DNA of 64,000 bases from Spirochaetia bacterium (lineage in GTDB: Bacteria > Spirochaetota > Spirochaetia > DSM-27196 > Salinispiraceae): the NCBI GenBank assembly GCA_038204425.1, contig JBBRCZ010000004.1, positions 134,585 to 198,584 of the forward strand. The letters are read 5' to 3'. Positions 1 to 64,000 of this stretch are shown here, one piece after another. The stretch's first letter is position 1. Each line of letters starts with the position of its first letter. The position numbers and the translations under genes were made by a program. The notes beneath the pieces are model-generated. The model was given only the letters and a program-made list of their open reading frames with translations. It was not told where the DNA came from and ran no database searches.

Positions 1-236
1 ATAGGAATCTCTAGTCGTCGGATAGCTTCACTCAGACTCGCACTTTGAATTTTTCCAGAGTAACAGAGCGTGTTTTTTACTCCTCGGTTCATTAGGAGAA
101 CGTGTAGACCAAACCCAGAAGCAACTGCGTCGTGGTCAGGAAAGTCGTGAGCTTGAATGACGATTGGTCTTGATAAATCAAGTTTCTTTATGAGTTCATC
201 AATCCCGAGTGGATTGCGATCTATATCATCGTTCAT
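1..236 (-). CDS. DHH-family phosphoesterase, N-terminal part (runs off window start)
   Basis: Not in ORF track. Manual translation from ATG at 236: MNDDIDRNPLGIDELIKKLDLSRPIVIQAHDFPDHDAVASGFGL..., containing the DHH motif-I pattern HxxPDxDA. Start overlaps the stop of the upstream TPR gene. Confidence 0.75.
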   Translation of the reverse strand, partial: MNDDIDRNPLGIDELIKKLDLSRPIVIQAHDFPDHDAVASGFGLHVLLMNRGVKNTLCYSGKIQSASLSEAIRRLEIP

Positions 237-1653
237 ATTCGCTGAGCTTCCAGCGTGCGATTTGTGTTTCTGCACCAACATCTGGCAATGACTCTAACAC
301 TTTCTTAAGAAAGATCAAACCGGTTTGGGTGCGCCCAGCTTTTAGCAAAGGAAAAGACACAAAAAACTCCGCGAGCGTCCTTTCGTCGCTGGCTTTTGCT
401 GTCTGAATTGAGTTGACGATCCATGCCTCGGCACTTGGCTCGATGTAAAAACGCAAAACCGAGTACCATAGTCCGTTCTGTGGCAATTTGGTCATCAGTG
501 AAGATATTTGTTTTTTTGCCTCTTCGGGACTTTGGCCCTGAAACCAAGCCAAGGCTGCCAACATGAGCATTCGTTCATTTTTCTTGATAGGATCATAAGC
601 TTTGCTAAACAAACTTGCAGATTTTTGAAACTCAGCAGTTTTATAGTACGCCAATGCTAACGGTTCAAAAGCCGGATAGTAATCTTGCTTAATCAGTAGA
701 ACAGCTTCAAAATCCGCAATAGCCTGCTCTGTTTTTCCCTGTTGCCAATACGATTCGGCTCGATAAGCTTGCGCAATAAAAATGTCTTTATTTAAATCGA
801 GAACTTTTGAAAAATCGACAATTGCCTCAATGGTTTTGTTGGCGCGAGCTAGAATGCGACCACGATCTAAATAGTGCCAAGCAGAAAGCGGCTCAAGTTC
901 TATCGCTCGTGCAAAGTCTATGAGTGAATCTGGCACTCTATCCAGCTGCTCTAAGACCTTGGCTCTACCTGACAAAAGAAAAGCCTCATCAGGGTAAAGT
1001 TTGAGAGCTTGATCAAAAACCTTGAGTGCATCTGGCATTTTATCTTGCCTAGCCAGCAGGTTTGCTAAGCCGCTAATTGCAACAAAACCATCCGGGTCAC
1101 GCTTGAGACTGGCGACAAAAGAACGTTCCGCTGCAACGTAATCTTTGGAAGACATTTGACTTTCGCCCAAGAAAGCCAAGGCCAAGGCATGGCTTGAATC
1201 AAGGTTAAGAGTTTTTTGCAGCAGCAACTTGTGTTTGCTTGCATCGCCTTTTTGCAGGGCGATCATGGCCAAACCAAAATATGCTTCACTGTTGGTTTTG
1301 TCCAAGCTCACGAGGCCTTCAAATATTTCTTCTGCTTCTAGGGTTTTACCTGATGCTAAGTAAATATTGGCTTTAATCAAACTAGCGTTGGTACTGTTAC
1401 CAACTAAGTCGGGGTTTTTTTCGATATCCGCCAAAGCTTGTTCCAAGTTGCCACTTGCAACTAAACCTTCAAAGGCTTGCACCTGTTCTGTCATGCCATT
1501 GTTTAGTGCAACACGTTGAGCCTCGGTCACGCAGGACATTAAGCCAAAAGCGATCATTGTACCCAATAGCAGGACTGGAATCACAGATCTGCCTTTTGAA
1601 GTTGAACTACAAGCCAAATTACTAAGGGATTGCGAGACATTATTATTATTCAC
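226..1653 (-). CDS. TPR-repeat lipoprotein
   Basis: Hydrophobic segment ending GLMSC (lipobox-like), then many 34-aa TPR-like repeats (e.g. AYFGLAMIALQKGD, HYLDRGRILARANK). Confidence 0.8.
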   Translation of the reverse strand: MNNNNVSQSLSNLACSSTSKGRSVIPVLLLGTMIAFGLMSCVTEAQRVALNNGMTEQVQAFEGLVASGNLEQALADIEKNPDLVGNSTNASLIKANIYLASGKTLEAEEIFEGLVSLDKTNSEAYFGLAMIALQKGDASKHKLLLQKTLNLDSSHALALAFLGESQMSSKDYVAAERSFVASLKRDPDGFVAISGLANLLARQDKMPDALKVFDQALKLYPDEAFLLSGRAKVLEQLDRVPDSLIDFARAIELEPLSAWHYLDRGRILARANKTIEAIVDFSKVLDLNKDIFIAQAYRAESYWQQGKTEQAIADFEAVLLIKQDYYPAFEPLALAYYKTAEFQKSASLFSKAYDPIKKNERMLMLAALAWFQGQSPEEAKKQISSLMTKLPQNGLWYSVLRFYIEPSAEAWIVNSIQTAKASDERTLAEFFVSFPLLKAGRTQTGLIFLKKVLESLPDVGAETQIARWKLSEYER

Positions 1654-1659
1654 CTCACC

Positions 1660-1688
1660 ATAATACTTTTAGGCTCTTGCTTGTGCAA
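1660..1688 (-). promoter_or_regulatory. sigma70-type promoter TTGCAC-17-TATTAT, 6 nt above the GTG start
   Basis: Consensus match and spacing read directly from sequence. Confidence 0.45.
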
Positions 1689-1690
1689 TA

Positions 1691-1720
1691 TTGCATGATG
1701 TGGCAAAAGCCTGTTAGACT
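1691..1720 (+). promoter_or_regulatory. sigma70-type promoter TTGCAT-18-TAGACT with extended -10 TG, 8 nt above ATG 1729
   Basis: Consensus match; no Shine-Dalgarno between -10 and ATG. Confidence 0.45.
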
Positions 1721-1728
1721 CACCACAA

Positions 1729-3567
1729 ATGCGTCGTAAACTGTCTTTTGTATACATTCCACTTATTTATCTGGTAATCATCTTCGGCTTAGTCTTGCTG
1801 CAATTCTCTGGCGGCTCACTATTTAACAGCCGCTTGGGGCCAATCTCACTTTCCGGCACCTTTGAACTCAAGGGTGGGAACAAAGACAAACAACTCGCCT
1901 CAATAACTGTAAACGCTCAAGGGCTACAATTAATTTTTGACAAAGATCACCCCTTAATTGTGCAGAATATGAACGACTCTGTCTTGGAACTACCTATTCG
2001 TTCCTATTCTTCAACTCAAAATGGATTTTTGCTTGGTTTTGACTTTGATATGCAAATCGAAGTCAGCTACACTGCCAGTCAGCCTGAAGATATACAGATT
2101 TCGGTACGTCCAGCTAACTCTATGCTTCCACTAAAGGCAGTAATGATTTCGTTTATAGCGCCTAAGGATAGCCTCAAAAGCAATGGACAAACCATGACGG
2201 GAATGGAACTTCGTTCGGGCGCCAATTCCTTTGCATTGACCTTACCCTCCCGAGCATTTATCAACACTGACAAAAAGCAGATAGTTATTCCAGGAGACGG
2301 CAACAAAAATCTGCGCATAGCAAAAAAACAGAGTACAAGCGGCGACATATTTGAGGACCTAGTCAAAAATCAAGTTGCCAACATAAGTGCGGCAGATTAC
2401 AGCAAGGCAATTGGGACTTATGTTGACGCTTCCTTTAATGGTTGGCGTTCTACACGATACAATTCGGGCAACGGAACCTGGTCATTCAGAGACAGCGAAG
2501 GTCGATTTGATGAAGAAATTCTAGTTGGCCTGCTTTCCGAAGCTTGGGCGAGAAACGACTACGCGCGCGCCTTTAACGATATGCGTTCTGCAGCTGACTT
2601 GCACCAAGCAAATTTGACTCATCGTTCGTCCGTCTTTCTGGGCAGTTTACGTCGCATTACCAATGAACTTGTAGCCCAAGATCGCGTAGAGTCAAGTCGC
2701 CTAAGCGACTTGATCAACCAGAAGAACCCTGACGTGTTTTTGAAACCTGGTTTGTTTCAATTTGCAATAGACCGCGGAACCGGCGGACTCTCGGCCAAGG
2801 TCTTGCAGTTTGCAGAGAGTTTGACACTGAGTGAGCTAAGTCCAGTGCAAGCGCTCGGTATCCTCCAAAACATTTACTTGAGCGAACTTCCTGATGACGG
2901 ACTCTATGTGCAACTTGAACGATTCAATTCACTAATCAAAGACAAGATACTTAGCAATATTGTTGGTGCCGACGAAGGTTATTTCTTCAAATCTACTGGC
3001 AATCGCAGCCAATCACTGTACTCAGTTATGGCTGGTCGGGTTCTTGAAAAAGCCGGGGAACGCTTGGCAGACGAACGAATGACTAACCTAGGCAAGATTA
3101 TGGTTATGTCCATTATCAAGCTTGGCGATTCGGTCGGCTATGTGCCAGCAGAATTAGAGTTTTCGGCAGGAAGCATTTCTTCAACGATTAGCTACCTAGG
3201 ACCTGAGTCGATCTACTGGATACTCAATAGTAATCCAAACTTCCCAAGGTACGTTTCGCTCAACCGCCAGCTGGGACCTGGCAACTGGTTTTACACGATA
3301 GCCAAGGTTAACACGATCAATATCCGACCGGATGAGTACCGATTTAACTTTTCTTATCCAAGAAGCCGAACCCACTTTTTGTTCTTTAAGAGCTTCCCCA
3401 ACATAGATGCTCAGGTTGGGCTACAACTCTTTGGCCGTGTATGGAGAAATGCGGGAGACTTTGAAGTCTACTCTAAAGGCCGTTTCTACAACCCAGAAAC
3501 GAGAACCCTGATGATCAAGTATTTTGATGACAGCGTCCAAGGCGACTTGGTAATCTTGTACCGATAG
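1729..3567 (+). CDS. hypothetical exported/membrane-anchored protein
   Basis: 612-aa ORF with N-terminal TM/signal segment; no motif recognised. Confidence 0.75.
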   Translation: MRRKLSFVYIPLIYLVIIFGLVLLQFSGGSLFNSRLGPISLSGTFELKGGNKDKQLASITVNAQGLQLIFDKDHPLIVQNMNDSVLELPIRSYSSTQNGFLLGFDFDMQIEVSYTASQPEDIQISVRPANSMLPLKAVMISFIAPKDSLKSNGQTMTGMELRSGANSFALTLPSRAFINTDKKQIVIPGDGNKNLRIAKKQSTSGDIFEDLVKNQVANISAADYSKAIGTYVDASFNGWRSTRYNSGNGTWSFRDSEGRFDEEILVGLLSEAWARNDYARAFNDMRSAADLHQANLTHRSSVFLGSLRRITNELVAQDRVESSRLSDLINQKNPDVFLKPGLFQFAIDRGTGGLSAKVLQFAESLTLSELSPVQALGILQNIYLSELPDDGLYVQLERFNSLIKDKILSNIVGADEGYFFKSTGNRSQSLYSVMAGRVLEKAGERLADERMTNLGKIMVMSIIKLGDSVGYVPAELEFSAGSISSTISYLGPESIYWILNSNPNFPRYVSLNRQLGPGNWFYTIAKVNTINIRPDEYRFNFSYPRSRTHFLFFKSFPNIDAQVGLQLFGRVWRNAGDFEVYSKGRFYNPETRTLMIKYFDDSVQGDLVILYR

Positions 3568-3576
3568 GAAGAAATA

Positions 3577-4275
3577 GTGCAGTCAGTTTCTAAGATCCTA
3601 GCTTTTGAGGGCATCTCAAACGCTGTTGATATCTATTTTATGCGCCACGGTGAAAGCGCTGGCAACAAAGAAAACTTGGTACAAGGTCATACCGACCTTC
3701 CATTGACCGACCTAGGACGAAAGCAAGCAGTACGTGCCGGCGCTTGGTTGGCCACCAAAAATATAAGCCATCTTTGTTCCAGCCCCCTAAGCCGAGCGCT
3801 TGAGACGGCTCAAATTGCGAGCTCATTCTTTGGCAATTCCAACTTGACGATTGACGTTTTGGACGGACTCAAAGAAATTGACACCGGAATTTTTTCGGCT
3901 CGAACTTTTAAAGAAATTGAAGCAAGTCAAGCCCAAGTCTACCACCAGTTTAGGGCTCAAAGCTGGCAGGCAGTCCCCGGTGCCGAAAAAATTGTGGCAC
4001 TTGAGACTAGGGCCTTGGAGCACTGGCACTACTTGGTTTCTCATGCAAATGCAGGCCATAAATCTATCCTGAGTGTAAGTCATGGTGGATTCTTGCAATG
4101 GCTACTTAGAACGAGCATCGGACTTGGTCATGAGTCATGGATGCCACTGTTTCACTTTAACAACTGCGGCGTTTCTCACCTGCATTTGGAAGCGTTGGCA
4201 AAAATTGATGACAATCAACATCCAGGCGTCTTTGCTGAGTGGCGGTTGATAAACTTTGTTGGTTTTTTGCAATAG
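3577..4275 (+). CDS. histidine phosphatase (phosphoglycerate mutase-like) family protein
   Basis: YFMRHGES (RHG motif), SSPLSRALETA, LKEIDTG, VSHGG. Confidence 0.9.
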   Translation: MQSVSKILAFEGISNAVDIYFMRHGESAGNKENLVQGHTDLPLTDLGRKQAVRAGAWLATKNISHLCSSPLSRALETAQIASSFFGNSNLTIDVLDGLKEIDTGIFSARTFKEIEASQAQVYHQFRAQSWQAVPGAEKIVALETRALEHWHYLVSHANAGHKSILSVSHGGFLQWLLRTSIGLGHESWMPLFHFNNCGVSHLHLEALAKIDDNQHPGVFAEWRLINFVGFLQ

Positions 4276-4294
4276 ATTGCGCACCACTTGCCGA

Positions 4295-4323
4295 TTGAGT
4301 TTTTTAATGACTTAGTATATAGT
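4295..4323 (+). promoter_or_regulatory. sigma70-type promoter TTGAGT-17-TATAGT for the small Zn-ribbon gene
   Basis: Consensus-like hexamers with 17-nt spacer, about 125 nt above ATG 4450. Confidence 0.5.
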
Positions 4324-4449
4324 CTGGCTTCCTGTATAGGTTTAGCCAACCAAGTTTAGTACTAGTACCGTGGAGCGCAATCACACGCGATGAAATTTAC
4401 CTTGTCAAACAAAGAATTGACTCGTTTGTAATTAAGAAAGGAATAGAAT

Positions 4450-4611
4450 ATGTCTAAAGCACACCGAGGAAAAGGTTTGATAAGCACCGTAAATAGCGGC
4501 AACGGCCACTGCCCGGCTTGCGGAAAAACTCGCATTAAGGTTCTCTACGACAAAGTAGCTGCAGACGGCACCAAGGCCAAAGTCTGTAAAATTTGTAGCA
4601 AGAAAAAGTAA
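4450..4611 (+). CDS. small basic zinc-ribbon protein (53 aa)
   Basis: Below ORF-track cutoff. MSKAHRGKGLISTVNSGNGHCPACGKTRIKVLYDKVAADGTKAKVCKICSKKK; two CxxC pairs; SD AAAGGA upstream; terminator downstream. Confidence 0.8.
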   Translation: MSKAHRGKGLISTVNSGNGHCPACGKTRIKVLYDKVAADGTKAKVCKICSKKK

Positions 4612-4644
4612 TTTTCTGAGTAGTTCAAACACTAGTTTAGAAAC

Positions 4645-4676
4645 AAGCCCTCGGCAGATATCCGTAGGGCTTTTTT
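4645..4676 (+). terminator. intrinsic terminator between convergent small gene and argA
   Basis: AAGCCCTCGG...CCGTAGGGCTT hairpin followed by T run. Confidence 0.7.
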
Positions 4677-6039
4677 AGTTTAGAGGCATGAGGTAGATTC
4701 GTGACTTACGGTCTAAGTTGTAGTGTTGCTTTTTTGTTTCTGGCAATGAATCAAGATCGTCTTGCTTAAAGCCAAGCAATTCAAAAAAATCACCAGTCTG
4801 AGTGGTCAATAGAAAAACTTGGTCAAAGTTTTCTAGTTGAGCCTTTTCAACCAAAAATCTAACCATTTTTTGCCCAGCACCCAAGTATGCAAACGCTGGA
4901 TCGACAGCCAAACCGGCTATCTCGGCCTGACCTTCTGGGTAGGCATGTAAGGCAGCACAGCCTCTTATGGTTCCGTCCGTTTCGTAGACGACAAAGTCCT
5001 TGTACATGCTAAGCAGATCGTTTTCATCGCGGCGTACGAGAATGCCTTTTTCGATATTGGGCTCCATTATACGTAGAACTTCTGGAATGTCTCCAGAACG
5101 CATCGGTCGAATGCTGTCAAAGGGATCAGCATGTACCATGGTTCCCATGCCAATCGTTGAGAATATCTCCTTGAGGACCACGCCATCAAGACGACCATTA
5201 AGCAAGTGGATTCGCTCCACGCCGTTTCTTGCTGCATGAGCCGCCAAACGCACAAGTTCCATTGCCAGTTCTTCGCCATTCCAGCGGACGTCCTGATTGG
5301 GAACACTTGGCTTATTTAGGACAAGGAACTGGTCCGCTGCTGGTGCGCTCAATCGGGTTATCAAACCATCACGGGTCACTAAGCCTTCGGCCGGAGTTTG
5401 ATGATTTTCACTGCGCAACTCTAGACCATCGGAGACGAAGAAGAGCTTCTCGGCCTGTACTTGTTCTGCTAGCAACGATGCCAACTCAAGACTAGAAATA
5501 TTGTAGGGTTTTCCCGAACCCGACCACCCAATACATGGGAGAATAGGTACCAAATTGTCTTCCAAAACTCTATCGAGCAGGTTGAGGTTAACTCGATAAA
5601 CTGATCCGGTACCCTGAAAATCGACACCATTGTTGACACCTATCGACCTGGCCCTAACCCAGTTTCCGATGACGGCATCTACTTGTTGACTTGCAAGCTG
5701 GGTCATAACCATGTTTGCCATGTCGAATGCGGCCATTTTGATCAAGGGCATGGCCTCATAACTGGACACTCGCACACCATTAATACGTTGAGTTTCAACA
5801 CCATAGCGTTCTAGTACATCATCGATTCTTTTGCCTGCGCCCGGAACCAATATTATTTTGATACCTGCTTTGTGCAGGATAGATAAATCTCTTACCAGGG
5901 CTGGAAATCGAGAATCTTCAATAATGTGTGAGCCTATCTGAAAGACAAATCGCTTGCCTTTAAACCGATGAGCATACATAAAAACTTCGCGTATCAGGTC
6001 CACTTGTCCTTGCATCGGGTCGTCGTTCACGATTGCCAC
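4675..6039 (-). CDS. argA: amino-acid N-acetyltransferase (N-acetylglutamate synthase, AAK+GNAT)
   Basis: N-terminal amino-acid-kinase-like domain, GVERIHLLNGRLDGVVLKEIFSTIGMGTMV, C-terminal GNAT (GCAALHAY, FLLTTQTGDFF). Confidence 0.88.
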   Translation of the reverse strand: MAIVNDDPMQGQVDLIREVFMYAHRFKGKRFVFQIGSHIIEDSRFPALVRDLSILHKAGIKIILVPGAGKRIDDVLERYGVETQRINGVRVSSYEAMPLIKMAAFDMANMVMTQLASQQVDAVIGNWVRARSIGVNNGVDFQGTGSVYRVNLNLLDRVLEDNLVPILPCIGWSGSGKPYNISSLELASLLAEQVQAEKLFFVSDGLELRSENHQTPAEGLVTRDGLITRLSAPAADQFLVLNKPSVPNQDVRWNGEELAMELVRLAAHAARNGVERIHLLNGRLDGVVLKEIFSTIGMGTMVHADPFDSIRPMRSGDIPEVLRIMEPNIEKGILVRRDENDLLSMYKDFVVYETDGTIRGCAALHAYPEGQAEIAGLAVDPAFAYLGAGQKMVRFLVEKAQLENFDQVFLLTTQTGDFFELLGFKQDDLDSLPETKKQHYNLDRKSRIYLMPLN

Positions 6040-6058
6040 CCTTATCCTTCCAGTCCAA

Positions 6059-7075
6059 TCATTGGTAGTTAATGTACATAGGTCGCGGGTTAATCTTCAA
6101 AACGTCCTCAGGACTCATAAGCGGTTTATCAAAACCAAGGGTCTTCCAAGATTTTGGGTAAAAAAGTTTAAAGCCCTTAAGCGGCATATTGGTGGCGTTA
6201 GCAATATAACGATACGTGTCCATTTTGAGTTGGGGTGCTCCAAAGCCGTCGGCGTTGTGGACCAAGTCAACTCTGTCAAAAATGTCAGTGACGCGGTCGC
6301 GGTTTGCAATCATTCTATGGTGAAACTGATGAACAATAAACATTCGCCTTTGTTCAAGACCTTCTTTGACCATGTAATCCTGAATCAGTTTTTGGGCCAA
6401 GTTTACGTCTTCGGCACTAATGCTTCCGATTTCTTTTCCGGGGTTTAACGTCTTCCACTCTGGATCAATGGCTAAATGGACGTTGGAATACTTGAGCCAA
6501 GGCAGCATTCTTTTTACGCTATCTGCAACCGAATAACGGCCAAGCTGGTGATCAAGAATTACGATCATATTGTTTGCTGTGGCATATTCAACATACGCAA
6601 GAATCTTACTGTCTGACAAAAAACCGAGATTGGCATCTGCCCAAACGGTAGCATAAATCAGGTGAAAAGCTCCAATTACGCCTTCGTCACCGTTTATTGC
6701 GTCATAAACGTCAATTTTTGCCTTTAAAAGTTTGCCCGTCTCCTCAATACTTTGTTCTCCCAAAATGCCCATTCTTTTGGAATAGGGGCTTCCATAGAAA
6801 CCAACAATAATGTTCTTACTTAGCAAACTTGGGTAAGGACTATCCTTGGGTCGTGAAGCTACCACAATTCCAGTTTTGAAATTGACTACGCTTTCTTTGC
6901 CTGCACTTGCTGCTCGAGGCAGGGGTTGACGCTGCTGCAAAATCGTTGCAATCGGGCTTCTTAGAACACCATGTTCGTCAAAGTGGTCGGGGTCAAGTGC
7001 CGCAAGTTCAAAACAAATTCCAATCAAGGCCAAAACAGTAAAAAAAACGATTCTTGATATCACCAGGTGCTCCAA
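6059..7075 (-). CDS. conserved hypothetical exported protein
   Basis: Signal-like N-terminus; motifs GFYGSP..MGILGE, HLAIDPEW, ADGFGAP, GFKLFY typical of an uncharacterised secreted family. Confidence 0.7.
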   Translation of the reverse strand: MEHLVISRIVFFTVLALIGICFELAALDPDHFDEHGVLRSPIATILQQRQPLPRAASAGKESVVNFKTGIVVASRPKDSPYPSLLSKNIIVGFYGSPYSKRMGILGEQSIEETGKLLKAKIDVYDAINGDEGVIGAFHLIYATVWADANLGFLSDSKILAYVEYATANNMIVILDHQLGRYSVADSVKRMLPWLKYSNVHLAIDPEWKTLNPGKEIGSISAEDVNLAQKLIQDYMVKEGLEQRRMFIVHQFHHRMIANRDRVTDIFDRVDLVHNADGFGAPQLKMDTYRYIANATNMPLKGFKLFYPKSWKTLGFDKPLMSPEDVLKINPRPMYINYQ

Positions 7076-7154
7076 ATTTTTAATCTTTATTCAGTCTATC
7101 ATCGGCAATTATGACGACTTGTAAAGTGCCATTGCTTCCCCTATAGTGAAGCAG

Positions 7155-7820
7155 ATGAATAAATTGGTAGTTACGCGCTTAACCATCTCAAAAAACCCGC
7201 TCTTGCCTTATCTTTGTTTATTTCTTGCCATAGTTTCACTTTTCTCGTGCACCAACAATAATCCCGATCCGCGGGAAATTGAGGACAAGATCCGGACCAT
7301 CTTACAACTCGAAACCGCAGAATTTGTCTACCGAGACCTCGTCTACACTTCTACTAGAGATGAGTTTTTAGGTCTCGTTACCAAGGACACGCGGTCGCTG
7401 GTAGAAATAAAACTACGAGTGATAGCTGGTATCGATGTTCAACAAGGCCTTAAAGTTTCCCTTGGCGCCGATGAAGCAGGCCAAAAAAAGTTGACAGTGA
7501 CCCTGCCTAGAGCTCGCATTTTAGTCGTTGATGCTGATGAATCGAGCATTAAACAGTTCCTTTTGCAAGAGTTTGCGCTCTTGGAGCGAGGCCGCGTTTC
7601 ACTGCTTCAGTTTACCGACCAGTTGGACAAGAACAAAACACAAGCAAGAACCGATGCTATCAGGCGGGGGATACTTGAGAAAGCGGAAACTAACGCTCGA
7701 ACAATTGTAAAAAACTTACTGAGACTTAGCACGGACGCAGAGCCGGTGATTCAATTCTCTGACAAACTTGTGCTCGAATCGACCAGCACAACAACTATCA
7801 TTCAAGAGATAAAATTATGA
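7155..7820 (+). CDS. DUF4230-like lipoprotein
   Basis: Lipobox LFSC; LETAEFVYRD, VIAGID, TVTLPRARI, GILEKAETNA pattern; start ATG 7155 is 7 nt below TATAGT (ORF track start 7146). Confidence 0.7.
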   Translation: MNKLVVTRLTISKNPLLPYLCLFLAIVSLFSCTNNNPDPREIEDKIRTILQLETAEFVYRDLVYTSTRDEFLGLVTKDTRSLVEIKLRVIAGIDVQQGLKVSLGADEAGQKKLTVTLPRARILVVDADESSIKQFLLQEFALLERGRVSLLQFTDQLDKNKTQARTDAIRRGILEKAETNARTIVKNLLRLSTDAEPVIQFSDKLVLESTSTTTIIQEIKL

Positions 7821-8614
7821 GCAATGACAAAGAAGCCCAAGAATCAGAAAAGCGAAGATCCAGATTCTGGCCAGTTTTTCGATTTCTTTTGCCGTATGTC
7901 CTTGTTGGCACCGCAATCCTAAGCATAGCTTTACTGTTCTTACCGGTTTTTGGTAAACCACTATTGAGCTTGGTGACTAGAACCGAAAGTAACGTTTCCG
8001 AAATCGCGCTTGAGGAAATGAAGGATATCTATCGCTTTTCGACTATCGAATATTTCTACCGCGTTGTTTTTCCCTATGATTTACTCGATCAGAGCGTTTC
8101 GCAACTAGGACTATTGCAAAAGCTAAGGCGAAACGTAAATAAGCAGTACTCGAGTTACCTGACCGAGAAAGAGTTGGAGTATCTGAGAGTATTCAAAATT
8201 GCCAAAGACTACTCTTTAAACCTCGGTGCGCCTGACTACCATTTTTTGGTGGCTACGGTAATTCTGCGAGCCGGTTTTCCACTTGATGGTCTGAGCGACA
8301 ACGACAGCACTTCGTTTATTAGTTCTGAATCATTGAAAACAGATAACAAGACAATACTCACGGCTAGCGTCAAGCTACCACAGGCACTTATCTTGGATAA
8401 GCGCGTAGAAGACCCGCTGCGCAGCGAGTACCCTTTTCCGGATGTTCCAATAACTCCACAGGGTTGGAGAGATATTTCAGCTCTTTTGCTTGCTCATGCC
8501 GAAAAGAAGGCGCTTGAGGAGGGCATATTAAGCCTTGCCGAGGACAATGCCAAAAGTTTTTTTGATAAACTTTTAAAGAGCGCAGGCTACCAAAGCGTCG
8601 TCTTTACCAAATAA
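7817..8614 (+). CDS. DUF4230-like membrane-anchored protein
   Basis: N-terminal TM; LRAGF, VKLPQALI, GILSLAEDNAK..LLKSAGYQSV; 4-bp overlap with previous gene. Confidence 0.65.
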   Translation: MSNDKEAQESEKRRSRFWPVFRFLLPYVLVGTAILSIALLFLPVFGKPLLSLVTRTESNVSEIALEEMKDIYRFSTIEYFYRVVFPYDLLDQSVSQLGLLQKLRRNVNKQYSSYLTEKELEYLRVFKIAKDYSLNLGAPDYHFLVATVILRAGFPLDGLSDNDSTSFISSESLKTDNKTILTASVKLPQALILDKRVEDPLRSEYPFPDVPITPQGWRDISALLLAHAEKKALEEGILSLAEDNAKSFFDKLLKSAGYQSVVFTK

Positions 8615-8721
8615 CAGCGTCCTGATAGTTTGTTTTTGTATAGAAAGGGCAAAGAATAGCTTTACCATGCCTTTAATATTGAGTATACTATATATAGTTT
8701 TTTATATACAAGGAAGAAAAT

Positions 8722-9075
8722 ATGTCTGAGAAACTTACCAAAGCTGATTTTATTGCCAAAGTTTTCGATTTTGAAAAGAGCCAAGAATGGAACTATCTCG
8801 GTGATGTTCCAGCTATCGTTGACTTTTACGCCGATTGGTGTGGACCTTGCAAAATGGTAGCACCGATACTTGAAGAAATTTCCAAAGAATACGACGGAAA
8901 GCTAAAAGTATACAAAATTGATACCGATGCAGAGCCGGAACTTGCTTCGGCGTTTGGAATCCAGAGTATTCCAAGCTTGCTTTTTATTCCACTCAAAGAC
9001 AAACCACAAATGTCGGCTGGTGCTCTACCCAAGCCGGGGCTACTAAAGGCCATCAAGGAAATTCTGAAGGTCTAG
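8722..9075 (+). CDS. trxA: thioredoxin
   Basis: DFYADWCGPCK active site; SD AAGGA. Confidence 0.95.
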   Translation: MSEKLTKADFIAKVFDFEKSQEWNYLGDVPAIVDFYADWCGPCKMVAPILEEISKEYDGKLKVYKIDTDAEPELASAFGIQSIPSLLFIPLKDKPQMSAGALPKPGLLKAIKEILKV

Positions 9076-9198
9076 TCCTCTGCTTGGCATTGACCATCGG
9101 TTTTGGAATAGACTAGCCGTCTTGGACTCGCTTGTCTATTCCAAGAGCTGGTTGCAACACTTGTTCTCTTTGCCACACTGGATTAGACTAAAATATCA

Positions 9199-10497
9199 AT
9201 GGAAACGACACTAACAACGCTGGTACTCTTGCTTGTTGGCTCAGCTTTTTTTTCGGCTTGTGAAACTGCCTTTACCAGCTTGAGCCTCATGCAGATCAAA
9301 GAAATTCAAAAGAAACGACCCAAACGCGGTAAGCAAATTGAAGTTATGTACCATACTCCGGAAAGAGTAATTACCACCTTACTAATTGGGAACAACGTCG
9401 TTAACACTTCAATCTCAGTTCTGACGACAGAGTTTGCGATTCAAGCCTTTGGAGACACCAATCTTGGTATTGTGACCGGCATCATCACTATGATCATCTT
9501 GGTCTTTGGCGAAGTGACTCCCAAGCAACTGGCAATTAAGGGCAATAAATTCTTGATCACACACAGCTACCCTTTTATTCGACTGCTGATGTTTATCTTC
9601 TTTCCGTTAAACTTATTCTTGGGTCTAATCACGGTACTCCTAAATCTTGGCAAAAAGAACAAAGCCAGATCAAACATTACCGCCGAAGGAATTCTCTACC
9701 TAATCGATCATGCTGAAGACATCGGCGTCTTGGACGACACCAAAACAAAGATGGTACGTAGTGCGTTTAGATTTTCGGATGTCACCAGCCACGCGGTTAT
9801 GACTCACAGAACCCATGTTTTTAGTTTTGCCTATAACCTTAGCATCAACGAAGTTGTCGACAAGATAATCCAGACTGGCTACGCTCGAATTCCTGTCTAC
9901 AAGGATCACCCAGAAAATGTTTGTGGCATCGTCCTTGAGAAAGAAGTGATACGCCAATACCACCTTGGACGGGGAGAGATCGCCCTAAAAGATCTGATGG
10001 TAAGCCCGGTTTTTGTACAGGAAAATTGGCGCATTCAACGAGTCTTTGCTCTTCTCAAGCACTCGCGAATTCACATGGCTATCGTCTTGGACGAATACGG
10101 TGGTTTGGCAGGAATTTTGACCATAAATGATTTGGTCGAGCAATTTATTGGCGAATTATCTGACGAGGGCGACCTACCACAGAAAACCAATATAGATCGA
10201 ATTGTCTATGTACCGGAATTACACGCTTGGCGAGTAGATGCAGATATTTCTATCTATCAGTTTGCTCAAGAATTGGAACTAGAGGAACCGAGTGAAGTTG
10301 AGCATTCATCTATCGCTGGCTACCTTGAGTCTATCACAGGACATATTGCGGAACCTGGAGAAACCATACACACCCCACTTGGAACGTTTATGGTAGAAGA
10401 ATCGACCCGCACGGTAATAAAAAAAGTGCGCTTTCTTGCCGAGCAGAAACATTCTGAAAAAGATAGCCCAGAAACAGATGCCAAAGAGACACAATGA
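9199..10497 (+). CDS. hemolysin/CNNM-family (DUF21-CBS-CorC) transporter
   Basis: SAFFSACETAF, LLIGNNVVN, FGEVTPK, CBS pair, VLDEYGG. Confidence 0.9.
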   Translation: METTLTTLVLLLVGSAFFSACETAFTSLSLMQIKEIQKKRPKRGKQIEVMYHTPERVITTLLIGNNVVNTSISVLTTEFAIQAFGDTNLGIVTGIITMIILVFGEVTPKQLAIKGNKFLITHSYPFIRLLMFIFFPLNLFLGLITVLLNLGKKNKARSNITAEGILYLIDHAEDIGVLDDTKTKMVRSAFRFSDVTSHAVMTHRTHVFSFAYNLSINEVVDKIIQTGYARIPVYKDHPENVCGIVLEKEVIRQYHLGRGEIALKDLMVSPVFVQENWRIQRVFALLKHSRIHMAIVLDEYGGLAGILTINDLVEQFIGELSDEGDLPQKTNIDRIVYVPELHAWRVDADISIYQFAQELELEEPSEVEHSSIAGYLESITGHIAEPGETIHTPLGTFMVEESTRTVIKKVRFLAEQKHSEKDSPETDAKETQ

Positions 10498-10527
10498 TTG
10501 ACGGCTAAACCCCGCTGACGGTAGTAT
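10498..10527 (+). promoter_or_regulatory. sigma70-type promoter TTGACG-18-TAGTAT, 8 nt above leuS ATG
   Basis: Consensus-like hexamers; no SD. Confidence 0.5.
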
Positions 10528-10535
10528 CCCTGTCT

Positions 10536-13145
10536 ATGAGAAAGTATCCTTTTCGCGAGATAGAAAAAAAGTGGCAGAATTATTGGGAAGAAAACCAAAC
10601 CTTTAGAGTCGACGAGGACCCAAATGTCCCCAAGAACAAGCGCGCCTACGTTTTAGACATGTTTCCCTACCCTTCGGCGGCTGGTCTTCATGTCGGTCAC
10701 CCAGAGGGCTATACCGCCACTGACATCTACTGTCGCTACTTGAGAATGAAGGGTTACAAGGTTTTGCACCCTATGGGCTTTGACTCGTTTGGGCTGCCGG
10801 CCGAAACCTATGCAATTAAAACAGGCACTCACCCCAAAAAAACAACCGAAGAAAACATTGAGAAGTTCCGGCAGCAGATAAGAAGTCTAGGCTTTTCCTA
10901 CGACTGGAACCGAGAGGTTTGCACCCACAATCCCGAGTACTACCGATGGACGCAGTGGATTTTCCTTAAACTCTGGGAAAAGGGACTGGCCTACATGGCA
11001 GAAATTCCTGTTTGGTACTGTCCTGCCTTGAGCACAGTACTAGCCAACGAAGAAGTGCTCAACACGCCAGAGGGCCCCCGCAGCGAACGTGGCATGCACC
11101 CGGTGGATCGACGTCCACTGCGCCAATGGATTCTCAAAATTACCGCCTATGCTGACCGCCTTTTGGAAGACCTCGATGGCCTTGACTGGCCAGAAAGCAT
11201 TAAGACCATGCAACGCAATTGGATTGGTCGAAGTGAGGGAGCAAATGTGCGCTTTCCTCTGGCAAGTGGTTTTGGCAAATCAGGTGATTCTGTTGAGGTT
11301 TTTACTACTAGGCCGGACACTTTATTTGGCGCCACTTACTTGGTGGTGGCACCAGAACACCGTTTAGTTGCAAGCATTACCAGTCAAGCCCAGAAAGCCA
11401 GCGTAGACGCTTATGTCGCCAAAACCAGCCTCAAGAGCGACCTAGAACGAACTGATCTTGGCAAAGAAAAGACCGGTGCATTTACGGGCGCCTACGCCGT
11501 TAACCCACTTACCAAACAAGAAATCCCTATATGGATCTCCGACTATATACTGGCAAGCTATGGAACTGGTGCGATAATGGCGGTCCCCGCCCACGATAAT
11601 CGCGACTGGCAATTTGCCAAAACCTTTGACCTCGCGATTGTTGAGGTTGTCGTTCCGCACATCGCAACAAGTCAAGGAAAAATTCCAAACGCAGACGGTG
11701 TGGGCGAGCGTTTTGTCGCCAGCGCGGATCAAACCTGTACTATGACTGCTTGCTATACCGAAGACGGCTTTGCAGTAAACTCAGGTGACTTCAACGGCCT
11801 TCCCACCGCTGACGCCAAGCAAAAAGTTGGCGAATGGCTCGAAAAAATCGGCATAGGTAAGCGAACAGTAAACTACAAACTGCGAGACTGGATTTTTAGT
11901 CGCCAACGTTATTGGGGCGAACCTATACCGCTAATCCATCTCGACGATGGAAGCATTGTTCCCGTTCCTTACGAGCAGCTCCCTCTACAACTACCCGAAG
12001 TAGAGTCTTTTAAGCCCACCGGAAGCGGCGACTCACCATTGGCCAAAGTTGAGTCCTGGCTCAGAGTAACCCTGCCAGATGGTCGAAGCGGGACACGTGA
12101 AACCAACACTATGCCGCAGTGGGCTGGAAGTTGTTGGTATTATCTACGTTATCTAGATCCGCATAACACAGAGACTTTTGCCGACCAAAAAAAAATCGAC
12201 TACTGGTTGCCCGTCGACTTATACGTTGGCGGCGCCGAACATGCCGTCTTGCACTTGCTGTACGCTCGCTTTTGGCACAAAGTTCTCTATGATATTGGGC
12301 TTGTCTCTTGCAAGGAGCCATTTCAACGATTAGTTAACCAAGGCATGATCACTTCTTTTTCGTATCAAAGGAAGGATGGCTCCTTGGTTCCAACTGACGA
12401 AGTCAGCGAGCAGGGCACTGAGCAGTTTGTAGAAAAAGCCACCGGCGAGCTGTTGCAACGTGTGGTTGCCAAAATGTCAAAGAGTCTCAAGAATGTCGTT
12501 AATCCAGATGAGATTATCCAAGAGTTTGGCGCGGATTCAATGCGTCTTTACGAGATGTTTATGGGGCCACTTACCATGTCAAAACCTTGGGCGAGCCAAG
12601 GCGTGGTTGGTATTCACCGTTTTCTCGACCGTGTTTGGCGCTTGTCAGAAAAAACAATGGACCGAGGACCCGCACCCAAAGAGCTGATGAGAGTTCTTCA
12701 CAAAAGCATCAAAAAAGTAGACGACGATAGCAAAAACTTGGATTTTAATACTGCCATTAGCCAAATGATGATTTTAGTCAACGAAATGTACAAACACGAC
12801 ATTGTTTACCTGCAAATCATGGAGCCCTTCTTGCTTATCCTCGCTCCTTATGCCCCTCATATCGCCGAGGAACTTTGGCAAATGATAGGACACTCAGAAA
12901 GCTTGGCATTTGCCAAATTTCCTGACTTTGATCAAAATCTAGTGCTTGATGACGAACTAACAATAATAGTCCAAGTTAACGGAAAACTGCGTTCTGAGTT
13001 TAGAGTTTCTAGGGGAACCAGTGCTGCTGAGCTTGAGGCACTTGCACTCAAAGATGAAAAAATAGCAGTTCATTTGCTTGGTAAAAAGCTGCTAAAAGTG
13101 ATTGCTGTAGTCGATAAAATAGTCAATTTGGTTGTTGCCGGATAG
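10536..13145 (+). CDS. leuS: leucine--tRNA ligase
   Basis: MFPYPS..GLHVGH (HIGH), [15 protein letters not shown] editing domain. Confidence 0.98.
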
Positions 13146-13914
13146 ACAAATCAAGGTAGCTAAATTGCCACTTGCTAGCTGGATCCTGTTTAACGTCGAC
13201 AATCCTTAGACGCTGTTCTTGCCCGGTCGACAAAAGAAGGTTCCAACCCTGATACAACTGTGCAGGGCTGGCGCTGCTGGCATCTTTAAAGCCTTGACTA
13301 AGCTCTAATGGTAAGGTGTCTGCTAAAAGCCGAGTTTTGAGCTTATAGACAGTCATCTGCCTTTGCGCTATTGACTCAAGCGCGGACTCTTGGTCACAGT
13401 TAATTGTATTGAGTGCCTTGTTTCTTACCGTGTCCAAGAGCTTAGCTCGGTTGAAATCACCCTGGTCTATGCCCGCTTCGTTAAGCGTAAAGAGCAAGCG
13501 TGCCACCAGTCCTGCTTGTTTGCTTACCTTTAACAACTTGGACTCAGAAATCTGTTCTTGACCCCATGGCCAAACTAATCCCCAGGATGCGAGTTCAAAA
13601 CTTTGGCCGCCGAGGTAAATTTTGGGCACTATGAGCAGACAATAGCCTTGCTCGTTGGCAAGGTTTAGGTCCAACTCTAGGTCTTCAAGTTGCCCACTAT
13701 TGAGGTCCGCTTGACGAGTCTGCCCGTCGCCGCTGGTGTAACGACAGTCAAAACGAATGACCGACATCCACTCGCGGCACTCAGCTTTAAGTTCCGTCAA
13801 AGAAAGAGTGTAAGTGGAGCTTGCATATGAAACCAAGCTGCAGCTGCTGGCAAACCCACAGAGGGTGAGCATCATCACTGTAATCAGACTCAGAGTTGTG
13901 GCTTTTTTTATCAT
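13123..13914 (-). CDS. hypothetical lipoprotein
   Basis: Signal peptide ending ASSC; no other motif recognised. Confidence 0.6.
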
Positions 13915-13984
13915 TGAAAGATTCTACCTATAAAACTTTCAATCTAATTTGCTGTTTCTGGTTTTTTTTCATTACAATGGAGAT

Positions 13985-15403
13985 ATGAATAATGCTCCGG
14001 AATTAATTCTTGAACTAATCGAAGCCTACGATAAAAAACTTCAAGAACTTGACAGATTTCTTCTCCCAGCGATTAAGGACAATTTTTTGTTGTTTCAGGC
14101 CGTTTTCAGATCTTTTTATGAGCTTCTCTTGCAAAAAGGGGTCATGAAGCCCGACCCGTACAAGAACGAGCGCCACTTGTCTGACATCTATATTCCTGAA
14201 ATCCTACTCCTTACTGATAACGAAATTGAAGAACAGCTTCCCATAAAAATAGCTGAGTATGATAATCTGCTAGACTTTCTCAACAACTATACCCAGTTTA
14301 AATCAGCGAGCATGGGTCTAAAGCGAATCAAAATTGTGTCGTCAATTGTTCGTTATGTAGAATGGGGCAAACTTACTCCTGCCAACCCTCAGTCAATAAC
14401 CAAAGGACTAGCCAACATCGTCGAGAAAGCAAGAAATGGTAACGAAGCCATGGTAACAGCGTCGATCCAATCTTCACATAACAAGCTTGATCAAACATCA
14501 AAAGAAATAATGCGCCAACTCAAAGCATTGGCTGATTTCAAGCGCGAAGAATACAAACTCTTCATTAGACAAAGAATCGTTCAGCACTTTCCTGTTTTCC
14601 ATACTGACATTAACAAAGAAGAGTTTCTAAAACAGGTCAAGAATCAATTTACGCGCGCTATGGAAGGAGAAGCCTTTTTTCCAGAGTTAATTCAAGAGCT
14701 CTATGAAGAAATCTACCTTGCTGACCCAGAAAGCACCAAACATAATTTACTTGAAAAACTAAAACCCGACGAGCAAAAAAAGAAGAAAAGCGAGTCTCAT
14801 CAGGCGCTCAACTTGAGAGATATCCTGATGGAAGGTGTGCGACACTTGGGTGGGTCTAGTCGTCATTTGGACGATGCTCTAATCAGACTTAAGGAAAGCC
14901 AGGAAATTCTTCAATCGAGGCCGCGAACTTTCATGGAAAAATTTAAGCTGTGGATAGTTTCATTGTCGCAAGGCAAACAGAAAGATGAAATATTTGAGGT
15001 TGAACTTGTTGACCCTCATACCACCATGAAAAGGCTAGTCAAGATTAATTTCACGACCTATAGTCAGGAACTTAGCCGGCGTGCGAAATTTTTTACTTCG
15101 CTTATGGTCAGAACAAGCGCAAACTATGTAAAACTGGAAACTAGTCCGGAGGATCAGATTTACAGCATGTTAGAAAAAAATTTGGCTGAACTTAAGGGCT
15201 TTCACGACCATTTGGACGCTGTAGACACCTACTTTAAATCAGAAGCCCCCGGTTTGGAACGCAGTAAGATGCACGGTATCAAGGTAGAACTAAGCAACAT
15301 CAAAAACAGTATTGCTCTCGTCAATCAAAAAATGCACGAGTACGTTGCCCGTAAGGATGAAAAGGACCAATTAAAGAAACTTGGCATTGGAACAGACGAA
15401 TAG
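13985..15403 (+). CDS. conserved hypothetical helical/coiled-coil protein
   Basis: Long ORF; ATG 13985 preferred over ORF-track TTG 13949. Confidence 0.7.
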   Translation: MNNAPELILELIEAYDKKLQELDRFLLPAIKDNFLLFQAVFRSFYELLLQKGVMKPDPYKNERHLSDIYIPEILLLTDNEIEEQLPIKIAEYDNLLDFLNNYTQFKSASMGLKRIKIVSSIVRYVEWGKLTPANPQSITKGLANIVEKARNGNEAMVTASIQSSHNKLDQTSKEIMRQLKALADFKREEYKLFIRQRIVQHFPVFHTDINKEEFLKQVKNQFTRAMEGEAFFPELIQELYEEIYLADPESTKHNLLEKLKPDEQKKKKSESHQALNLRDILMEGVRHLGGSSRHLDDALIRLKESQEILQSRPRTFMEKFKLWIVSLSQGKQKDEIFEVELVDPHTTMKRLVKINFTTYSQELSRRAKFFTSLMVRTSANYVKLETSPEDQIYSMLEKNLAELKGFHDHLDAVDTYFKSEAPGLERSKMHGIKVELSNIKNSIALVNQKMHEYVARKDEKDQLKKLGIGTDE

Positions 15404-15409
15404 CGAGCT

Positions 15410-16483
15410 TTACAGCGCCTTTGGGTAGACTCCTAAGAGTTTAATGTGATCAGCTACCGCAGACAATTGTTGCAAAGCTTGCAAAAAATCATCAACCGCG
15501 GTGCCGATGTCCAGATCAAGGTAAAAACTATACTCCCAAGGCTTTCCGTGTATCGGCCGAGATTCAATCTTGCACAAATTTAGTTCTTTTTCACCAAGTA
15601 TCTGCATAGCCTGCAAGAGAGCACCGGGTTTGTGCGGAAGACTAAAAACGATTGATGCTTTAAATGATTGTTCTGCTATTTTTACCGGAAGATTCTCATC
15701 ATTCTGACGAGCCAAGACCACAAAGCGCGTAAAGTTTTTTTGGTTAGTCTCTATGCCTTCTGCCAAAACTGGCACGCCGTAGATTTCCCCAGCTCGTACG
15801 CCAGCAATTGCCGCATTTGTTTTGTCACCGGTATCGCGAATATGTTCCACAGAACCAGCTGTATCATAGAATGGAATTTGCTCCCAACTGGGGTAGTCAG
15901 CAAGAAAAGCTGCACACTGTAAGAGCCCTTGTGGATGAGAATAAACGTGCTTGATATCTGAGAGGCTGGCACCCGGGAGTCCAAATAGGTGATGCCGTAT
16001 GCGGACTAATAGTTCGCCAACTATGGTCAACTGAGGAAAAGCCAAGAGTAGATCATAGTTTTCGTGGATAGAACCAGTAAGCGCATTTTCGATAGGCAGT
16101 ACAGCAAAACGGGATTTACCGCTGTTAACGGCTTCAAAAGCGTCCCTAAACTGCAAACATGGTAGGAACTGCGTGTCCTGCGATGAAAAAAACTGCTTGA
16201 TTGCCATTTCACTATAGGCCCCTCGCGCACCTTGAAAAGCAATCAAATGTGGCTCTTGCCAAGAAGATTGTTGCAATACCAACTGTTTAAGCATCGCATA
16301 TACGGCCGGATGGTCGAGTTCGACAATTGGACTAACCGTGCTTAAAACTTCTGCGACAGCTTGCACATTTTTGACACAGTACCAAACTTGCCTGTCTGAA
16401 TAAGCCCTGCTTACAAAGCCAATAGATGACAAGTTGGACTCGTCTAGTTTGGAAAATTGACCTGGAAGCGACAGAAAAATCAT
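15410..16483 (-). CDS. pheA: prephenate dehydratase with N-terminal extension
   Basis: IAFQGARGAYSE, VLPIEN, SHPQ, NFTRF, ACT domain with KIESRP. Confidence 0.9.
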   Translation of the reverse strand: MIFLSLPGQFSKLDESNLSSIGFVSRAYSDRQVWYCVKNVQAVAEVLSTVSPIVELDHPAVYAMLKQLVLQQSSWQEPHLIAFQGARGAYSEMAIKQFFSSQDTQFLPCLQFRDAFEAVNSGKSRFAVLPIENALTGSIHENYDLLLAFPQLTIVGELLVRIRHHLFGLPGASLSDIKHVYSHPQGLLQCAAFLADYPSWEQIPFYDTAGSVEHIRDTGDKTNAAIAGVRAGEIYGVPVLAEGIETNQKNFTRFVVLARQNDENLPVKIAEQSFKASIVFSLPHKPGALLQAMQILGEKELNLCKIESRPIHGKPWEYSFYLDLDIGTAVDDFLQALQQLSAVADHIKLLGVYPKAL

Positions 16484-16519
16484 AGCCCACCTCCGCTCTT
16501 CTCGTTTATCAGATTATCT

Positions 16520-17266
16520 CTATTCTTCTTTATCAGACTCACTCGTGGCACCCTGACTAAAATAGTCGGTAATATAGGTCTTAAACTGTTTGAATAAACT
16601 GTTCTGATAGCGATGTATGTTGCGTATATATGCTTGAGTTGACACTGGGATGCTACCAGTGCTGACCCTTCCAAGGCCAGCGTTATAAATTGCTAACGCA
16701 GTGTCTTGATCATTTTTGGCCTGCTTTAGGCACCAGTTTAAATGTTGAACACCGTGCCTCGCATTGACGTCAATATTAAAAAAATCGTCATTCTCAAGAC
16801 TTGGGAAAGACCGGTTGTTAAGCTGAAACAAACCGCGGTCGACTGAACTTGGATTGTTGTTAACAGCTAGAGGAACAAAGCGGCTCTCGTGATAGACAAG
16901 TGAAAAAGACAAAATAGGATCTATTTGGAACTTGTCAGAATAGTAAAGAGTGACTAAGGCGACTTCCTCAGCACCAGTTAGCTTGACAAAAAAATCAATT
17001 ACTTTGTCTCTGCTGGCAGGATGCCTATACAAAAACAAAACAAGGTCTTTTTTATTGTTTAGGTCAATTTCGGTAATGCGAAGACCAAGACCGCGACCCT
17101 CAATTGCCTGGCCTTTGATTGGCATGTTTACTGGAGTCGCCATACTTTTGCGAGAAAGCCTGCTTTCGGACTGCCTTAGGCTAAGATTTGGTCGGGATAG
17201 ATTGGAAAATGGAGTGCTTCCGCTCAACAAGAATACGGCAAAAATGATATAGATTAGACGATTAAT
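16520..17266 (-). CDS. lytic transglycosylase (SLT domain), probable ATT start
   Basis: HESRF, DRGLFQLN, ALAIYNAG. Extending to ATT at 17266 (6 nt below AGGAG) gives the signal-like MNRLIYIIFAVFLLSG. Confidence 0.85.
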   Translation of the reverse strand: MNRLIYIIFAVFLLSGSTPFSNLSRPNLSLRQSESRLSRKSMATPVNMPIKGQAIEGRGLGLRITEIDLNNKKDLVLFLYRHPASRDKVIDFFVKLTGAEEVALVTLYYSDKFQIDPILSFSLVYHESRFVPLAVNNNPSSVDRGLFQLNNRSFPSLENDDFFNIDVNARHGVQHLNWCLKQAKNDQDTALAIYNAGLGRVSTGSIPVSTQAYIRNIHRYQNSLFKQFKTYITDYFSQGATSESDKEE

Positions 17267-17538
17267 TTTTAACTCCTGGGACGTTTGTTAACTTTGTAGG
17301 GAAACTGTACTCCTTTAACTATTCCAATCCAATAAAAAAATTATTACGATTATACTGATTAGCAAACTGAGCTTCCACAAGATGACTGATAATCGACAAT
17401 ATTATCATAAATTTTGTCCACGGCACTACGTATGAAGTATACGAAACGGGTCTTAACTGATGATAATCACGGATCAATTGAGAAATAACCCGGAAAATCG
17501 CCACAATTGCGCTAAGTTATAGTGATAAGGAGCGGACG

Positions 17539-18750
17539 ATGCAGCTTGCCCCAGACGCTGAAACTCAAAATCAAAGCAAAGTTCTCCAACAAGCGAGGGC
17601 TATAACCTTTCCGCCGGGTTCGATTGCTCAATTAGCTAACAACCGTTCCTATGTTGGACAAGACGCCAATTTGCTTGATCTTTCCGACGACTTGATGTCA
17701 AAGCAAGAAATTCAAGTTGTGGCAGTCGTCGATCGCGAAAGCAATTCGATAATTGGTATTGTCCAGCGCAAGATCATATTTGATCTTCTGGGTCGACCTT
17801 TTGGTAGGGATGTGATTAAGGAAGAGTTTGTGAGCAAGATTGCATTGCCGGCCCAAAGCTTTCGTTACGATCAGAACATACTGGCAGTTCTTGAGTCGCT
17901 AACGATAGCAAAGGACCCGGAACCCAGTTATTTTGCTGTTGAATCTGAAACGGGGGAGTTCTTAGGCACTTTTTCATCGTATGATCTATTGTTGCATGTC
18001 TCTGAACTAAGCAAGCTTGACCTGGAGTTTGTTACGGCTATTCAGGATCGCATCTTTCAGAATCCCTCGCAGCTCAAGAGTCAGAGTTCTGAGCTTGTTT
18101 TCACCAATAGGGCAAAAGCTAATCTTGGCACTGACTTTTGTTACTCAAAAGAATACCTTCCTGGCCGTCTTGCGTTGGCACTCACCAAAGTTTTTGGTCA
18201 GGGTCTGAGTAGATCACTCAGCTCAATGACCTTGTGGGGAATTGTTAGAACATTTGATTTTAGGCGCGGTGTTCATAACTTCGTCACATCACTTGAGAGC
18301 TTCTCTCAAGAATGCTTTGGCGAAAAACAAGCAGCTGGTGGTTTTTTTGCTGATCTTGACACATCTAGCGGAGAGCTTTTGGTTTGTGATAGAAACCACG
18401 GGTCTGCTTACCTGCTACGTGACGACAAACTTCTCAAGCTAAAATCTATTGCCAACAACGAACCAAGCGACCAAGCAAATTCAGACAAGCTAGCCGTTTT
18501 TAGCTTTGGGCTTCAAGACAACGACCTCTTGATTATTATTGGCCCCAAGCACCTATCAAACCAATCGTCAGAATCAAACCCAGAGGATTTGGAAAACCTA
18601 AAAAAAGCTTTGCTTCAAAAGACTTCAACTAGTGTTAATGACCTTGCTAAAGATTTAGTGGCCAAGAGGAGAGTAACTGATTTACATTCTCCAATTGGCC
18701 AAGATCAAAACTTTATATTGCTGCGCTACCGTTCACTAAGGTCTTTGTGA
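17539..18750 (+). CDS. CBS-domain + degenerate SpoIIE/PP2C-like protein
   Basis: N-terminal CBS-like pair (DLLGRPFGRD); C-terminal PP2C-like layout with metal-binding Asp residues replaced; SD AAGGAG. Confidence 0.65.
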   Translation: MQLAPDAETQNQSKVLQQARAITFPPGSIAQLANNRSYVGQDANLLDLSDDLMSKQEIQVVAVVDRESNSIIGIVQRKIIFDLLGRPFGRDVIKEEFVSKIALPAQSFRYDQNILAVLESLTIAKDPEPSYFAVESETGEFLGTFSSYDLLLHVSELSKLDLEFVTAIQDRIFQNPSQLKSQSSELVFTNRAKANLGTDFCYSKEYLPGRLALALTKVFGQGLSRSLSSMTLWGIVRTFDFRRGVHNFVTSLESFSQECFGEKQAAGGFFADLDTSSGELLVCDRNHGSAYLLRDDKLLKLKSIANNEPSDQANSDKLAVFSFGLQDNDLLIIIGPKHLSNQSSESNPEDLENLKKALLQKTSTSVNDLAKDLVAKRRVTDLHSPIGQDQNFILLRYRSLRSL

Positions 18751-18758
18751 GGCGGCTT

Positions 18759-20447
18759 TTACTCAGTCCATACTTCGAGATTAGAAAACTGAGCAGTATC
18801 TAAGGTACGCAAGGCCACTTCAACACCTTCATTGACACCAAACCAAGTTTTGTAGCGAACTTTTTCGACGCCATTTACTGCAATGGTTATGTACTCTTGG
18901 TTAGGCTGATAGAGAACTTCAATATCCAAGTCTTCACCAATGTGTTCAGGAATTGCAGCATCGAGTACCCGACCCATGTTTATATCATCATCTGATTTGT
19001 AAACTTGCAAATAAGTTCGATTGTTTTTGTAGTGCTCTGGATCGCGAGTCAGCCATACCAAGAGGCTTCGGCCTTGGCCATAACCTCGTTTGCTCGAACC
19101 TGTTGAGAAAAGATGGAGACCAGCACCCACCCATGCTTTTCCTGTAGACTTGAGCGTAAATTTGTACAAGGTATTCTTCTTGCTCTGTTCCAGGGGAATT
19201 TTTAGCTGCGAAAAATATTGGCGAGCATCGATCTGCTCCGCAAGATTTGGACTGACTTTCCAGCGACCAATAATTGACTTGGCCTGATCAAAACCAGCAA
19301 GAATCTGATTCTTTAGACTGGGTTTTAGCAGTGCCAAGTAACCGTCTCTCAGCAACGTTTCTCGTAGGCTTTGTTCTAAGGTATTACGCTCAGCCATTAG
19401 ACGTTCATTTTCTTTCTGCAAGTCTTTAATCTGTTGTTCGAGCTCTGGATTGGCGGTGCCGTTGCCGGCCGAAACAGGCTGTGGTCCATCGGAATCGCTC
19501 ACCAATCTGGAACTGGTACCGTCGATTCTTCTTCCCAGTTCCAAGACTTGTGCTTGCAATTTGTCTATTGAAGACTCAATGCGACTTAATACACCTTGAT
19601 CGTCGCTTGCACCTTCACTCTGAACCCTGGCGTCCCTTTGAACCACGTGAGCAGTCTCAAGTGTCGTTTGAGTAGTGGTGTTGGCCAGAATTATTTGTTC
19701 CAATTCCAGCTTAGCCTGTCGCATTGACTCAAACTCACCCTTAAGCCCATCTAATTCCTGAACCAAGACTTGATTTCTTTGGTTGAGCTCGCCGACCTTA
19801 TTGAGAAGATCGCCGCGTTCGTAAGCAGCTCGCTCTTTTTCGGTTTCCAAACTTCCAATTTTGGCAAGTGTCTCCTGATTTATGCGGCGCAAATCGGAAA
19901 GGTCTGTCTCACTCGCTTCAAGTCGCGCAATCTCGTCTTTGTAAGCCTCTGAGCCTGCCTGACGTGCGCGTCTGAGCGATGAACCTATCAAAGTTCCGGC
20001 TTCTAATACTGGATTGATTTTGAGAGCTCTGTCGCCAGTGAAACTAACGATGGTTCGGTACGGCTTGCCGTCGACCAAGATTCCGTCAAGTTCAAGTTGA
20101 CCATCAGACAAGCTAGTCAATCGGGCAAATTCGAAGACGCTGTTTTTTGGAAACACATTCTCACCCTCTTGTGTTACCTCTAAAAGAATCCAACTTTCTT
20201 CATTGTCTTTCTTAAAAAGCAAAGAATAGTTCTCGTTATTCTTCTTCACATTTCGCAAGTAAATGGCCGCGGGTCCTGCAAGACTTACCTGGGCATCAGA
20301 AAAATCCAGCTCTTGCAGTCGAATATCTTGCAAGAGACTCGTCAGTTCGCTGGGCGGAACAACTTGCTCGCCAATTGGGGTATCTTGAGCAAGTAATGAA
20401 TTATTCAAGAGTAAGAAGATCAAAGAACCTATTAAAACGTATCGCAC
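18759..20447 (-). CDS. secreted coiled-coil protein with C-terminal beta-rich (ConA/LamG-like) domain
   Basis: GTG 20447 lies 6 nt below GGAGG and gives signal peptide MRYVLIGSLIFLLLNNSLLAQ (ORF track starts 20576); central heptad region. Confidence 0.65.
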   Translation of the reverse strand: MRYVLIGSLIFLLLNNSLLAQDTPIGEQVVPPSELTSLLQDIRLQELDFSDAQVSLAGPAAIYLRNVKKNNENYSLLFKKDNEESWILLEVTQEGENVFPKNSVFEFARLTSLSDGQLELDGILVDGKPYRTIVSFTGDRALKINPVLEAGTLIGSSLRRARQAGSEAYKDEIARLEASETDLSDLRRINQETLAKIGSLETEKERAAYERGDLLNKVGELNQRNQVLVQELDGLKGEFESMRQAKLELEQIILANTTTQTTLETAHVVQRDARVQSEGASDDQGVLSRIESSIDKLQAQVLELGRRIDGTSSRLVSDSDGPQPVSAGNGTANPELEQQIKDLQKENERLMAERNTLEQSLRETLLRDGYLALLKPSLKNQILAGFDQAKSIIGRWKVSPNLAEQIDARQYFSQLKIPLEQSKKNTLYKFTLKSTGKAWVGAGLHLFSTGSSKRGYGQGRSLLVWLTRDPEHYKNNRTYLQVYKSDDDINMGRVLDAAIPEHIGEDLDIEVLYQPNQEYITIAVNGVEKVRYKTWFGVNEGVEVALRTLDTAQFSNLEVWTE

Positions 20448-20479
20448 AACATGCCTCCACAGAAAAGCTTCCTTCTTGT

Positions 20480-20506
20480 ATCTCGGCATTTCGGCCAGTT
20501 TTGTTA
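20480..20506 (-). promoter_or_regulatory. possible sigma28 (FliA)-type promoter TAAC-N15-GCCGAGAT
   Basis: Partial match to TAAA-N15-GCCGATAA. Confidence 0.3.
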
Positions 20507-20584
20507 GAAAATACGTGATAGATTGCGTTATGATTGGATAAGTGACATATTGTAAACTAGGTGAAAAGGGCACCAACCTGCTAC

Positions 20585-21349
20585 ATGAGTTTTGAAGCCG
20601 AAAAAGTAATTCAGTCCGTCTTGGAGTTCTACTATTCTTCAGGGATTATATCCTCCAAAAGTGACACCATATCAGTCAAGGTAGAGGGATCAAATAGCTT
20701 TATTGGCAACCGCCAACACTATGAACAAATCCTGTTTTTTGTCTTTGGACATCTACTGCCCGAGTTCATAACACCAGTCATTAGGGTTTCGTCACAAATC
20801 AATCCGCTGGCACTGCTAAAGACCAGCTTTCTCTTACCCGGCACCAGTGGAGCTGCCCGTGATCAATTGATGACAACAATCGAGGAAGACCGAAGACTCA
20901 AGAAGCTACTCAAGCTCGCCGGTGCGGAAACTACCATTGTCGAGGACGAGGGGCAAGCTGTTGTCGTTTTGTTTCCCGTTGAATCCGTTCTGCAGCTTGG
21001 AAGTGAGCCAGTTGTCAATGTGTCGGAACTCAAGACTCGCTATGACAGCAAGGAGATAGCCCTAACCTTGCTCGAAGGTTTTGTGATGAACTCTCGCCGT
21101 CATCTGACCCTATTGATCAATGCCATAAGCAAAGATGATTGGCAAGAAGCCCATAGACATGCCCACGCATTAAAAGGCGGAGCGCTAAATGTCTGTGCCG
21201 AAGCTATTGTTCAACGTGCAAAGTCGATAGAAATTGCTATAAAAGACCAACATTACGATATTTTAAAACAGGCAATTCAGGCTTTAGAGACTGCGTGCTC
21301 TGATTTGGAGTCGACTTGGTCAGATTATAGGGAGGAACTGAATGGCTAG
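20585..21349 (+). CDS. Hpt (histidine phosphotransfer) domain protein
   Basis: C-terminal AHRHAHALKGGALNVCA Hpt signature; ATG 20585 preferred over GTG 20561. Confidence 0.8.
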   Translation: MSFEAEKVIQSVLEFYYSSGIISSKSDTISVKVEGSNSFIGNRQHYEQILFFVFGHLLPEFITPVIRVSSQINPLALLKTSFLLPGTSGAARDQLMTTIEEDRRLKKLLKLAGAETTIVEDEGQAVVVLFPVESVLQLGSEPVVNVSELKTRYDSKEIALTLLEGFVMNSRRHLTLLINAISKDDWQEAHRHAHALKGGALNVCAEAIVQRAKSIEIAIKDQHYDILKQAIQALETACSDLESTWSDYREELNG

Positions 21350-21701
21350 CTTTCAAGTACTGTATGCTGAGGATGAGTTCACAAATCGTAAACTAATAGA
21401 GATTCAGTTAAGTAAAAGTGGTATTTCGTGTGATGTGGCCTCAGATGGTCTTCAAGCCTACCAGAAACTAGAAGAAAACAGCTACGAAGTCGTAATCCTT
21501 GACCAGTATATGCCCGGTCTCAATGGTGACCAACTTGCCCGTAAAATTCTTGCCAAGTATCCAGATTTACCCTTGATAGCAATTACCAGCGACGATGGTG
21601 AGATCGACAAACTGAGAAGCGCGGGATTTAGAGAAATATTTATAAAACCACTTCGAACTACCGCGTATATTGACATATTAAGACAGTATCTTAAAACCTG
21701 A
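21342..21701 (+). CDS. single-domain response regulator (CheY-like)
   Basis: LYAEDE, ILDQYMPGLNG, IAITS, FIKP. Confidence 0.9.
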   Translation: MASFQVLYAEDEFTNRKLIEIQLSKSGISCDVASDGLQAYQKLEENSYEVVILDQYMPGLNGDQLARKILAKYPDLPLIAITSDDGEIDKLRSAGFREIFIKPLRTTAYIDILRQYLKT

Positions 21702-21725
21702 TGACCTAGAAAAAGGGTAAATTGA

Positions 21726-23318
21726 ATGCAATCAAGTCCAAGGAAATACAAAATTCTCATACTGATAATGGTAGCCGTAATTTCAGCGGTGCAGCTGGGA
21801 GCCACTTCAGATACTGGAAGCAAACAAAACCTTGTGGTAGCCTTTGATGAGGCGCCTGTTCAATGGAACCCTTTGTTCACTTACTCTTCGGTCGAGGCGC
21901 AGCTCTACACTGCCCTCTACGAAGGCTTGGTTGTCTATAATCCAGAAACCCTAAAACCAATGCCAGGAATTGCTGAAAGCTGGAGCCTATCTGACGACCA
22001 GAAAACTATCACTTTTAAACTGCGTCCAAAGCTACTTTTCAGCGATGGCACTGCCCTGGTTTCCGAAACTCTTAGGCAAACCTGGCTGGCTCTTCTCAAC
22101 CCGCAAGCGTCGAGCCCCTTTGCAGGATTGCTCGATCCAATTGTAGCAGCGAGCGACTACCGTACCGGCAAAATTAAAGACGCAGCCTTGATCGGAATCA
22201 AGTGTCCCGACGACACCACCTTTGTAGTTACACTTAGGGCACCCACAGCTTACTTTGTCCAAGTACTTTGCCACCAAAGTCTTGTTCCTATTCACCCCAA
22301 AATGCTCAAGGAAACCAAGTGGAGTCCGTCAAAAATAGTAGGTAACGGCCCTTTTGTGATTAGCTCATCCTCAGATGAAAAAGTCGTTCTCACACCATCA
22401 GAAAACTACTGGGATCGCAGTTCAGTTAAAGTTTCGGGACTTGAGTGGATTTTTAGTGCTGGAGACGAGGCCAAGACCAAAGCCTTTAACTTTGGCGAGA
22501 TTCATTGGATCGAATCCGGCGTAGAAACCAAAAAAATCGAAAACCCCAACACACTTAAGCTAACTCCACAATTTTCAACAACCATGCTTTACTTCTCCAA
22601 CCAAGATCCAATCTTTAACAAGCAAAAAGTGCGCGCCGGTTTAACCAAACTGCTACCACTCGAAAACATGCGATCAAAAGACCTTTTCTTGGTCCCAAGT
22701 TCTCGCATGATACCTCAGATCCCCTACTACCCTCGCGCAGGCGCTATTGAGAATCAAAACAAAACTGAAGGCTTGCAATTATTGCTTGATGCAGGCTTTC
22801 CGCGTGGCAAGGGACTTCCTCCTATTCGCGTTGTTTTTCCAGAGTCAGAACTATTTTCCGAAATTGGCGAGATGATCCGCTCGGCATGGAAAGATACAGA
22901 CATTAAGTTTGAACTCAGCTTTTTGAGCTCGGACGAATATTACCGTGTCCTAAAGCCGGATATGTTTACTTTGGCTTCCATGTCTTGGATTGGTGACTAC
23001 GCTGACCCGATGACCTTTCTTGACCTTTGGAAAAGTGACTCAAGTCTCAACTCGAGTCTATTCTCTGACCCAGAGTACGATCAGCTTCTGATCAGTTCTG
23101 ACCTGCAACAGGGAACCGAACGCTATAAAACTCTATCTAAGGCAGAATCGAGGGTTCTGGAAACCGCCCAGGTTATACCTCTTGGACATTCTCCTGCGCT
23201 CAACATTATCGACTTGGAGATTGTAGCAGGATGGTTTGAGAATCCCCTCAATATCCACCCTTTTAAGAACATGTACTTCAAGGCGAGAAAACCACCCAGA
23301 AATATCGCAAGTCTTTGA
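21726..23318 (+). CDS. oppA: peptide ABC transporter substrate-binding protein (OppA family)
   Basis: LYEGLV, PGIAESW..S.D..TITFKLR, VGNGPF, WIGDYADPMTFL. Confidence 0.85.
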   Translation: MQSSPRKYKILILIMVAVISAVQLGATSDTGSKQNLVVAFDEAPVQWNPLFTYSSVEAQLYTALYEGLVVYNPETLKPMPGIAESWSLSDDQKTITFKLRPKLLFSDGTALVSETLRQTWLALLNPQASSPFAGLLDPIVAASDYRTGKIKDAALIGIKCPDDTTFVVTLRAPTAYFVQVLCHQSLVPIHPKMLKETKWSPSKIVGNGPFVISSSSDEKVVLTPSENYWDRSSVKVSGLEWIFSAGDEAKTKAFNFGEIHWIESGVETKKIENPNTLKLTPQFSTTMLYFSNQDPIFNKQKVRAGLTKLLPLENMRSKDLFLVPSSRMIPQIPYYPRAGAIENQNKTEGLQLLLDAGFPRGKGLPPIRVVFPESELFSEIGEMIRSAWKDTDIKFELSFLSSDEYYRVLKPDMFTLASMSWIGDYADPMTFLDLWKSDSSLNSSLFSDPEYDQLLISSDLQQGTERYKTLSKAESRVLETAQVIPLGHSPALNIIDLEIVAGWFENPLNIHPFKNMYFKARKPPRNIASL

Positions 23319-23343
23319 CCTTGATGCATTTTTAGCGTATTCT
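23315..23343 (+). promoter_or_regulatory. sigma70-type promoter TTGACC-17-TATTCT, 6 nt above carD ATG
   Basis: Near-consensus; no SD. Confidence 0.55.
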
Positions 23344-23349
23344 GTGCCC

Positions 23350-23991
23350 ATGTCAGATCAAGTTCCTTTTAGCCAATTCAAACTACATGAGCAAGTGGTC
23401 TATCCACTGCAAGGTGTTGGAAAAATCATCATCATTGATGAACGTCCTTTTAAGGACAAGATGTTGTGGTACTATACCATTTACCTCGAGATATCAGATA
23501 TGACAGTCATGGTGCCTGTTGACAAGGCAGTTCAGCTTGGCATTAGGGCCATTGTTCCCCAGGAAGAGGCAGAACTTGCATTGGCATTGATCTCCGAACC
23601 TGACGACGCCGCACCAACTGATTGGAAGCAACGCTACCAAATGAATCATGACCTGCTTAAACAAGGTTCGGTTGCTGACATCGCCAAGGTGGTTAGGACA
23701 CTTTACCACCGTAGCAAGATTAAAGAACTGCCCGTAATGGAAAGAAAACTTTTTGACTCAGCTACTAAACTCTTGGTTGATGAAATCTCCCTGTCGCTTC
23801 ACAAATCCAAACAAGAAGTAGAAGAGATCATCTTTATAAAGCTGGAAAAAGACCATCCTGTGGCCGATAAAAAATACGCGCTTGATGATTTTGGCTACAA
23901 TGAAGAAGATGAAGGTTTGATGGATGAAGCCGACAACGTAAGGCCTCGCAACGAAACTGCCGAGGAAGAAGAAGACGAGGACGAAGCTTAA
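23350..23991 (+). CDS. carD: CarD-family RNA polymerase-binding regulator with acidic tail
   Basis: VVYPLQGVGKI, MTVMVPV...GIR, WKQRY; real start MSDQVPF at 23350. Confidence 0.88.
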   Translation: MSDQVPFSQFKLHEQVVYPLQGVGKIIIIDERPFKDKMLWYYTIYLEISDMTVMVPVDKAVQLGIRAIVPQEEAELALALISEPDDAAPTDWKQRYQMNHDLLKQGSVADIAKVVRTLYHRSKIKELPVMERKLFDSATKLLVDEISLSLHKSKQEVEEIIFIKLEKDHPVADKKYALDDFGYNEEDEGLMDEADNVRPRNETAEEEEDEDEA

Positions 23992-24025
23992 GAGCTCCCC
24001 ATAACTAAGCGATTGAAGTAGCAAA

Positions 24026-24061
24026 TAGGGCCTGTACATGTCTAATCAAGTACAGGCCCTA
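24026..24061. terminator. hairpin terminator between convergent carD and fusA
   Basis: Perfect 12-bp inverted repeat TAGGGCCTGTAC...GTACAGGCCCTA. Confidence 0.7.
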
Positions 24062-24073
24062 AAAGCTATTTAT

Positions 24074-26164
24074 TTAGCTATTCTCTGCTTTACGTTTTTC
24101 TTCATATTTCTTCTTAAGTTCATCAGCAATGCCGTTAGGTACTCTTCCGTACTTTAGGAACTCCATGCTGAACTCAGCTTTACCTTGTGTCAGCGAACGC
24201 AAGATAGTTGAGTAACCAAACATTTCGGAAAGTGGAACTTCAGCAGCAACCTGGCAAAACGCACCATCTTCGGTCGAAGAAAGAATTACACCACGACGCT
24301 GATTGAGTGAACCAAAGATATTTCCTTGGAACTCAGTTGGGCCTTCTACTTCTACCTTCATGATAGGCTCAAGAATGGCAGGCTTAGCTTTTGGATAGGC
24401 TTCACGGAAAGCACCAAGACCCGCTTGTTGAAACGCGTTGTCCGAGGAGTCAACAGCGTGCATCGCACCGTCGTTTATAACCATGCGTACGCCAACAATC
24501 GGGAAGCCAATCTGAGTTCCCTTCTTGATAGCGGTTTGGAATCCCTTGTCACAACTTGGCACGTATTCATTTGCAATAACGCCACCCTTAATGTTGTCCA
24601 CAAACTCATAAACGCCAGTTTCCAGTGGTTCCATATATCCGGCTACACGACCATACTGCCCAGCACCACCTGTTTGTTTTTTATGGGTGTAGTTGAACTC
24701 AGCCTTGGCAGTAATTGTCTCGCGATAAGCGACTTGAGGCATGCCGGTTGTAACTTCGGCCTTGTACTCTCGTTTCATTCGTTCGATGTAAACCTCAAGA
24801 TGCAACTCACCCATGCCTTGAATAATAGTCTGATTGGATTCTTGGTCAACGTAGGTGCGGAAAGTTGGGTCTTCTCGAGTAAAACGGCCAAGTGCCTTAG
24901 CAAGGTTATCGGCTGCCTTTTTATCAACTGGTGCTATCGCCAAAGAAATAACCGGCTCTGGAACAAACATAGAAGTCATGGAGGCATTGATTTCGCTGCT
25001 ACAGAAGGTGTCTCCCGAAGCACAATCAACTCCAAACAAAGCCACAATGTCTCCAACTGGTGATTCTTCAATTTCTTCCATGCGGCTGGCATGCATTCTG
25101 ACCAATCGGCCAACCTTTACCCGCTTACCTGTTCGAGTATTGGTGATTTCACAACCCTTGTAGAGTCTACCTTGGTAGATACGTACATAGGTAAGCTGAC
25201 CATACTGCCCATCTTCTAACTTAAAGGCCAGAGCAATAGTCGGTGCATCATTTGCAACCCTTACATCAAAAACCTTCTCGTTGTCATCCAAGTCAAGTGC
25301 TTGGTTAACAACTTCGTTAGGAGCTGGAAGAAAACTAACTACTCCGTCCAAAAGCGTTTGAACACCCTTGTTTTTGTAGGCCGACCCCATAAAGACGGGC
25401 GTAAGCTCACGACGCAAACAGCCGGCGCGAATACCCTTGTAAATCAATTCTTCAGTGACGTTGCCGTCTAGGAAGGCCTCTGCAAGTTCGTCAGAAAACA
25501 TTGAGGCAGCGTCGATCATTGCTTCTCGGCGTTCTTCAGCTTCGGCGCGCATATCCGCAGGAATCTCTTCCACGCGAATTGTTTCACCGCTTTCGCCATC
25601 GTAGTAAAAGGCCTTCATCGTGATCAAGTCAACCAGACCATTGTGGCGGTCTTCCAAACCAATCGGCATCTGAGTCAAAACCGCATTGTGAGCCAGTTTT
25701 TCTCGCAATTGTTGAGCGACTTTGTACGGGTTGGCACCGGTTCTATCCAATTTATTGATAAAGGCGATAACTGGTACATTATACCGGCGCATTTGACGAT
25801 CGACGGTGATCGATTGCGATTGCACGCCTTCAACACCAGACAGAACCAAGATTGCACCATCAAGAACGCGCAAAGCCCGTTCTACCTCTATAGTGAAGTC
25901 AACGTGTCCTGGTGTATCTATAAGGTTGATAAAAACATCTTTCCACGTTACGTTGGTTGCCGCAGATTGAATAGTAATTCCGCGTTCTCGTTCAAGCTCC
26001 ATGGAGTCCATGGTTGCGCCAACACCGTCTTTACCTCGAACCTCGTGAATTGCATGAATTTTGTCACAATAAAAAAGTATGCGTTCGGAAAGTGTAGTCT
26101 TCCCAGAGTCGATATGCGCAGAAATTCCAATATTGCGCATTTTTGTCAATTCAATTTTAGCCAT
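24074..26164 (-). CDS. fusA: elongation factor G (stand-alone, EF-G1 type)
   Basis: [45 protein letters not shown]. Confidence 0.97.
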
Positions 26165-26285
26165 TATGTATCTATCCTCTCGATTTCCAGATTAGATCGC
26201 TTCGTTGTGCTTCCTCCGGACAGGGATTGTCTTAATCCCTAACGGCTAGCCCGAAGGTTCGTACCCAGGTTTTTATTAGTTTGCT

Positions 26286-26315
26286 ATACTATCGCGGACC
26301 GCGTAATTTTTTCAA
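26286..26315 (-). promoter_or_regulatory. sigma70-type promoter TTGAAA-18-TAGTAT for fusA
   Basis: Consensus-like; implies a 5' UTR of about 115 nt. Confidence 0.45.
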
Positions 26316-26362
26316 GACGTTTTATGTCAAGAATTTATGAGCAATTGGATCATAGTATCACA

Positions 26363-27871
26363 TTAACGCACAGGAAGAACAGGAAGCTCGCCGACCTTGG
26401 CTACAACGTCAAATTTCTGCAACGAAACTCCCAGTCGAAGTGGCCGAGTCAGTGTTGCTGGGTAGAAGCCTTCTTGGTTAAGCTCGTCAACTTGTATTTC
26501 GGCTACATTCTGGTACTGATTGCCATTGGCTTGTTTTCTCAATACTAACATAATGCTGCCTTTGTCCAGTTTGTATTCCTTCTTTGGATAAATGAGAAGT
26601 CGCTCTGACTGAGCCTCGATCAAAAAGGCATTGATCGCATTGATGCGCAAATACTCATCGAGAGCCCCTTGATAGCTAGAACTTCTTTGAGCAAAGCTTT
26701 CATTTTTTGACTTGAGTTCGCTGATGAGAGAATTTCTAGCTTCTATAGCTTTCCAGAATCGGTCAAAACTAATTGTAGTTGAGTTTAAGACTTCAAAAAA
26801 TCGGCTCTCCAACTGACTCAACACAGCAGGAACGTCATTGACATAAGGGGTTTGCTTGAGGACTGTCAATAGTCTCCGGTAGCCAGCGATCACCGCATTG
26901 ATTTGTTCTGTTTCTTCTCGCACGACCAAGCCAGCTTCGTAATACTGGGGTGCAAGGCTAATACCATTACTTGGACGTGTTAGTTCACGTTGCAAAAAGC
27001 TAAGCAGCTCGGTATCAGCCACACTTGGGTTGTAAAGGCTCGTTAGCCTATCAATTTGTTGTTGTATAGTCTCAGCGTAACTTTTTTCCAAATTGAGCAT
27101 AAATGACTGTTGCCGTTGATCCCTCACGTCGGTGTCTCGTACCAAACTGTTGTAACGACTTTCATATGCATCTATCAGACGCTGCTTCTCTTTATCGTTG
27201 AGAGTCCTCTCAGCGTTAATGATTACTTCTTGCTGTCGAGCCAAGGTTAGCTTGTTCTGGTCTATTTTGGCTAGAGCTTGTTCGCTCTCAGCTATTTTTT
27301 GGCGAAGTTCGACAATAGCTGGATTGGCCGCCCTCGAACTCGTTTGAGACCTAGCAGCAAAGCGTCTGTTTAAAGTCTCAACTTCTTTGTCCAACCTTAC
27401 TTGATCAAGATATCTGCTGCGCGCCAAGCTTAACTCTTGCTCGTTAGATTGTCGAATTTTGCCCAGATCCAAATCGAGATTTTTTTGAGCCAAGGAGAGT
27501 TCTATGTTGAGCTGATTAATTTCACCTTGAATTGTATTGGCTTTTTCTAAGATGTCTCTTAGGTTGATACTCTCAAATTCACTGGCTTTGATGCTTACCT
27601 GATTGTTCTCTTTCTCAATATTGTTGTTTATCAAAATAGCTATAGAAATAAAGGCTGCGACCACAAACAAACAAACACCAGCCACCAAAAAATTGCGGTT
27701 CTTCTTGGTTTTGGCAAACTCGGTCTCAAGGACGTAGTTGTCCTTGTTGCTCTTGTATTCTTCGATTAACTCACGCAAAAAGAAGGCTTTAGTACTCTCT
27801 ATTGACTCAAGTGATCTAGATTTGTCGGTCCCAAATCCAGATTCACTTGCTATTTTTCGTTCATGGTCCAT
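26363..27871 (-). CDS. membrane-anchored coiled-coil hypothetical protein
   Basis: One TM near N-terminus then long heptad region; start ATG 27871 overlaps end of cyclase gene. Confidence 0.7.
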   Translation of the reverse strand: MDHERKIASESGFGTDKSRSLESIESTKAFFLRELIEEYKSNKDNYVLETEFAKTKKNRNFLVAGVCLFVVAAFISIAILINNNIEKENNQVSIKASEFESINLRDILEKANTIQGEINQLNIELSLAQKNLDLDLGKIRQSNEQELSLARSRYLDQVRLDKEVETLNRRFAARSQTSSRAANPAIVELRQKIAESEQALAKIDQNKLTLARQQEVIINAERTLNDKEKQRLIDAYESRYNSLVRDTDVRDQRQQSFMLNLEKSYAETIQQQIDRLTSLYNPSVADTELLSFLQRELTRPSNGISLAPQYYEAGLVVREETEQINAVIAGYRRLLTVLKQTPYVNDVPAVLSQLESRFFEVLNSTTISFDRFWKAIEARNSLISELKSKNESFAQRSSSYQGALDEYLRINAINAFLIEAQSERLLIYPKKEYKLDKGSIMLVLRKQANGNQYQNVAEIQVDELNQEGFYPATLTRPLRLGVSLQKFDVVAKVGELPVLPVR

Positions 27872-29595
27872 ATACCCTTCCAATCGCTAGGGGCAAGTTT
27901 AGATCGTGTTCGATCCTCAAATAACCTGGCCGAAGTAAACTTTATCTCACAAAATAATTTATGTGCCTTAACCCAGTCACCTTGATAATAGAACTGTAGA
28001 GCTTGGGAGTAGTTTTCAAAGTCAGTAGCCATAGCTGTATCGACGGAGGACTTTTGAACCGGAAAGTAGACACGCTTTCCGGTAGTCTTGCCCTTAACCA
28101 AGACTTGGTCGAGTTCAAGAAATACAAATTCGTTGGTACCAGAAAGCACCTCGTCCCTAATGAATTCTGAGACTATCATCGGGACTTTATAGATTCTGGT
28201 CAGTCCTTCAAGTCTTGACGATGAGTTTACGTTGTCGCCAATAACGGTATTGACCATGCGCTCGCGACTACCAATGTTGCCGTAAAATACAGTGCCGCCG
28301 TCTATACCAACACCAACTTCCAAAAGAACCGCTTCGTAGACGCGCTCTTCACTTTCGGTAAGCGACCGTTGTTTGAGCAACTCTGAACGACGATCTGACA
28401 TTTTTTTACGCAGACTGTCGGCAACGGCCAGCACTTCAAAACCAGCCCTAACTGATTGCAGTGACTTGTTTTCGCCTTGCTGTGGCAAAGCACCAAAGAC
28501 GGCCAGCACTGCGTCACCAATGATTGATCCAATGTCACCGTTGTAGGCATGTATTTTGCTGATCGCTTGATTGTAATGAAGATTTAGCAGTTTAATGATG
28601 TCGGTACCAAGGGTTTCCGTCATAGCAGTAAAGCTTTTGATGTCGCTAAACATGATCGCCAGTTCACGCCGGTTGCCTTCCAAGCGGATTTCACGCTCTT
28701 TATAGGCCTTGACGGCAACGTCCCTCGCAACAAACTTTTTAAAGATATTGAGCAGATTATTGATGGTGCTGGTCAAGGTATTAATTGAGACACCGAGATA
28801 AGAAATTTCGTCGTTAACCGCTCCATCTAGTTTAATGAGTTCCATACTCTGGTCTTGCTGCATCGCCATGATTTGGGTCGTCATGCGACTTACAAAGCGC
28901 AAGATATATCTAATCAGGTACGTTCCAACCAAGACCGACACCAAGGTTAAGGCAAAGATCAAGAGACTTATGTTGGTAAAGGTCCGTACCGCTGGCTCAT
29001 AAAACTCATTCCACTCTTCGGCTCTGATAAAAAGCAGCTTCCAGTCAGGATGGTAGCGATAGACTCCAAAGTACCGTTCGCCATTGAAGTCAAACTCAAC
29101 TGCCCCGTCCTCTTTGCCGACGGTTCTCTTTTGCACAATTTCTGAAAACACTTTTTTGTCCGTAAAGGCCGAGTGAGTCGCAAGATCAATACCGGCTCCA
29201 CCAGCCTTAAAGTCCAAAAGACCGTCTTCACTTATGCCGAGCACGACTGATTTTTGATTGGTAAAACTAATGCGGGAATATTCCTCTATTTGGCCAAAAT
29301 AGAGATCCACACTTTGGCCTGAGTCCTTGTAAATCCTATATTGACTGGACGAAAAAACATAAACGTCCTTCAAGTCTCTAACCAAAAGTTCAGTGGTTAG
29401 TTTGATTTGTTCACCGCGATTAAGCGTCAAATTGATAAAATTGCTAATAAAATTTGAGGCCAACAAGAACAAAATGAATATTGCCGTGATTTTTAGCGAA
29501 ATAGGTGTAACCCTAACACCATTCACTTTTTTTCCAAATATGCCAGATTGAGGTGCTATTTTTTTCAACGGTGCCCCCATAACAGACTGTGCCAA
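27850..29595 (-). CDS. membrane-bound class III nucleotidyl (adenylate/guanylate) cyclase
   Basis: Two TMs flanking a periplasmic domain, HAMP-like linker, IMFSDIKSFT, IIGDA, VIGDNVNSSSRLEG, VKGK; start may be TTG 29568. Confidence 0.9.
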   Translation of the reverse strand: MAQSVMGAPLKKIAPQSGIFGKKVNGVRVTPISLKITAIFILFLLASNFISNFINLTLNRGEQIKLTTELLVRDLKDVYVFSSSQYRIYKDSGQSVDLYFGQIEEYSRISFTNQKSVVLGISEDGLLDFKAGGAGIDLATHSAFTDKKVFSEIVQKRTVGKEDGAVEFDFNGERYFGVYRYHPDWKLLFIRAEEWNEFYEPAVRTFTNISLLIFALTLVSVLVGTYLIRYILRFVSRMTTQIMAMQQDQSMELIKLDGAVNDEISYLGVSINTLTSTINNLLNIFKKFVARDVAVKAYKEREIRLEGNRRELAIMFSDIKSFTAMTETLGTDIIKLLNLHYNQAISKIHAYNGDIGSIIGDAVLAVFGALPQQGENKSLQSVRAGFEVLAVADSLRKKMSDRRSELLKQRSLTESEERVYEAVLLEVGVGIDGGTVFYGNIGSRERMVNTVIGDNVNSSSRLEGLTRIYKVPMIVSEFIRDEVLSGTNEFVFLELDQVLVKGKTTGKRVYFPVQKSSVDTAMATDFENYSQALQFYYQGDWVKAHKLFCEIKFTSARLFEDRTRSKLAPSDWKGIWTMNEK

Positions 29596-29787
29596 CAGAA
29601 TGCATTATACGAAATTGGAATTTGTAAAACAATAGGCAAGTGTTTTGATAAGCTACTAATTTGGTCAAAATTTCGACAGTTTTTTATTTTTTGGACTTGG
29701 TATGGAACAGTATGGCTGCTTTTGAGTACTATTGCTCTCTGGCTAAATAATAAGCCAACTAACGCAAACATTTTTTGAGGAAGTAAA

Positions 29788-30390
29788 ATGAGAATCGCAT
29801 GTCTTGATGTTGAAGGTGTTTTGTTGCCAGAAATCTGGATAAACGTGGCGCAAAAGACCGGGATCGAAGCACTCAAGCGGACAACCAGGGACGAACCCGA
29901 CTACGGCAAGCTGATGGGTCAACGAATAGCAATCTTGCGTGGCAATCGCTTAACAATTGCCGATATTCGTAAAGTTATTTCGCAAATGGACCCGTTGCCA
30001 GATGCGCGGAATTTTTTGGACAAGCTACGTTCGCAGATGCAGGTCCTTTTGCTATCAGATACCTTTGAGGAATTTGCTCAGCCACTGATGGAAAAACTTG
30101 GCTGGCCCAGCTTGCTCTGCAATTCTTTGGTTTTGGATACTGAGGGCTACTTAACGGATTTCGTTCTCAGGCAAGTTGATGGAAAGAAAAGGGCAGTTGA
30201 AGCCCTCAAAGGACTTAATATCGAAGTCTATGCAGCAGGAGACTCATACAATGACCTCTCGATGATTAGATCCGCGGATAGAGGCGCCTTCTTTCAGCCG
30301 CCAGCGTCAATAGTAGAAGAATGTCCGGAAATTCAAGTAGTCAAAGACTATTCTGGTCTCCTTGATTTTCTCACTCAAGGTTTGGTCTAA
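29788..30390 (+). CDS. thrH: phosphoserine phosphatase/homoserine phosphotransferase (HAD)
   Basis: CLDVEGVLLPEIW, TTRDEPDY, LSDTF, AAGDSYND. Confidence 0.92.
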   Translation: MRIACLDVEGVLLPEIWINVAQKTGIEALKRTTRDEPDYGKLMGQRIAILRGNRLTIADIRKVISQMDPLPDARNFLDKLRSQMQVLLLSDTFEEFAQPLMEKLGWPSLLCNSLVLDTEGYLTDFVLRQVDGKKRAVEALKGLNIEVYAAGDSYNDLSMIRSADRGAFFQPPASIVEECPEIQVVKDYSGLLDFLTQGLV

Positions 30391-30412
30391 GAAATAGGTA
30401 GCAACTGAAACT

Positions 30413-31582
30413 ATGTTAGCAGTCGATTTCCCCAGTTCATTTCTAAAATCCTCACTTTTGCTAGAGCTTTCGCCGGCGGCGCTGCTGACCATCGATCATT
30501 CTGGCAGAATTCTTGCCTACAACCAACAGGTATTGCAGGTCTTAGAGCTAAGTCCTCAGGAAGTGAGCGAGTGGGGTGATACGCTCTATAAGTTTGTTGC
30601 GCCAACTCAAACCGCCACGCTCTTGGAGCACATAAAGCACTGCTTAGAAATTGAAACGCGTACTACGCTCGATTTAACACTTACTCTTAGGACTGGAAAA
30701 GAAAAGCCGATGCGCTTGAGTTCTAGGCGTATCGCGGCAAGTCTTCTGCTTGCAGCTGGCTCACTAGACACCGAGCTCTTGATAATGTGTTCTTTGGTAG
30801 AAATACCTGATCTGCGCCTTCTCGAGGACAAACTTTTACTAGCGCGTGAGCAGGAAAGCCAGGTCGACCTGATGCGCGCATTGCAAATAAACAACCTTAG
30901 TCACGACCTCAAAACTTCTCTCCACGCTATCTTAAATATTTCCAATCTCCTCTTGCAAACTGATCTCAACAAAGATCAACGTATTTGGATGGAGTCAATC
31001 GCCGAATCTTCTCTTAGTTTGGTTGGCATTGCTAATGAGCTGACAAACGATAGCGCACTGGGCGACCACCAAGAGGGTTTTACTAGTTTTAACATACGCA
31101 ATTTTTTATCTGCTATTGACGCTCTATATGCGCCGCAAGCCCTTTCGTTGGGGCTTGAGTGGCAGGTGCACTTGCAAAACCATCAGGACAGTGCCGTTTA
31201 TCAAGGCGAACCAAACCGACTACGTCAGATCCTAGCCTATTTGATTGACAACGCGCTACGCTACACTGAAGAGGGCAGAATTGACATCTTGTTGCATCGC
31301 AAAGACTACCACGAGTACCTTTCGGAATTTACGTTTGAAATTCGCGATTCTGGCCCAGGCATAGGCATTAAGGAACAAGCTACCTTGAGTAGCTTGTTGG
31401 AGTCCAAAGAGGTCAGTCATCTTGCTAGGTCAGGTCAAAAAAACGTGGGTCTCAGTCTGGCGCGAGATTTGGCCAGAAACCTTGGAGGCCAGATTTACTT
31501 CGAAAGCACGCTAGGCATGGGAAGTTCCTTCTTTTTGTCACTTCCCTTGCATCGAGAAAGCAGCCAGCCTGCCACGACTTAG
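30413..31582 (+). CDS. PAS-domain sensor histidine kinase (cytoplasmic, orphan)
   Basis: LSHDLKTSL H-box, RLRQIL.YLIDNALRYT N-box, DSGPGI G1, GLSLAR G2, STLGMGSSF. Confidence 0.88.
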   Translation: MLAVDFPSSFLKSSLLLELSPAALLTIDHSGRILAYNQQVLQVLELSPQEVSEWGDTLYKFVAPTQTATLLEHIKHCLEIETRTTLDLTLTLRTGKEKPMRLSSRRIAASLLLAAGSLDTELLIMCSLVEIPDLRLLEDKLLLAREQESQVDLMRALQINNLSHDLKTSLHAILNISNLLLQTDLNKDQRIWMESIAESSLSLVGIANELTNDSALGDHQEGFTSFNIRNFLSAIDALYAPQALSLGLEWQVHLQNHQDSAVYQGEPNRLRQILAYLIDNALRYTEEGRIDILLHRKDYHEYLSEFTFEIRDSGPGIGIKEQATLSSLLESKEVSHLARSGQKNVGLSLARDLARNLGGQIYFESTLGMGSSFFLSLPLHRESSQPATT

Positions 31583-31611
31583 GCAAGTCACTTTTTGCCT
31601 AAATCTTGCGC

Positions 31612-33696
31612 CTATTTTGAAAATATTGATCGCAGGACGTGTCTAGTAATGGTATAAAGTGGCGGAACACCTTCGGAGGCATCCAGGCGTTCTGATAAGT
31701 TGCCGCTTGGATCAAGTGGAAGATCGGAAACATAGTAGAGAAATCGCGCACGCGTAGAACTGTCCAACAGCCCAGTGTGTATCGACTCTAACATCTGACG
31801 GTGGTAGTACATTCCTTCCATCTCTATACCAACGACGTCCCACATTCGCTGATAAAACAGATACATCAACTTGTTTTGCATTAAAGTGCCCTTGACGGTC
31901 AACATCGGACCACGCAAGATTGACCGGCCTTGAGCCATAGAGCTAAGCGAGTCGATTTCACTCTCATTCTCGCTCGCCAAGGGTATAAACAAATCGTGCT
32001 CTTGTTCGAGAAAAGAACTTGGCACCAATATGTCGCCTCGCTTGCCTTGCAGAGAGCCGGCTTTGCCGAGAAAGTTTGCACTTTTAATAGTACGACCAAA
32101 CAGCAGAATGAGCTGATGGATGATGTTTTCGGCCTGCTCGCCAAAAGCAAAGTCGATATTAACGATAAGCAGATTATCTAAGTTTTTGCCGAGCTTGATG
32201 CTTGGGTCAACTTTCTGATTCTTTATCAACGACGGCCGTATCAACTGCACTTCTATGCCAGTGCTTGCCGTAGCTCCGAGCCTAACTATCCCGGCTTGTC
32301 GCTCGACTTCAAGCATTTGCTCTTCACTACCCTCGTGACTTCTAAAATAGTCTCGTGCCAATGCATATAACTGGTCTGACTTCTCTACCCACTTTTGTCG
32401 AGCAAACGGGTGATCAATGGACTCGGCCCAGGCCAGTATCTCTGGAGCATGGTTAGTAAACCAAGGGTTCAGACAGTTACTTACGGAATGAGTATTGCTA
32501 GAAATAATGTGCACGTGAACAGTGTTATCTAGTTCGGCTGGATCACAGCCAAAGAGCATTCTGGTGGCTTCGCCAATTTGACTTGACCACTTAGCAAAGT
32601 CCTTAAGATCGTAGCTTGTTTGGCGCGTTCTGACATCAATAGTAAACATTTCTCGATGGTTAACGAGATCCCATACCCGCCCTATTGGATCATTGGGCCA
32701 GACTCGCCTGATTCCTGCCACCCATTGCTGGGGAAAACCGATCTCCAATAGCAAAGCATCCTCGCCTTTGGCAACCTCGTTCTTGGCTGCTATTTCTGGG
32801 AGCACTTGAAGCGCGGCAGTGCGGTTCAAGAAATCTTTAATTTTTTGAACCCCTTTAACGGTATAGATAAAGCGACGAATTTTGCGCGCCTCGGTAGCAT
32901 AGAGGCAAAGACAGCTAACCAAGTCACAAATATCAGACATGCCGACCCGCGCCAAAACCATGTCTTTTCCGGGCATTACTTCCCAAATTGACCTTCTGCG
33001 ACCGTCGGTTAGAACTGCCTTAAAAAAGAGATCGGGGTCTTGATAGACACTAGGGAGTTCGTCCCGGATTAAAAACGCAAAGGTCGTTGTAACATTTTTT
33101 GGAAGTCGCCTAACTGCATAGTCTAGCGCCGAAGCGTCTAAGACTTCTTTGCTGCGCACAAAAGGATGCAAGGCAGGTTCTAGACCCTGATACAAGGGCA
33201 AGAGCTTTTGAATGCTGATGTAGCCGTAAGCAACTGCCCTGACGAGTTCGGCCGTAAAGAGCTCAAATGCACGAAAGATGCCTTGACGTTCTCTTAAGAT
33301 ACTTGCAAGTGCCTGAGAAAAGGCCAGCTCTTGCCGAAGCAGATCCAGCATTTCCTGCTGGCTAAAGACCAAGCAATCACATGACTCAAGTGCTCGAATA
33401 CCATAGTGCCGAGGTAGGTCAAAGATGGCCTCCCATTCTCCAAAGTAGTGCAAGGTTTCAATGACACTTACGTGTTCTGAGTTGCCGTTGACTTTGTCAG
33501 TTACTTCAACCTTGCCACTAAGGATCAAAAAAACGCGCTTGTCATGAACATCGTCTTGTTCAATGATACGTTCGTTGGCATCGTAACGCATTTGATCGCA
33601 GCGCTTCAAAAATAAGGTCATCCTCGTCGGGCTGATGAATCTAAACGGAATAACTTGGCGCACAAGATTCACCAAAGTCGGGCTATCCTTGGCCAT
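31612..33696 (-). CDS. cNMP-binding domain fused to AMP-nucleosidase/PNP-fold domain (DUF6909-like)
   Basis: N-terminal FLILSGKVEV...FGEWEAIFDLPRHYGIRA; C-terminal GKAGSL..GDILVP, GPMLTV, GIEMEG, VSDLPL; ATG 33696 below AGGAG. Confidence 0.75.
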   Translation of the reverse strand: MAKDSPTLVNLVRQVIPFRFISPTRMTLFLKRCDQMRYDANERIIEQDDVHDKRVFLILSGKVEVTDKVNGNSEHVSVIETLHYFGEWEAIFDLPRHYGIRALESCDCLVFSQQEMLDLLRQELAFSQALASILRERQGIFRAFELFTAELVRAVAYGYISIQKLLPLYQGLEPALHPFVRSKEVLDASALDYAVRRLPKNVTTTFAFLIRDELPSVYQDPDLFFKAVLTDGRRRSIWEVMPGKDMVLARVGMSDICDLVSCLCLYATEARKIRRFIYTVKGVQKIKDFLNRTAALQVLPEIAAKNEVAKGEDALLLEIGFPQQWVAGIRRVWPNDPIGRVWDLVNHREMFTIDVRTRQTSYDLKDFAKWSSQIGEATRMLFGCDPAELDNTVHVHIISSNTHSVSNCLNPWFTNHAPEILAWAESIDHPFARQKWVEKSDQLYALARDYFRSHEGSEEQMLEVERQAGIVRLGATASTGIEVQLIRPSLIKNQKVDPSIKLGKNLDNLLIVNIDFAFGEQAENIIHQLILLFGRTIKSANFLGKAGSLQGKRGDILVPSSFLEQEHDLFIPLASENESEIDSLSSMAQGRSILRGPMLTVKGTLMQNKLMYLFYQRMWDVVGIEMEGMYYHRQMLESIHTGLLDSSTRARFLYYVSDLPLDPSGNLSERLDASEGVPPLYTITRHVLRSIFSK

Positions 33697-34675
33697 TTTT
33701 GGCTCCTGTGTCCTTGCCAACAATCAGTGGACTGTGGTGGATGATTTCAGCTGTTGATTCTATGTTGAGGAATTTGTGGTAGGCATTCTGAAACGAATCA
33801 AACTGCGTATACTGGTGGATGTATTCCTCACGCAAAGTTTCTTCATTGCGAACGTACACAATTGGATTGAGCAGTACTTGTCTAACCTGATCTTCGCTAA
33901 TGCCTCGCGCTGCCAAGTAACGCATAAAGGTTAAATCAGAAAGCTTTAGTCCAAGTCTTTCATCGGAACCCAAGTAAGTAACACCATCTTTGATTTGTTC
34001 AAAAGGACCCTTGGAATAATGAAAAGCGCGCGCCGCGTCAAAGCGCGGGTTGAGAATGCCGTTGAGACACAAAGCGTCGTGCATGCGTTCTACCAATTGT
34101 TTAAAGTCAACATAGTTCATCGATGTTCTAAAGATCATTACGGCTATGTCAGTGTTTTTGGAATTTTTGTGGATTAAGGCAGGAATATCGTAGTTGACTA
34201 TAAAGAGGTCTCCGTAATGTTTTACGTTTTGTCCACTGGCGATACAAACATTGTGATTCTCGACCCAAGTGTCAAATAACTGTTCTGGTTCCAAATTGAG
34301 GATCTCAAGCGCTTCAAATGCTCCTACTATTGGCGCGTCCTCAAAACGAATGCCAAACCAATTACTAAATCTTTCTTTCATCGATTCAGTAAAGGCTGCC
34401 TTACCAGACACTGCAAAGTGCAGCTTAACGGCGTAGTATTGTTCGACAATGTGTTTACCAACGATAAACTCGCCAGGAAAGTTGGCCAAAAAAACTAGTT
34501 TGATTGAGGCTTGGTTAACATTGGCCTCTTTGACTATCTTGAGAATGGTGCTCTCAGCCAAGACACCATTGGTTTCTGGCCGTAGATAGACAAAAATGTC
34601 TTGTTCGTCCTCGCGATCACTAGGTCCTGGATAAGGCAGTATGAGCGTGGGTAGAATACTATCGCCTGAGGTCAT
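33683..34675 (-). CDS. divergent nucleoside-diphosphate-kinase-like protein
   Basis: IFVYLRPE resembles NDK xFxxIKP; FHYSKGPFE resembles the catalytic-His motif VHxSxSPxE. Confidence 0.55.
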   Translation of the reverse strand: MTSGDSILPTLILPYPGPSDREDEQDIFVYLRPETNGVLAESTILKIVKEANVNQASIKLVFLANFPGEFIVGKHIVEQYYAVKLHFAVSGKAAFTESMKERFSNWFGIRFEDAPIVGAFEALEILNLEPEQLFDTWVENHNVCIASGQNVKHYGDLFIVNYDIPALIHKNSKNTDIAVMIFRTSMNYVDFKQLVERMHDALCLNGILNPRFDAARAFHYSKGPFEQIKDGVTYLGSDERLGLKLSDLTFMRYLAARGISEDQVRQVLLNPIVYVRNEETLREEYIHQYTQFDSFQNAYHKFLNIESTAEIIHHSPLIVGKDTGAKNGQG

Positions 34676-34686
34676 GATGCTCCATT

Positions 34687-35382
34687 CTAATGCCCGAAAT
34701 CATAATCTGACACAAATATTTCTATGATTTTCGGCAATAGTTCGTTTCTTTCTATGTTATCCGTGCCACCAAGTCTCAATATATCTACTTTTTTAAAGCT
34801 TATTCCGGCGCATGAGGCAAATAGTGCTGTACAAAATAGAAAGGCCGCCATATCAGATGGGCCTTGAGGAAACGGCGCTTGAAGATCGCCTCGACCAATG
34901 GCCAAGTAAAGCGGCGTCAGAACAAAACTTGCGCACAGTAACGACAGCCAAGCAATTCTGGAAACCAAGGCTGTGACAACAAAAACGATCATAGAGAGCA
35001 TAAAAGGGAGCGGCAGCATAACCAAACAGGCGCCAAAAAAAATAGCAAGGCTCCAGTGGCCACCAAAGTGGCGTAGCACCGAAAACCGTGCGCCGACTAG
35101 TGCAGCTGCGCTCAGAAAAAAAGAATAAATGAACCAGACTTGGCTAGTTTCTGTCAGAAATGCAGTTACAGATGCAAGTAAGACAAGCACCATGGCAAGC
35201 ATAAAATACCAAGTACTTACCAAAATTGTCTTGAGGCGCTTTTTTTCTCCTTGATCGGACTGGTGGTCAGAATGCTGATCAGACAGCTGGCTCGAGCTTT
35301 TAAAAAGTTTGTCGACAAATTCGACTACCGGGAGTCCCCCAGCCAAGTAAGAAATCAGTATCAAAAAAATCAGAACTAGCAT
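34687..35382 (-). CDS. PlsY-like polytopic membrane protein with eroded catalytic motifs
   Basis: ISYLAGGLP start and PlsY-like TM layout; GSGNxGxTN, GGKG and HxxN motifs absent. Confidence 0.6.
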   Translation of the reverse strand: MLVLIFLILISYLAGGLPVVEFVDKLFKSSSQLSDQHSDHQSDQGEKKRLKTILVSTWYFMLAMVLVLLASVTAFLTETSQVWFIYSFFLSAAALVGARFSVLRHFGGHWSLAIFFGACLVMLPLPFMLSMIVFVVTALVSRIAWLSLLCASFVLTPLYLAIGRGDLQAPFPQGPSDMAAFLFCTALFASCAGISFKKVDILRLGGTDNIERNELLPKIIEIFVSDYDFGH

Positions 35383-35389
35383 GGCTTAT

Positions 35390-35418
35390 ATCCTACTGCT
35401 GATAGTCTTCAATCACAA
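35390..35418 (-). promoter_or_regulatory. sigma70-type promoter TTGTGA-17-TAGGAT, 7 nt above ATG 35382
   Basis: Consensus-like; would let the three downstream genes be transcribed independently of pheST. Confidence 0.4.
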
Positions 35419-35428
35419 GACCAGCTGA

Positions 35429-37177
35429 CTAATGCGCTGCGAGTACCATTTCGGCGGCCACACAAGGCACGGTTATTCCCCAGTTTTCGAGCACGCCTGG
35501 GTGAAGCTCGCCAAATACCCCGATTGATTTTCCGTTGACGATGATTTCCGCGCGACGTCCTGGCATGTACTCTTTTTTATCGCTTTCTTTGAGCACGTAG
35601 TCCCAGCCGAGATAATACATCAAAGCTTGCAGATGAGCGTTGATAAAGTTGAAGTCAGCATCACTCTTGGCTGCCAAAAAACCAAGGCTTGTTTCTGTTC
35701 TAGAACCGTAGTTTTCTTTTCGATCCTGAATTGCGGTTTTGCCTACTTCAAAGACTAAGTGCGGATACGGAGCGTTGGCGCTAAAGGCCTCGGCATTTAG
35801 CAAGCAAGGTACTATCGAAGCGCGAACAAACTCAAAGTTTTCTGACATCGGGTTAGAAATCTGAACCAAACCAGGGTTAGGAATAACGTCGCCCAAGCTC
35901 TCGCCTTGGCCAAGTGCGGAAGTTTTTTGAGCCAAATCAGGGTCCATTTTCCAAATATAGTCTCTAGCAGATCCTAAATAATTGAAAATCATCTCTTGAT
36001 AGCCAAGCCCAACCATCAGACTTTTGACTTTTCGGGACAAAATTTCGGTATCAGTCAGGCGACCCACGGTAAAGGCACGGGGCAGCTCTGACTCAAAACT
36101 ATCCATGCCGCGACCAATCATCACGTCTTCGATTATGTCGACCTCGTGCAAAAAGTCGTTGCGATACGCGGCCGGCAATAAGGTCACATTTTGGCCTTCT
36201 ATGCTTGCTTGGTTGCCCATGCGTTGCAAGGCTTCAACAATTTCTTTGCCACTGAGCTCTTGGCCCAAAAGTTTATTGATGCTGGCAATGTTGGTAGAAA
36301 TTGCTTTCTGAAAATACAAGGGACTAACAACTTTTGTGCCAAAGACGTTCTCACTGGGATATTCGATCTCTATGTGCTCAATTGTAAAACCCATATCCGC
36401 CATATCACAAGCGATAATGTTGCATGCCAACATGAGACTTTGCAGTTCAGTTCCCGTTAGTTCGACAAAAAGTTTATCGTCACCGAGCTTAACTGCGCCC
36501 AAGTCATTTGAGTTAATAATGGGCGGAAAACTGAGCACATCACCCTTGGCGTCAAGCAAGATAGGATAGTTTTTGGCTTGAGCAAGAATATGCCCAAACT
36601 CCTTGCCTTTGGGATGATCACGAAGGATTTCGCTGAGCGTTGCTTTTTTCTCCATACCGAGCGCTACAAATGAAACCGAATCTGGTGCAACGGCTTTATA
36701 GCTGACAGGAAAATTGATCAAATCTGCTCGATAGATGCCCATTGCGATGCCTTTGCGCTTTTGGCCAAAGTTCCAACACAGCTTTTCTTGTGACTGAATT
36801 AAGCTCGCAAGCATGGTCTGATCGACCGCTTTGCCTTTGGCAACAAATCCTGCAACAAAGGGCCTGACTTCTTGTACACTCAGATCAACTTTGATCGTTG
36901 GCATTGATTTTTCGACACCTGGTAGGTGACCAGAAAAAAAGTTCCATGGCTTGGTGACGCCAGTTTGATAAGTTTTAATACAGCGTGCCAATCCTGCGGT
37001 GCTCCACAGGTCGGGTCGATTAGTGTCGTTCAACTCTACTTTTATAGTTCCTTCGGCATTGAGCGCCTCATCCAGTTCTGCCTTGGCAGCAGGAAACACT
37101 TGCTCAAGCTCGCTCATACTTGGCTTCTTGCCAAGGTAATTACTCAGTTCTGCGTAGTTTACTTCTATTTTTGGCAT
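35429..37177 (-). CDS. pheT: phenylalanine--tRNA ligase beta subunit (short, archaeal/eukaryal type)
   Basis: NDTNRPDLWS, SFPPIINS, YRNDFLHEVDIIEDV, FGELHP; real start MPKIEV at 37177. Confidence 0.95.
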   Translation of the reverse strand: MPKIEVNYAELSNYLGKKPSMSELEQVFPAAKAELDEALNAEGTIKVELNDTNRPDLWSTAGLARCIKTYQTGVTKPWNFFSGHLPGVEKSMPTIKVDLSVQEVRPFVAGFVAKGKAVDQTMLASLIQSQEKLCWNFGQKRKGIAMGIYRADLINFPVSYKAVAPDSVSFVALGMEKKATLSEILRDHPKGKEFGHILAQAKNYPILLDAKGDVLSFPPIINSNDLGAVKLGDDKLFVELTGTELQSLMLACNIIACDMADMGFTIEHIEIEYPSENVFGTKVVSPLYFQKAISTNIASINKLLGQELSGKEIVEALQRMGNQASIEGQNVTLLPAAYRNDFLHEVDIIEDVMIGRGMDSFESELPRAFTVGRLTDTEILSRKVKSLMVGLGYQEMIFNYLGSARDYIWKMDPDLAQKTSALGQGESLGDVIPNPGLVQISNPMSENFEFVRASIVPCLLNAEAFSANAPYPHLVFEVGKTAIQDRKENYGSRTETSLGFLAAKSDADFNFINAHLQALMYYLGWDYVLKESDKKEYMPGRRAEIIVNGKSIGVFGELHPGVLENWGITVPCVAAEMVLAAH

Positions 37178-37196
37178 ACTATTTACCTCGTTTAGT

Positions 37197-38750
37197 TCAG
37201 TCTCTGCGGCGCAAGCGCACGCTCTCGATGTTGGGCGAGAACAGCTCACGCAAATCGTTGATGCCAAGGTGCATCAACGCCATTCTGTCGATGCCCAGAC
37301 CCCAAGCCAAAACCGGTACGTCGATACCCATTGGAATCGTGACTTCTGGCCTAAGAATTCCTGCGCCGCCAAGTTCAAACCAGCCTAAGACCGGATGTTT
37401 TATATGAACTTCGACTGATGGTTCGGTAAAGGGAAAGTAACCAGGAACATACCTGACCTCAGTAGCGCCAGCCAGTTCTTCTGCAAACATTTTGAGCAAT
37501 CCCAAAAGATTCTTTAGATTAACATCGTTGCCAAGAACGATGCCCTCTGTTTGATAGAAATCCGAAAGGTGCGTTGCATCCACTTGGTCGTAGCGGAAGC
37601 AGCGCAAAATTCCAAAGTATTTTCCTGGAATCTTGGCTTTATGCAGCGTCTTGGCTGACATTACGGTGCCTTGGCTTCGCAGAATTAGTCGTCTTGTAAA
37701 GTCGCGATCAAACTTGTAGTTCCATCCCCTACTGCCCGTCCCGGCGCCGTTTTCGTGCGCCGCTGCTACTTTGTTGAGAAACTGCGGCTCAATTAAGGCT
37801 GCCTGGCGTGGCTCTTTTACGTAATAGACGTCATGAATATCGCGTGCGCTATGAAATTGAGGCATAAAGAGCGCATCAGAGTTCCAAAACTCGGTTTCTA
37901 CCAAGGGGCCGTCAAACTCTTCAAAACCAAAACCAACTAGTCTGTCTTTAACATGGTCCAAAAACTCGCAATAGGAGTTTCGTCTTCCAAGCAAGGCCCT
38001 AGCGGCCTGCACACCAATATTAAAAGGCCTAAAGGTCTTCTTGCGCCAAGATCCATCTTTGAGCATTGCACTAGTCAGTGAGTTAATTTCTTCGCCAGTA
38101 ACGCCTGCTTTTTTGGCCGCCTCGCGAAGCTCATTAGAAAAATTTGTAAACTTATACTCAACGGTTTCGCGGTCAACCAGTCGAAACATTGCACTTCCGG
38201 CGCCACGTTTTTTGCTAACCGGTTCTAGCAGTGCAAGCTGCTCAGCTGACAGGCTTGAAGCAGCAAGGGTCTTGAGTTCGGCCTGGCTTGCTTGTTTGAG
38301 TATCTGGCTAAGCTTGGAAAAACTAGGCGGAAGATCATTAAGCAAGAGTGTCGCCTTTTTTTCGCCGCTCATGTTTGCAATGCCAAGCTTGGAAAGCGTA
38401 CCAAAAGCGGAGCCAACATCTTTGTTCTCTAGCCCCGCATGTTGCGCTAGTTCAGGAAGACTTGAAGGACCAAACTCAATCAAAGCTTTGTGTACTTTTT
38501 CTTCAGCTGTGCCTTCGAGTCCAGCTTTTTCACCAAGTTCGGTTAGTTCATAAAAAATCTCAGTGCTGCGACCATGTTCGACAACCGCGCCCTTGCCCTC
38601 AAGCCAGTTTAAGGCCTGATTAGCCTGCCCAACATTGTAAGCCAATGTTGATTCAAGCTTGGAAGAACTGATGATGGTATCTTCTGTAAAACCTAAAAGA
38701 ACCCGAACCTCAAGTGGGTGCAGGCTCCGTGCGAGACTGTTGACGTCCAT
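37197..38750 (-). CDS. pheS: phenylalanine--tRNA ligase alpha subunit (long, archaeal/eukaryal type)
   Basis: FWNSDALFMPQFHSARD, FRYDQVDATH, YFPFTEPS, AWGLGIDR. Confidence 0.96.
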   Translation of the reverse strand: MDVNSLARSLHPLEVRVLLGFTEDTIISSSKLESTLAYNVGQANQALNWLEGKGAVVEHGRSTEIFYELTELGEKAGLEGTAEEKVHKALIEFGPSSLPELAQHAGLENKDVGSAFGTLSKLGIANMSGEKKATLLLNDLPPSFSKLSQILKQASQAELKTLAASSLSAEQLALLEPVSKKRGAGSAMFRLVDRETVEYKFTNFSNELREAAKKAGVTGEEINSLTSAMLKDGSWRKKTFRPFNIGVQAARALLGRRNSYCEFLDHVKDRLVGFGFEEFDGPLVETEFWNSDALFMPQFHSARDIHDVYYVKEPRQAALIEPQFLNKVAAAHENGAGTGSRGWNYKFDRDFTRRLILRSQGTVMSAKTLHKAKIPGKYFGILRCFRYDQVDATHLSDFYQTEGIVLGNDVNLKNLLGLLKMFAEELAGATEVRYVPGYFPFTEPSVEVHIKHPVLGWFELGGAGILRPEVTIPMGIDVPVLAWGLGIDRMALMHLGINDLRELFSPNIESVRLRRRD

Positions 38751-38846
38751 GGCGCTCTCCTCAACGGACTTTTATATGGCAAATCAAGACGACTGTAAAG
38801 TGAATACAGGCGAGGCAATTTCAAAGACTTTTGAAACTGCCTCAGA

Positions 38847-41800
38847 CTACCGGTATTTTTCCATCATATCAATAATTCTTTTCATTCTAAAACGCAAGTC
38901 AACTTTCTGTTCTTCAGGAAGCAGCTTGCCAATGTTTCCCATCACCGAGAACGTATTCCCGATTAAAGCACCTTCATCTTTTGCCTGACTGAAAGGCATA
39001 GACTTTGCTGCCGAAGGATTGTGTTTTAGGATTTCGCTACGAATATTAGACAGACGCTCAGGAATCTTTTGCGCCTGCGCTTCACGAACTTTATCGACCG
39101 GTAACTCTTTGGTAAGATTCAAAAGATAATCGAACAGTTTAGCTTGAGCCTCGGCTGATGGGACTCCCGACTTAGCTTCAGCTCGCATTGGTTTAGAAGT
39201 ATTGTTTGGCGCTGGAGCGGCTCGCCTGTCTGGCTGCTTGGCTTGACCTTGACTGACAGTTGGCGTCTCTTCCAGCACGCCGGGGACGATTTCGGCAGAA
39301 AGATCATCTTCGCGACCAAAGTCGGTAAAGAACTCGGGGCTCTGAAACAAACTATCGGGTTCAAGTTCCCCATCAATCGTAGCTGGCATTCGCCTGCCTG
39401 AGTCGCGACTGCGTTCTTGGGCTTCTTCCTCTTGGGCTTCTTCCTCTTGGGCTTCTTCCTCTTGGTCCTTGTGCGCTACGTGCCTCGCCGACTCATGTGG
39501 CGCTGGCTCGTCGTCAAAGCTATCAAGGAAATACTCTTCCAGATCTAGGTCTGGGTCGCTGGACTCTGCTTCTAATACGTCCGCAAAGTTCTCTTCTATT
39601 TCTTGGAACATAGATTCTTCCTCTGGAGTGGGTTCAAGGGTGGTGCTCTCTATTGAATCTTCATTTTCGTTTTCAGGCAAGCCTTGTTCATCGTTGTCAC
39701 CAAGTTCTGGTTCTTGTTCTGGTTCATCTATGTCATCAGCTTCAGCTTCTGCTTCTGCAGGCCCAAAGTTGGCATCGGGTAATGCTTCTTCTTGACTTTG
39801 GTGACGAGCATCTACTGGTGGGTCTGTTTCTGGGTCCTGATCAAAGCGTGGATACTCGGGATATTTAGGGTAGTCCGGCACCTGAGCACTTTGTTGTCGT
39901 ATTGCTTCTTGTTGTTGCTCTTGCGCGACCGGTGCCCTTGCCTGCTGTTGCTGAGGTGCAGCTTGCTGCTGAGCCTGTTGGGGGTAGTTGTTGGGTGACT
40001 GCTGTTGCTGAGGTGCAGCTTGCTGCTGAGCCTGTTGGGGGTAAGCAGCTTGGGGACTTTGCCGTGGTTCTTGCTGATAGGAAGGGATCGAATTTTGAGG
40101 TTGATAGCGAGGTTCCTGAGGCTCTGGGTTGGCCGGCTTTCTGCTTGCAGGCTCAGGCCTTGATGGACTAGCTTGCGAAGATGGTGGGGGCGCCTGCGCC
40201 GGACTAGGTGAAGGCGAGGTAAAATTGCCGCCCGCTTCGTCGATTAAGCTCATCAAACTTGGTGCCATGCCGTCAAGTTTTTCTTCTACCCTCCGTATTA
40301 CATCCTCACTTCGTTCTTCTTTTTTTATAATTGGCTCAAGGTCAATAATCGGATCTTCTACTAGGTCTTCGTCACTAAACTCGATACTCATGTCACCAAA
40401 ATCCAGAATAGGGACAGAATCCGCCTCAATTTCTTTAGCCTGTGCGCTTTCCAACTGTGGTTCAAGAACCTCTTTACTTTTTCTCTTTTCGCCGAGACCT
40501 AAGGCGCCTAGTCTTTCTAGACTCTTTTCCCAAGCTCTACCGTGTTCACTGGTAAAGGCCTCAACCGCCTTCTCGTACAGCTCGAGACTTTCGTTGAGCG
40601 CAGTTATATCGTCAGGATTGGCTCGTTTTCCTTGTAAACTGATCAGCTCATCTGCGGTGTGCAAGGCTTGGCTGCGGTTGCCCATTTGCTGATAGACCAT
40701 TGCTAGCAGAGAAAGGAATCTGCCGTCGTCAGGAAATTGGCTCTTTATCACTTCAAGATGGTTTTTGGCTCTTTCGTACTGTTCAGATTCGATCAAGTAG
40801 CTAACCAGTAAGTAGTGGGCCTCGGCATTTTCGGGGTGCAACTCAACCAGGTCTTGAAGTTCGTAGATCGCTTCGTTAACTTTGCGCTTTTCAAACAAAA
40901 TTTTGGCGACTTCAATTCGATAGTCGTGGTAGTCAGGATGTAGAGCACTGAGCTCAAAAAAGCATTCTTCGGCCTCGGTGCTCATTCCTTGCCGGTAGTA
41001 AAGCAAGCCTAAAGCCTCCAAAATCCGAGGGGAGTCTTTTCGCTCTTCTCTGAGTTGGGCGAGTAGGTTCTCGGCTGCTTTGTACTGTTGATTTTTTTGG
41101 TACTTAAAGGCCAGCTGCATGCGCAGATCAAAGTTCTTGGGATTACGTTCGACTAAACTTTCTAGTTCTTTGAGAGCTTGCAGGGTATCGTCGGACGATT
41201 CTAGGATTTGGCCGAGATTGACGGCAGCTTTTTCATAGTGAGGATTACTGCTCAAAGCTTGCTTGTAGTAGCCAACTGCTTGCTCGGTCTTGCCTTGTTT
41301 TACCAAAGTGGTCGCAATATTGTTGAGCGCCGTAAAATTGTCAGGTTGAATAGTAAGAATCTCTTTAAAGGACTCAAGTGACTCGTCATAGCGATTCTGG
41401 CGCTGCAGCGCAATGCCAAGATTATTGTAGGCGTCAACCCAACCGGCTTTGACTTTGATGGTCTTTCTAAAAGCCTCTTCTGCGTCTTCAAAGCGCTGCA
41501 AAGTCATGTAACTGTTGCCAAGATTATAACGCAAGGTAGGGTGGTTTGGATCGCGCGACAATCCCTCAAGATACGTCTCGACTGCTTTTTCGGGTCTATC
41601 CTGCATGTCATAGAGCGTACCGAGATTGTTATAGGAAAGAACAAAATCGGGGTTGTGACTAATTGCTAGAGTATACTCGCTGACGGCAGAATCTATTTCA
41701 TTTTTTTGCTTATAGACGTTGCCCAAGTTGTAATGGATATCTCCTCGTTCTCCTGCCTGAATCAATGCTTTGCGCAAAGCATGTTCAGCTTCTTCCAATC

Positions 41801-42065
41801 TACCTTGCAGTCGATACAAACAGCCCAAGTTGTTGAGGGCTTCGACATTGACTGGGTCGAGCTCCAACGTGCGTTTAAACTCGTTTTCGGCCTCGGCATA
41901 GCTTCCGCGATTACCATAAATGGTTCCGAGCATAATACGCGGCGGAATCAAACGTGGGGCTTCCTTGAGAATTTGCCTGAGCAAGTTCTCGGTGACTTCG
42001 TAGTCTTGAAGCGTGTAAGCGCTTTTGGCGCGGCTAAAAAGGTCCTCTATGAATCTTCTGTCCAT
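38847..42065 (-). CDS. large TPR protein with long Pro/Gln and acidic low-complexity region
   Basis: Many canonical TPRs (ALNNLG, HYNLGNVY, SYNNLG); real start probably MDRRF at 42065, 4 nt after the upstream stop. Confidence 0.85.
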   Translation of the reverse strand: MDRRFIEDLFSRAKSAYTLQDYEVTENLLRQILKEAPRLIPPRIMLGTIYGNRGSYAEAENEFKRTLELDPVNVEALNNLGCLYRLQGRLEEAEHALRKALIQAGERGDIHYNLGNVYKQKNEIDSAVSEYTLAISHNPDFVLSYNNLGTLYDMQDRPEKAVETYLEGLSRDPNHPTLRYNLGNSYMTLQRFEDAEEAFRKTIKVKAGWVDAYNNLGIALQRQNRYDESLESFKEILTIQPDNFTALNNIATTLVKQGKTEQAVGYYKQALSSNPHYEKAAVNLGQILESSDDTLQALKELESLVERNPKNFDLRMQLAFKYQKNQQYKAAENLLAQLREERKDSPRILEALGLLYYRQGMSTEAEECFFELSALHPDYHDYRIEVAKILFEKRKVNEAIYELQDLVELHPENAEAHYLLVSYLIESEQYERAKNHLEVIKSQFPDDGRFLSLLAMVYQQMGNRSQALHTADELISLQGKRANPDDITALNESLELYEKAVEAFTSEHGRAWEKSLERLGALGLGEKRKSKEVLEPQLESAQAKEIEADSVPILDFGDMSIEFSDEDLVEDPIIDLEPIIKKEERSEDVIRRVEEKLDGMAPSLMSLIDEAGGNFTSPSPSPAQAPPPSSQASPSRPEPASRKPANPEPQEPRYQPQNSIPSYQQEPRQSPQAAYPQQAQQQAAPQQQQSPNNYPQQAQQQAAPQQQQARAPVAQEQQQEAIRQQSAQVPDYPKYPEYPRFDQDPETDPPVDARHQSQEEALPDANFGPAEAEAEADDIDEPEQEPELGDNDEQGLPENENEDSIESTTLEPTPEEESMFQEIEENFADVLEAESSDPDLDLEEYFLDSFDDEPAPHESARHVAHKDQEEEAQEEEAQEEEAQERSRDSGRRMPATIDGELEPDSLFQSPEFFTDFGREDDLSAEIVPGVLEETPTVSQGQAKQPDRRAAPAPNNTSKPMRAEAKSGVPSAEAQAKLFDYLLNLTKELPVDKVREAQAQKIPERLSNIRSEILKHNPSAAKSMPFSQAKDEGALIGNTFSVMGNIGKLLPEEQKVDLRFRMKRIIDMMEKYR
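39415..39465. repeat. 15-bp in-frame tandem repeat (QEEEA x3)
   Basis: TCTTGGGCTTCTTCC x3 + TCTTGG. Confidence 0.9.
39942..40043. repeat. 45-bp perfect direct repeat, period 57 (YPQQAQQQAAPQQQQ x2)
   Basis: Copies at 39942-39986 and 39999-40043. Confidence 0.9.
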
Positions 42066-42069
42066 AACT

Positions 42070-43680
42070 TTATCGTGCAGGTCGTGCACTGGCCTCCTTA
42101 GACAGGCTTCGCTTAAGGTGAAGTCCGTATCGTGGGTCGTTTGATGTATCGTAGCTTGCGATCCTAAGATAATAGAGCCGACCGTTAAGCAGCCCATCCA
42201 AGCGTAGTTCAGTGACATTTCCGACGTCAATTGGTGATGGTCCTTGGTCGGCCTCGTCACCAAAATATTGATCGGCTTTGGTGCCGTAGTAAACCAAGTA
42301 TCCCTTGATATCGTTGCTTGGCACTTTGTTCCATCTAAGCATTAGGGCGCCATTTTCTGGACTTACGACAAAACCACCTGGCGCGGGCGGCGGTGGATCG
42401 GGACGATAGACAATTTTTATAGATTGCAGCCCCGGTGATTGGTCACCACTACCATCCGGCAAAAACTCCACCTTGAGCCACAAGAATTGCCCACTGTTGT
42501 TTTCTGTTATTGGCAGACCCGGCTTAAAACTGATCCAATCTGGGTCATCCCTGCCCACCATACCAGCCATTTCTCCCATCTTGTAATAAAATAAAAGATC
42601 AGCTTGTTGGCTGCGCTGGTAATCGGCGTTGATGGTTAGCAACTTGCTGCCGACGCCAATTTCTCTAAAATTTATTGCGTTAAAAATCACAAAGGCAGGT
42701 CGATTGTCAAAAGTTTCTAATTGAGGACTGTCGACCCAGCGCTTGCTCAATCGCAATTCATCCAAAAAACCATTCAGGTTTCTACCAATATGAACCTCTG
42801 ATTTACCCCGTTCGCCGACGTAGGCCTGCAGAATGCTTGCGGACTCTCGGCCATCAAGCGTGGCGTAGGTGACACCCTCTGGCCTGCCATCGACAAGATA
42901 CTCAAGCAATCCGCGTCTGGCATTGTAACGCAGCAAGTGATGTTGCCAACGACGTGGAAAGACCGACCGAATGCCTTTTAAGCTAATGTTTTTTATGTCA
43001 AGTCCAATCTCTCGGTTGGAAAGATTCTTGGTCTGAACAAAAAAATTCTCGAAGGTCCAAGTCAAACGTTTGTCTTGCAATGCAACGCGGATCTTCTGGG
43101 GAATCTCTTTGCCCTGAAGTCGGCTATAGCCTTCCCAATAGAAAATCTCCTCGCCTTCTTTGCCAATGCTGCTGAACAGCCAAAACTCAAGGCTAAAATC
43201 GCCAATAAAAGTACCTGGTTCAAAGAGCGAACCTTGCCGGGCTTCAAAGCGAAGTCCTTCTGGCTGAGAGCTAAACAAGGCTGCGCCGTCGCCGTACTTC
43301 TTTTCGCGCAGCTGGACGGTTGCAGAGGAACCAAGCAGCGCCCAATTGGGGTGATAATTTTTTTGGTTTTCTTTGTTAAAGTGCAAGAGTAAATCTGTCT
43401 GCGCGTCGCCAAGGTACTCAGCTGCCCGAATACCAAGCTCAGTTAGGCCCCGGTGACCTTTCCTAAGTTCCAAACCCTGATAACTAGATTCCAGATTTAC
43501 CGCGGCTTGGTCGGCATTGCTAAATTGCACGAGCAAGTTCTGACCGGACTTCCATTTGCTCGGATCGCCAGCAATTCTGAGTTCAATTGTTTCTTCCAAA
43601 GCGGACAAAAAACCAGCGCTTATCAAGAAAAGAACAAGAGTTAGAACAAACGAATAGGAAATTGTCTTTTTTTGTGTCAT
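42070..43680 (-). CDS. exported LamG-like jellyroll + fibronectin type III protein
   Basis: Signal peptide; DFSLEFWL, WQHHLL, YLVDG, GFLDELRLS (LamG); PPAP..LRW..GYLVYYG..GLLNGRLYY (FN3). Confidence 0.8.
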   Translation of the reverse strand: MTQKKTISYSFVLTLVLFLISAGFLSALEETIELRIAGDPSKWKSGQNLLVQFSNADQAAVNLESSYQGLELRKGHRGLTELGIRAAEYLGDAQTDLLLHFNKENQKNYHPNWALLGSSATVQLREKKYGDGAALFSSQPEGLRFEARQGSLFEPGTFIGDFSLEFWLFSSIGKEGEEIFYWEGYSRLQGKEIPQKIRVALQDKRLTWTFENFFVQTKNLSNREIGLDIKNISLKGIRSVFPRRWQHHLLRYNARRGLLEYLVDGRPEGVTYATLDGRESASILQAYVGERGKSEVHIGRNLNGFLDELRLSKRWVDSPQLETFDNRPAFVIFNAINFREIGVGSKLLTINADYQRSQQADLLFYYKMGEMAGMVGRDDPDWISFKPGLPITENNSGQFLWLKVEFLPDGSGDQSPGLQSIKIVYRPDPPPPAPGGFVVSPENGALMLRWNKVPSNDIKGYLVYYGTKADQYFGDEADQGPSPIDVGNVTELRLDGLLNGRLYYLRIASYDTSNDPRYGLHLKRSLSKEASARPAR

Positions 43681-43722
43681 TTTACTTATCTTAGTATCGA
43701 CAGTTTTGAATCGAGGTACAGG

Positions 43723-45588
43723 GTGAAGCTAAGCATTTCTGAAACACTCTCCTTACTTCCAGCCCAATCCGGAATCTATATAATGCGGAATAGGGATGAT
43801 GTAATTATATACATCGGCAAAGCAAAAATCCTGCGAAACCGCGTTCGTTCTTATTTCAGCGGTGAAAAAGACCCAAAAACCCGGATTTTGGTTAACCATG
43901 TTGAGCGAATCGACTTTATCGTCACCAATAACGAGTACGAAGCGCTAATTCTCGAAAACAACCTCATCAAGCAACACAATCCTCGTTACAATATTAGCCT
44001 CAAAGACGGCAAGACTTATCCAGTAATTCGTTTTACCAATGAAGAGTTCCCACGCGTTTTTCGCACCAGAAATATTGTTCAAGACGGGTCAACCTATTTT
44101 GGCCCGTATACCGATCTAGACGCCATAGATCGCTACCTTGAGCTAATCGAAGAGTTTTTTCCCTTGCGCAAATGCAAGGGTCCGCTAAAAAAACGGGAGA
44201 GTCCATGCCTCTACTATCACATCAAAAGGTGTGGCGGGCCGTGTGCCGGTCTAATGGAAAAAAAAGACTATATGAAACAGGTCAAGGCCATCATGCGCAT
44301 GTTGGAGGGTGACATTGAAGGCCTGCAAACGTCTCTTCAAAAACGAATGGCAGCATCCTCGCGCCAATTGCGTTTTGAAGAAGCTGCCAAACTGCGCGAT
44401 GCGATTAAAGCCCTGAGTGGGGTGGTTCAAGACCAGAAAGTTCAGGACTTTGATCCTGAAAGTCGCGACTACCTTTCTTGGTTTCAAGAAGAAAACTTAC
44501 TTTGTGTCGGGCTGTTTCAGATGCGCAATGGCAAGCTTTTGGGCAATCGAAGCTTTAGGTTAAAAACCTATCATGATGCGCGAGAAGAGCTGTCCCAATT
44601 TATCTTGCAATTTTACAGCGCCGAAGAGCCGCCTCCATCACGTTTGATTCTTGAGGGTATTGAGGACGCAGCGGACATTGAGCGATTTTTTGTGGAGAAC
44701 TTCGCAATAAAAACCGTTTTACAAGCACCAAACGGAAGCAGAGACCTGGCTGTCTTAGGCATGGTTAGAGAAAATGCCCGTCAAGATCTCTCGCGCTGGA
44801 AGACTGAAACCGGCGATACTAGCGCACTCAAGGATCTCCAGGCGGTACTTGGACTTGAGAAACTGCCAATGCGCATAGAAGGTTTTGATATAGCCCACCT
44901 GCATGGAAAACATACAGTTGCTGCGATGGTAAGTTTTTACAAAGGTATTCCGGACAAAAAGAGCTATCGTATCTACCACATAAAGAGTCTGCATGGTGCA
45001 ATTGACGACTATGAATCATTACGTGAGGCACTTGCCAGACGCTACTCACGCCTGATCAACGAAAAGCTGACCTTGCCTGATCTTATTCTTATCGATGGTG
45101 GCAAAGGCCAACTCAATGCCTGCCAAGAAATATTGCAAGCACTTGGGCTAGCCGAGCTCAACATTTGCTCTCTCGCCAAAGAAAACGAGGAAATTTTTGT
45201 GCCGGGCCGTTCCGAGGCTTTCCGACTACCAGATGGAAGTCCGTCGCTACGCATCCTTCAGGCCGTGAGAGATGAATCCCATCGCTTCGGCACCAATCAC
45301 AATCAGCGCCTGAGAAGTTCTGACGTTAAGCTTGATGCATTAGAAAGCATCACTGGTATTGGACCAAGTCGTGCCAAAACCCTGATGGCAGCCTTTGGAA
45401 ATCTCGAGGCAGTCAAACAAGCAGGTGTAAACGATTTGATAAAAATTGGTGGTTTGCCGGCAAACTTGGCCGCGGAAGTTCAGCGCCATTTTGCTCTGGA
45501 AGCTTTGCAAGTTTCGACCTATGACCCTCAAGAAAACCAAGAACTACTTGCTGCAGAAACTGCGACAGACTATCAGATAGAAAGCTAG
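43723..45588 (+). CDS. uvrC: excinuclease ABC subunit C
   Basis: GIY-YIG (GIYIM..IYIGKAK), RIEGFDIAH, LIDGGKGQ, RDESHRF, HhH; GTG 43723 below GAGG. Confidence 0.96.
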   Translation: MKLSISETLSLLPAQSGIYIMRNRDDVIIYIGKAKILRNRVRSYFSGEKDPKTRILVNHVERIDFIVTNNEYEALILENNLIKQHNPRYNISLKDGKTYPVIRFTNEEFPRVFRTRNIVQDGSTYFGPYTDLDAIDRYLELIEEFFPLRKCKGPLKKRESPCLYYHIKRCGGPCAGLMEKKDYMKQVKAIMRMLEGDIEGLQTSLQKRMAASSRQLRFEEAAKLRDAIKALSGVVQDQKVQDFDPESRDYLSWFQEENLLCVGLFQMRNGKLLGNRSFRLKTYHDAREELSQFILQFYSAEEPPPSRLILEGIEDAADIERFFVENFAIKTVLQAPNGSRDLAVLGMVRENARQDLSRWKTETGDTSALKDLQAVLGLEKLPMRIEGFDIAHLHGKHTVAAMVSFYKGIPDKKSYRIYHIKSLHGAIDDYESLREALARRYSRLINEKLTLPDLILIDGGKGQLNACQEILQALGLAELNICSLAKENEEIFVPGRSEAFRLPDGSPSLRILQAVRDESHRFGTNHNQRLRSSDVKLDALESITGIGPSRAKTLMAAFGNLEAVKQAGVNDLIKIGGLPANLAAEVQRHFALEALQVSTYDPQENQELLAAETATDYQIES

Positions 45589-46586
45589 TCGGCAAAGAGC
45601 GTTTTGCGGCCTTCAGAAACTAACTGCGCCCGCGGATGCTTGACCATCTGATAAACCAACAGTTCGCAAATAAGACGATGGGTACCGGGTCTGGCCATGC
45701 GCAGCTGAATATCGTAGTCGGCCAGCACAGCCAGACGAACTGCGATGTCTTCTTCTGACCAACGTAGCAGGGCTCTGTTAAAGACAATTTGGCTATGTGG
45801 ATGCCTTATAAATAGCGCGTAAAAGGCATCTTTTGATGCCGGCCCTCTGCCAACACGATGATGCAAAGTTTGCAGATTGCGAAACTGCCACTGCAGGCCA
45901 GTCACGAGTCCAACAGGATCGGTCTGTTGTGAAAGCAATATTTTTTGAAGGGCAGATAGGGAATGTTCTAGATTGAGATCTAAGAGCGTCTCAAATAGTG
46001 TGTAAACTGTTTCTTCGCGGCTGTGGAAGATGTACTTATCCACATCGGCACTGGTGATCTTTTTGTCGCTGTGAAGGGCAAGTAACACATCACACTCTTT
46101 TTGCATTTCCAAGGTGTCAGACTCTACAAGTTCTGCAAAAAGCAACAAAGCATCACTGTCTATTGAGCCGCTATTTTTTTGAATGTAGCCCTTGATCCAC
46201 GAAACTTTTTCTCGTTCGTCGGGTTCAAAAAAGGTGACTATTTCATCACGTGCGGCAAACTTAAAGGCTTTTTTGCCTTCTGTGTAGTTTTCTGCCACAA
46301 AAATTACGCGGCTGCTAGAACTTGGTTTGGACCAATAAGCCTGAATATGCTTCAGCTCCGAAGCAGGAAATTCTTCTGATCTAAAGACTACCATCACCAA
46401 ATGGTCGTTAAACAAGCTGCCAGTTTTAAGCTCTTCTACTATTAGTTGGGCACTATCCTGTCCGCCGTAGCGGTGTAGAATCTCAGGCTCTTCTTTGTAG
46501 TCTTTGCGAATACGTTCCAGCACCCGTGCCAGCTCGGCCTGTTGCTTGCCCCTGTCTGAACCAAGAAATAGCTGACAAGGCTTCAT
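45585..46586 (-). CDS. holA: DNA polymerase III delta subunit
   Basis: LFLG, TGSLF, length 333 aa and delta-like layout. Confidence 0.8.
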   Translation of the reverse strand: MKPCQLFLGSDRGKQQAELARVLERIRKDYKEEPEILHRYGGQDSAQLIVEELKTGSLFNDHLVMVVFRSEEFPASELKHIQAYWSKPSSSSRVIFVAENYTEGKKAFKFAARDEIVTFFEPDEREKVSWIKGYIQKNSGSIDSDALLLFAELVESDTLEMQKECDVLLALHSDKKITSADVDKYIFHSREETVYTLFETLLDLNLEHSLSALQKILLSQQTDPVGLVTGLQWQFRNLQTLHHRVGRGPASKDAFYALFIRHPHSQIVFNRALLRWSEEDIAVRLAVLADYDIQLRMARPGTHRLICELLVYQMVKHPRAQLVSEGRKTLFAD

Positions 46587-47197
46587 GAGTACGATCTGAT
46601 AATTTGGGATACTACCCCAAGAATTTTAACTTCTCGGGTAAATATTGACGGAAAATTTGGGTTCTCTGCTTTGAGTTGGATTCTATTGTGTTCTTTAACA
46701 AAGCGTTTGAGCGTAACCGCCTCGTCTATCATAGCCACTACTAAGTCACCATTTTGGGCTACCACTTGTTGCCTGATGATTGCTGTGTCGCCATCGAGAA
46801 TACCGGCGTTAATCATACTCTCGCCTCGGACATCCAAGGCAAAGTAAGTTCCGGGGCGCAGCATTGAGGAAGGGATAGTGATGTAGCCGTCACAGTTCTC
46901 TTCACTTAATATTGGTATTCCGGCAGCTACAACTCCCAAGCGTGGGATACTGAGTACTTCTTCCGCAGCAAGGTTTTCTACCTTTTCATTGGCCACAATT
47001 TCGATTGAGCGAGAACGGTTTTTGTCGCACGTAACGATGCCTTTTCTTTCTAGCGCTTTTATGTGGTCATATGCGGCACGTACCGAAATCTGAAAGCAAT
47101 CACCAATCTCTCTAAAAGTGGGAGGAAACTTGTGTTCTAGGAGAAAATCTTGAATGTATTCCAGCAACGCCGCTTGTCTTTTAGTTAACTCTTTCAT
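46583..47197 (-). CDS. lexA: SOS repressor LexA
   Basis: LTKRQ..PPTFREI HTH, VAAG cleavage site, GESM (Ser), TLKR (Lys). Confidence 0.95.
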   Translation of the reverse strand: MKELTKRQAALLEYIQDFLLEHKFPPTFREIGDCFQISVRAAYDHIKALERKGIVTCDKNRSRSIEIVANEKVENLAAEEVLSIPRLGVVAAGIPILSEENCDGYITIPSSMLRPGTYFALDVRGESMINAGILDGDTAIIRQQVVAQNGDLVVAMIDEAVTLKRFVKEHNRIQLKAENPNFPSIFTREVKILGVVSQIIRSYS

Positions 47198-48603
47198 TTT
47201 TCCACGTTTATCTGCAGCTTTTTGATTTTAGCGTGCAAGTGACTCGGATACATGCCGAGAGACTCGGCAGTTTGGCTCACGTTATAATCATACTCTTTGA
47301 GCTTTTGAATCAAGAAGTTTTTTTCAAAAACTTCTTTTGCTTCTGATAAACCTAGACCAGAAAAGTCGATGCCAAGGTCGCCAGTGCTTTGGTCGTTGTC
47401 GATAGCCAGCGCTTGCTCAAGTGGTCGGTCGGCTGCCAAGGCCAGTTCTACTATCTCGTGGTCGATTTCGTTGGCACTAGAAATTACCAAGATCCTTCTA
47501 ATTATATTCCTGAGTTGGCGAATGTTTCCGGGCCAAGAATAGTCGCACAAAAGCTTGAGTGCTGTGGCGCTCATGCTGTATTCAAGCGGCTCGGCGCTCA
47601 GATTTTCCACCGCAAGTTCGCTTAGAAAATGCGTAACCAGGAGTGGAATATCCTCAGTTCTATCGCGTAGGGCCGGTACAAAAACTGGTAGCACGTGCAA
47701 TCTAAAAAATAAGTCGTCCCTAAAGCGCTTGTCCCGCATAGCAAGATGTGGATCTTTGTTGGAAGCTGCCAGCACACGCACGTCAACTTTAACCGAGCCT
47801 GTGCCGCCAACTCTTTCAAAAAGCTGTTCTTGCAAAGCTCGCAAAACCTTGGCTTGAGCAGACAATGACAAGTCGATGATTTCGTCAAGGAAGAGCGTAC
47901 CCTCGTTAGCCATTTCGAAGCGTCCCTTTTTTTGGGCTGCAGCACCGGTAAAAGCGCCTTTTTCGTGCCCAAATAGTTCACTCTCTATCAAAGCGTCAGG
48001 AATGGCGGCGCAATTGACTGCCACAAAGGGTTTTCCTTGACGGTGGGAACGTCGGTGTATTTCACGCGCTACCAGCTCTTTTCCGGTTCCGTTCTCACCA
48101 GTGATAAAGACAGGCACTTCGCTCTTTGCAGCTTGTTCTACCAGCTTTCTAAGGTCTTGCATGGCCTTGCTGGTTCCTATCATTTCACTATGTCCGCTCA
48201 GGCGGCTTCGCAGAAAGCGATTTTCTTTTTTGAGGCGATTGAACTCAAGGCTATTGTGAACTACGGCCAAAATTCTCTCGGTTCCAAGCGGCTTTTCTAT
48301 AAAGTCGAAGGCACCCTTCTTGAGTGCTTGAACCGCAAGATCGACGTTAGCGTGGCCGGAAATCATTATAACAGGCAAGGATTCTCGGCCGGCTTTGATT
48401 AGTTCTAACACTTCCAAACCGTTCATGCCTGGCATCCAGACATCAAGTAAGACACAATCAAAGTCTTGTTCTTGCACTAGTCTAAAGGCCTGGTTGCCAC
48501 TCTCTACTTCGACAACCTCGTAGCCCTCGTCTTCAAGTATGTTTTTAATCAACTTTCTTATGTTTGGCTCGTCATCAACGACGAGAATCTTAGTGCTGCT
48601 CAT
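47194..48603 (-). CDS. sigma54-dependent response regulator (NtrC/NtrX family)
   Basis: REC, GENGTGKE, ESELFGHEKGAFTGA, WPGNIRQL, Fis-type HTH; start MSSTK at 48603. Confidence 0.92.
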   Translation of the reverse strand: MSSTKILVVDDEPNIRKLIKNILEDEGYEVVEVESGNQAFRLVQEQDFDCVLLDVWMPGMNGLEVLELIKAGRESLPVIMISGHANVDLAVQALKKGAFDFIEKPLGTERILAVVHNSLEFNRLKKENRFLRSRLSGHSEMIGTSKAMQDLRKLVEQAAKSEVPVFITGENGTGKELVAREIHRRSHRQGKPFVAVNCAAIPDALIESELFGHEKGAFTGAAAQKKGRFEMANEGTLFLDEIIDLSLSAQAKVLRALQEQLFERVGGTGSVKVDVRVLAASNKDPHLAMRDKRFRDDLFFRLHVLPVFVPALRDRTEDIPLLVTHFLSELAVENLSAEPLEYSMSATALKLLCDYSWPGNIRQLRNIIRRILVISSANEIDHEIVELALAADRPLEQALAIDNDQSTGDLGIDFSGLGLSEAKEVFEKNFLIQKLKEYDYNVSQTAESLGMYPSHLHAKIKKLQINVEK

Positions 48604-50416
48604 TTTGTTTAACCTTGTTTGCATCATCTTCTTCTTGATGAAGATAGATGTCAATAAAAAAACTACTACCTTGGCCAACTTTGCTTTCTGCCCAAATTCT
48701 ACCGCCGTGATCCAGGATTATTTTTTCGGTTATGGCTAGTCCGAGACCAGTGCCGTCTTTTTTGCTGGTATAGTAGGGGTTAAAAATAGCCTCAAGTTTT
48801 TCTTCTGGTATGCCGGTTCCATTATCTTTGACGTGGATGCGCACCATCCTGCGCCCTGTTTTGTCGATCTCATAGCTGTTAACAGATAGGGCGCCCGCTT
48901 TTGCATTAACCGCATCTAAAGCGTTTCTAAAAAGGTTCTTAAAGACTTGTTGAAACTGACCGCGATCTACGCGCAGGGTCAAGCCTTGGGCAAGTCCGGA
49001 GTCATCAAAGGCTACGCTGGTATCGCTTGCAAACAATGCCCAGGTTTCTCCAATCAGCTCACGCAGATCTATCAGTTCTGGGTTTGGTGCGGGAAGGCGC
49101 GCAAAGTCCCTAAACTCACTGAGCATATGTGACAAACCCTCAACTTCTTGGATGATGATGCCAACACTTTCTTCCAAAACACCAGCAAAATCGGGGCCCG
49201 CTTGACGATATTTTCGCAAGATTCGTTCAGCGGAAAGTTTGATAGGCGTCAGCGGATTCTTGATTTCATGAGCCAGTCTTTGCGCTATGTCTTGCCAAGT
49301 CTGTAGTCTTTCAGTTTGCATCAAACGCCTTCGTGAGCGTTCAAGTTCTCCTGTCATGTCGTTAAAGGCCATGATGAAGGTCGCCATAACGTCATTTTTT
49401 CTAACCAAAAGCCGCGTGCCATAGTCACCTTTGCCTACTCGCCAGACCGCGCGCTCTAGTTGCGCAAGTGGCGCAATTAACATTTCGGCGACATAGACAC
49501 TCATCATTAGTGCCAAGAGAATCAGCGGAATAAAAAAGAAAATATAAGCAGAAAAAACGATTAGCGGAAAACTCGGTCCAAGTTGGCTGTACTTGGCCAA
49601 ACGCGATTCGGTCTGACTTAAGAGATTTGCTTGCTGATCAAAGCCCAAGCCGAGTTTGACACTGGCAACTAAGCGTTTTGCTTGATCGCTGCCCTCTTCG
49701 ATGGTGATCATAAATCGTAAATAGTTTTGCCCCAGCTTAGTTTGTTTGACAACCTGAGCAAGCGTTAAACCTTGAAGATCCTCTACTAAGAGAAAAGCCT
49801 CACTGTCGCCAAAGGACGAAAGTGAGGCGGTTGATCGTTGTTGGCTGATAAGCCGATCTTCATCAAAGACCTGCAAGGCGCTTAGACCTGGCTGTAAGTC
49901 CAGAATTCTGCGCCATCCGGTTTCTGGATTTCTCAATGCTGATCTAACCAGACTTGGAACCACGTCCGATGACCAAAACCGCTTGAGACCCTCAAACTGC
50001 AGCTGATACAGACTTAGAGTGGACTCCAAGCCAAATTTTAGGGCCTGATTGGTATCCTTTACAAACCAAACGTCAAACGAGGTTCGTAGTAGATTGGCGG
50101 TCAGTACCGCCGAGGGAAAACCAGACAAGAAAACTATGCCACCAAAAAAGGCAACCAAGCGCAGCTTAAAGCGGATTCCAGGTTCGTTCTTTTTCCAAGC
50201 ACGGTAGAGATGCACGATCTGAACACACAAGAAGCCGAGCAATATGGCGATAAAAACGAGACCAATAAACTCCAAGGGTAGTAATGGCTTGGGCTGATCT
50301 TGCAAAAAAGACAAAACGACTTGGTTTGAGAGAATTACGGCGACTATAATTAGGATAAAAAAAAGCAGACCCATCCCCACCAGAACACTGAAGGAGACTG
50401 AAGTCGAACGTCTCAT
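48590..50416 (-). CDS. NtrY-like membrane sensor histidine kinase (HAMP)
   Basis: WQDIAQRLAHEIKNPLTPIKLSAER, N/G boxes. Confidence 0.9.
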   Translation of the reverse strand: MRRSTSVSFSVLVGMGLLFFILIIVAVILSNQVVLSFLQDQPKPLLPLEFIGLVFIAILLGFLCVQIVHLYRAWKKNEPGIRFKLRLVAFFGGIVFLSGFPSAVLTANLLRTSFDVWFVKDTNQALKFGLESTLSLYQLQFEGLKRFWSSDVVPSLVRSALRNPETGWRRILDLQPGLSALQVFDEDRLISQQRSTASLSSFGDSEAFLLVEDLQGLTLAQVVKQTKLGQNYLRFMITIEEGSDQAKRLVASVKLGLGFDQQANLLSQTESRLAKYSQLGPSFPLIVFSAYIFFFIPLILLALMMSVYVAEMLIAPLAQLERAVWRVGKGDYGTRLLVRKNDVMATFIMAFNDMTGELERSRRRLMQTERLQTWQDIAQRLAHEIKNPLTPIKLSAERILRKYRQAGPDFAGVLEESVGIIIQEVEGLSHMLSEFRDFARLPAPNPELIDLRELIGETWALFASDTSVAFDDSGLAQGLTLRVDRGQFQQVFKNLFRNALDAVNAKAGALSVNSYEIDKTGRRMVRIHVKDNGTGIPEEKLEAIFNPYYTSKKDGTGLGLAITEKIILDHGGRIWAESKVGQGSSFFIDIYLHQEEDDANKVKQNEQH

Positions 50417-50428
50417 AATGGGAGTCTT

Positions 50429-50695
50429 CTATTGCTCTTCAAATCGATTGTCAAAAAGTGTTGCCAAGGCGTCGATTGCTTCTTGCTCGTCGCTTCCGTC
50501 GGCTGTCATGGTTATCTCGGTGCCAAAACAAGCTCCCAGTGTAATAATTCCCATGATTGACTTGGCGTTGATTTCTTCATTTTCTTTAGAAAAAATAATC
50601 TTTGACTGAAACTTGCCTGCTGTTTGGACAATTAAGGAGGCCGGCCGCGCGTGAATGCCTGCCCTATTTTTTACGGTTACTTTTTGCTCTTTCAT
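50429..50695 (-). CDS. ptsH: phosphocarrier protein HPr
   Basis: GIHARPA (His15), NAKSIMG (Ser46). Confidence 0.95.
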   Translation of the reverse strand: MKEQKVTVKNRAGIHARPASLIVQTAGKFQSKIIFSKENEEINAKSIMGIITLGACFGTEITMTADGSDEQEAIDALATLFDNRFEEQ

Positions 50696-51729
50696 CTCTG
50701 ATCCTTGCTATTCAACTCGTTTCCTGTCGTTACGCCCGAAAGGGACTGCATTAACTTTCTCTTTTCTTGATACAGCTTGCGTGCGTTCTCTGTTTCTAAC
50801 CACTTAAGCACGCTTTGGTTAAACTCTTTGGCAGAGTGGTAACCCATCTTTTTGAGTCTTTCGTTCATCGCTGCTGTTTCCAGAATAATTGGTATGTTTC
50901 TTCCAGGTTTAACAGGTATGAGCAAATAGGGGATTGCTACGCCTAGGGTTTCTCGCGTTTTTTCTTCGGCGCCAATTCTATCATAGTTTTTGCTGGAATC
51001 CCATAATTCCAATTCAACGATTAGTTGGATTTGTTTTTCTTCTCGAATGGCGCCAACCCCAAACAAATGCGTCACGTTGATGATGCCAAGTCCTCTGATC
51101 TCCATGTGATGACCAAGTGACTTGTTGGCTCCAGAACCCATGAGCACGTTACCGTTAATACACTTAATTTCCACTGCATCATCAGCTACCAGACGATGTC
51201 CGCGATGAATAAGCTCAAGCGCCGTTTCGCTCTTGCCTACTCCACTATCACCGGCGATAAAGATGCCAATGCCAAAAACTTCTACCAAAACTCCATGCGT
51301 AGTTATGGTATTGGCAAAGACATCGCCAAAGGCTCTCAATAGGCGAGAATTAAACTCCGCCGTTGGCAAGGAAGTTCTCAGGATTGGACACTTGGCTTCT
51401 TCTGCAATTTTAATAAAATCGTTGCTTGGCACCAAGCCATGAGTAAAAATTGTACAAGGAATTTCTAAGGTAAAAAGAGTCTGAATGGTTTCGCTGGTGT
51501 TCTCTCGTTCTAACTTTTGCAAATAAGAATGCTCGCCGCGGCCAAAAATCTGAACACGTTCGTTGCCAAAATTGTCAAAAAACCCACTCAGAGCAAGGCC
51601 AGGACGATTGAGATCCGGAATACGAATTTCCCTTACTAGGCCTGCTCGACCACCAATACACTCAAGATCGAGTGCGTTGTGTTCTTGGAGATCTAAATTG
51701 AGCAGGTCCAGTACGGTAAATCGTTTCAT
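50692..51729 (-). CDS. hprK: HPr kinase/phosphorylase
   Basis: NRPGLAL, GDSGVGKSE, LVADD, EIRGLGII, PGRN. Confidence 0.97.
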   Translation of the reverse strand: MKRFTVLDLLNLDLQEHNALDLECIGGRAGLVREIRIPDLNRPGLALSGFFDNFGNERVQIFGRGEHSYLQKLERENTSETIQTLFTLEIPCTIFTHGLVPSNDFIKIAEEAKCPILRTSLPTAEFNSRLLRAFGDVFANTITTHGVLVEVFGIGIFIAGDSGVGKSETALELIHRGHRLVADDAVEIKCINGNVLMGSGANKSLGHHMEIRGLGIINVTHLFGVGAIREEKQIQLIVELELWDSSKNYDRIGAEEKTRETLGVAIPYLLIPVKPGRNIPIILETAAMNERLKKMGYHSAKEFNQSVLKWLETENARKLYQEKRKLMQSLSGVTTGNELNSKDQR

Positions 51730-51736
51730 TGAGTCA

Positions 51737-52063
51737 TTAACCTTCCATGGGCTCAGGGCGGATCTTTTCGTGATGATGATCCTGAATCTTATCTTTTTCT
51801 TTGGAAATTTTGACGTCGAGTTTGTCTATAAGCTTTTCTAAAGCCTCATGAAGATTATAGGCAACTTCTTCCATGTAGATTGGAATGCCCCAACGCAGGT
51901 TTAGCTTAACTTCTGCCTTCCAGTCTTTGAGTTGCTTGGTTAGAGTAAATGAAAGGTCCATTACATGCTCTGCTGCATAGGAAACTTTTTCAAGTTTATT
52001 TGTAATGAACTCCCGTGTGTTCTCGCCAATGTCATAATGTACGCCTTTGATGTCAAATTTCAT
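51737..52063 (-). CDS. hpf: ribosome hibernation promoting factor (short HPF/RaiA)
   Basis: Position after rpoN; sigma54-modulation protein pattern ending KEKDKIQDH. Confidence 0.85.
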   Translation of the reverse strand: MKFDIKGVHYDIGENTREFITNKLEKVSYAAEHVMDLSFTLTKQLKDWKAEVKLNLRWGIPIYMEEVAYNLHEALEKLIDKLDVKISKEKDKIQDHHHEKIRPEPMEG

Positions 52064-52091
52064 GACTTCCTCCTGTTTGTTTACTTACTAA

Positions 52092-53465
52092 TCATCGTTG
52101 ATACGATGAATCAATAGCCAGTTCTTTGCGATATTTGCTTACGGTTCGACGGGCAACCTTAATTCCCTTTTTTTCCAAGAGCTCACTGAGACGCTGATCT
52201 GACACACTGCCATTATTTTCTTCATGTATCAACTCTTTGAGGACTTGTTTTACTCCCTCTTTTGAAAAGGTAGAACCCGCCGTACCCTGAATTGCCGACG
52301 AGAAGAAGTATTTGAGTTCGTAGAGGCCCCAATCGGTTTGGCTATATTTTCCATTAGTAAGCCGCGAAACCGTGGTTTCGTGAACGCCGATTTCGCCGGC
52401 GATGTCGCGCAAAGTCAGCGGAACAATGTACTTGGGTCCATGTAAAAAAAATTCTTTTTGAAACTCCACCAATGCCGCAGCCACCTTAAGCAAAGTCTCG
52501 CTCCTGACCTTAATGCTGTTGATAAACCAACGTGCGTCTTTTATTTTTCCGCCTACAAAGGATTTAACTTCTTTGCCTTCATGACCTGCCGGCGCCGCAT
52601 GCAAAAGATCATTGAACAAAGGATCAATGCCTAAGACTGGAATCTCCTCATCGTTGAGAATAATCACGATGTCATCGTCTCGCCGAGTAATGTGTAAATC
52701 CGGGATTACGTACTGCGGATTAAAGGAAGAGTAAGAACTGCCAGGAAAGGGGTTGAGCTGTTGAATAAAGTGCAGAGCTTCTTCAACATCTTCGCTGTCG
52801 ATGTGCAGCAGTTTGGCAATTTCTTTGTATTTTCCTTTCTCCAAAAGTTGCAAGTGGGATTCTACAATGGCTTCCACACCCTCTGGCACATAGGAAAACT
52901 GAGCCGATTGCACTTTAAGGGACTCTCGATAGTCCTTGGTGCAGGTTCCTGCTGGTTCAAACGCCCTAATGGTTTGCATAATTCTAAGCATAACCGCGTG
53001 TAATTCTTCAGCAAACAATGCCTCCGGTTCAACGCGGTGGAAACCATGTGCATCAAGATTCCTAATCAAAATTTCGCCAATTTGAAAATGCTCTTCGGAA
53101 ATAGGTTGCAAGCGAAGTTGCCAGATTAAGTGGTCTTGTAGACTCTCGGGACGGGCTACTATCTGCTCCAAGAAACGGTGTTTGTTGTCCCCTGCTTCAT
53201 CATCATAGCCCTCGAAATTGAGCGAACTATCAAAACTTTCGGTACGGTCGCCGTAACTGTCGTGGTTGACTGGAACTTGTGGCTCGTCAAGAGACACAGT
53301 AGAACGGTCTTCTAACACTTCAAGAGCAGGGTTTTCGTCTATCTCCTGCTGAATGCGTGCCTTTAAATCGAGCATGGGAAGTGCGAGTATTTGAATGCTT
53401 TGTAATAACTGCGGACTCATCCGCATTTCTTGCCGCTGTATTAGAGCCGGCTTCTGGACTTGCAC
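52092..53465 (-). CDS. rpoN: RNA polymerase sigma-54 factor
   Basis: PQLLQSIQIL, ENPALE, HETTVSR, RpoN box ARRTVSKYR. Confidence 0.97.
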   Translation of the reverse strand: MQVQKPALIQRQEMRMSPQLLQSIQILALPMLDLKARIQQEIDENPALEVLEDRSTVSLDEPQVPVNHDSYGDRTESFDSSLNFEGYDDEAGDNKHRFLEQIVARPESLQDHLIWQLRLQPISEEHFQIGEILIRNLDAHGFHRVEPEALFAEELHAVMLRIMQTIRAFEPAGTCTKDYRESLKVQSAQFSYVPEGVEAIVESHLQLLEKGKYKEIAKLLHIDSEDVEEALHFIQQLNPFPGSSYSSFNPQYVIPDLHITRRDDDIVIILNDEEIPVLGIDPLFNDLLHAAPAGHEGKEVKSFVGGKIKDARWFINSIKVRSETLLKVAAALVEFQKEFFLHGPKYIVPLTLRDIAGEIGVHETTVSRLTNGKYSQTDWGLYELKYFFSSAIQGTAGSTFSKEGVKQVLKELIHEENNGSVSDQRLSELLEKKGIKVARRTVSKYRKELAIDSSYQR

Positions 53466-53496
53466 TTTTTCCTCCAGGCTTTATCCCGCTCATTGA

Positions 53497-53525
53497 ATTC
53501 TGCGTGACAAGTGTGGCTTTGTCAA
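53497..53525 (-). promoter_or_regulatory. sigma70 promoter TTGACA-17-CAGAAT for rpoN, overlapped by TGACAA-N8-TTGTCA palindrome
   Basis: Perfect -35 and 17-nt spacer. Confidence 0.55.
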
Positions 53526-53547
53526 CGAAAACAAATGCTAAGCGAAT

Positions 53548-54294
53548 CTAAAACTGAAAATCGTTGCCGAGGTAAACCTCTCGTGCCAGGGCGTCGTTCA
53601 TGATTTCTTCCCGACTGCCTGAGACCACCACCAAGCCTTCTTCGACAATGTAGGCTCTATCAGTTATAGAAAGCGTGTCACGCACATTGTGATCGGTTAT
53701 CAAAACGCCGATGCCGCGGGCTGTCAAAAGGCCAACTATTTGCTTAATCTCGTGGACAGCCTTAGGGTCAATACCAGCAAATGGTTCATCAAGTAGCAAA
53801 AACTTTGGTTCTATTGCCAAAGCGCGTGCAATCTCGGTCCTGCGACGTTCGCCACCTGACAAAGTAAAACCTTGCTGCTTTCTGACGTGATTGATGTCAA
53901 GTTCGCCGAGTAGTTGTTCCAAGAGACTTTTTTTGGCGGGCTTATCGAGGTCAACGCGGCCTTCCAAAATAGCCCAGATATTGTCTTCTACACTCAGTTT
54001 TCTAAAAATGCTTGCCTCTTGCGGCAAATAAGCTATACCGGCGCGAGCGCGTTGGTGCATAGGAAAGTGGGTTATATTGTTGCCGCCAAGAAAAATGCTG
54101 CCTTGGTTGGGTCTAATAAAACCTACAATCATATAAAATACCGTGGTCTTGCCGGCTCCGTTGCGACCAAGGAAGCCTACTACTTCGCCAGGTTTCATAG
54201 AAAAACCAACGCCTTTAACGACTTCTTTGCGACCATACTTTTTGTGGAGATTCTCAACTCTAAGCTCAGTGGTATTGCCTAAAAGGTCAATCAT
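53548..54294 (-). CDS. lptB: Lpt export ABC transporter ATP-binding protein
   Basis: GRNGAGKTT, YLPQEASIFRKL, LSGGERRR, DEPFAGIDP, TDHNVR; start MIDLL at 54294. Confidence 0.95.
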   Translation of the reverse strand: MIDLLGNTTELRVENLHKKYGRKEVVKGVGFSMKPGEVVGFLGRNGAGKTTVFYMIVGFIRPNQGSIFLGGNNITHFPMHQRARAGIAYLPQEASIFRKLSVEDNIWAILEGRVDLDKPAKKSLLEQLLGELDINHVRKQQGFTLSGGERRRTEIARALAIEPKFLLLDEPFAGIDPKAVHEIKQIVGLLTARGIGVLITDHNVRDTLSITDRAYIVEEGLVVVSGSREEIMNDALAREVYLGNDFQF

Positions 54295-54925
54295 TGGTGC
54301 TCTCGATCTTGCCTTGAACTTGTCCAAGCAATCTAATTTCGTCGTTTTCTAGGTTAATAGCTATCTGACTGGCCTTGTACTGATCTTTGTTCTTAAACAC
54401 CACCGGCATTCCCGACAGTTCTACCAAGTCTTGGTCTCGACGATAGACTAAATTTTCGGCTCGAGCCGTAATATCTTTCTTAAAGACTCTCACGCCAATT
54501 TGAACGTTGGTTATATTCTCTTTGTTGCGATGTTCAAGTATATCGCCTTTTACAACCATGTTGTTCTTAAAGTCCTCAAGCATAGTGTTGCCCCTAAGCG
54601 TAAGGATGTCGGTATCTCGGTCGTAAAAGAGTTGATTGCCACTTAAGTTAAGTCCTTTTTCAGTGTCAACAATTACGACACGGGCGTTAGTTTCTAAGTA
54701 TCGCTGGTTTTTGCCATAGAGCACTATTTCTTCTGACTGGATTTCAAAAGTCCCCGTGACGATGCGCGCCTTGCCACTCAAAACGGTTTGTTCGCGGCCC
54801 GAAGCAAAGACGCTACGCACTTTGCCGGCAGTAAACTTAATTGGTTCGGCAAAAGCCGCACTTGCCAACAAGCACAAGATGAGGAAGATAAACGATACTT
54901 TTTTGAAACTAAAGCTAGTTGCCAC
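54287..54925 (-). CDS. lptA: LptA/OstA-family periplasmic protein
   Basis: Signal peptide, beta-jellyroll repeats, position between lptC and lptB. Confidence 0.78.
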   Translation of the reverse strand: MATSFSFKKVSFIFLILCLLASAAFAEPIKFTAGKVRSVFASGREQTVLSGKARIVTGTFEIQSEEIVLYGKNQRYLETNARVVIVDTEKGLNLSGNQLFYDRDTDILTLRGNTMLEDFKNNMVVKGDILEHRNKENITNVQIGVRVFKKDITARAENLVYRRDQDLVELSGMPVVFKNKDQYKASQIAINLENDEIRLLGQVQGKIESTND

Positions 54926-55460
54926 CTATCACACCTTCCACGCCACCGGAAATCTCCATTACTTTGGTTCTCAAATCCACAAAAAAATCAGTGCCACTGA
55001 TTCGACTGCCATCGTTGCGCACAATGGCTACCTTGCCTCCGGGAATACCTTTGAGCATATCAGTTTTGGACTCCCAGCTAAGATAGTCGGTCTCAATATA
55101 GGCATCTTCTTGGCTTATTGCCACTTTAATCGCTCCCTCAAAAACTACAATCTCGGCCTGAATTTGATAGGTTGCTTTGTCTGCTACACCCTCGGCTAGT
55201 ATCTTACCATCTCTATCAAACTGAAAAAACTTGAGCGTCTTAAAGACTCTTTGGCTGCGTGCCGTAAAGCTAGACGCTTCGAGTGATTCTATACGCATGC
55301 TGATTTTGCTTTCTCTATAAATGATAAACTCGCCGTCCTTAATAATTAAGTCGGCTTGTTCTTCACTGAGGGCGTCAGTCAACACATCTTCATCATAGTC
55401 AAAGGAACATCCGAGCAATAGAAACGTTACGGTTATCGAAATAGCGATTAGTTTTGTCAT
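54915..55460 (-). CDS. lptC: LptC-family lipoprotein
   Basis: Lipobox LLGC after start MTKLI (55460); beta-rich; synteny. Confidence 0.75.
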   Translation of the reverse strand: MTKLIAISITVTFLLLGCSFDYDEDVLTDALSEEQADLIIKDGEFIIYRESKISMRIESLEASSFTARSQRVFKTLKFFQFDRDGKILAEGVADKATYQIQAEIVVFEGAIKVAISQEDAYIETDYLSWESKTDMLKGIPGGKVAIVRNDGSRISGTDFFVDLRTKVMEISGGVEGVIGGN

Positions 55461-55464
55461 GGTA

Positions 55465-57078
55465 TTAGACGAGCCTTGCTTTGCAAGCGGCAATAAAAGC
55501 TTTAAAGAGTGGGTGAGAGTTCTTTGGCTTGGACAAAAATTCGGGATGGTATTGCACACCCAAGCCCCAAACATGGTTGGACCAGACAACTGATTCCACC
55601 AGCTCACCGCCAGGAGTTGTTGCTGCAACAATTAGTCCGGCCTCTTGGAGCTCAGCGCGATATTTGTTGGCAACCTCGTAGCGGTGGCGATGGCGTTCAA
55701 GAACCTTACTTGTGCCGTAGGCCTGATGAATCAAAGAACCTTCCACCAGCACTGACTCACTCAAGCCAAGCCGCATGGTACCGCCGTAGTTCTTAACATC
55801 AAGCTGCTCCTCGAGCAGGCTCACCACCGGAAACTTACACTCCGGCGCAAACTCGGTCGAGTCAGCATCAGTAAAACCAAGCACGGTTCTTGCATACTCG
55901 ATAACCATAACTTGCATACCAAGGCAGATGCCAAAGTAAGGCAAACCGTTTTGTCGCGCCCAGCGTGCAGACCTTACCATTCCTTTGATGCCGCGAGCGC
56001 CAAAGCCCCCAGGAACAAGAATACCGTCCATCTTGGACAAGACAGCCACAAGTTCTTCGTCACTGAGTGCTTCTAGCTTTTCTGAGTCAATTTTTTCCAG
56101 CTTAATTTTGACACCATTGGCAATGCCACCGTGAATAAGTGCTTCGTCTATGGATTTGTAACTGTCGGCAAGCTCAATATACTTGCCAACTATGCCTATG
56201 GTAATGGTCTGGCTCGCATTGATAAGGGTGTCAACAATCGCTTGCCATGGACCTAAGTCGCGCGGCTTGACGTCGCTCATGTTGAGTCTGCGTAAGACAA
56301 TTTCGTCGAGCTTTTCTGCTCCGTAGTTAAGAGGCAATTCATAGATAGAGTGTTCTACATCGTGGGCAGAAATCACCGAGTCCATTGGTACGTTGGTAAA
56401 GAGCGCTATCTTGCGACGCAGGTCGTCGTCCACTGGACGGGAGGCGCGGCACATCAAGACATCAGGTTGGATTCCAATCTCGCGCATCTTGTTGACCGAG
56501 TGTTGCGTTGGTTTGGTCTTGAGTTCGCCACCAGAAACTTCGGGCAGCATAGTCAGATGAACAGAAATGACATTTTCTCGTCCTAGTTCCATCATCATCT
56601 GCCTTGCGGCTTCCAAAAAGGGAATGGATTCTATATCGCCAACCGTGCCACCAACTTCAATGATAGTGACATTAACCTCAGGCGATTCTCCCACCGCTAG
56701 GATCCTTTGTTTGATTCGATCTGTAATGTGAGGAATTACTTGCACGGTCTTGCCCAAGTAGCGACCTTCGCGTTCCCGCTGAATGACTTCCGAGTAGATT
56801 TGACCAGTGGTTATGGAATTGTCCTTGGAGAGCGTAGAATTGGTAAACCTCGAATAGTTACCTAAGTCCAGATCTGTCTCTGCTCCGTCGTCGGTGACGT
56901 AGACCTCTCCATGCTGATAGGGACTCATAGTTCCAGCATCAACGTTGATGTAAGGGTCGATTTTGACCATTCGAATAACCAAGCCTCGGGTCTCTAACAA
57001 GTTTCCCAAACTGGCAGCTGCAATACCTTTTCCTAGACTCGAGCAGACTCCGCCCGTAACAAAAACATACTTCTTCAT
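55465..57078 (-). CDS. pyrG: CTP synthase
   Basis: [47 protein letters not shown]. Confidence 0.98.
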
Positions 57079-57086
57079 GTGAGGGA

Positions 57087-57115
57087 ATTATTACTATGCA
57101 ATTATCCCTTGTCAA
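57087..57115 (-). promoter_or_regulatory. sigma70 promoter TTGACA-17-AATAAT immediately above pyrG
   Basis: Perfect -35; -10 ends 8 nt above ATG; no SD. Confidence 0.5.
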
Positions 57116-57231
57116 TGCAAGTCAAATGCAGGAAATTAATCCTTGTACAGATAATAATGGCTAGATAGGGCAATTTGCAAAAAAAAAGTTGCAGGTACTG
57201 TTAGAACCGCAATCCATCCAAGGTAGGAACC

Positions 57232-58047
57232 ATGTCGGACTTAAGCGACCCAGACTTTGAAAAATACAAGAAACTAATCTACGATGCCAGTGGCATTACT
57301 TTTACGGCCACCAATCGATCTATACTCGAAAGTCGCTTAAGAGAACGTCTGCGCATTAGCGCGGCTTCAACAGCAGCAGAATATTTTGTGGTGCTGAGTC
57401 GTGACGGCGAGGAATTAAAGTCGTTTTTGGACTCCGTGACGACCAACCTGACTCGATTTTTTAGGAACATGGCGCATATCGACACCTTTGAAAAGTATGT
57501 AATTCCCAATCTAATAGAAAAAAAGCGCGCCTCCGGCAGAAAGTCCGTTAAGCTTTGGAGTGCTGGCTGTTCGACTGGTGAAGAACCTTATACCTTGGCC
57601 ATGGTGCTACAAGAACACTTGCCGCATGACTTTGACTATCAAATTACTGCCTCAGACATAAGCCTCAAGTCATTGATGATAGCCAAGGAGGGCAACTATC
57701 CAGAAAGCAGAATGGGCGATAGCGTGCCTGACAATTTTTTGCGGAAGTATTTTGACAAGAGCGAAACCAGTTATCGTATCAAAGACGAGATCAAAAAAAA
57801 GATTAAGTTTGACTACCACAATCTCAAGTTTGATAGCAGCCAACGCGACTTGGACGTAGTATTTTGTCGCAACGTGCTCATCTACTTTGACATGGCAGCT
57901 CAAAAGCAAGTGATCGATTTTTTTTGGAACTCAATGGCCAACCATTCGTTTCTCTTTATTGGGCACTCTGAGTCTTTGTTTGGCATGGAGACCAAGTTTG
58001 AGTTTTTGAAGACCGATTGGGCTTGTATTTACAAAAAAGATGTTTAG
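57232..58047 (+). CDS. cheR: chemotaxis protein-glutamate methyltransferase
   Basis: TTNLTRFFR, WSAGCSTGEEPYT, FCRNVLIYFD, IGHSES. Confidence 0.96.
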   Translation: MSDLSDPDFEKYKKLIYDASGITFTATNRSILESRLRERLRISAASTAAEYFVVLSRDGEELKSFLDSVTTNLTRFFRNMAHIDTFEKYVIPNLIEKKRASGRKSVKLWSAGCSTGEEPYTLAMVLQEHLPHDFDYQITASDISLKSLMIAKEGNYPESRMGDSVPDNFLRKYFDKSETSYRIKDEIKKKIKFDYHNLKFDSSQRDLDVVFCRNVLIYFDMAAQKQVIDFFWNSMANHSFLFIGHSESLFGMETKFEFLKTDWACIYKKDV

Positions 58048-58091
58048 CACCTTACTTAAAATTGTATCAACGACTTCTAGAAGGACCTGCC

Positions 58092-59231
58092 ATGCAAACT
58101 AAAGAGGATATTGGGGTTTTGATCATCGACGACTCGGCGCTGATGAGAAACTTGATAGCAAGAATTGTACAGTCCTCACCGGGATTGACGGTGCTTGGCA
58201 CTGCTATGAACGGCCGCTTTGCTTTAACAAAGATACCAACGTTCAAACCTGACGTTATTGTCTTGGATCTAGAAATGCCAGAGATGAACGGCATCGATCT
58301 ACTCAAAGAACTCAAAGCACGTAAGATCACTATTCCGGTTGTTATTTTGTCATCGATAGCCAAAAAGGGCGCGGCAGTGACGCTCGAGGCGCTCAACCTT
58401 GGTGCTTGTGATTTTGTCACCAAGCCGTCGGGAGCCGTGTCCGAAGACATTGGCACCATAGCAGGTCAGCTAACCGACTTGTTGCATTACTTTGGCAACA
58501 AATATCAAAAAGAACATCCGCTGTCTAAACGTGAGCTCAGCCCTGAGCCACTGGGTTTTGATGCCAGTCAAACGATGGTCTTGCCCAAACGAGAAACGAG
58601 CTCCGACCTTGAGCAAGTGCCACATTTTAAACCCGAAAACAAACCCGGTAAGTTAGAAGTGATAGCAATTGGGATTTCGACAGGCGGCCCAAGTGCGCTG
58701 CGGCGCGTCTTTGCAGAACTTAGCAAGGACCTGACGGTGCCAATTTTGGTTGTGCAACATATGCCAGCTGGCTTTACGACCGAGTTTGCCAAGAGTCTTG
58801 ACAGAATTTGCGGGCTAGAAGTCAAAGAAGCCAGCGACGGTGATTTGATAATTCCTGGTCGGATTTTTATTGCGCCAGGAGACCATCATATAAAAGTGGA
58901 ACATCGCTCATTGGGCAAGGTGATACGACTAGACAAGGGCAGCAACGTTAACGGTCACCGACCGTCTGCAGACGTGTTGTTTGCATCCGTAGCCGAAGTC
59001 TATGGCAACAGAGCCTTGGGTTTGATTATGACCGGCATGGGTCGAGACGGAGCTCGCAACTTGGGCTTGATCTACAAGGCCGGTGGCATTACCTTAGCCC
59101 AAGACGAGGCCAGCTCAGTGGTATTTGGCATGCCGCGTGTAGCTTACGAATATGGCTATGTACACGAGCAAGTGGCGCTGAGTGCTGTTGCCGGCACCAT
59201 TGGCCGTTATGCCAGTGAACTTACCGGATAG
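58092..59231 (+). CDS. cheB: chemotaxis response regulator methylesterase
   Basis: REC + GISTGGP, VQHMP, HRPSAD, MTGMGRDG, VFGMP; start MQTKED at 58092. Confidence 0.96.
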   Translation: MQTKEDIGVLIIDDSALMRNLIARIVQSSPGLTVLGTAMNGRFALTKIPTFKPDVIVLDLEMPEMNGIDLLKELKARKITIPVVILSSIAKKGAAVTLEALNLGACDFVTKPSGAVSEDIGTIAGQLTDLLHYFGNKYQKEHPLSKRELSPEPLGFDASQTMVLPKRETSSDLEQVPHFKPENKPGKLEVIAIGISTGGPSALRRVFAELSKDLTVPILVVQHMPAGFTTEFAKSLDRICGLEVKEASDGDLIIPGRIFIAPGDHHIKVEHRSLGKVIRLDKGSNVNGHRPSADVLFASVAEVYGNRALGLIMTGMGRDGARNLGLIYKAGGITLAQDEASSVVFGMPRVAYEYGYVHEQVALSAVAGTIGRYASELTG

Positions 59232-59258
59232 GCAAAGCCAGAAAGTAGACTTGATTTT

Positions 59259-59963
59259 ATGACCTCAGAGAAAGAACTTATTGAAGCTGTCTGGCTTGGA
59301 ACTATGGACTACCAAGAGGCCTTTGCCTTGCAAAAACAGCTATCTGCAGCTCGCCTTAACGAGCAGATCGGCGATCGTTTACTTTTTTTAGAACACCCTG
59401 CTGTCTATACCCTTGGTAAGAGAGCCACAGAAAGTGACTTTGTAGTTGACCGTGAGAGCTTAATCCAGCAGGGTTTTTCGATAGTAGAAAGTAGCCGCGG
59501 TGGCCAGATTACCTACCATGGTCCCGGGCAGCTTGTGGTCTATTTTATAGTGCATCTCTACAAGGACAGTCGCGAGCTGCGGCGTCTTGTCAACGACATT
59601 GAAGAAGCAGTAATTGCTCTGCTTGCCAAATATAGCATAGAAGCGTCAATTGACCCTGACAACCCGGGCGTGTGGGTAGCAAACCAAAAGATTGCCGCGA
59701 TTGGTTTGGCTGTCCACAACCGCATAACCATGCATGGGTTGGCACTCAACGTTAAACCTGACCTTAGTCACTTTAATAATATTATAGCCTGCGGCATCCG
59801 TGACCGCGGTCAGACCTCACTGGCAGAGCTTTGCAAGCAGGCAAGTCATGCTACAGATGCATTATTGCCATTGCGCACAATCGCACACCAACTTGCGCGT
59901 GAACTGGCACAAAGACTCAACTATAGTCAGCTAGGTTGGTTGGAAGATCCAAGAGGCACGTAG
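59259..59963 (+). CDS. lipB: lipoyl(octanoyl) transferase
   Basis: LEHPAVYTLG, RGGQITYHGPGQ, KIAAIG, HGLALN, IIACG. Confidence 0.95.
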   Translation: MTSEKELIEAVWLGTMDYQEAFALQKQLSAARLNEQIGDRLLFLEHPAVYTLGKRATESDFVVDRESLIQQGFSIVESSRGGQITYHGPGQLVVYFIVHLYKDSRELRRLVNDIEEAVIALLAKYSIEASIDPDNPGVWVANQKIAAIGLAVHNRITMHGLALNVKPDLSHFNNIIACGIRDRGQTSLAELCKQASHATDALLPLRTIAHQLARELAQRLNYSQLGWLEDPRGT

Positions 59964-59993
59964 GTAGTTTTTGGCAAATGTGGCGGCTAAGTA

Positions 59994-60845
59994 TTAGTCA
60001 GCAGGGGATTCTTCTTCTGGCAAAGACGACTGAGCAGGGTCTGCTTTTTGCTTACATGGCAGACGAAACGGTTCAATCTTGATCGCCTTGCCGTGGTCAT
60101 CTAGCTCAACAAAACAACCTTGAACCTCGAGTCCTTCCCAAGATTCAAACGATCTCTGCGGTACGCCGAGCATAAACTGGTCAATTTCAATTGTTGGATC
60201 AAAGCCACCGACGCTTAGTATGCTGCCGGTTCTGCCACAATCGCTGATGACTGCCGTTCCACCGGGCAAAATTTCTGCGTCAGCTGTTTGGGCTTTGATA
60301 CCCGAGCCAAGAACGGCAGAGAGCTTGCCGTCGGCAAAGTAGTTCATGGTTGCTTTTTCCGCAGTCGTTACGGAATGAAAATCCAAAACAACATAGGGCG
60401 TTTCTGCAAGCACGCGTTTGGTGATTTCGGGCAAGAAAGTGTAAGGGTTACTCAGGTGGACGCGATTAAAGCCAGAAAGACCCAAGAGACTGATTACGGC
60501 GAGCTTTTTTTCTTTGTTGTCTGCCACCTGGTGGACACGCCAACCCCTGCCAGGATTGCCGGGTGGGTAGTTGGCTGGGCGGATAACGTGCCAAGTCTGG
60601 TCAAAAGTAGCCACCAGATCCTTCTTGTAATAGGTTTGATCGCCACCGCTGATTACGTCGATGCCAATCTTGCGAAGGTACATAGCATGATTTTTGCCAA
60701 TGCCAAAGCCATTGGTTACACCGTCCCCATTGCCAATGATGACTTCGGGTTTAAAACGTTCCTTGAGCTCAGGAAGCATGGTCTTGAGTGCAAAAATCCC
60801 CGGTTTGCCAACGATTTCCGCTATGTACAGTAAGCGCAGTCCCAT
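59994..60845 (-). CDS. YmdB/TIGR00282-like metallophosphoesterase, degenerate
   Basis: IVGKPG, RPANYP.GNPGRG, DFH..TTAEK, QTAD..ILPGGTA; metal ligands altered. Confidence 0.8.
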   Translation of the reverse strand: MGLRLLYIAEIVGKPGIFALKTMLPELKERFKPEVIIGNGDGVTNGFGIGKNHAMYLRKIGIDVISGGDQTYYKKDLVATFDQTWHVIRPANYPPGNPGRGWRVHQVADNKEKKLAVISLLGLSGFNRVHLSNPYTFLPEITKRVLAETPYVVLDFHSVTTAEKATMNYFADGKLSAVLGSGIKAQTADAEILPGGTAVISDCGRTGSILSVGGFDPTIEIDQFMLGVPQRSFESWEGLEVQGCFVELDDHGKAIKIEPFRLPCKQKADPAQSSLPEEESPAD

Positions 60846-60979
60846 CTTGTCCCCTGCTTTTTTAATAAATGTGTGTTCAATATACCGGTATTGCCCTATA
60901 GTTGCTATGGACGCAATTGCCGACAGGAATTGCTAGTGACTGCCCAAAAAGGAGTCAGAACCAAAAGGAGGACATTTTT

Positions 60980-61501
60980 ATGTCTCACAAAGAATTTCCT
61001 AATATTCAAGAAATACTCGACCAAGTATTTACCGCAGCGCAAGAAATCCGACACGCCGTTGTCAATGAGATGGGACTTGGCGCCCACGCCAACATGGCAG
61101 AAGACTGGTTTGAAAACCGCGACTACTACCCCAGCTACTCTTACCCACCCTTAAATGTTTTTTTGACCGCCGACAAGTCAATGGTTTTTCAGATTGCCCT
61201 AGCTGGTTTTGCAGAAAAAGACGTCAACCTTGAGTTTAGAGCAGACTACATGATCTTTAGTGCCAACGCCCCCGAAACCTTTGAACCCGACGATAGTGTT
61301 CGTTACTTTAAGAGACGCCTCAAACTAAAGAGCATTACTGAACAACGCTATTTTGTGCCAGCAGAAAAGTTTAACCAAGAAAACGTAAAAGCCGTACTAA
61401 AAAACGCCATCTTGACCATTACCATCCCAGCCAAAGAAGAAATAAAAGAAGCCAGCGGCAGACCAATCAACATAGTAAAAGAGTCACCCAACGAAAAGTA
61501 A
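60980..61501 (+). CDS. Hsp20/alpha-crystallin family small heat-shock protein
   Basis: YPPLNV, IALAGF, AVLKNAILTITIP; ATG 60980 below AGGAGG. Confidence 0.85.
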   Translation: MSHKEFPNIQEILDQVFTAAQEIRHAVVNEMGLGAHANMAEDWFENRDYYPSYSYPPLNVFLTADKSMVFQIALAGFAEKDVNLEFRADYMIFSANAPETFEPDDSVRYFKRRLKLKSITEQRYFVPAEKFNQENVKAVLKNAILTITIPAKEEIKEASGRPINIVKESPNEK

Positions 61502-61534
61502 AGCCCAAGCCAAACCAGCCTAGTCTTCCCACTA

Positions 61535-61564
61535 TTGACAGTCGCTCAAAAGCACCTGTACAAT
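61535..61564 (+). promoter_or_regulatory. sigma70 promoter TTGACA-18-TACAAT with GC-rich discriminator, for tRNA-Leu
   Basis: Near-perfect consensus 12 nt above the tRNA. Confidence 0.75.
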
Positions 61565-61576
61565 TCCGCCACCATT

Positions 61577-61658
61577 GCCCAAGTGGCGGAATTGGTAGAC
61601 GCGCTAGTTTCAGGTACTAGTATCGCAAGATGTGGGGGTTCGAGTCCCTTCTCGGGCA
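61577..61658 (+). tRNA. tRNA-Leu(CAG), CCA not encoded
   Basis: GCCCAAG acceptor, D-loop GGAATTGGTAGAC, anticodon stem CTAGT/ACTAG with loop TTCAGGT, long variable arm, GGTTCGAGTCC, discriminator A. Confidence 0.95.
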
Positions 61659-61666
61659 CAAATGTT

Positions 61667-61698
61667 AAAACAGCACCAGTATTGGTGCTGTTTTTTTT
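61667..61698 (+). terminator. intrinsic terminator after tRNA-Leu
   Basis: AAAACAGCACCA-GTAT-TGGTGCTG followed by T8. Confidence 0.9.
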
Positions 61699-61716
61699 GC
61701 CCTAGAGGGCGGAATC

Positions 61717-62061
61717 TGTCAACATAGTTCTTGCTTCAAGTAAGGTTTCATTGCGGGTCTGATAGATTTCTAGAGCCTGACCTGTCTGGGCCTGCCAAGG
61801 AGTGACATAGTCCAGTCCCGAGTGCATATGCTGGTGGTTGTAACTATCGACAAAGTCAGCCAACCAAGTACGGGCGTGTTCCAAAGACGTGAAGGCGGCA
61901 GGGTAACCGACGGTGTACTTCTAGGTTTTGTGCCAGGCCTCGATGAACACATTGTCGTTGGTCATAGTGATCAAGTCCTGCTCCCAAAGGGATAAGTGCT
62001 GAGAATGCAAGCCGTTCATCCGTAGCCATTCGCCAAGAGCATCCTCAGCCAAACCCTTGCT
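61717..62061 (-). mobile_element. internally deleted IS3-family remnant (orfA fragment fused to orfB C-terminus, in-frame stop)
   Basis: SKGLAEDALGEWLRMNGLHSQHLSLWEQDL-ITMT-NDNVFIEAWHKT*KY...YNHQHMHSGLDYVTP; end TGTCAACATAG at 61717. Confidence 0.8.
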
Positions 62062-62099
62062 TGAGAATGGAGCTTCGAAATCCATCCGTATACTTCATC

Positions 62100-62363
62100 A
62101 GTTATCGCCTCTTTCTGGCGAAAACTATCATGACAGATATTGGCTTCGCCGCAGAAAGAAAAAACCCACTTGATGGTTTTGTTGAGGTCAACAAAACGAT
62201 ACCTATACCCAAAAGTGCGGCTAAAGAAATTACTGATTTTATTCTTACTAGCTATGCCTGTTACCTGATAGCTCAAAATAGCGCCCCGCGTAAAGAGGCG
62301 ATTGCATTTGCCCAGAGTTACTTTGCTATTCAAATGAAGAAAAGAAACTGGAAAAAACAATAA
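62100..62363 (+). pseudogene. DNA-damage-inducible protein D (DinD-like) fragment; 5' boundary approximate
   Basis: FVEVNKTI...DFILTSYACYLIAQNSAPRKEAIAFAQSYFAIQ matches the DinD core; both ends missing. Confidence 0.7.
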
Positions 62364-62396
62364 AGAAACTTTTACCGGAAAATGGGAGCACAGACG

Positions 62397-62502
62397 ATGG
62401 CCAATAAACAAAAACTCCTACTCACCTAGATAGGTAAAAAAAATCGTCCACGTCTTAAACCGCGTATTCTTCTTGAAGACCCAAAGCAAAGCTATCACTC
62501 TC
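62397..62502 (+). pseudogene. N-terminal remnant of a type III R-M Mod-like DNA methyltransferase
   Basis: SD GGGAG; MANKQKLLLT*IGKKNRPRLKPRILLEDPKQSYHS resembles KQKLELTWIGKxxRPxLEPRILLEDP N-termini; Trp codon mutated to TAG; cut by an IS end. Confidence 0.65.
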
Positions 62503-62759
62503 TGTCAATATAGATGTTTCCTGAGGGAGGGTAACAATGAAATACAGCGAAGAGTTTCGGAATTTAGCTTAGAGGTAGGTGCTGCCGTCTGAGAGTCAGA
62601 GCATCTACTCGGTTGCAAAGGAGCTGGGTGTCAGCCAAGAAGGTCCAGAACCGACACCTGCTGCACGAGGTCCGTCGGAAAAGCTACGGTTGCTATTGGA
62701 GAGCAAGTCCCTGACGGAAGACCAAAAAGAGGACTGGTTGCGGCGCCACGGCATGCACA
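62503..62759 (+). mobile_element. IS3-family left end and degraded orfA
   Basis: Terminal TGTCAATATAG, SD GGGAGG, ATG 62537 MKYSEEFRNLA*R*VLPSESQSIYSVAKELGVS...EKLRLLLESKSLTEDQKEDWLRRHGMH. Confidence 0.75.
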
Positions 62760-64000
62760 TCACCCCTGACTCGTGAGCGCATACACCATGTCTCCGACAA
62801 ACCGTTTAAACGAGTCATTCTCCACGAACTGCTTGTAGACCTGCGTATCGTCCTTCAAGAGCAACTGCATCACCTTGCCGAGCGCCTGGTCGTGCGCCAT
62901 GCGCGCGGTGTGCGGCGTGTTCTCCTTGGCGTTCCGGTAGGCCGCGTTGGCGGCGACTTTCGGTGCGATGTCGTCGCGTATCCGCTTCGCCACGCGATCG
63001 GTGTCGCCGAACAACGTGCCGAACTGCTCGTTAAAGGTCTTGAGGATGTTGCTCAGGCGATCCAGCTCGGGCTCGGCCTTGCGACCTCCGGCGTCGGTCG
63101 GCACCGGCTCGATCTCGGCGTCCTGGTCCGCCAGCGCGATCTTCAGCACCGCCTTCTTCTCGACGCGGTAGCTGTCCATGTCGATCGCCTCGAGGATGCC
63201 CCAGGCTAGGTCTTCCTCCTGCGGGGCCGGCAGCTTCGGCAGCAGCAGGTTGAGCAGGATGGATAGCTTCTCCCACTCGACGTTGCTGTAGGGGATGACC
63301 GACGACAAGAATGCGTAGGTGCGACAGAACACCTTGGCCTTGCCCTTGAAATCCACCTGGCCGTCCTCGTCCAGTGTGCTGGAGTAGCCCGCCACGCATG
63401 CGTCGAGGATCGGGTCGAGCTGGTCGCGCTCCGCGTCCGCGAGGAACAGCGCCACGAAGCGGTTCACCTGCTCCGGCGAATACACCTGCGCCGCATCGAG
63501 CGCGGCCTTCAGATCGTGCAGCTTGTTGGGGTCGGTCTCCTCCGCGAGCAGCGTGGTGCGGAAGTAGTCCTGAAACGCAAACGTGATCGCCTCGCTGTTG
63601 TTCTGGAAGTCAAGCACGAAGCAGTCGCGCTTCTGCGGGTGCGCACGGTTGAGGCGAGAGAGGGTCTGCACGGCCTTGATGCTTGATAGCGGCTTGTCCA
63701 CATACATTGTGTGTAAAAGCGGTTCGTCGTATCCGGTTTGGAACTTGTCGGCACAGATCAGGAAGCGGTACGGCTCGGTCTGGATTTTGGCGGCAATGTC
63801 GTTGCTAGAAAATCCGTTGAGCGACGACTCGCTGACCCTCTCGCCGCCGTACTCGTGTTCGCCCGAGAACGCGACGATGGCCTGATACGGGCTCTTGCGC
63901 TCAACCAGATACGTCTTGAACGCGTGGAAGTACTGGATCGCCCGCTCGATGCCGCTGGTTACCACCATCGCCCGCGCTTCGCCGCCGATCTTGCTCGCGG
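62760..64000 (-). CDS. hsdR: type I restriction enzyme R subunit, C-terminal part (runs off window end)
   Basis: ARAMVVTSGI, FLICADKFQTGYDEPLLHTMYVDK, AVQTLSRLNR, VLDF helicase motifs; GC clearly higher than flanks. Confidence 0.92.
   Translation of the reverse strand, partial: ASKIGGEARAMVVTSGIERAIQYFHAFKTYLVERKSPYQAIVAFSGEHEYGGERVSESSLNGFSSNDIAAKIQTEPYRFLICADKFQTGYDEPLLHTMYVDKPLSSIKAVQTLSRLNRAHPQKRDCFVLDFQNNSEAITFAFQDYFRTTLLAEETDPNKLHDLKAALDAAQVYSPEQVNRFVALFLADAERDQLDPILDACVAGYSSTLDEDGQVDFKGKAKVFCRTYAFLSSVIPYSNVEWEKLSILLNLLLPKLPAPQEEDLAWGILEAIDMDSYRVEKKAVLKIALADQDAEIEPVPTDAGGRKAEPELDRLSNILKTFNEQFGTLFGDTDRVAKRIRDDIAPKVAANAAYRNAKENTPHTARMAHDQALGKVMQLLLKDDTQVYKQFVENDSFKRFVGDMVYALTSQG

Follow-up and report, generated by a model that had tools for sequence, protein, structure and literature searches.

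Gene order and predicted products of a plsY-like gene, a long NDK-fold gene and a cNMP-binding DUF6909 gene at a spirochaete core locus

Layout of the locus

In the window (the whole 64,000-nucleotide stretch that was analysed), an earlier note had singled out three co-directional genes as a candidate nucleotide-handling operon. The three ORFs are real and all lie on the minus strand. Gene A (35382-34687) is an intact ORF of 231 aa with about six predicted membrane helices. Gene B (34675-33683) codes for a long NDK-fold protein of 330 aa, and gene C (33696-31612), read from the ATG at 33696, for a protein of 694 aa carrying a cNMP-binding domain and DUF6909. The 11-bp gap between A and B and the 14-bp overlap between B and C both hold on re-measuring. 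The gene order is pheS-pheT-plsY*-B-C, then thrH, a cyclase gene and fusA, where plsY* stands for A. The genes of an archaeal-type PheRS (pheT and pheS, 35429..38750, minus strand) lie directly upstream of A, whereas thrH and a PAS histidine kinase gene (29788..31582, plus strand), members of the conserved block, converge on C. Core genes surround the trio (PheRS, EF-G, UvrC, HolA, LexA, RpoN, PyrG), and GC and GC3 of the locus agree with those of its neighbours.

The promoter-like element attributed to A is found where it had been placed (35390..35418, minus strand): TTGTGA (35418-35413) is followed, after a 17-nt spacer, by TAGGAT (35395-35390), 7 nt above the ATG at 35382. Its status as a promoter did not stand. 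It has 8/12 consensus bases, which is chance level (about 2.5 such sites per kb on the minus strand), and it falls below the bar of the promoter scanner (9/12 consensus bases), which did not list it; the scan found 9 sites, compared with 10.6 in shuffles. Since no terminator-like site was listed by the scan of the 46-nt gap between pheT and A, transcription running on from pheS-pheT is no less likely than a promoter belonging to A, and the A-B-C transcript would probably arise in this way. The AGGA of TAGGAT sits at the Shine-Dalgarno position for A, and the element overlaps this likely Shine-Dalgarno.

An atypical class III cyclase had been reported about 2 kb downstream of C on the same strand, and it is indeed there (PF00211, 27850..29595, minus strand), and it has Ser, unusually, where the purine-selecting Lys would be expected. 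Two opposite-strand genes, thrH and the histidine kinase gene, separate it from C. It was found downstream of C on the same strand in 15/15 relatives with both genes on one contig, at distances of 0.7-78 kb, and nine genomes with C do not have it between thrH and fusA. The cyclase is a regional neighbour and not part of an A-B-C unit. Across 80 B loci, the commonest neighbours of B were pheT (41/80), pheS (34/80) and thrH (33/80); varied neighbours were seen in the 31 loci without pheT (45 of the 56 neighbour ORFs scanned, 4 more separately).

Gene A and PlsY

The description of A as a membrane protein of PlsY fold devoid of catalytic motifs was borne out. With PlsY it shares membrane topology, position in the genomes of the family and 29% identity to the plsY of its own genome, its best match (E 1e-20), but it misses the cut-offs of both PF02660 (23.8 vs 24.1 bits) and TIGR00023 (23.4 vs 137.2). 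The HGSGN.G.TN, GH, GGKGV and HRKNI motifs, kept in the five intact plsY compared, are absent: all three functional motifs are lost, every one of the residues of motif 1 (Ser35, Asn37, Thr41, Arg45), His92, motif 2 (GGKGV) and motif 3 (His177, Asn180) being replaced (for their roles, see extracts of PMC5700162). Because these residues are missing, the acyltransferase activity of A would be lost.

An intact plsY is carried on a separate contig (C14) of the same genome (TIGR00023 160.8 vs cut-off 137.2), and in the tree A has a branch length of 4.29 beside 0.19 for this intact copy. In four genomes of the same family (G332, G380, G493, G495), an intact plsY closely precedes B, with a DUF1295 gene in between in two of them. 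A protein search for relatives of A returned one match, A itself, among 2744 candidates; at the genome level A was matched in 2/31, its own genome and one with an intact plsY. No degenerate A was found in the 80 B loci, and the plsY profile detected plsY in 3/80 of these, all as strong matches. Judged by sequence, A is a decayed plsY duplicate at the plsY position of the family, with the working copy on another contig, and would be the left-over of a plsY duplication. The uninterrupted frame of A is compatible equally with recent decay and with a gene kept in a changed role.

Predicted products of B and C

B had been described as an NDK-fold protein with the phospho-His kept, and this reading holds. 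The best structural matches of its predicted model (pLDDT 92.4) are NDKs (VIA Z 9.6, rmsd 4.5, 151 aligned, 1xqi); three chains titled NDK are among the top 9 VIA rows (Z 8.4-9.6), unrelated rows begin at 7.8, and the Foldseek result was weak (E 0.06). B has no match to the Pfam NDK profile (PF00334), and a sequence-only comparison with E. coli Ndk was not significant. The connection to the NDK/NME family passes through uncharacterised long-form NDKs having PF00334 hits, to which B is linked by profile and with which it shares an insertion of about 100 residues after the HY motif. The full-site group of these long NDKs is related to canonical Ndk (hhalign E 3e-11), and through it His219 of B (codon 34021-34019) aligns with the NDK phospho-His. 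The residue map below was drawn by way of this intermediate group, structural matches and motifs registered by hand.

Under this map, B keeps counterparts of Tyr52, His118, Ser120 and the acid at 129, as Y81 (145/146 in the B family), H219 (145/146), S221 (143/146) and D230 (146/146, Glu129 being replaced by Asp); the H118-E129-S120 relay of NDK is described in excerpts of PMC8080780. In contrast, Lys12 and Asn115 are both replaced by Arg (R32, 145/146; R216, 141/146), and the R88, T94 and R105 columns, filled in full-site long NDKs (R 26/30, T 22/30, R 28/30), hold F191, M198 and a variable residue. The Kpn motif is found in 0/146 and 0/16 members of the B family, compared with 24/30 full-site long NDKs. 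R32, N36, E41, N65, Q149, K152 and R216 are further invariant polar residues. The B family forms its own branch (SH-aLRT 99 in a quick tree) and occurs in 50/50 high-quality genomes of the order; canonical Ndk, which coexists with B, is present in 92/99 order genomes.

B is thus assigned to a spirochaete subfamily of long NDK-fold proteins whose active site is predicted to be rebuilt. Activity as an NDP kinase is unlikely because Lys12 and Asn115 have become Arg and the Kpn loop is lost. The His-Ser-acid relay and Tyr52 are retained, two arginines stand in for the ribose-binding Lys and Asn, and the beta-phosphate-binding Arg88, Thr94 and Arg105 have gone together with the Kpn loop; His219 would probably still handle a phosphoryl group, on a substrate other than an NDP. 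This conserved subfamily, its NDK site apparently rebuilt around the same histidine, offers a clean case for new phosphoryl chemistry of the fold, and the site is a new, testable item.

For C, the proposal of a cNMP-binding domain fused to a PNP/AMP-nucleosidase fold agrees with profile and structure searches. PF00027 matches at about residues 36-122 (33331..33591, minus strand; E 4e-14, 52.8 vs cut-off 27.5 bits), and PF21850 (DUF6909) at about residues 162-693 (31618..33213, minus strand; E 3e-110, 369.6 bits vs cut-off 27) over its full length (profile 1-535 of 535). Elsewhere in PF21850 the domain makes up a protein of about 560 aa by itself, with no cNMP domain attached; the fusion was seen in Spirochaetia hits. 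The term DUF6909 returned no paper from the literature library searched.

In the predicted model of C (pLDDT 94.1), residues 366-694 adopt the nucleoside-phosphorylase-I fold (PF01048), with PNP, MTAN, UP and Amn matches at Z 17.6-19.8 over more than 200 residues: DeoD (Z 19.8, rmsd 2.5, 215 aligned), MTAN (Z 19.6, rmsd 2.5, 205 aligned) and Amn (Z 17.6, rmsd 3.7, 234 aligned; E. coli 1T8S, K. pneumoniae 7UWQ). Identity is 10-17%, and the fold scores do not tell Amn apart from DeoD, Udp and MtnN. C differs from all of these by its cNMP domain and by a 225-residue middle region (about 140-365), barely covered by the fold searches. Sequence-only comparisons with Amn (hhalign E 0.41), E. coli DeoD and MtnN were not significant, and a TIGR01721 search of the genome gave no match; the residue map of C was built from structure matches and motif registration by hand.

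The phosphate-binding arginines of DeoD are R25 and R88 (counting Met). In the hand-registered motifs, their positions in C are S404 (118/118) and F542, a position without Arg among the four commonest residues of the family; the phosphorylase arginines are absent from C, as in the hydrolases Amn and MtnN. With Amn and its relatives C also shares an extra N-terminal region, the first-loop Asn, the Met-Glu and the Ser-Asp-x-Pro-Leu. N401, M626, E627, S657 and D658 are each found in 118/118 sequences, and N401, M626, E627 and D658 line up with Amn N205, M404, E405 and D428 (residues as given in part of PMC9584410). The Amn ligands of the AMP phosphate, R381 and K436, align in contrast with T604 and the variable N666, and invariant K545, R553 and Q607 are particular to C.

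The cNMP cassette is likewise kept (G86 118/118, E87 117/118, R96 118/118), matching PycTIR (G86/E87/R97) and CRP as they appear in passages of PMC11224242. Fold scores of this domain tie among cAMP, cGMP and cUMP binders; cAMP is the most likely ligand because the genome has many class III cyclases (14, and 17 cNMP-domain matches). From model and motifs, C is probably a purine nucleosidase of the hydrolytic kind, regulated by a cyclic nucleotide. On this view, binding of a cNMP (cAMP being the likeliest) to the intact N-terminal cassette would switch, up or down, the nucleoside-phosphorylase-fold domain, whose substrate would be a purine nucleotide or nucleoside, hydrolysed at the N-glycosidic bond. 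If so, a second messenger would directly control an enzyme of the nucleotide-salvage type, and DUF6909 would have its first function. B and C are both soluble, confidently modelled and directly assayable.

Linkage of B and C and competing readings

The three-gene operon itself is no discovery, and the cyclic-nucleotide module proposed for it did not survive: A found no relative but itself in the protein search, B-C adjacency is largely limited to one order and the cyclase is often absent from the region. The lean of the earlier note towards housekeeping over defence fits the core-gene setting, which is not a defence island. We favour, with a probability of about 0.55, three genes with separate histories, B and C coding for housekeeping enzymes in an inherited gene order and not for defence.

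The strongest competitor, possible though clearly less likely, is that B and C work as a two-gene module in this order. C would sense or cleave a (cyclic) nucleotide that B supplies, phosphorylates or breaks down, for instance in a cAMP-gated path from cAMP to AMP to adenine and ribose 5-phosphate, A being incidental. Among 99 genomes of the order, B is present in 93, C in 73 and both in 70, and the two are adjacent in 56/70, 41 of these pairs leaving no room for another gene; a B match is missing in only 3/73 C-bearing genomes, and in the window the B stop and C start overlap. B moreover keeps counterparts of the cAMP-phosphate contacts Lys29, Tyr69 and His135 of the NDPK-C/cAMP structure and is devoid of the Kpn loop, which matters more for non-cyclic nucleotides (both points from portions of PMC11431768). 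Against such a module, a C match is missing in 23/93 B-bearing genomes inside the order and in 91/113 outside it. Among 314 class genomes outside the order, a B-family match was found in 113, C in 31 and both in 22, with 1 adjacent pair and 7 genomes in which a single contig carries B and C at a distance of 95 kb-3.2 Mb. In favour of a link, B accompanies C there in 22/31 genomes, more often than the base rate of 113/314, although kin are not independent. An opposite-strand DUF1707 gene splits the pair in G332, G495, G421 and G417, and C would therefore have its own start in these. The order pairs are placed inside the pheS-pheT...thrH...fusA block, where thrH and pheT are linked to B as tightly as C. 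The neighbourhood check suggested in the earlier note thus gives an adjacency that largely belongs to one order (56/70 vs 1/22), and B and C would be neighbours through the arrangement that one order inherited, without either depending on the other.

A somewhat weaker alternative keeps the separate histories and takes B for a pseudo-enzyme that binds a phosphate-bearing ligand or a partner and is never phosphorylated, like human NME6, which retains active-site residues and forms no phospho-His (extracts of PMC8597243). The loss of the R88, T94, R105 and N115 equivalents and of the Kpn loop would agree with this, and a role in translation might be considered because B is placed after pheT, its most frequent neighbour. 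Yet His219, Ser221 and Asp230 are near-invariant across two divergent subgroups, and because this relay persists and new invariant polar residues have appeared, the site looks rebuilt rather than relaxed.

More speculative, and improbable as a whole, is an NDK fold remodelled to take a cyclic nucleotide. With R32, Y81 and R216 at its flanks, His219 would attack or hold the cyclic phosphate, making B a His-nucleophile phosphodiesterase or a cNMP-dependent phosphotransferase. The resulting monophosphate would be cleaved to base and ribose 5-phosphate by C, under the control of the same cNMP. Such a B would bring new chemistry to the NDK fold, and together the two proteins would make up a self-gated circuit of an undescribed kind, for cAMP disposal or for the nucleotide pool, in free-living spirochaetes that are rich in cyclases.

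It is very doubtful that C is a defence effector of Pycsar or Cap17/Detocs type, with the nearby cyclase triggering nucleotide depletion upon phage infection. The domain logic is similar, a cNMP sensor being fused to an enzyme as in Pycsar, and a PNP-fold glycosidic-bond cleaver being used as in the ATP nucleosidases CBASS Cap17 and Detocs. PycTIR models matched the cNMP domain weakly (E 4e-5), and a PycTIR cNMP domain was among its tied structural matches (Z 18.7); the cyclase matches PycC models (E 1e-13, PADLOC), has Ser in place of the purine-selecting Lys and is a regional neighbour of C in relatives too. However, the effector domains of Pycsar are TIR or transmembrane instead of DUF6909, and C and the cyclase, a membrane protein two opposite-strand genes away, form neither a cyclase-effector operon nor the conserved cyclase-receptor cassette. 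PADLOC matches are limited to generic cNMP and cyclase domains, in C to residues 28-136, and its catalytic part matched no PADLOC model at E 0.1. PADLOC found no known defence system beside C within the window; in the 42 other window ORFs its hits were to generic domains, apart from a partial match to type I restriction at a distance of 29 kb. Most of the order keeps C, vertically and in single copy, at one fixed core locus, and its base composition here is that of its neighbours.

That A, B and C all act as a single unit, in which the pseudo-PlsY would be the membrane anchor or the sensor, is least credible of all and largely refuted among the relatives searched: the tight co-directional spacing and the intact, membrane-spanning frame of A would suit it, but the B loci carry strong plsY matches or none, and pheT directly abuts B in most order genomes.

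Gene A and the setting of the locus

The earlier note had proposed that three genes, A, B and C, form a nucleotide-handling operon, possibly under cyclic-nucleotide control. It described the three open reading frames accurately: A (35382-34687, 231 aa), B (34675-33683, 330 aa) and C (33696-31612, 694 aa) all lie on the minus strand, A separated from B by 11 bp and B overlapping C by 14 bp. The proposed operon is not, as such, a system: A is a local, decayed copy of plsY and the B-C adjacency appears to be inherited. What stays are two unstudied proteins, a cNMP-binding domain fused to DUF6909 (C) and a subfamily of NDK-fold proteins with an arginine-bearing site (Arg-site, B), both open to direct assay.

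A does encode, as first noticed, a PlsY-like membrane protein stripped of catalytic motifs. It scores under the PlsY family cut-offs and has no equivalents of motif 1, His92, motif 2 and motif 3, which hold substrate-binding residues according to the available part of PMC5700162. An intact plsY is carried by contig C14 of the same genome (160.8 bits, cut-off 137.2). This copy is the best match of A (29% identity, E 1e-20), and in a six-sequence tree A stands next to it on a very long branch (4.29, against 0.19 for the C14 copy). A protein search returned no relative but A itself among 2744 candidates, and neither the 80 B loci nor the 30 related genomes examined yielded a degenerate plsY copy. 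In four genomes of the same family (G332, G380, G493 and G495), an intact plsY lies immediately upstream of B. Loss of the PlsY motifs, the intact copy elsewhere and the lack of an A-like copy in relatives together indicate that A is a local, decayed plsY duplicate; it may have retained some other membrane role.

The promoter-like element TTGTGA-17-TAGGAT is present upstream of A, but is not confirmed as a promoter: it carries only 8 of 12 consensus bases, a level reached by about 2.5 sites per kb on the same strand, and was not among the sites returned by a promoter scan of the window (9 in total, versus 10.6 in shuffled sequence). The 46-nt stretch that follows pheT contained no listed terminator-like site.

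The core-genome setting was correctly recognized, with LeuRS, EF-G, ThrH, PheRS, UvrC, HolA, LexA, RpoN and PyrG encoded in the window and an even base composition. At the window end (62760-63968, minus strand), GC content is higher (0.555) and a type I restriction enzyme is matched in part; a mobile element may have its border here. PheRS (35429-38750, minus strand) is of archaeal type, with pheT_arch (TIGR00471) and a long PheS. Upstream of pheS lies a long TPR protein (38847-42263, minus strand) whose C-terminal half is of low complexity, Gln/Pro- and acid-rich, and ORFs of like size precede pheS in relatives. Those relatives of B and C that bear a species name come from free-living spirochaetes, e.g. 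Spirochaeta lutea and Salinispira pacifica.

Gene B, an NDK fold with a rebuilt site

B gave nothing above cut-off in Pfam or NCBIfam. The best structural matches of its confident predicted model (pLDDT 92.4) are NDK-fold chains (1xqi: Z 9.6, rmsd 4.5, 151 aligned), unrelated rows beginning at Z 7.8, and Foldseek also ranked NDKs at the top, weakly. Together with conservation of H219 (145/146 sequences of the main group), these matches uphold the initial assignment of B as an NDK-fold protein retaining the phospho-histidine. Direct profile comparison with E. coli Ndk was not significant, nor were PDB sequence searches with B profiles, where the best related row was an NDK (E 0.098). Trypanosomatid doublet-microtubule chains were also among the fold matches; the PDB sequence search gave no link between them and B. 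The B profile search led first to a second spirochaete-like group and next to long NDKs, several of which match PF00334, and the long NDKs carrying the ordinary residues (full-site) align with canonical Ndk at E 3e-11 in a profile alignment. No match was confirmed in a metagenome scan, and an uncharacterized spirochete NDK-like family was not found in the open literature (subscription journals and supplements being mostly outside).

Four proteins of 1400-2500 aa (P0324, P0329, P0338 and P0357) contain 6-8 stretches that match Pfam NDK as well as the B profile, an arrangement of long-NDK repeats in tandem; EF-hands are present in two of these proteins. Two genomes have a second, weak B-profile match besides the Arg-site B (L109:6206-7201 and G032:C13:1207-1674), possibly a coexisting full-site long NDK.

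For the active site, 146 sequences of the main group (P0121-P0269, lengths 290-460) were compared with 16 of the second group and 30 of the full-site group. These last two sets were chosen by rank and length from the B profile search, and the tree puts P0351, counted among the 30, into the second group. Residue roles were taken from the available parts of PMC8080780 and PMC11431768, with our own conversion between NME1 and NDPK-C numbering. H219 is also kept in 16/16 second-group sequences, and both B groups keep S221, Y81 and, at 230, an acidic residue. R32 is found in 145/146 and 16/16, versus K in 29/30 full-site sequences, and R216 in 141/146 and 15/16, versus N in 29/30. The Kpn motif is absent from both B groups (0/146 and 0/16) whereas 24/30 full-site sequences have it. 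The columns Arg88, Thr94 and Arg105 are lost in the B groups, and N36, E41, N65, Q149 and K152 are fixed anew. A tree places 39 Arg-site rows on one side of a branch and 25 full-site rows on the other, with an SH-aLRT of 99 that comes from a quick rather than a careful tree search.

Canonical Ndk was found in 92 of the 99 genomes of the order, source genome included, so the possibility that B substitutes for a missing Ndk was rejected. From the residues kept and replaced, we infer that B uses His219 to handle a phosphoryl group, on a substrate other than NDP. It may instead be a pseudo-enzyme that retains His219 without phosphorylation, since in NME6, according to the available part of PMC8597243, the conserved histidine need not become phosphorylated. 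In terms of family, B appears to represent an unstudied Arg-site subfamily, a variant of a known fold.

Linkage of B, C and the cyclase

The order comprises 99 genomes, of which 93 have B (50/50 of those of high quality), 73 have C and 70 have both. In 56, C lies at most 5 kb behind B in the same orientation, and in 41 there is no space for another gene between them. Such adjacency is largely confined to the order: the class sample (351 genomes) includes 314 outside it, of which 113 have a B-family match (weak in a few), 31 have C and 22 have both, and in these 22 the two genes are adjacent once, on one contig 95 kb-3.2 Mb apart in 7 and on different contigs in 14. A phylum sample of 401 gave B in 27, C in 18 and both in 5. 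In 80 B loci, many of them short, neighbours include pheT (41), pheS (34), thrH (33), C (24) and a histidine kinase (14). Four metagenome loci from close C relatives, two of them too short upstream to judge, gave no plsY-like or B match by tblastn. Prediction of a B-C complex scored 0.01 against a mark of 0.32, which bears neither for nor against interaction.

In four examined loci, an opposite-strand DUF1707 gene splits B and C. Such genes recur near B or C (L084:7325-7900, L087:7118-7765, L090:6926-7501, L091:6770-7357, L093:4861-5472 and L099:9052-9672), are LiaF-like in three cases, and adjoin B alone in G424 and C alone in G110.

A membrane class III cyclase (27850-29595, minus strand) has a Ser at the position normally taken by the purine-selecting Lys, a feature common to it and one relative; the other 13 cyclases of the source genome have Lys or Arg at that position. 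It is directly followed (26363-27883, minus strand) by a protein of about 500 aa with a coiled-coil-like middle and no family above cut-off, which comes after the cyclase in locus L022 too. An orthologue of the cyclase was found in at least 42/99 order genomes, a lower bound as at most 13 candidates were scored per genome; 33 of these have C and 9 have no C match. In 15/15 cases in which it shares a contig with C, it is located 0.7-78 kb downstream of C and in the same orientation, which points to an old regional gene order. In 16 regions downstream of C, the cyclase is present in 2, and fusA is reached without it in 8 others, as also in G210; these regions, together with the 9 genomes having the cyclase and no C, argue against cyclase-C dependence. 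Flanks of up to 8 kb of the 80 B loci contain the orthologue once and any cyclase twice, counts that understate regional synteny.

The arrangement pheS-pheT-B-C...thrH...cyclase...fusA is, judging from these gene orders, an inherited gene block, which makes the B-C adjacency weak evidence of shared function. A B-C circuit disposing of cAMP under its own control, suggested by the order-level adjacency and by kept residues of B matching NDPK-C cAMP contacts as far as the available text describes them, is quite improbable.

Gene C, a cNMP-binding domain joined to DUF6909

C consists of PF00027 and a full-length DUF6909. In its predicted model (pLDDT 94.1), residues 1-139 match cNMP domains and residues 366-694 the nucleoside-phosphorylase-I fold, with DeoD, MTAN, Udp and Amn nearly tied, which bears out the proposed fusion of a cNMP-binding domain to a PNP/AMP-nucleosidase fold. 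Comparing C directly with E. coli Amn, DeoD and MtnN at the profile level gave no significant match. A search returned 245 relatives at E <=0.001 among 8000 candidates scored; an alignment of 118 relatives shows the cassette G86/E87/R96, as well as residues N401, M626, E627, S657 and D658, to be invariant or nearly so.

Like Amn and MtnN, and unlike DeoD, C is without the two phosphate-binding arginines of DeoD (motifs registered by hand); their absence favours cleavage by hydrolysis over phosphorolysis. N401, M626, E627 and D658 register with N205, M404, E405 and D428 of Amn (available part of PMC9584410). In contrast, the AMP-phosphate ligands R381 and K436 of Amn are not conserved, so C is not classed as Amn.

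In Pycsar, a cyclase has as its partner an effector of the TIR or membrane type (available part of PMC11224242), and the PNP domains of Cap17 and Detocs form a defence-associated clade (available part of bioRxiv 10.1101/2023.01.24.525353). That C and its setting serve defence is nevertheless hardly tenable: PADLOC matches to C are limited to its cNMP domain, 42 other window ORFs that were scanned gave generic hits plus a single partial match to a restriction enzyme far from C, and C is single-copy at a fixed core locus. C is probably a nucleosidase-like enzyme, a cNMP-fused DUF6909 that is unstudied and a variant of a known fold.

The source genome (95.6% complete) has PNP and MtnN and no match to Amn; it also encodes 14 class III cyclases and gave 17 matches to cNMP domains. 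The idea that C takes the place of some other PF01048 enzyme was not retained, 15 C-lacking and 15 C-bearing genomes showing no clear difference in (untyped) match counts. Among viral contigs, none of 50 pattern matches to the C alignment was confirmed. In the open literature, again mostly outside subscription journals and supplements, neither the name DUF6909 nor a fusion of AMP nucleosidase with a cyclic nucleotide-binding domain was found, and none of the related titles listed describes it.

A separate family of the phylum (f40) has a stand-alone DUF6909 of about 560 aa without cNMP domain (L100:7158-8843, L101:6355-8040, L102:6572-8242, L104:6440-8107 and L105:6061-7734), which keeps GKAG and EMEG; a pattern search did not find the VSD motif near its C-terminus. 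In G437, G438 and G440, genomes of one genus, open frames of the C homologues reach only about 660 aa with the DUF6909 match in two pieces, and the fusion may be altered there.
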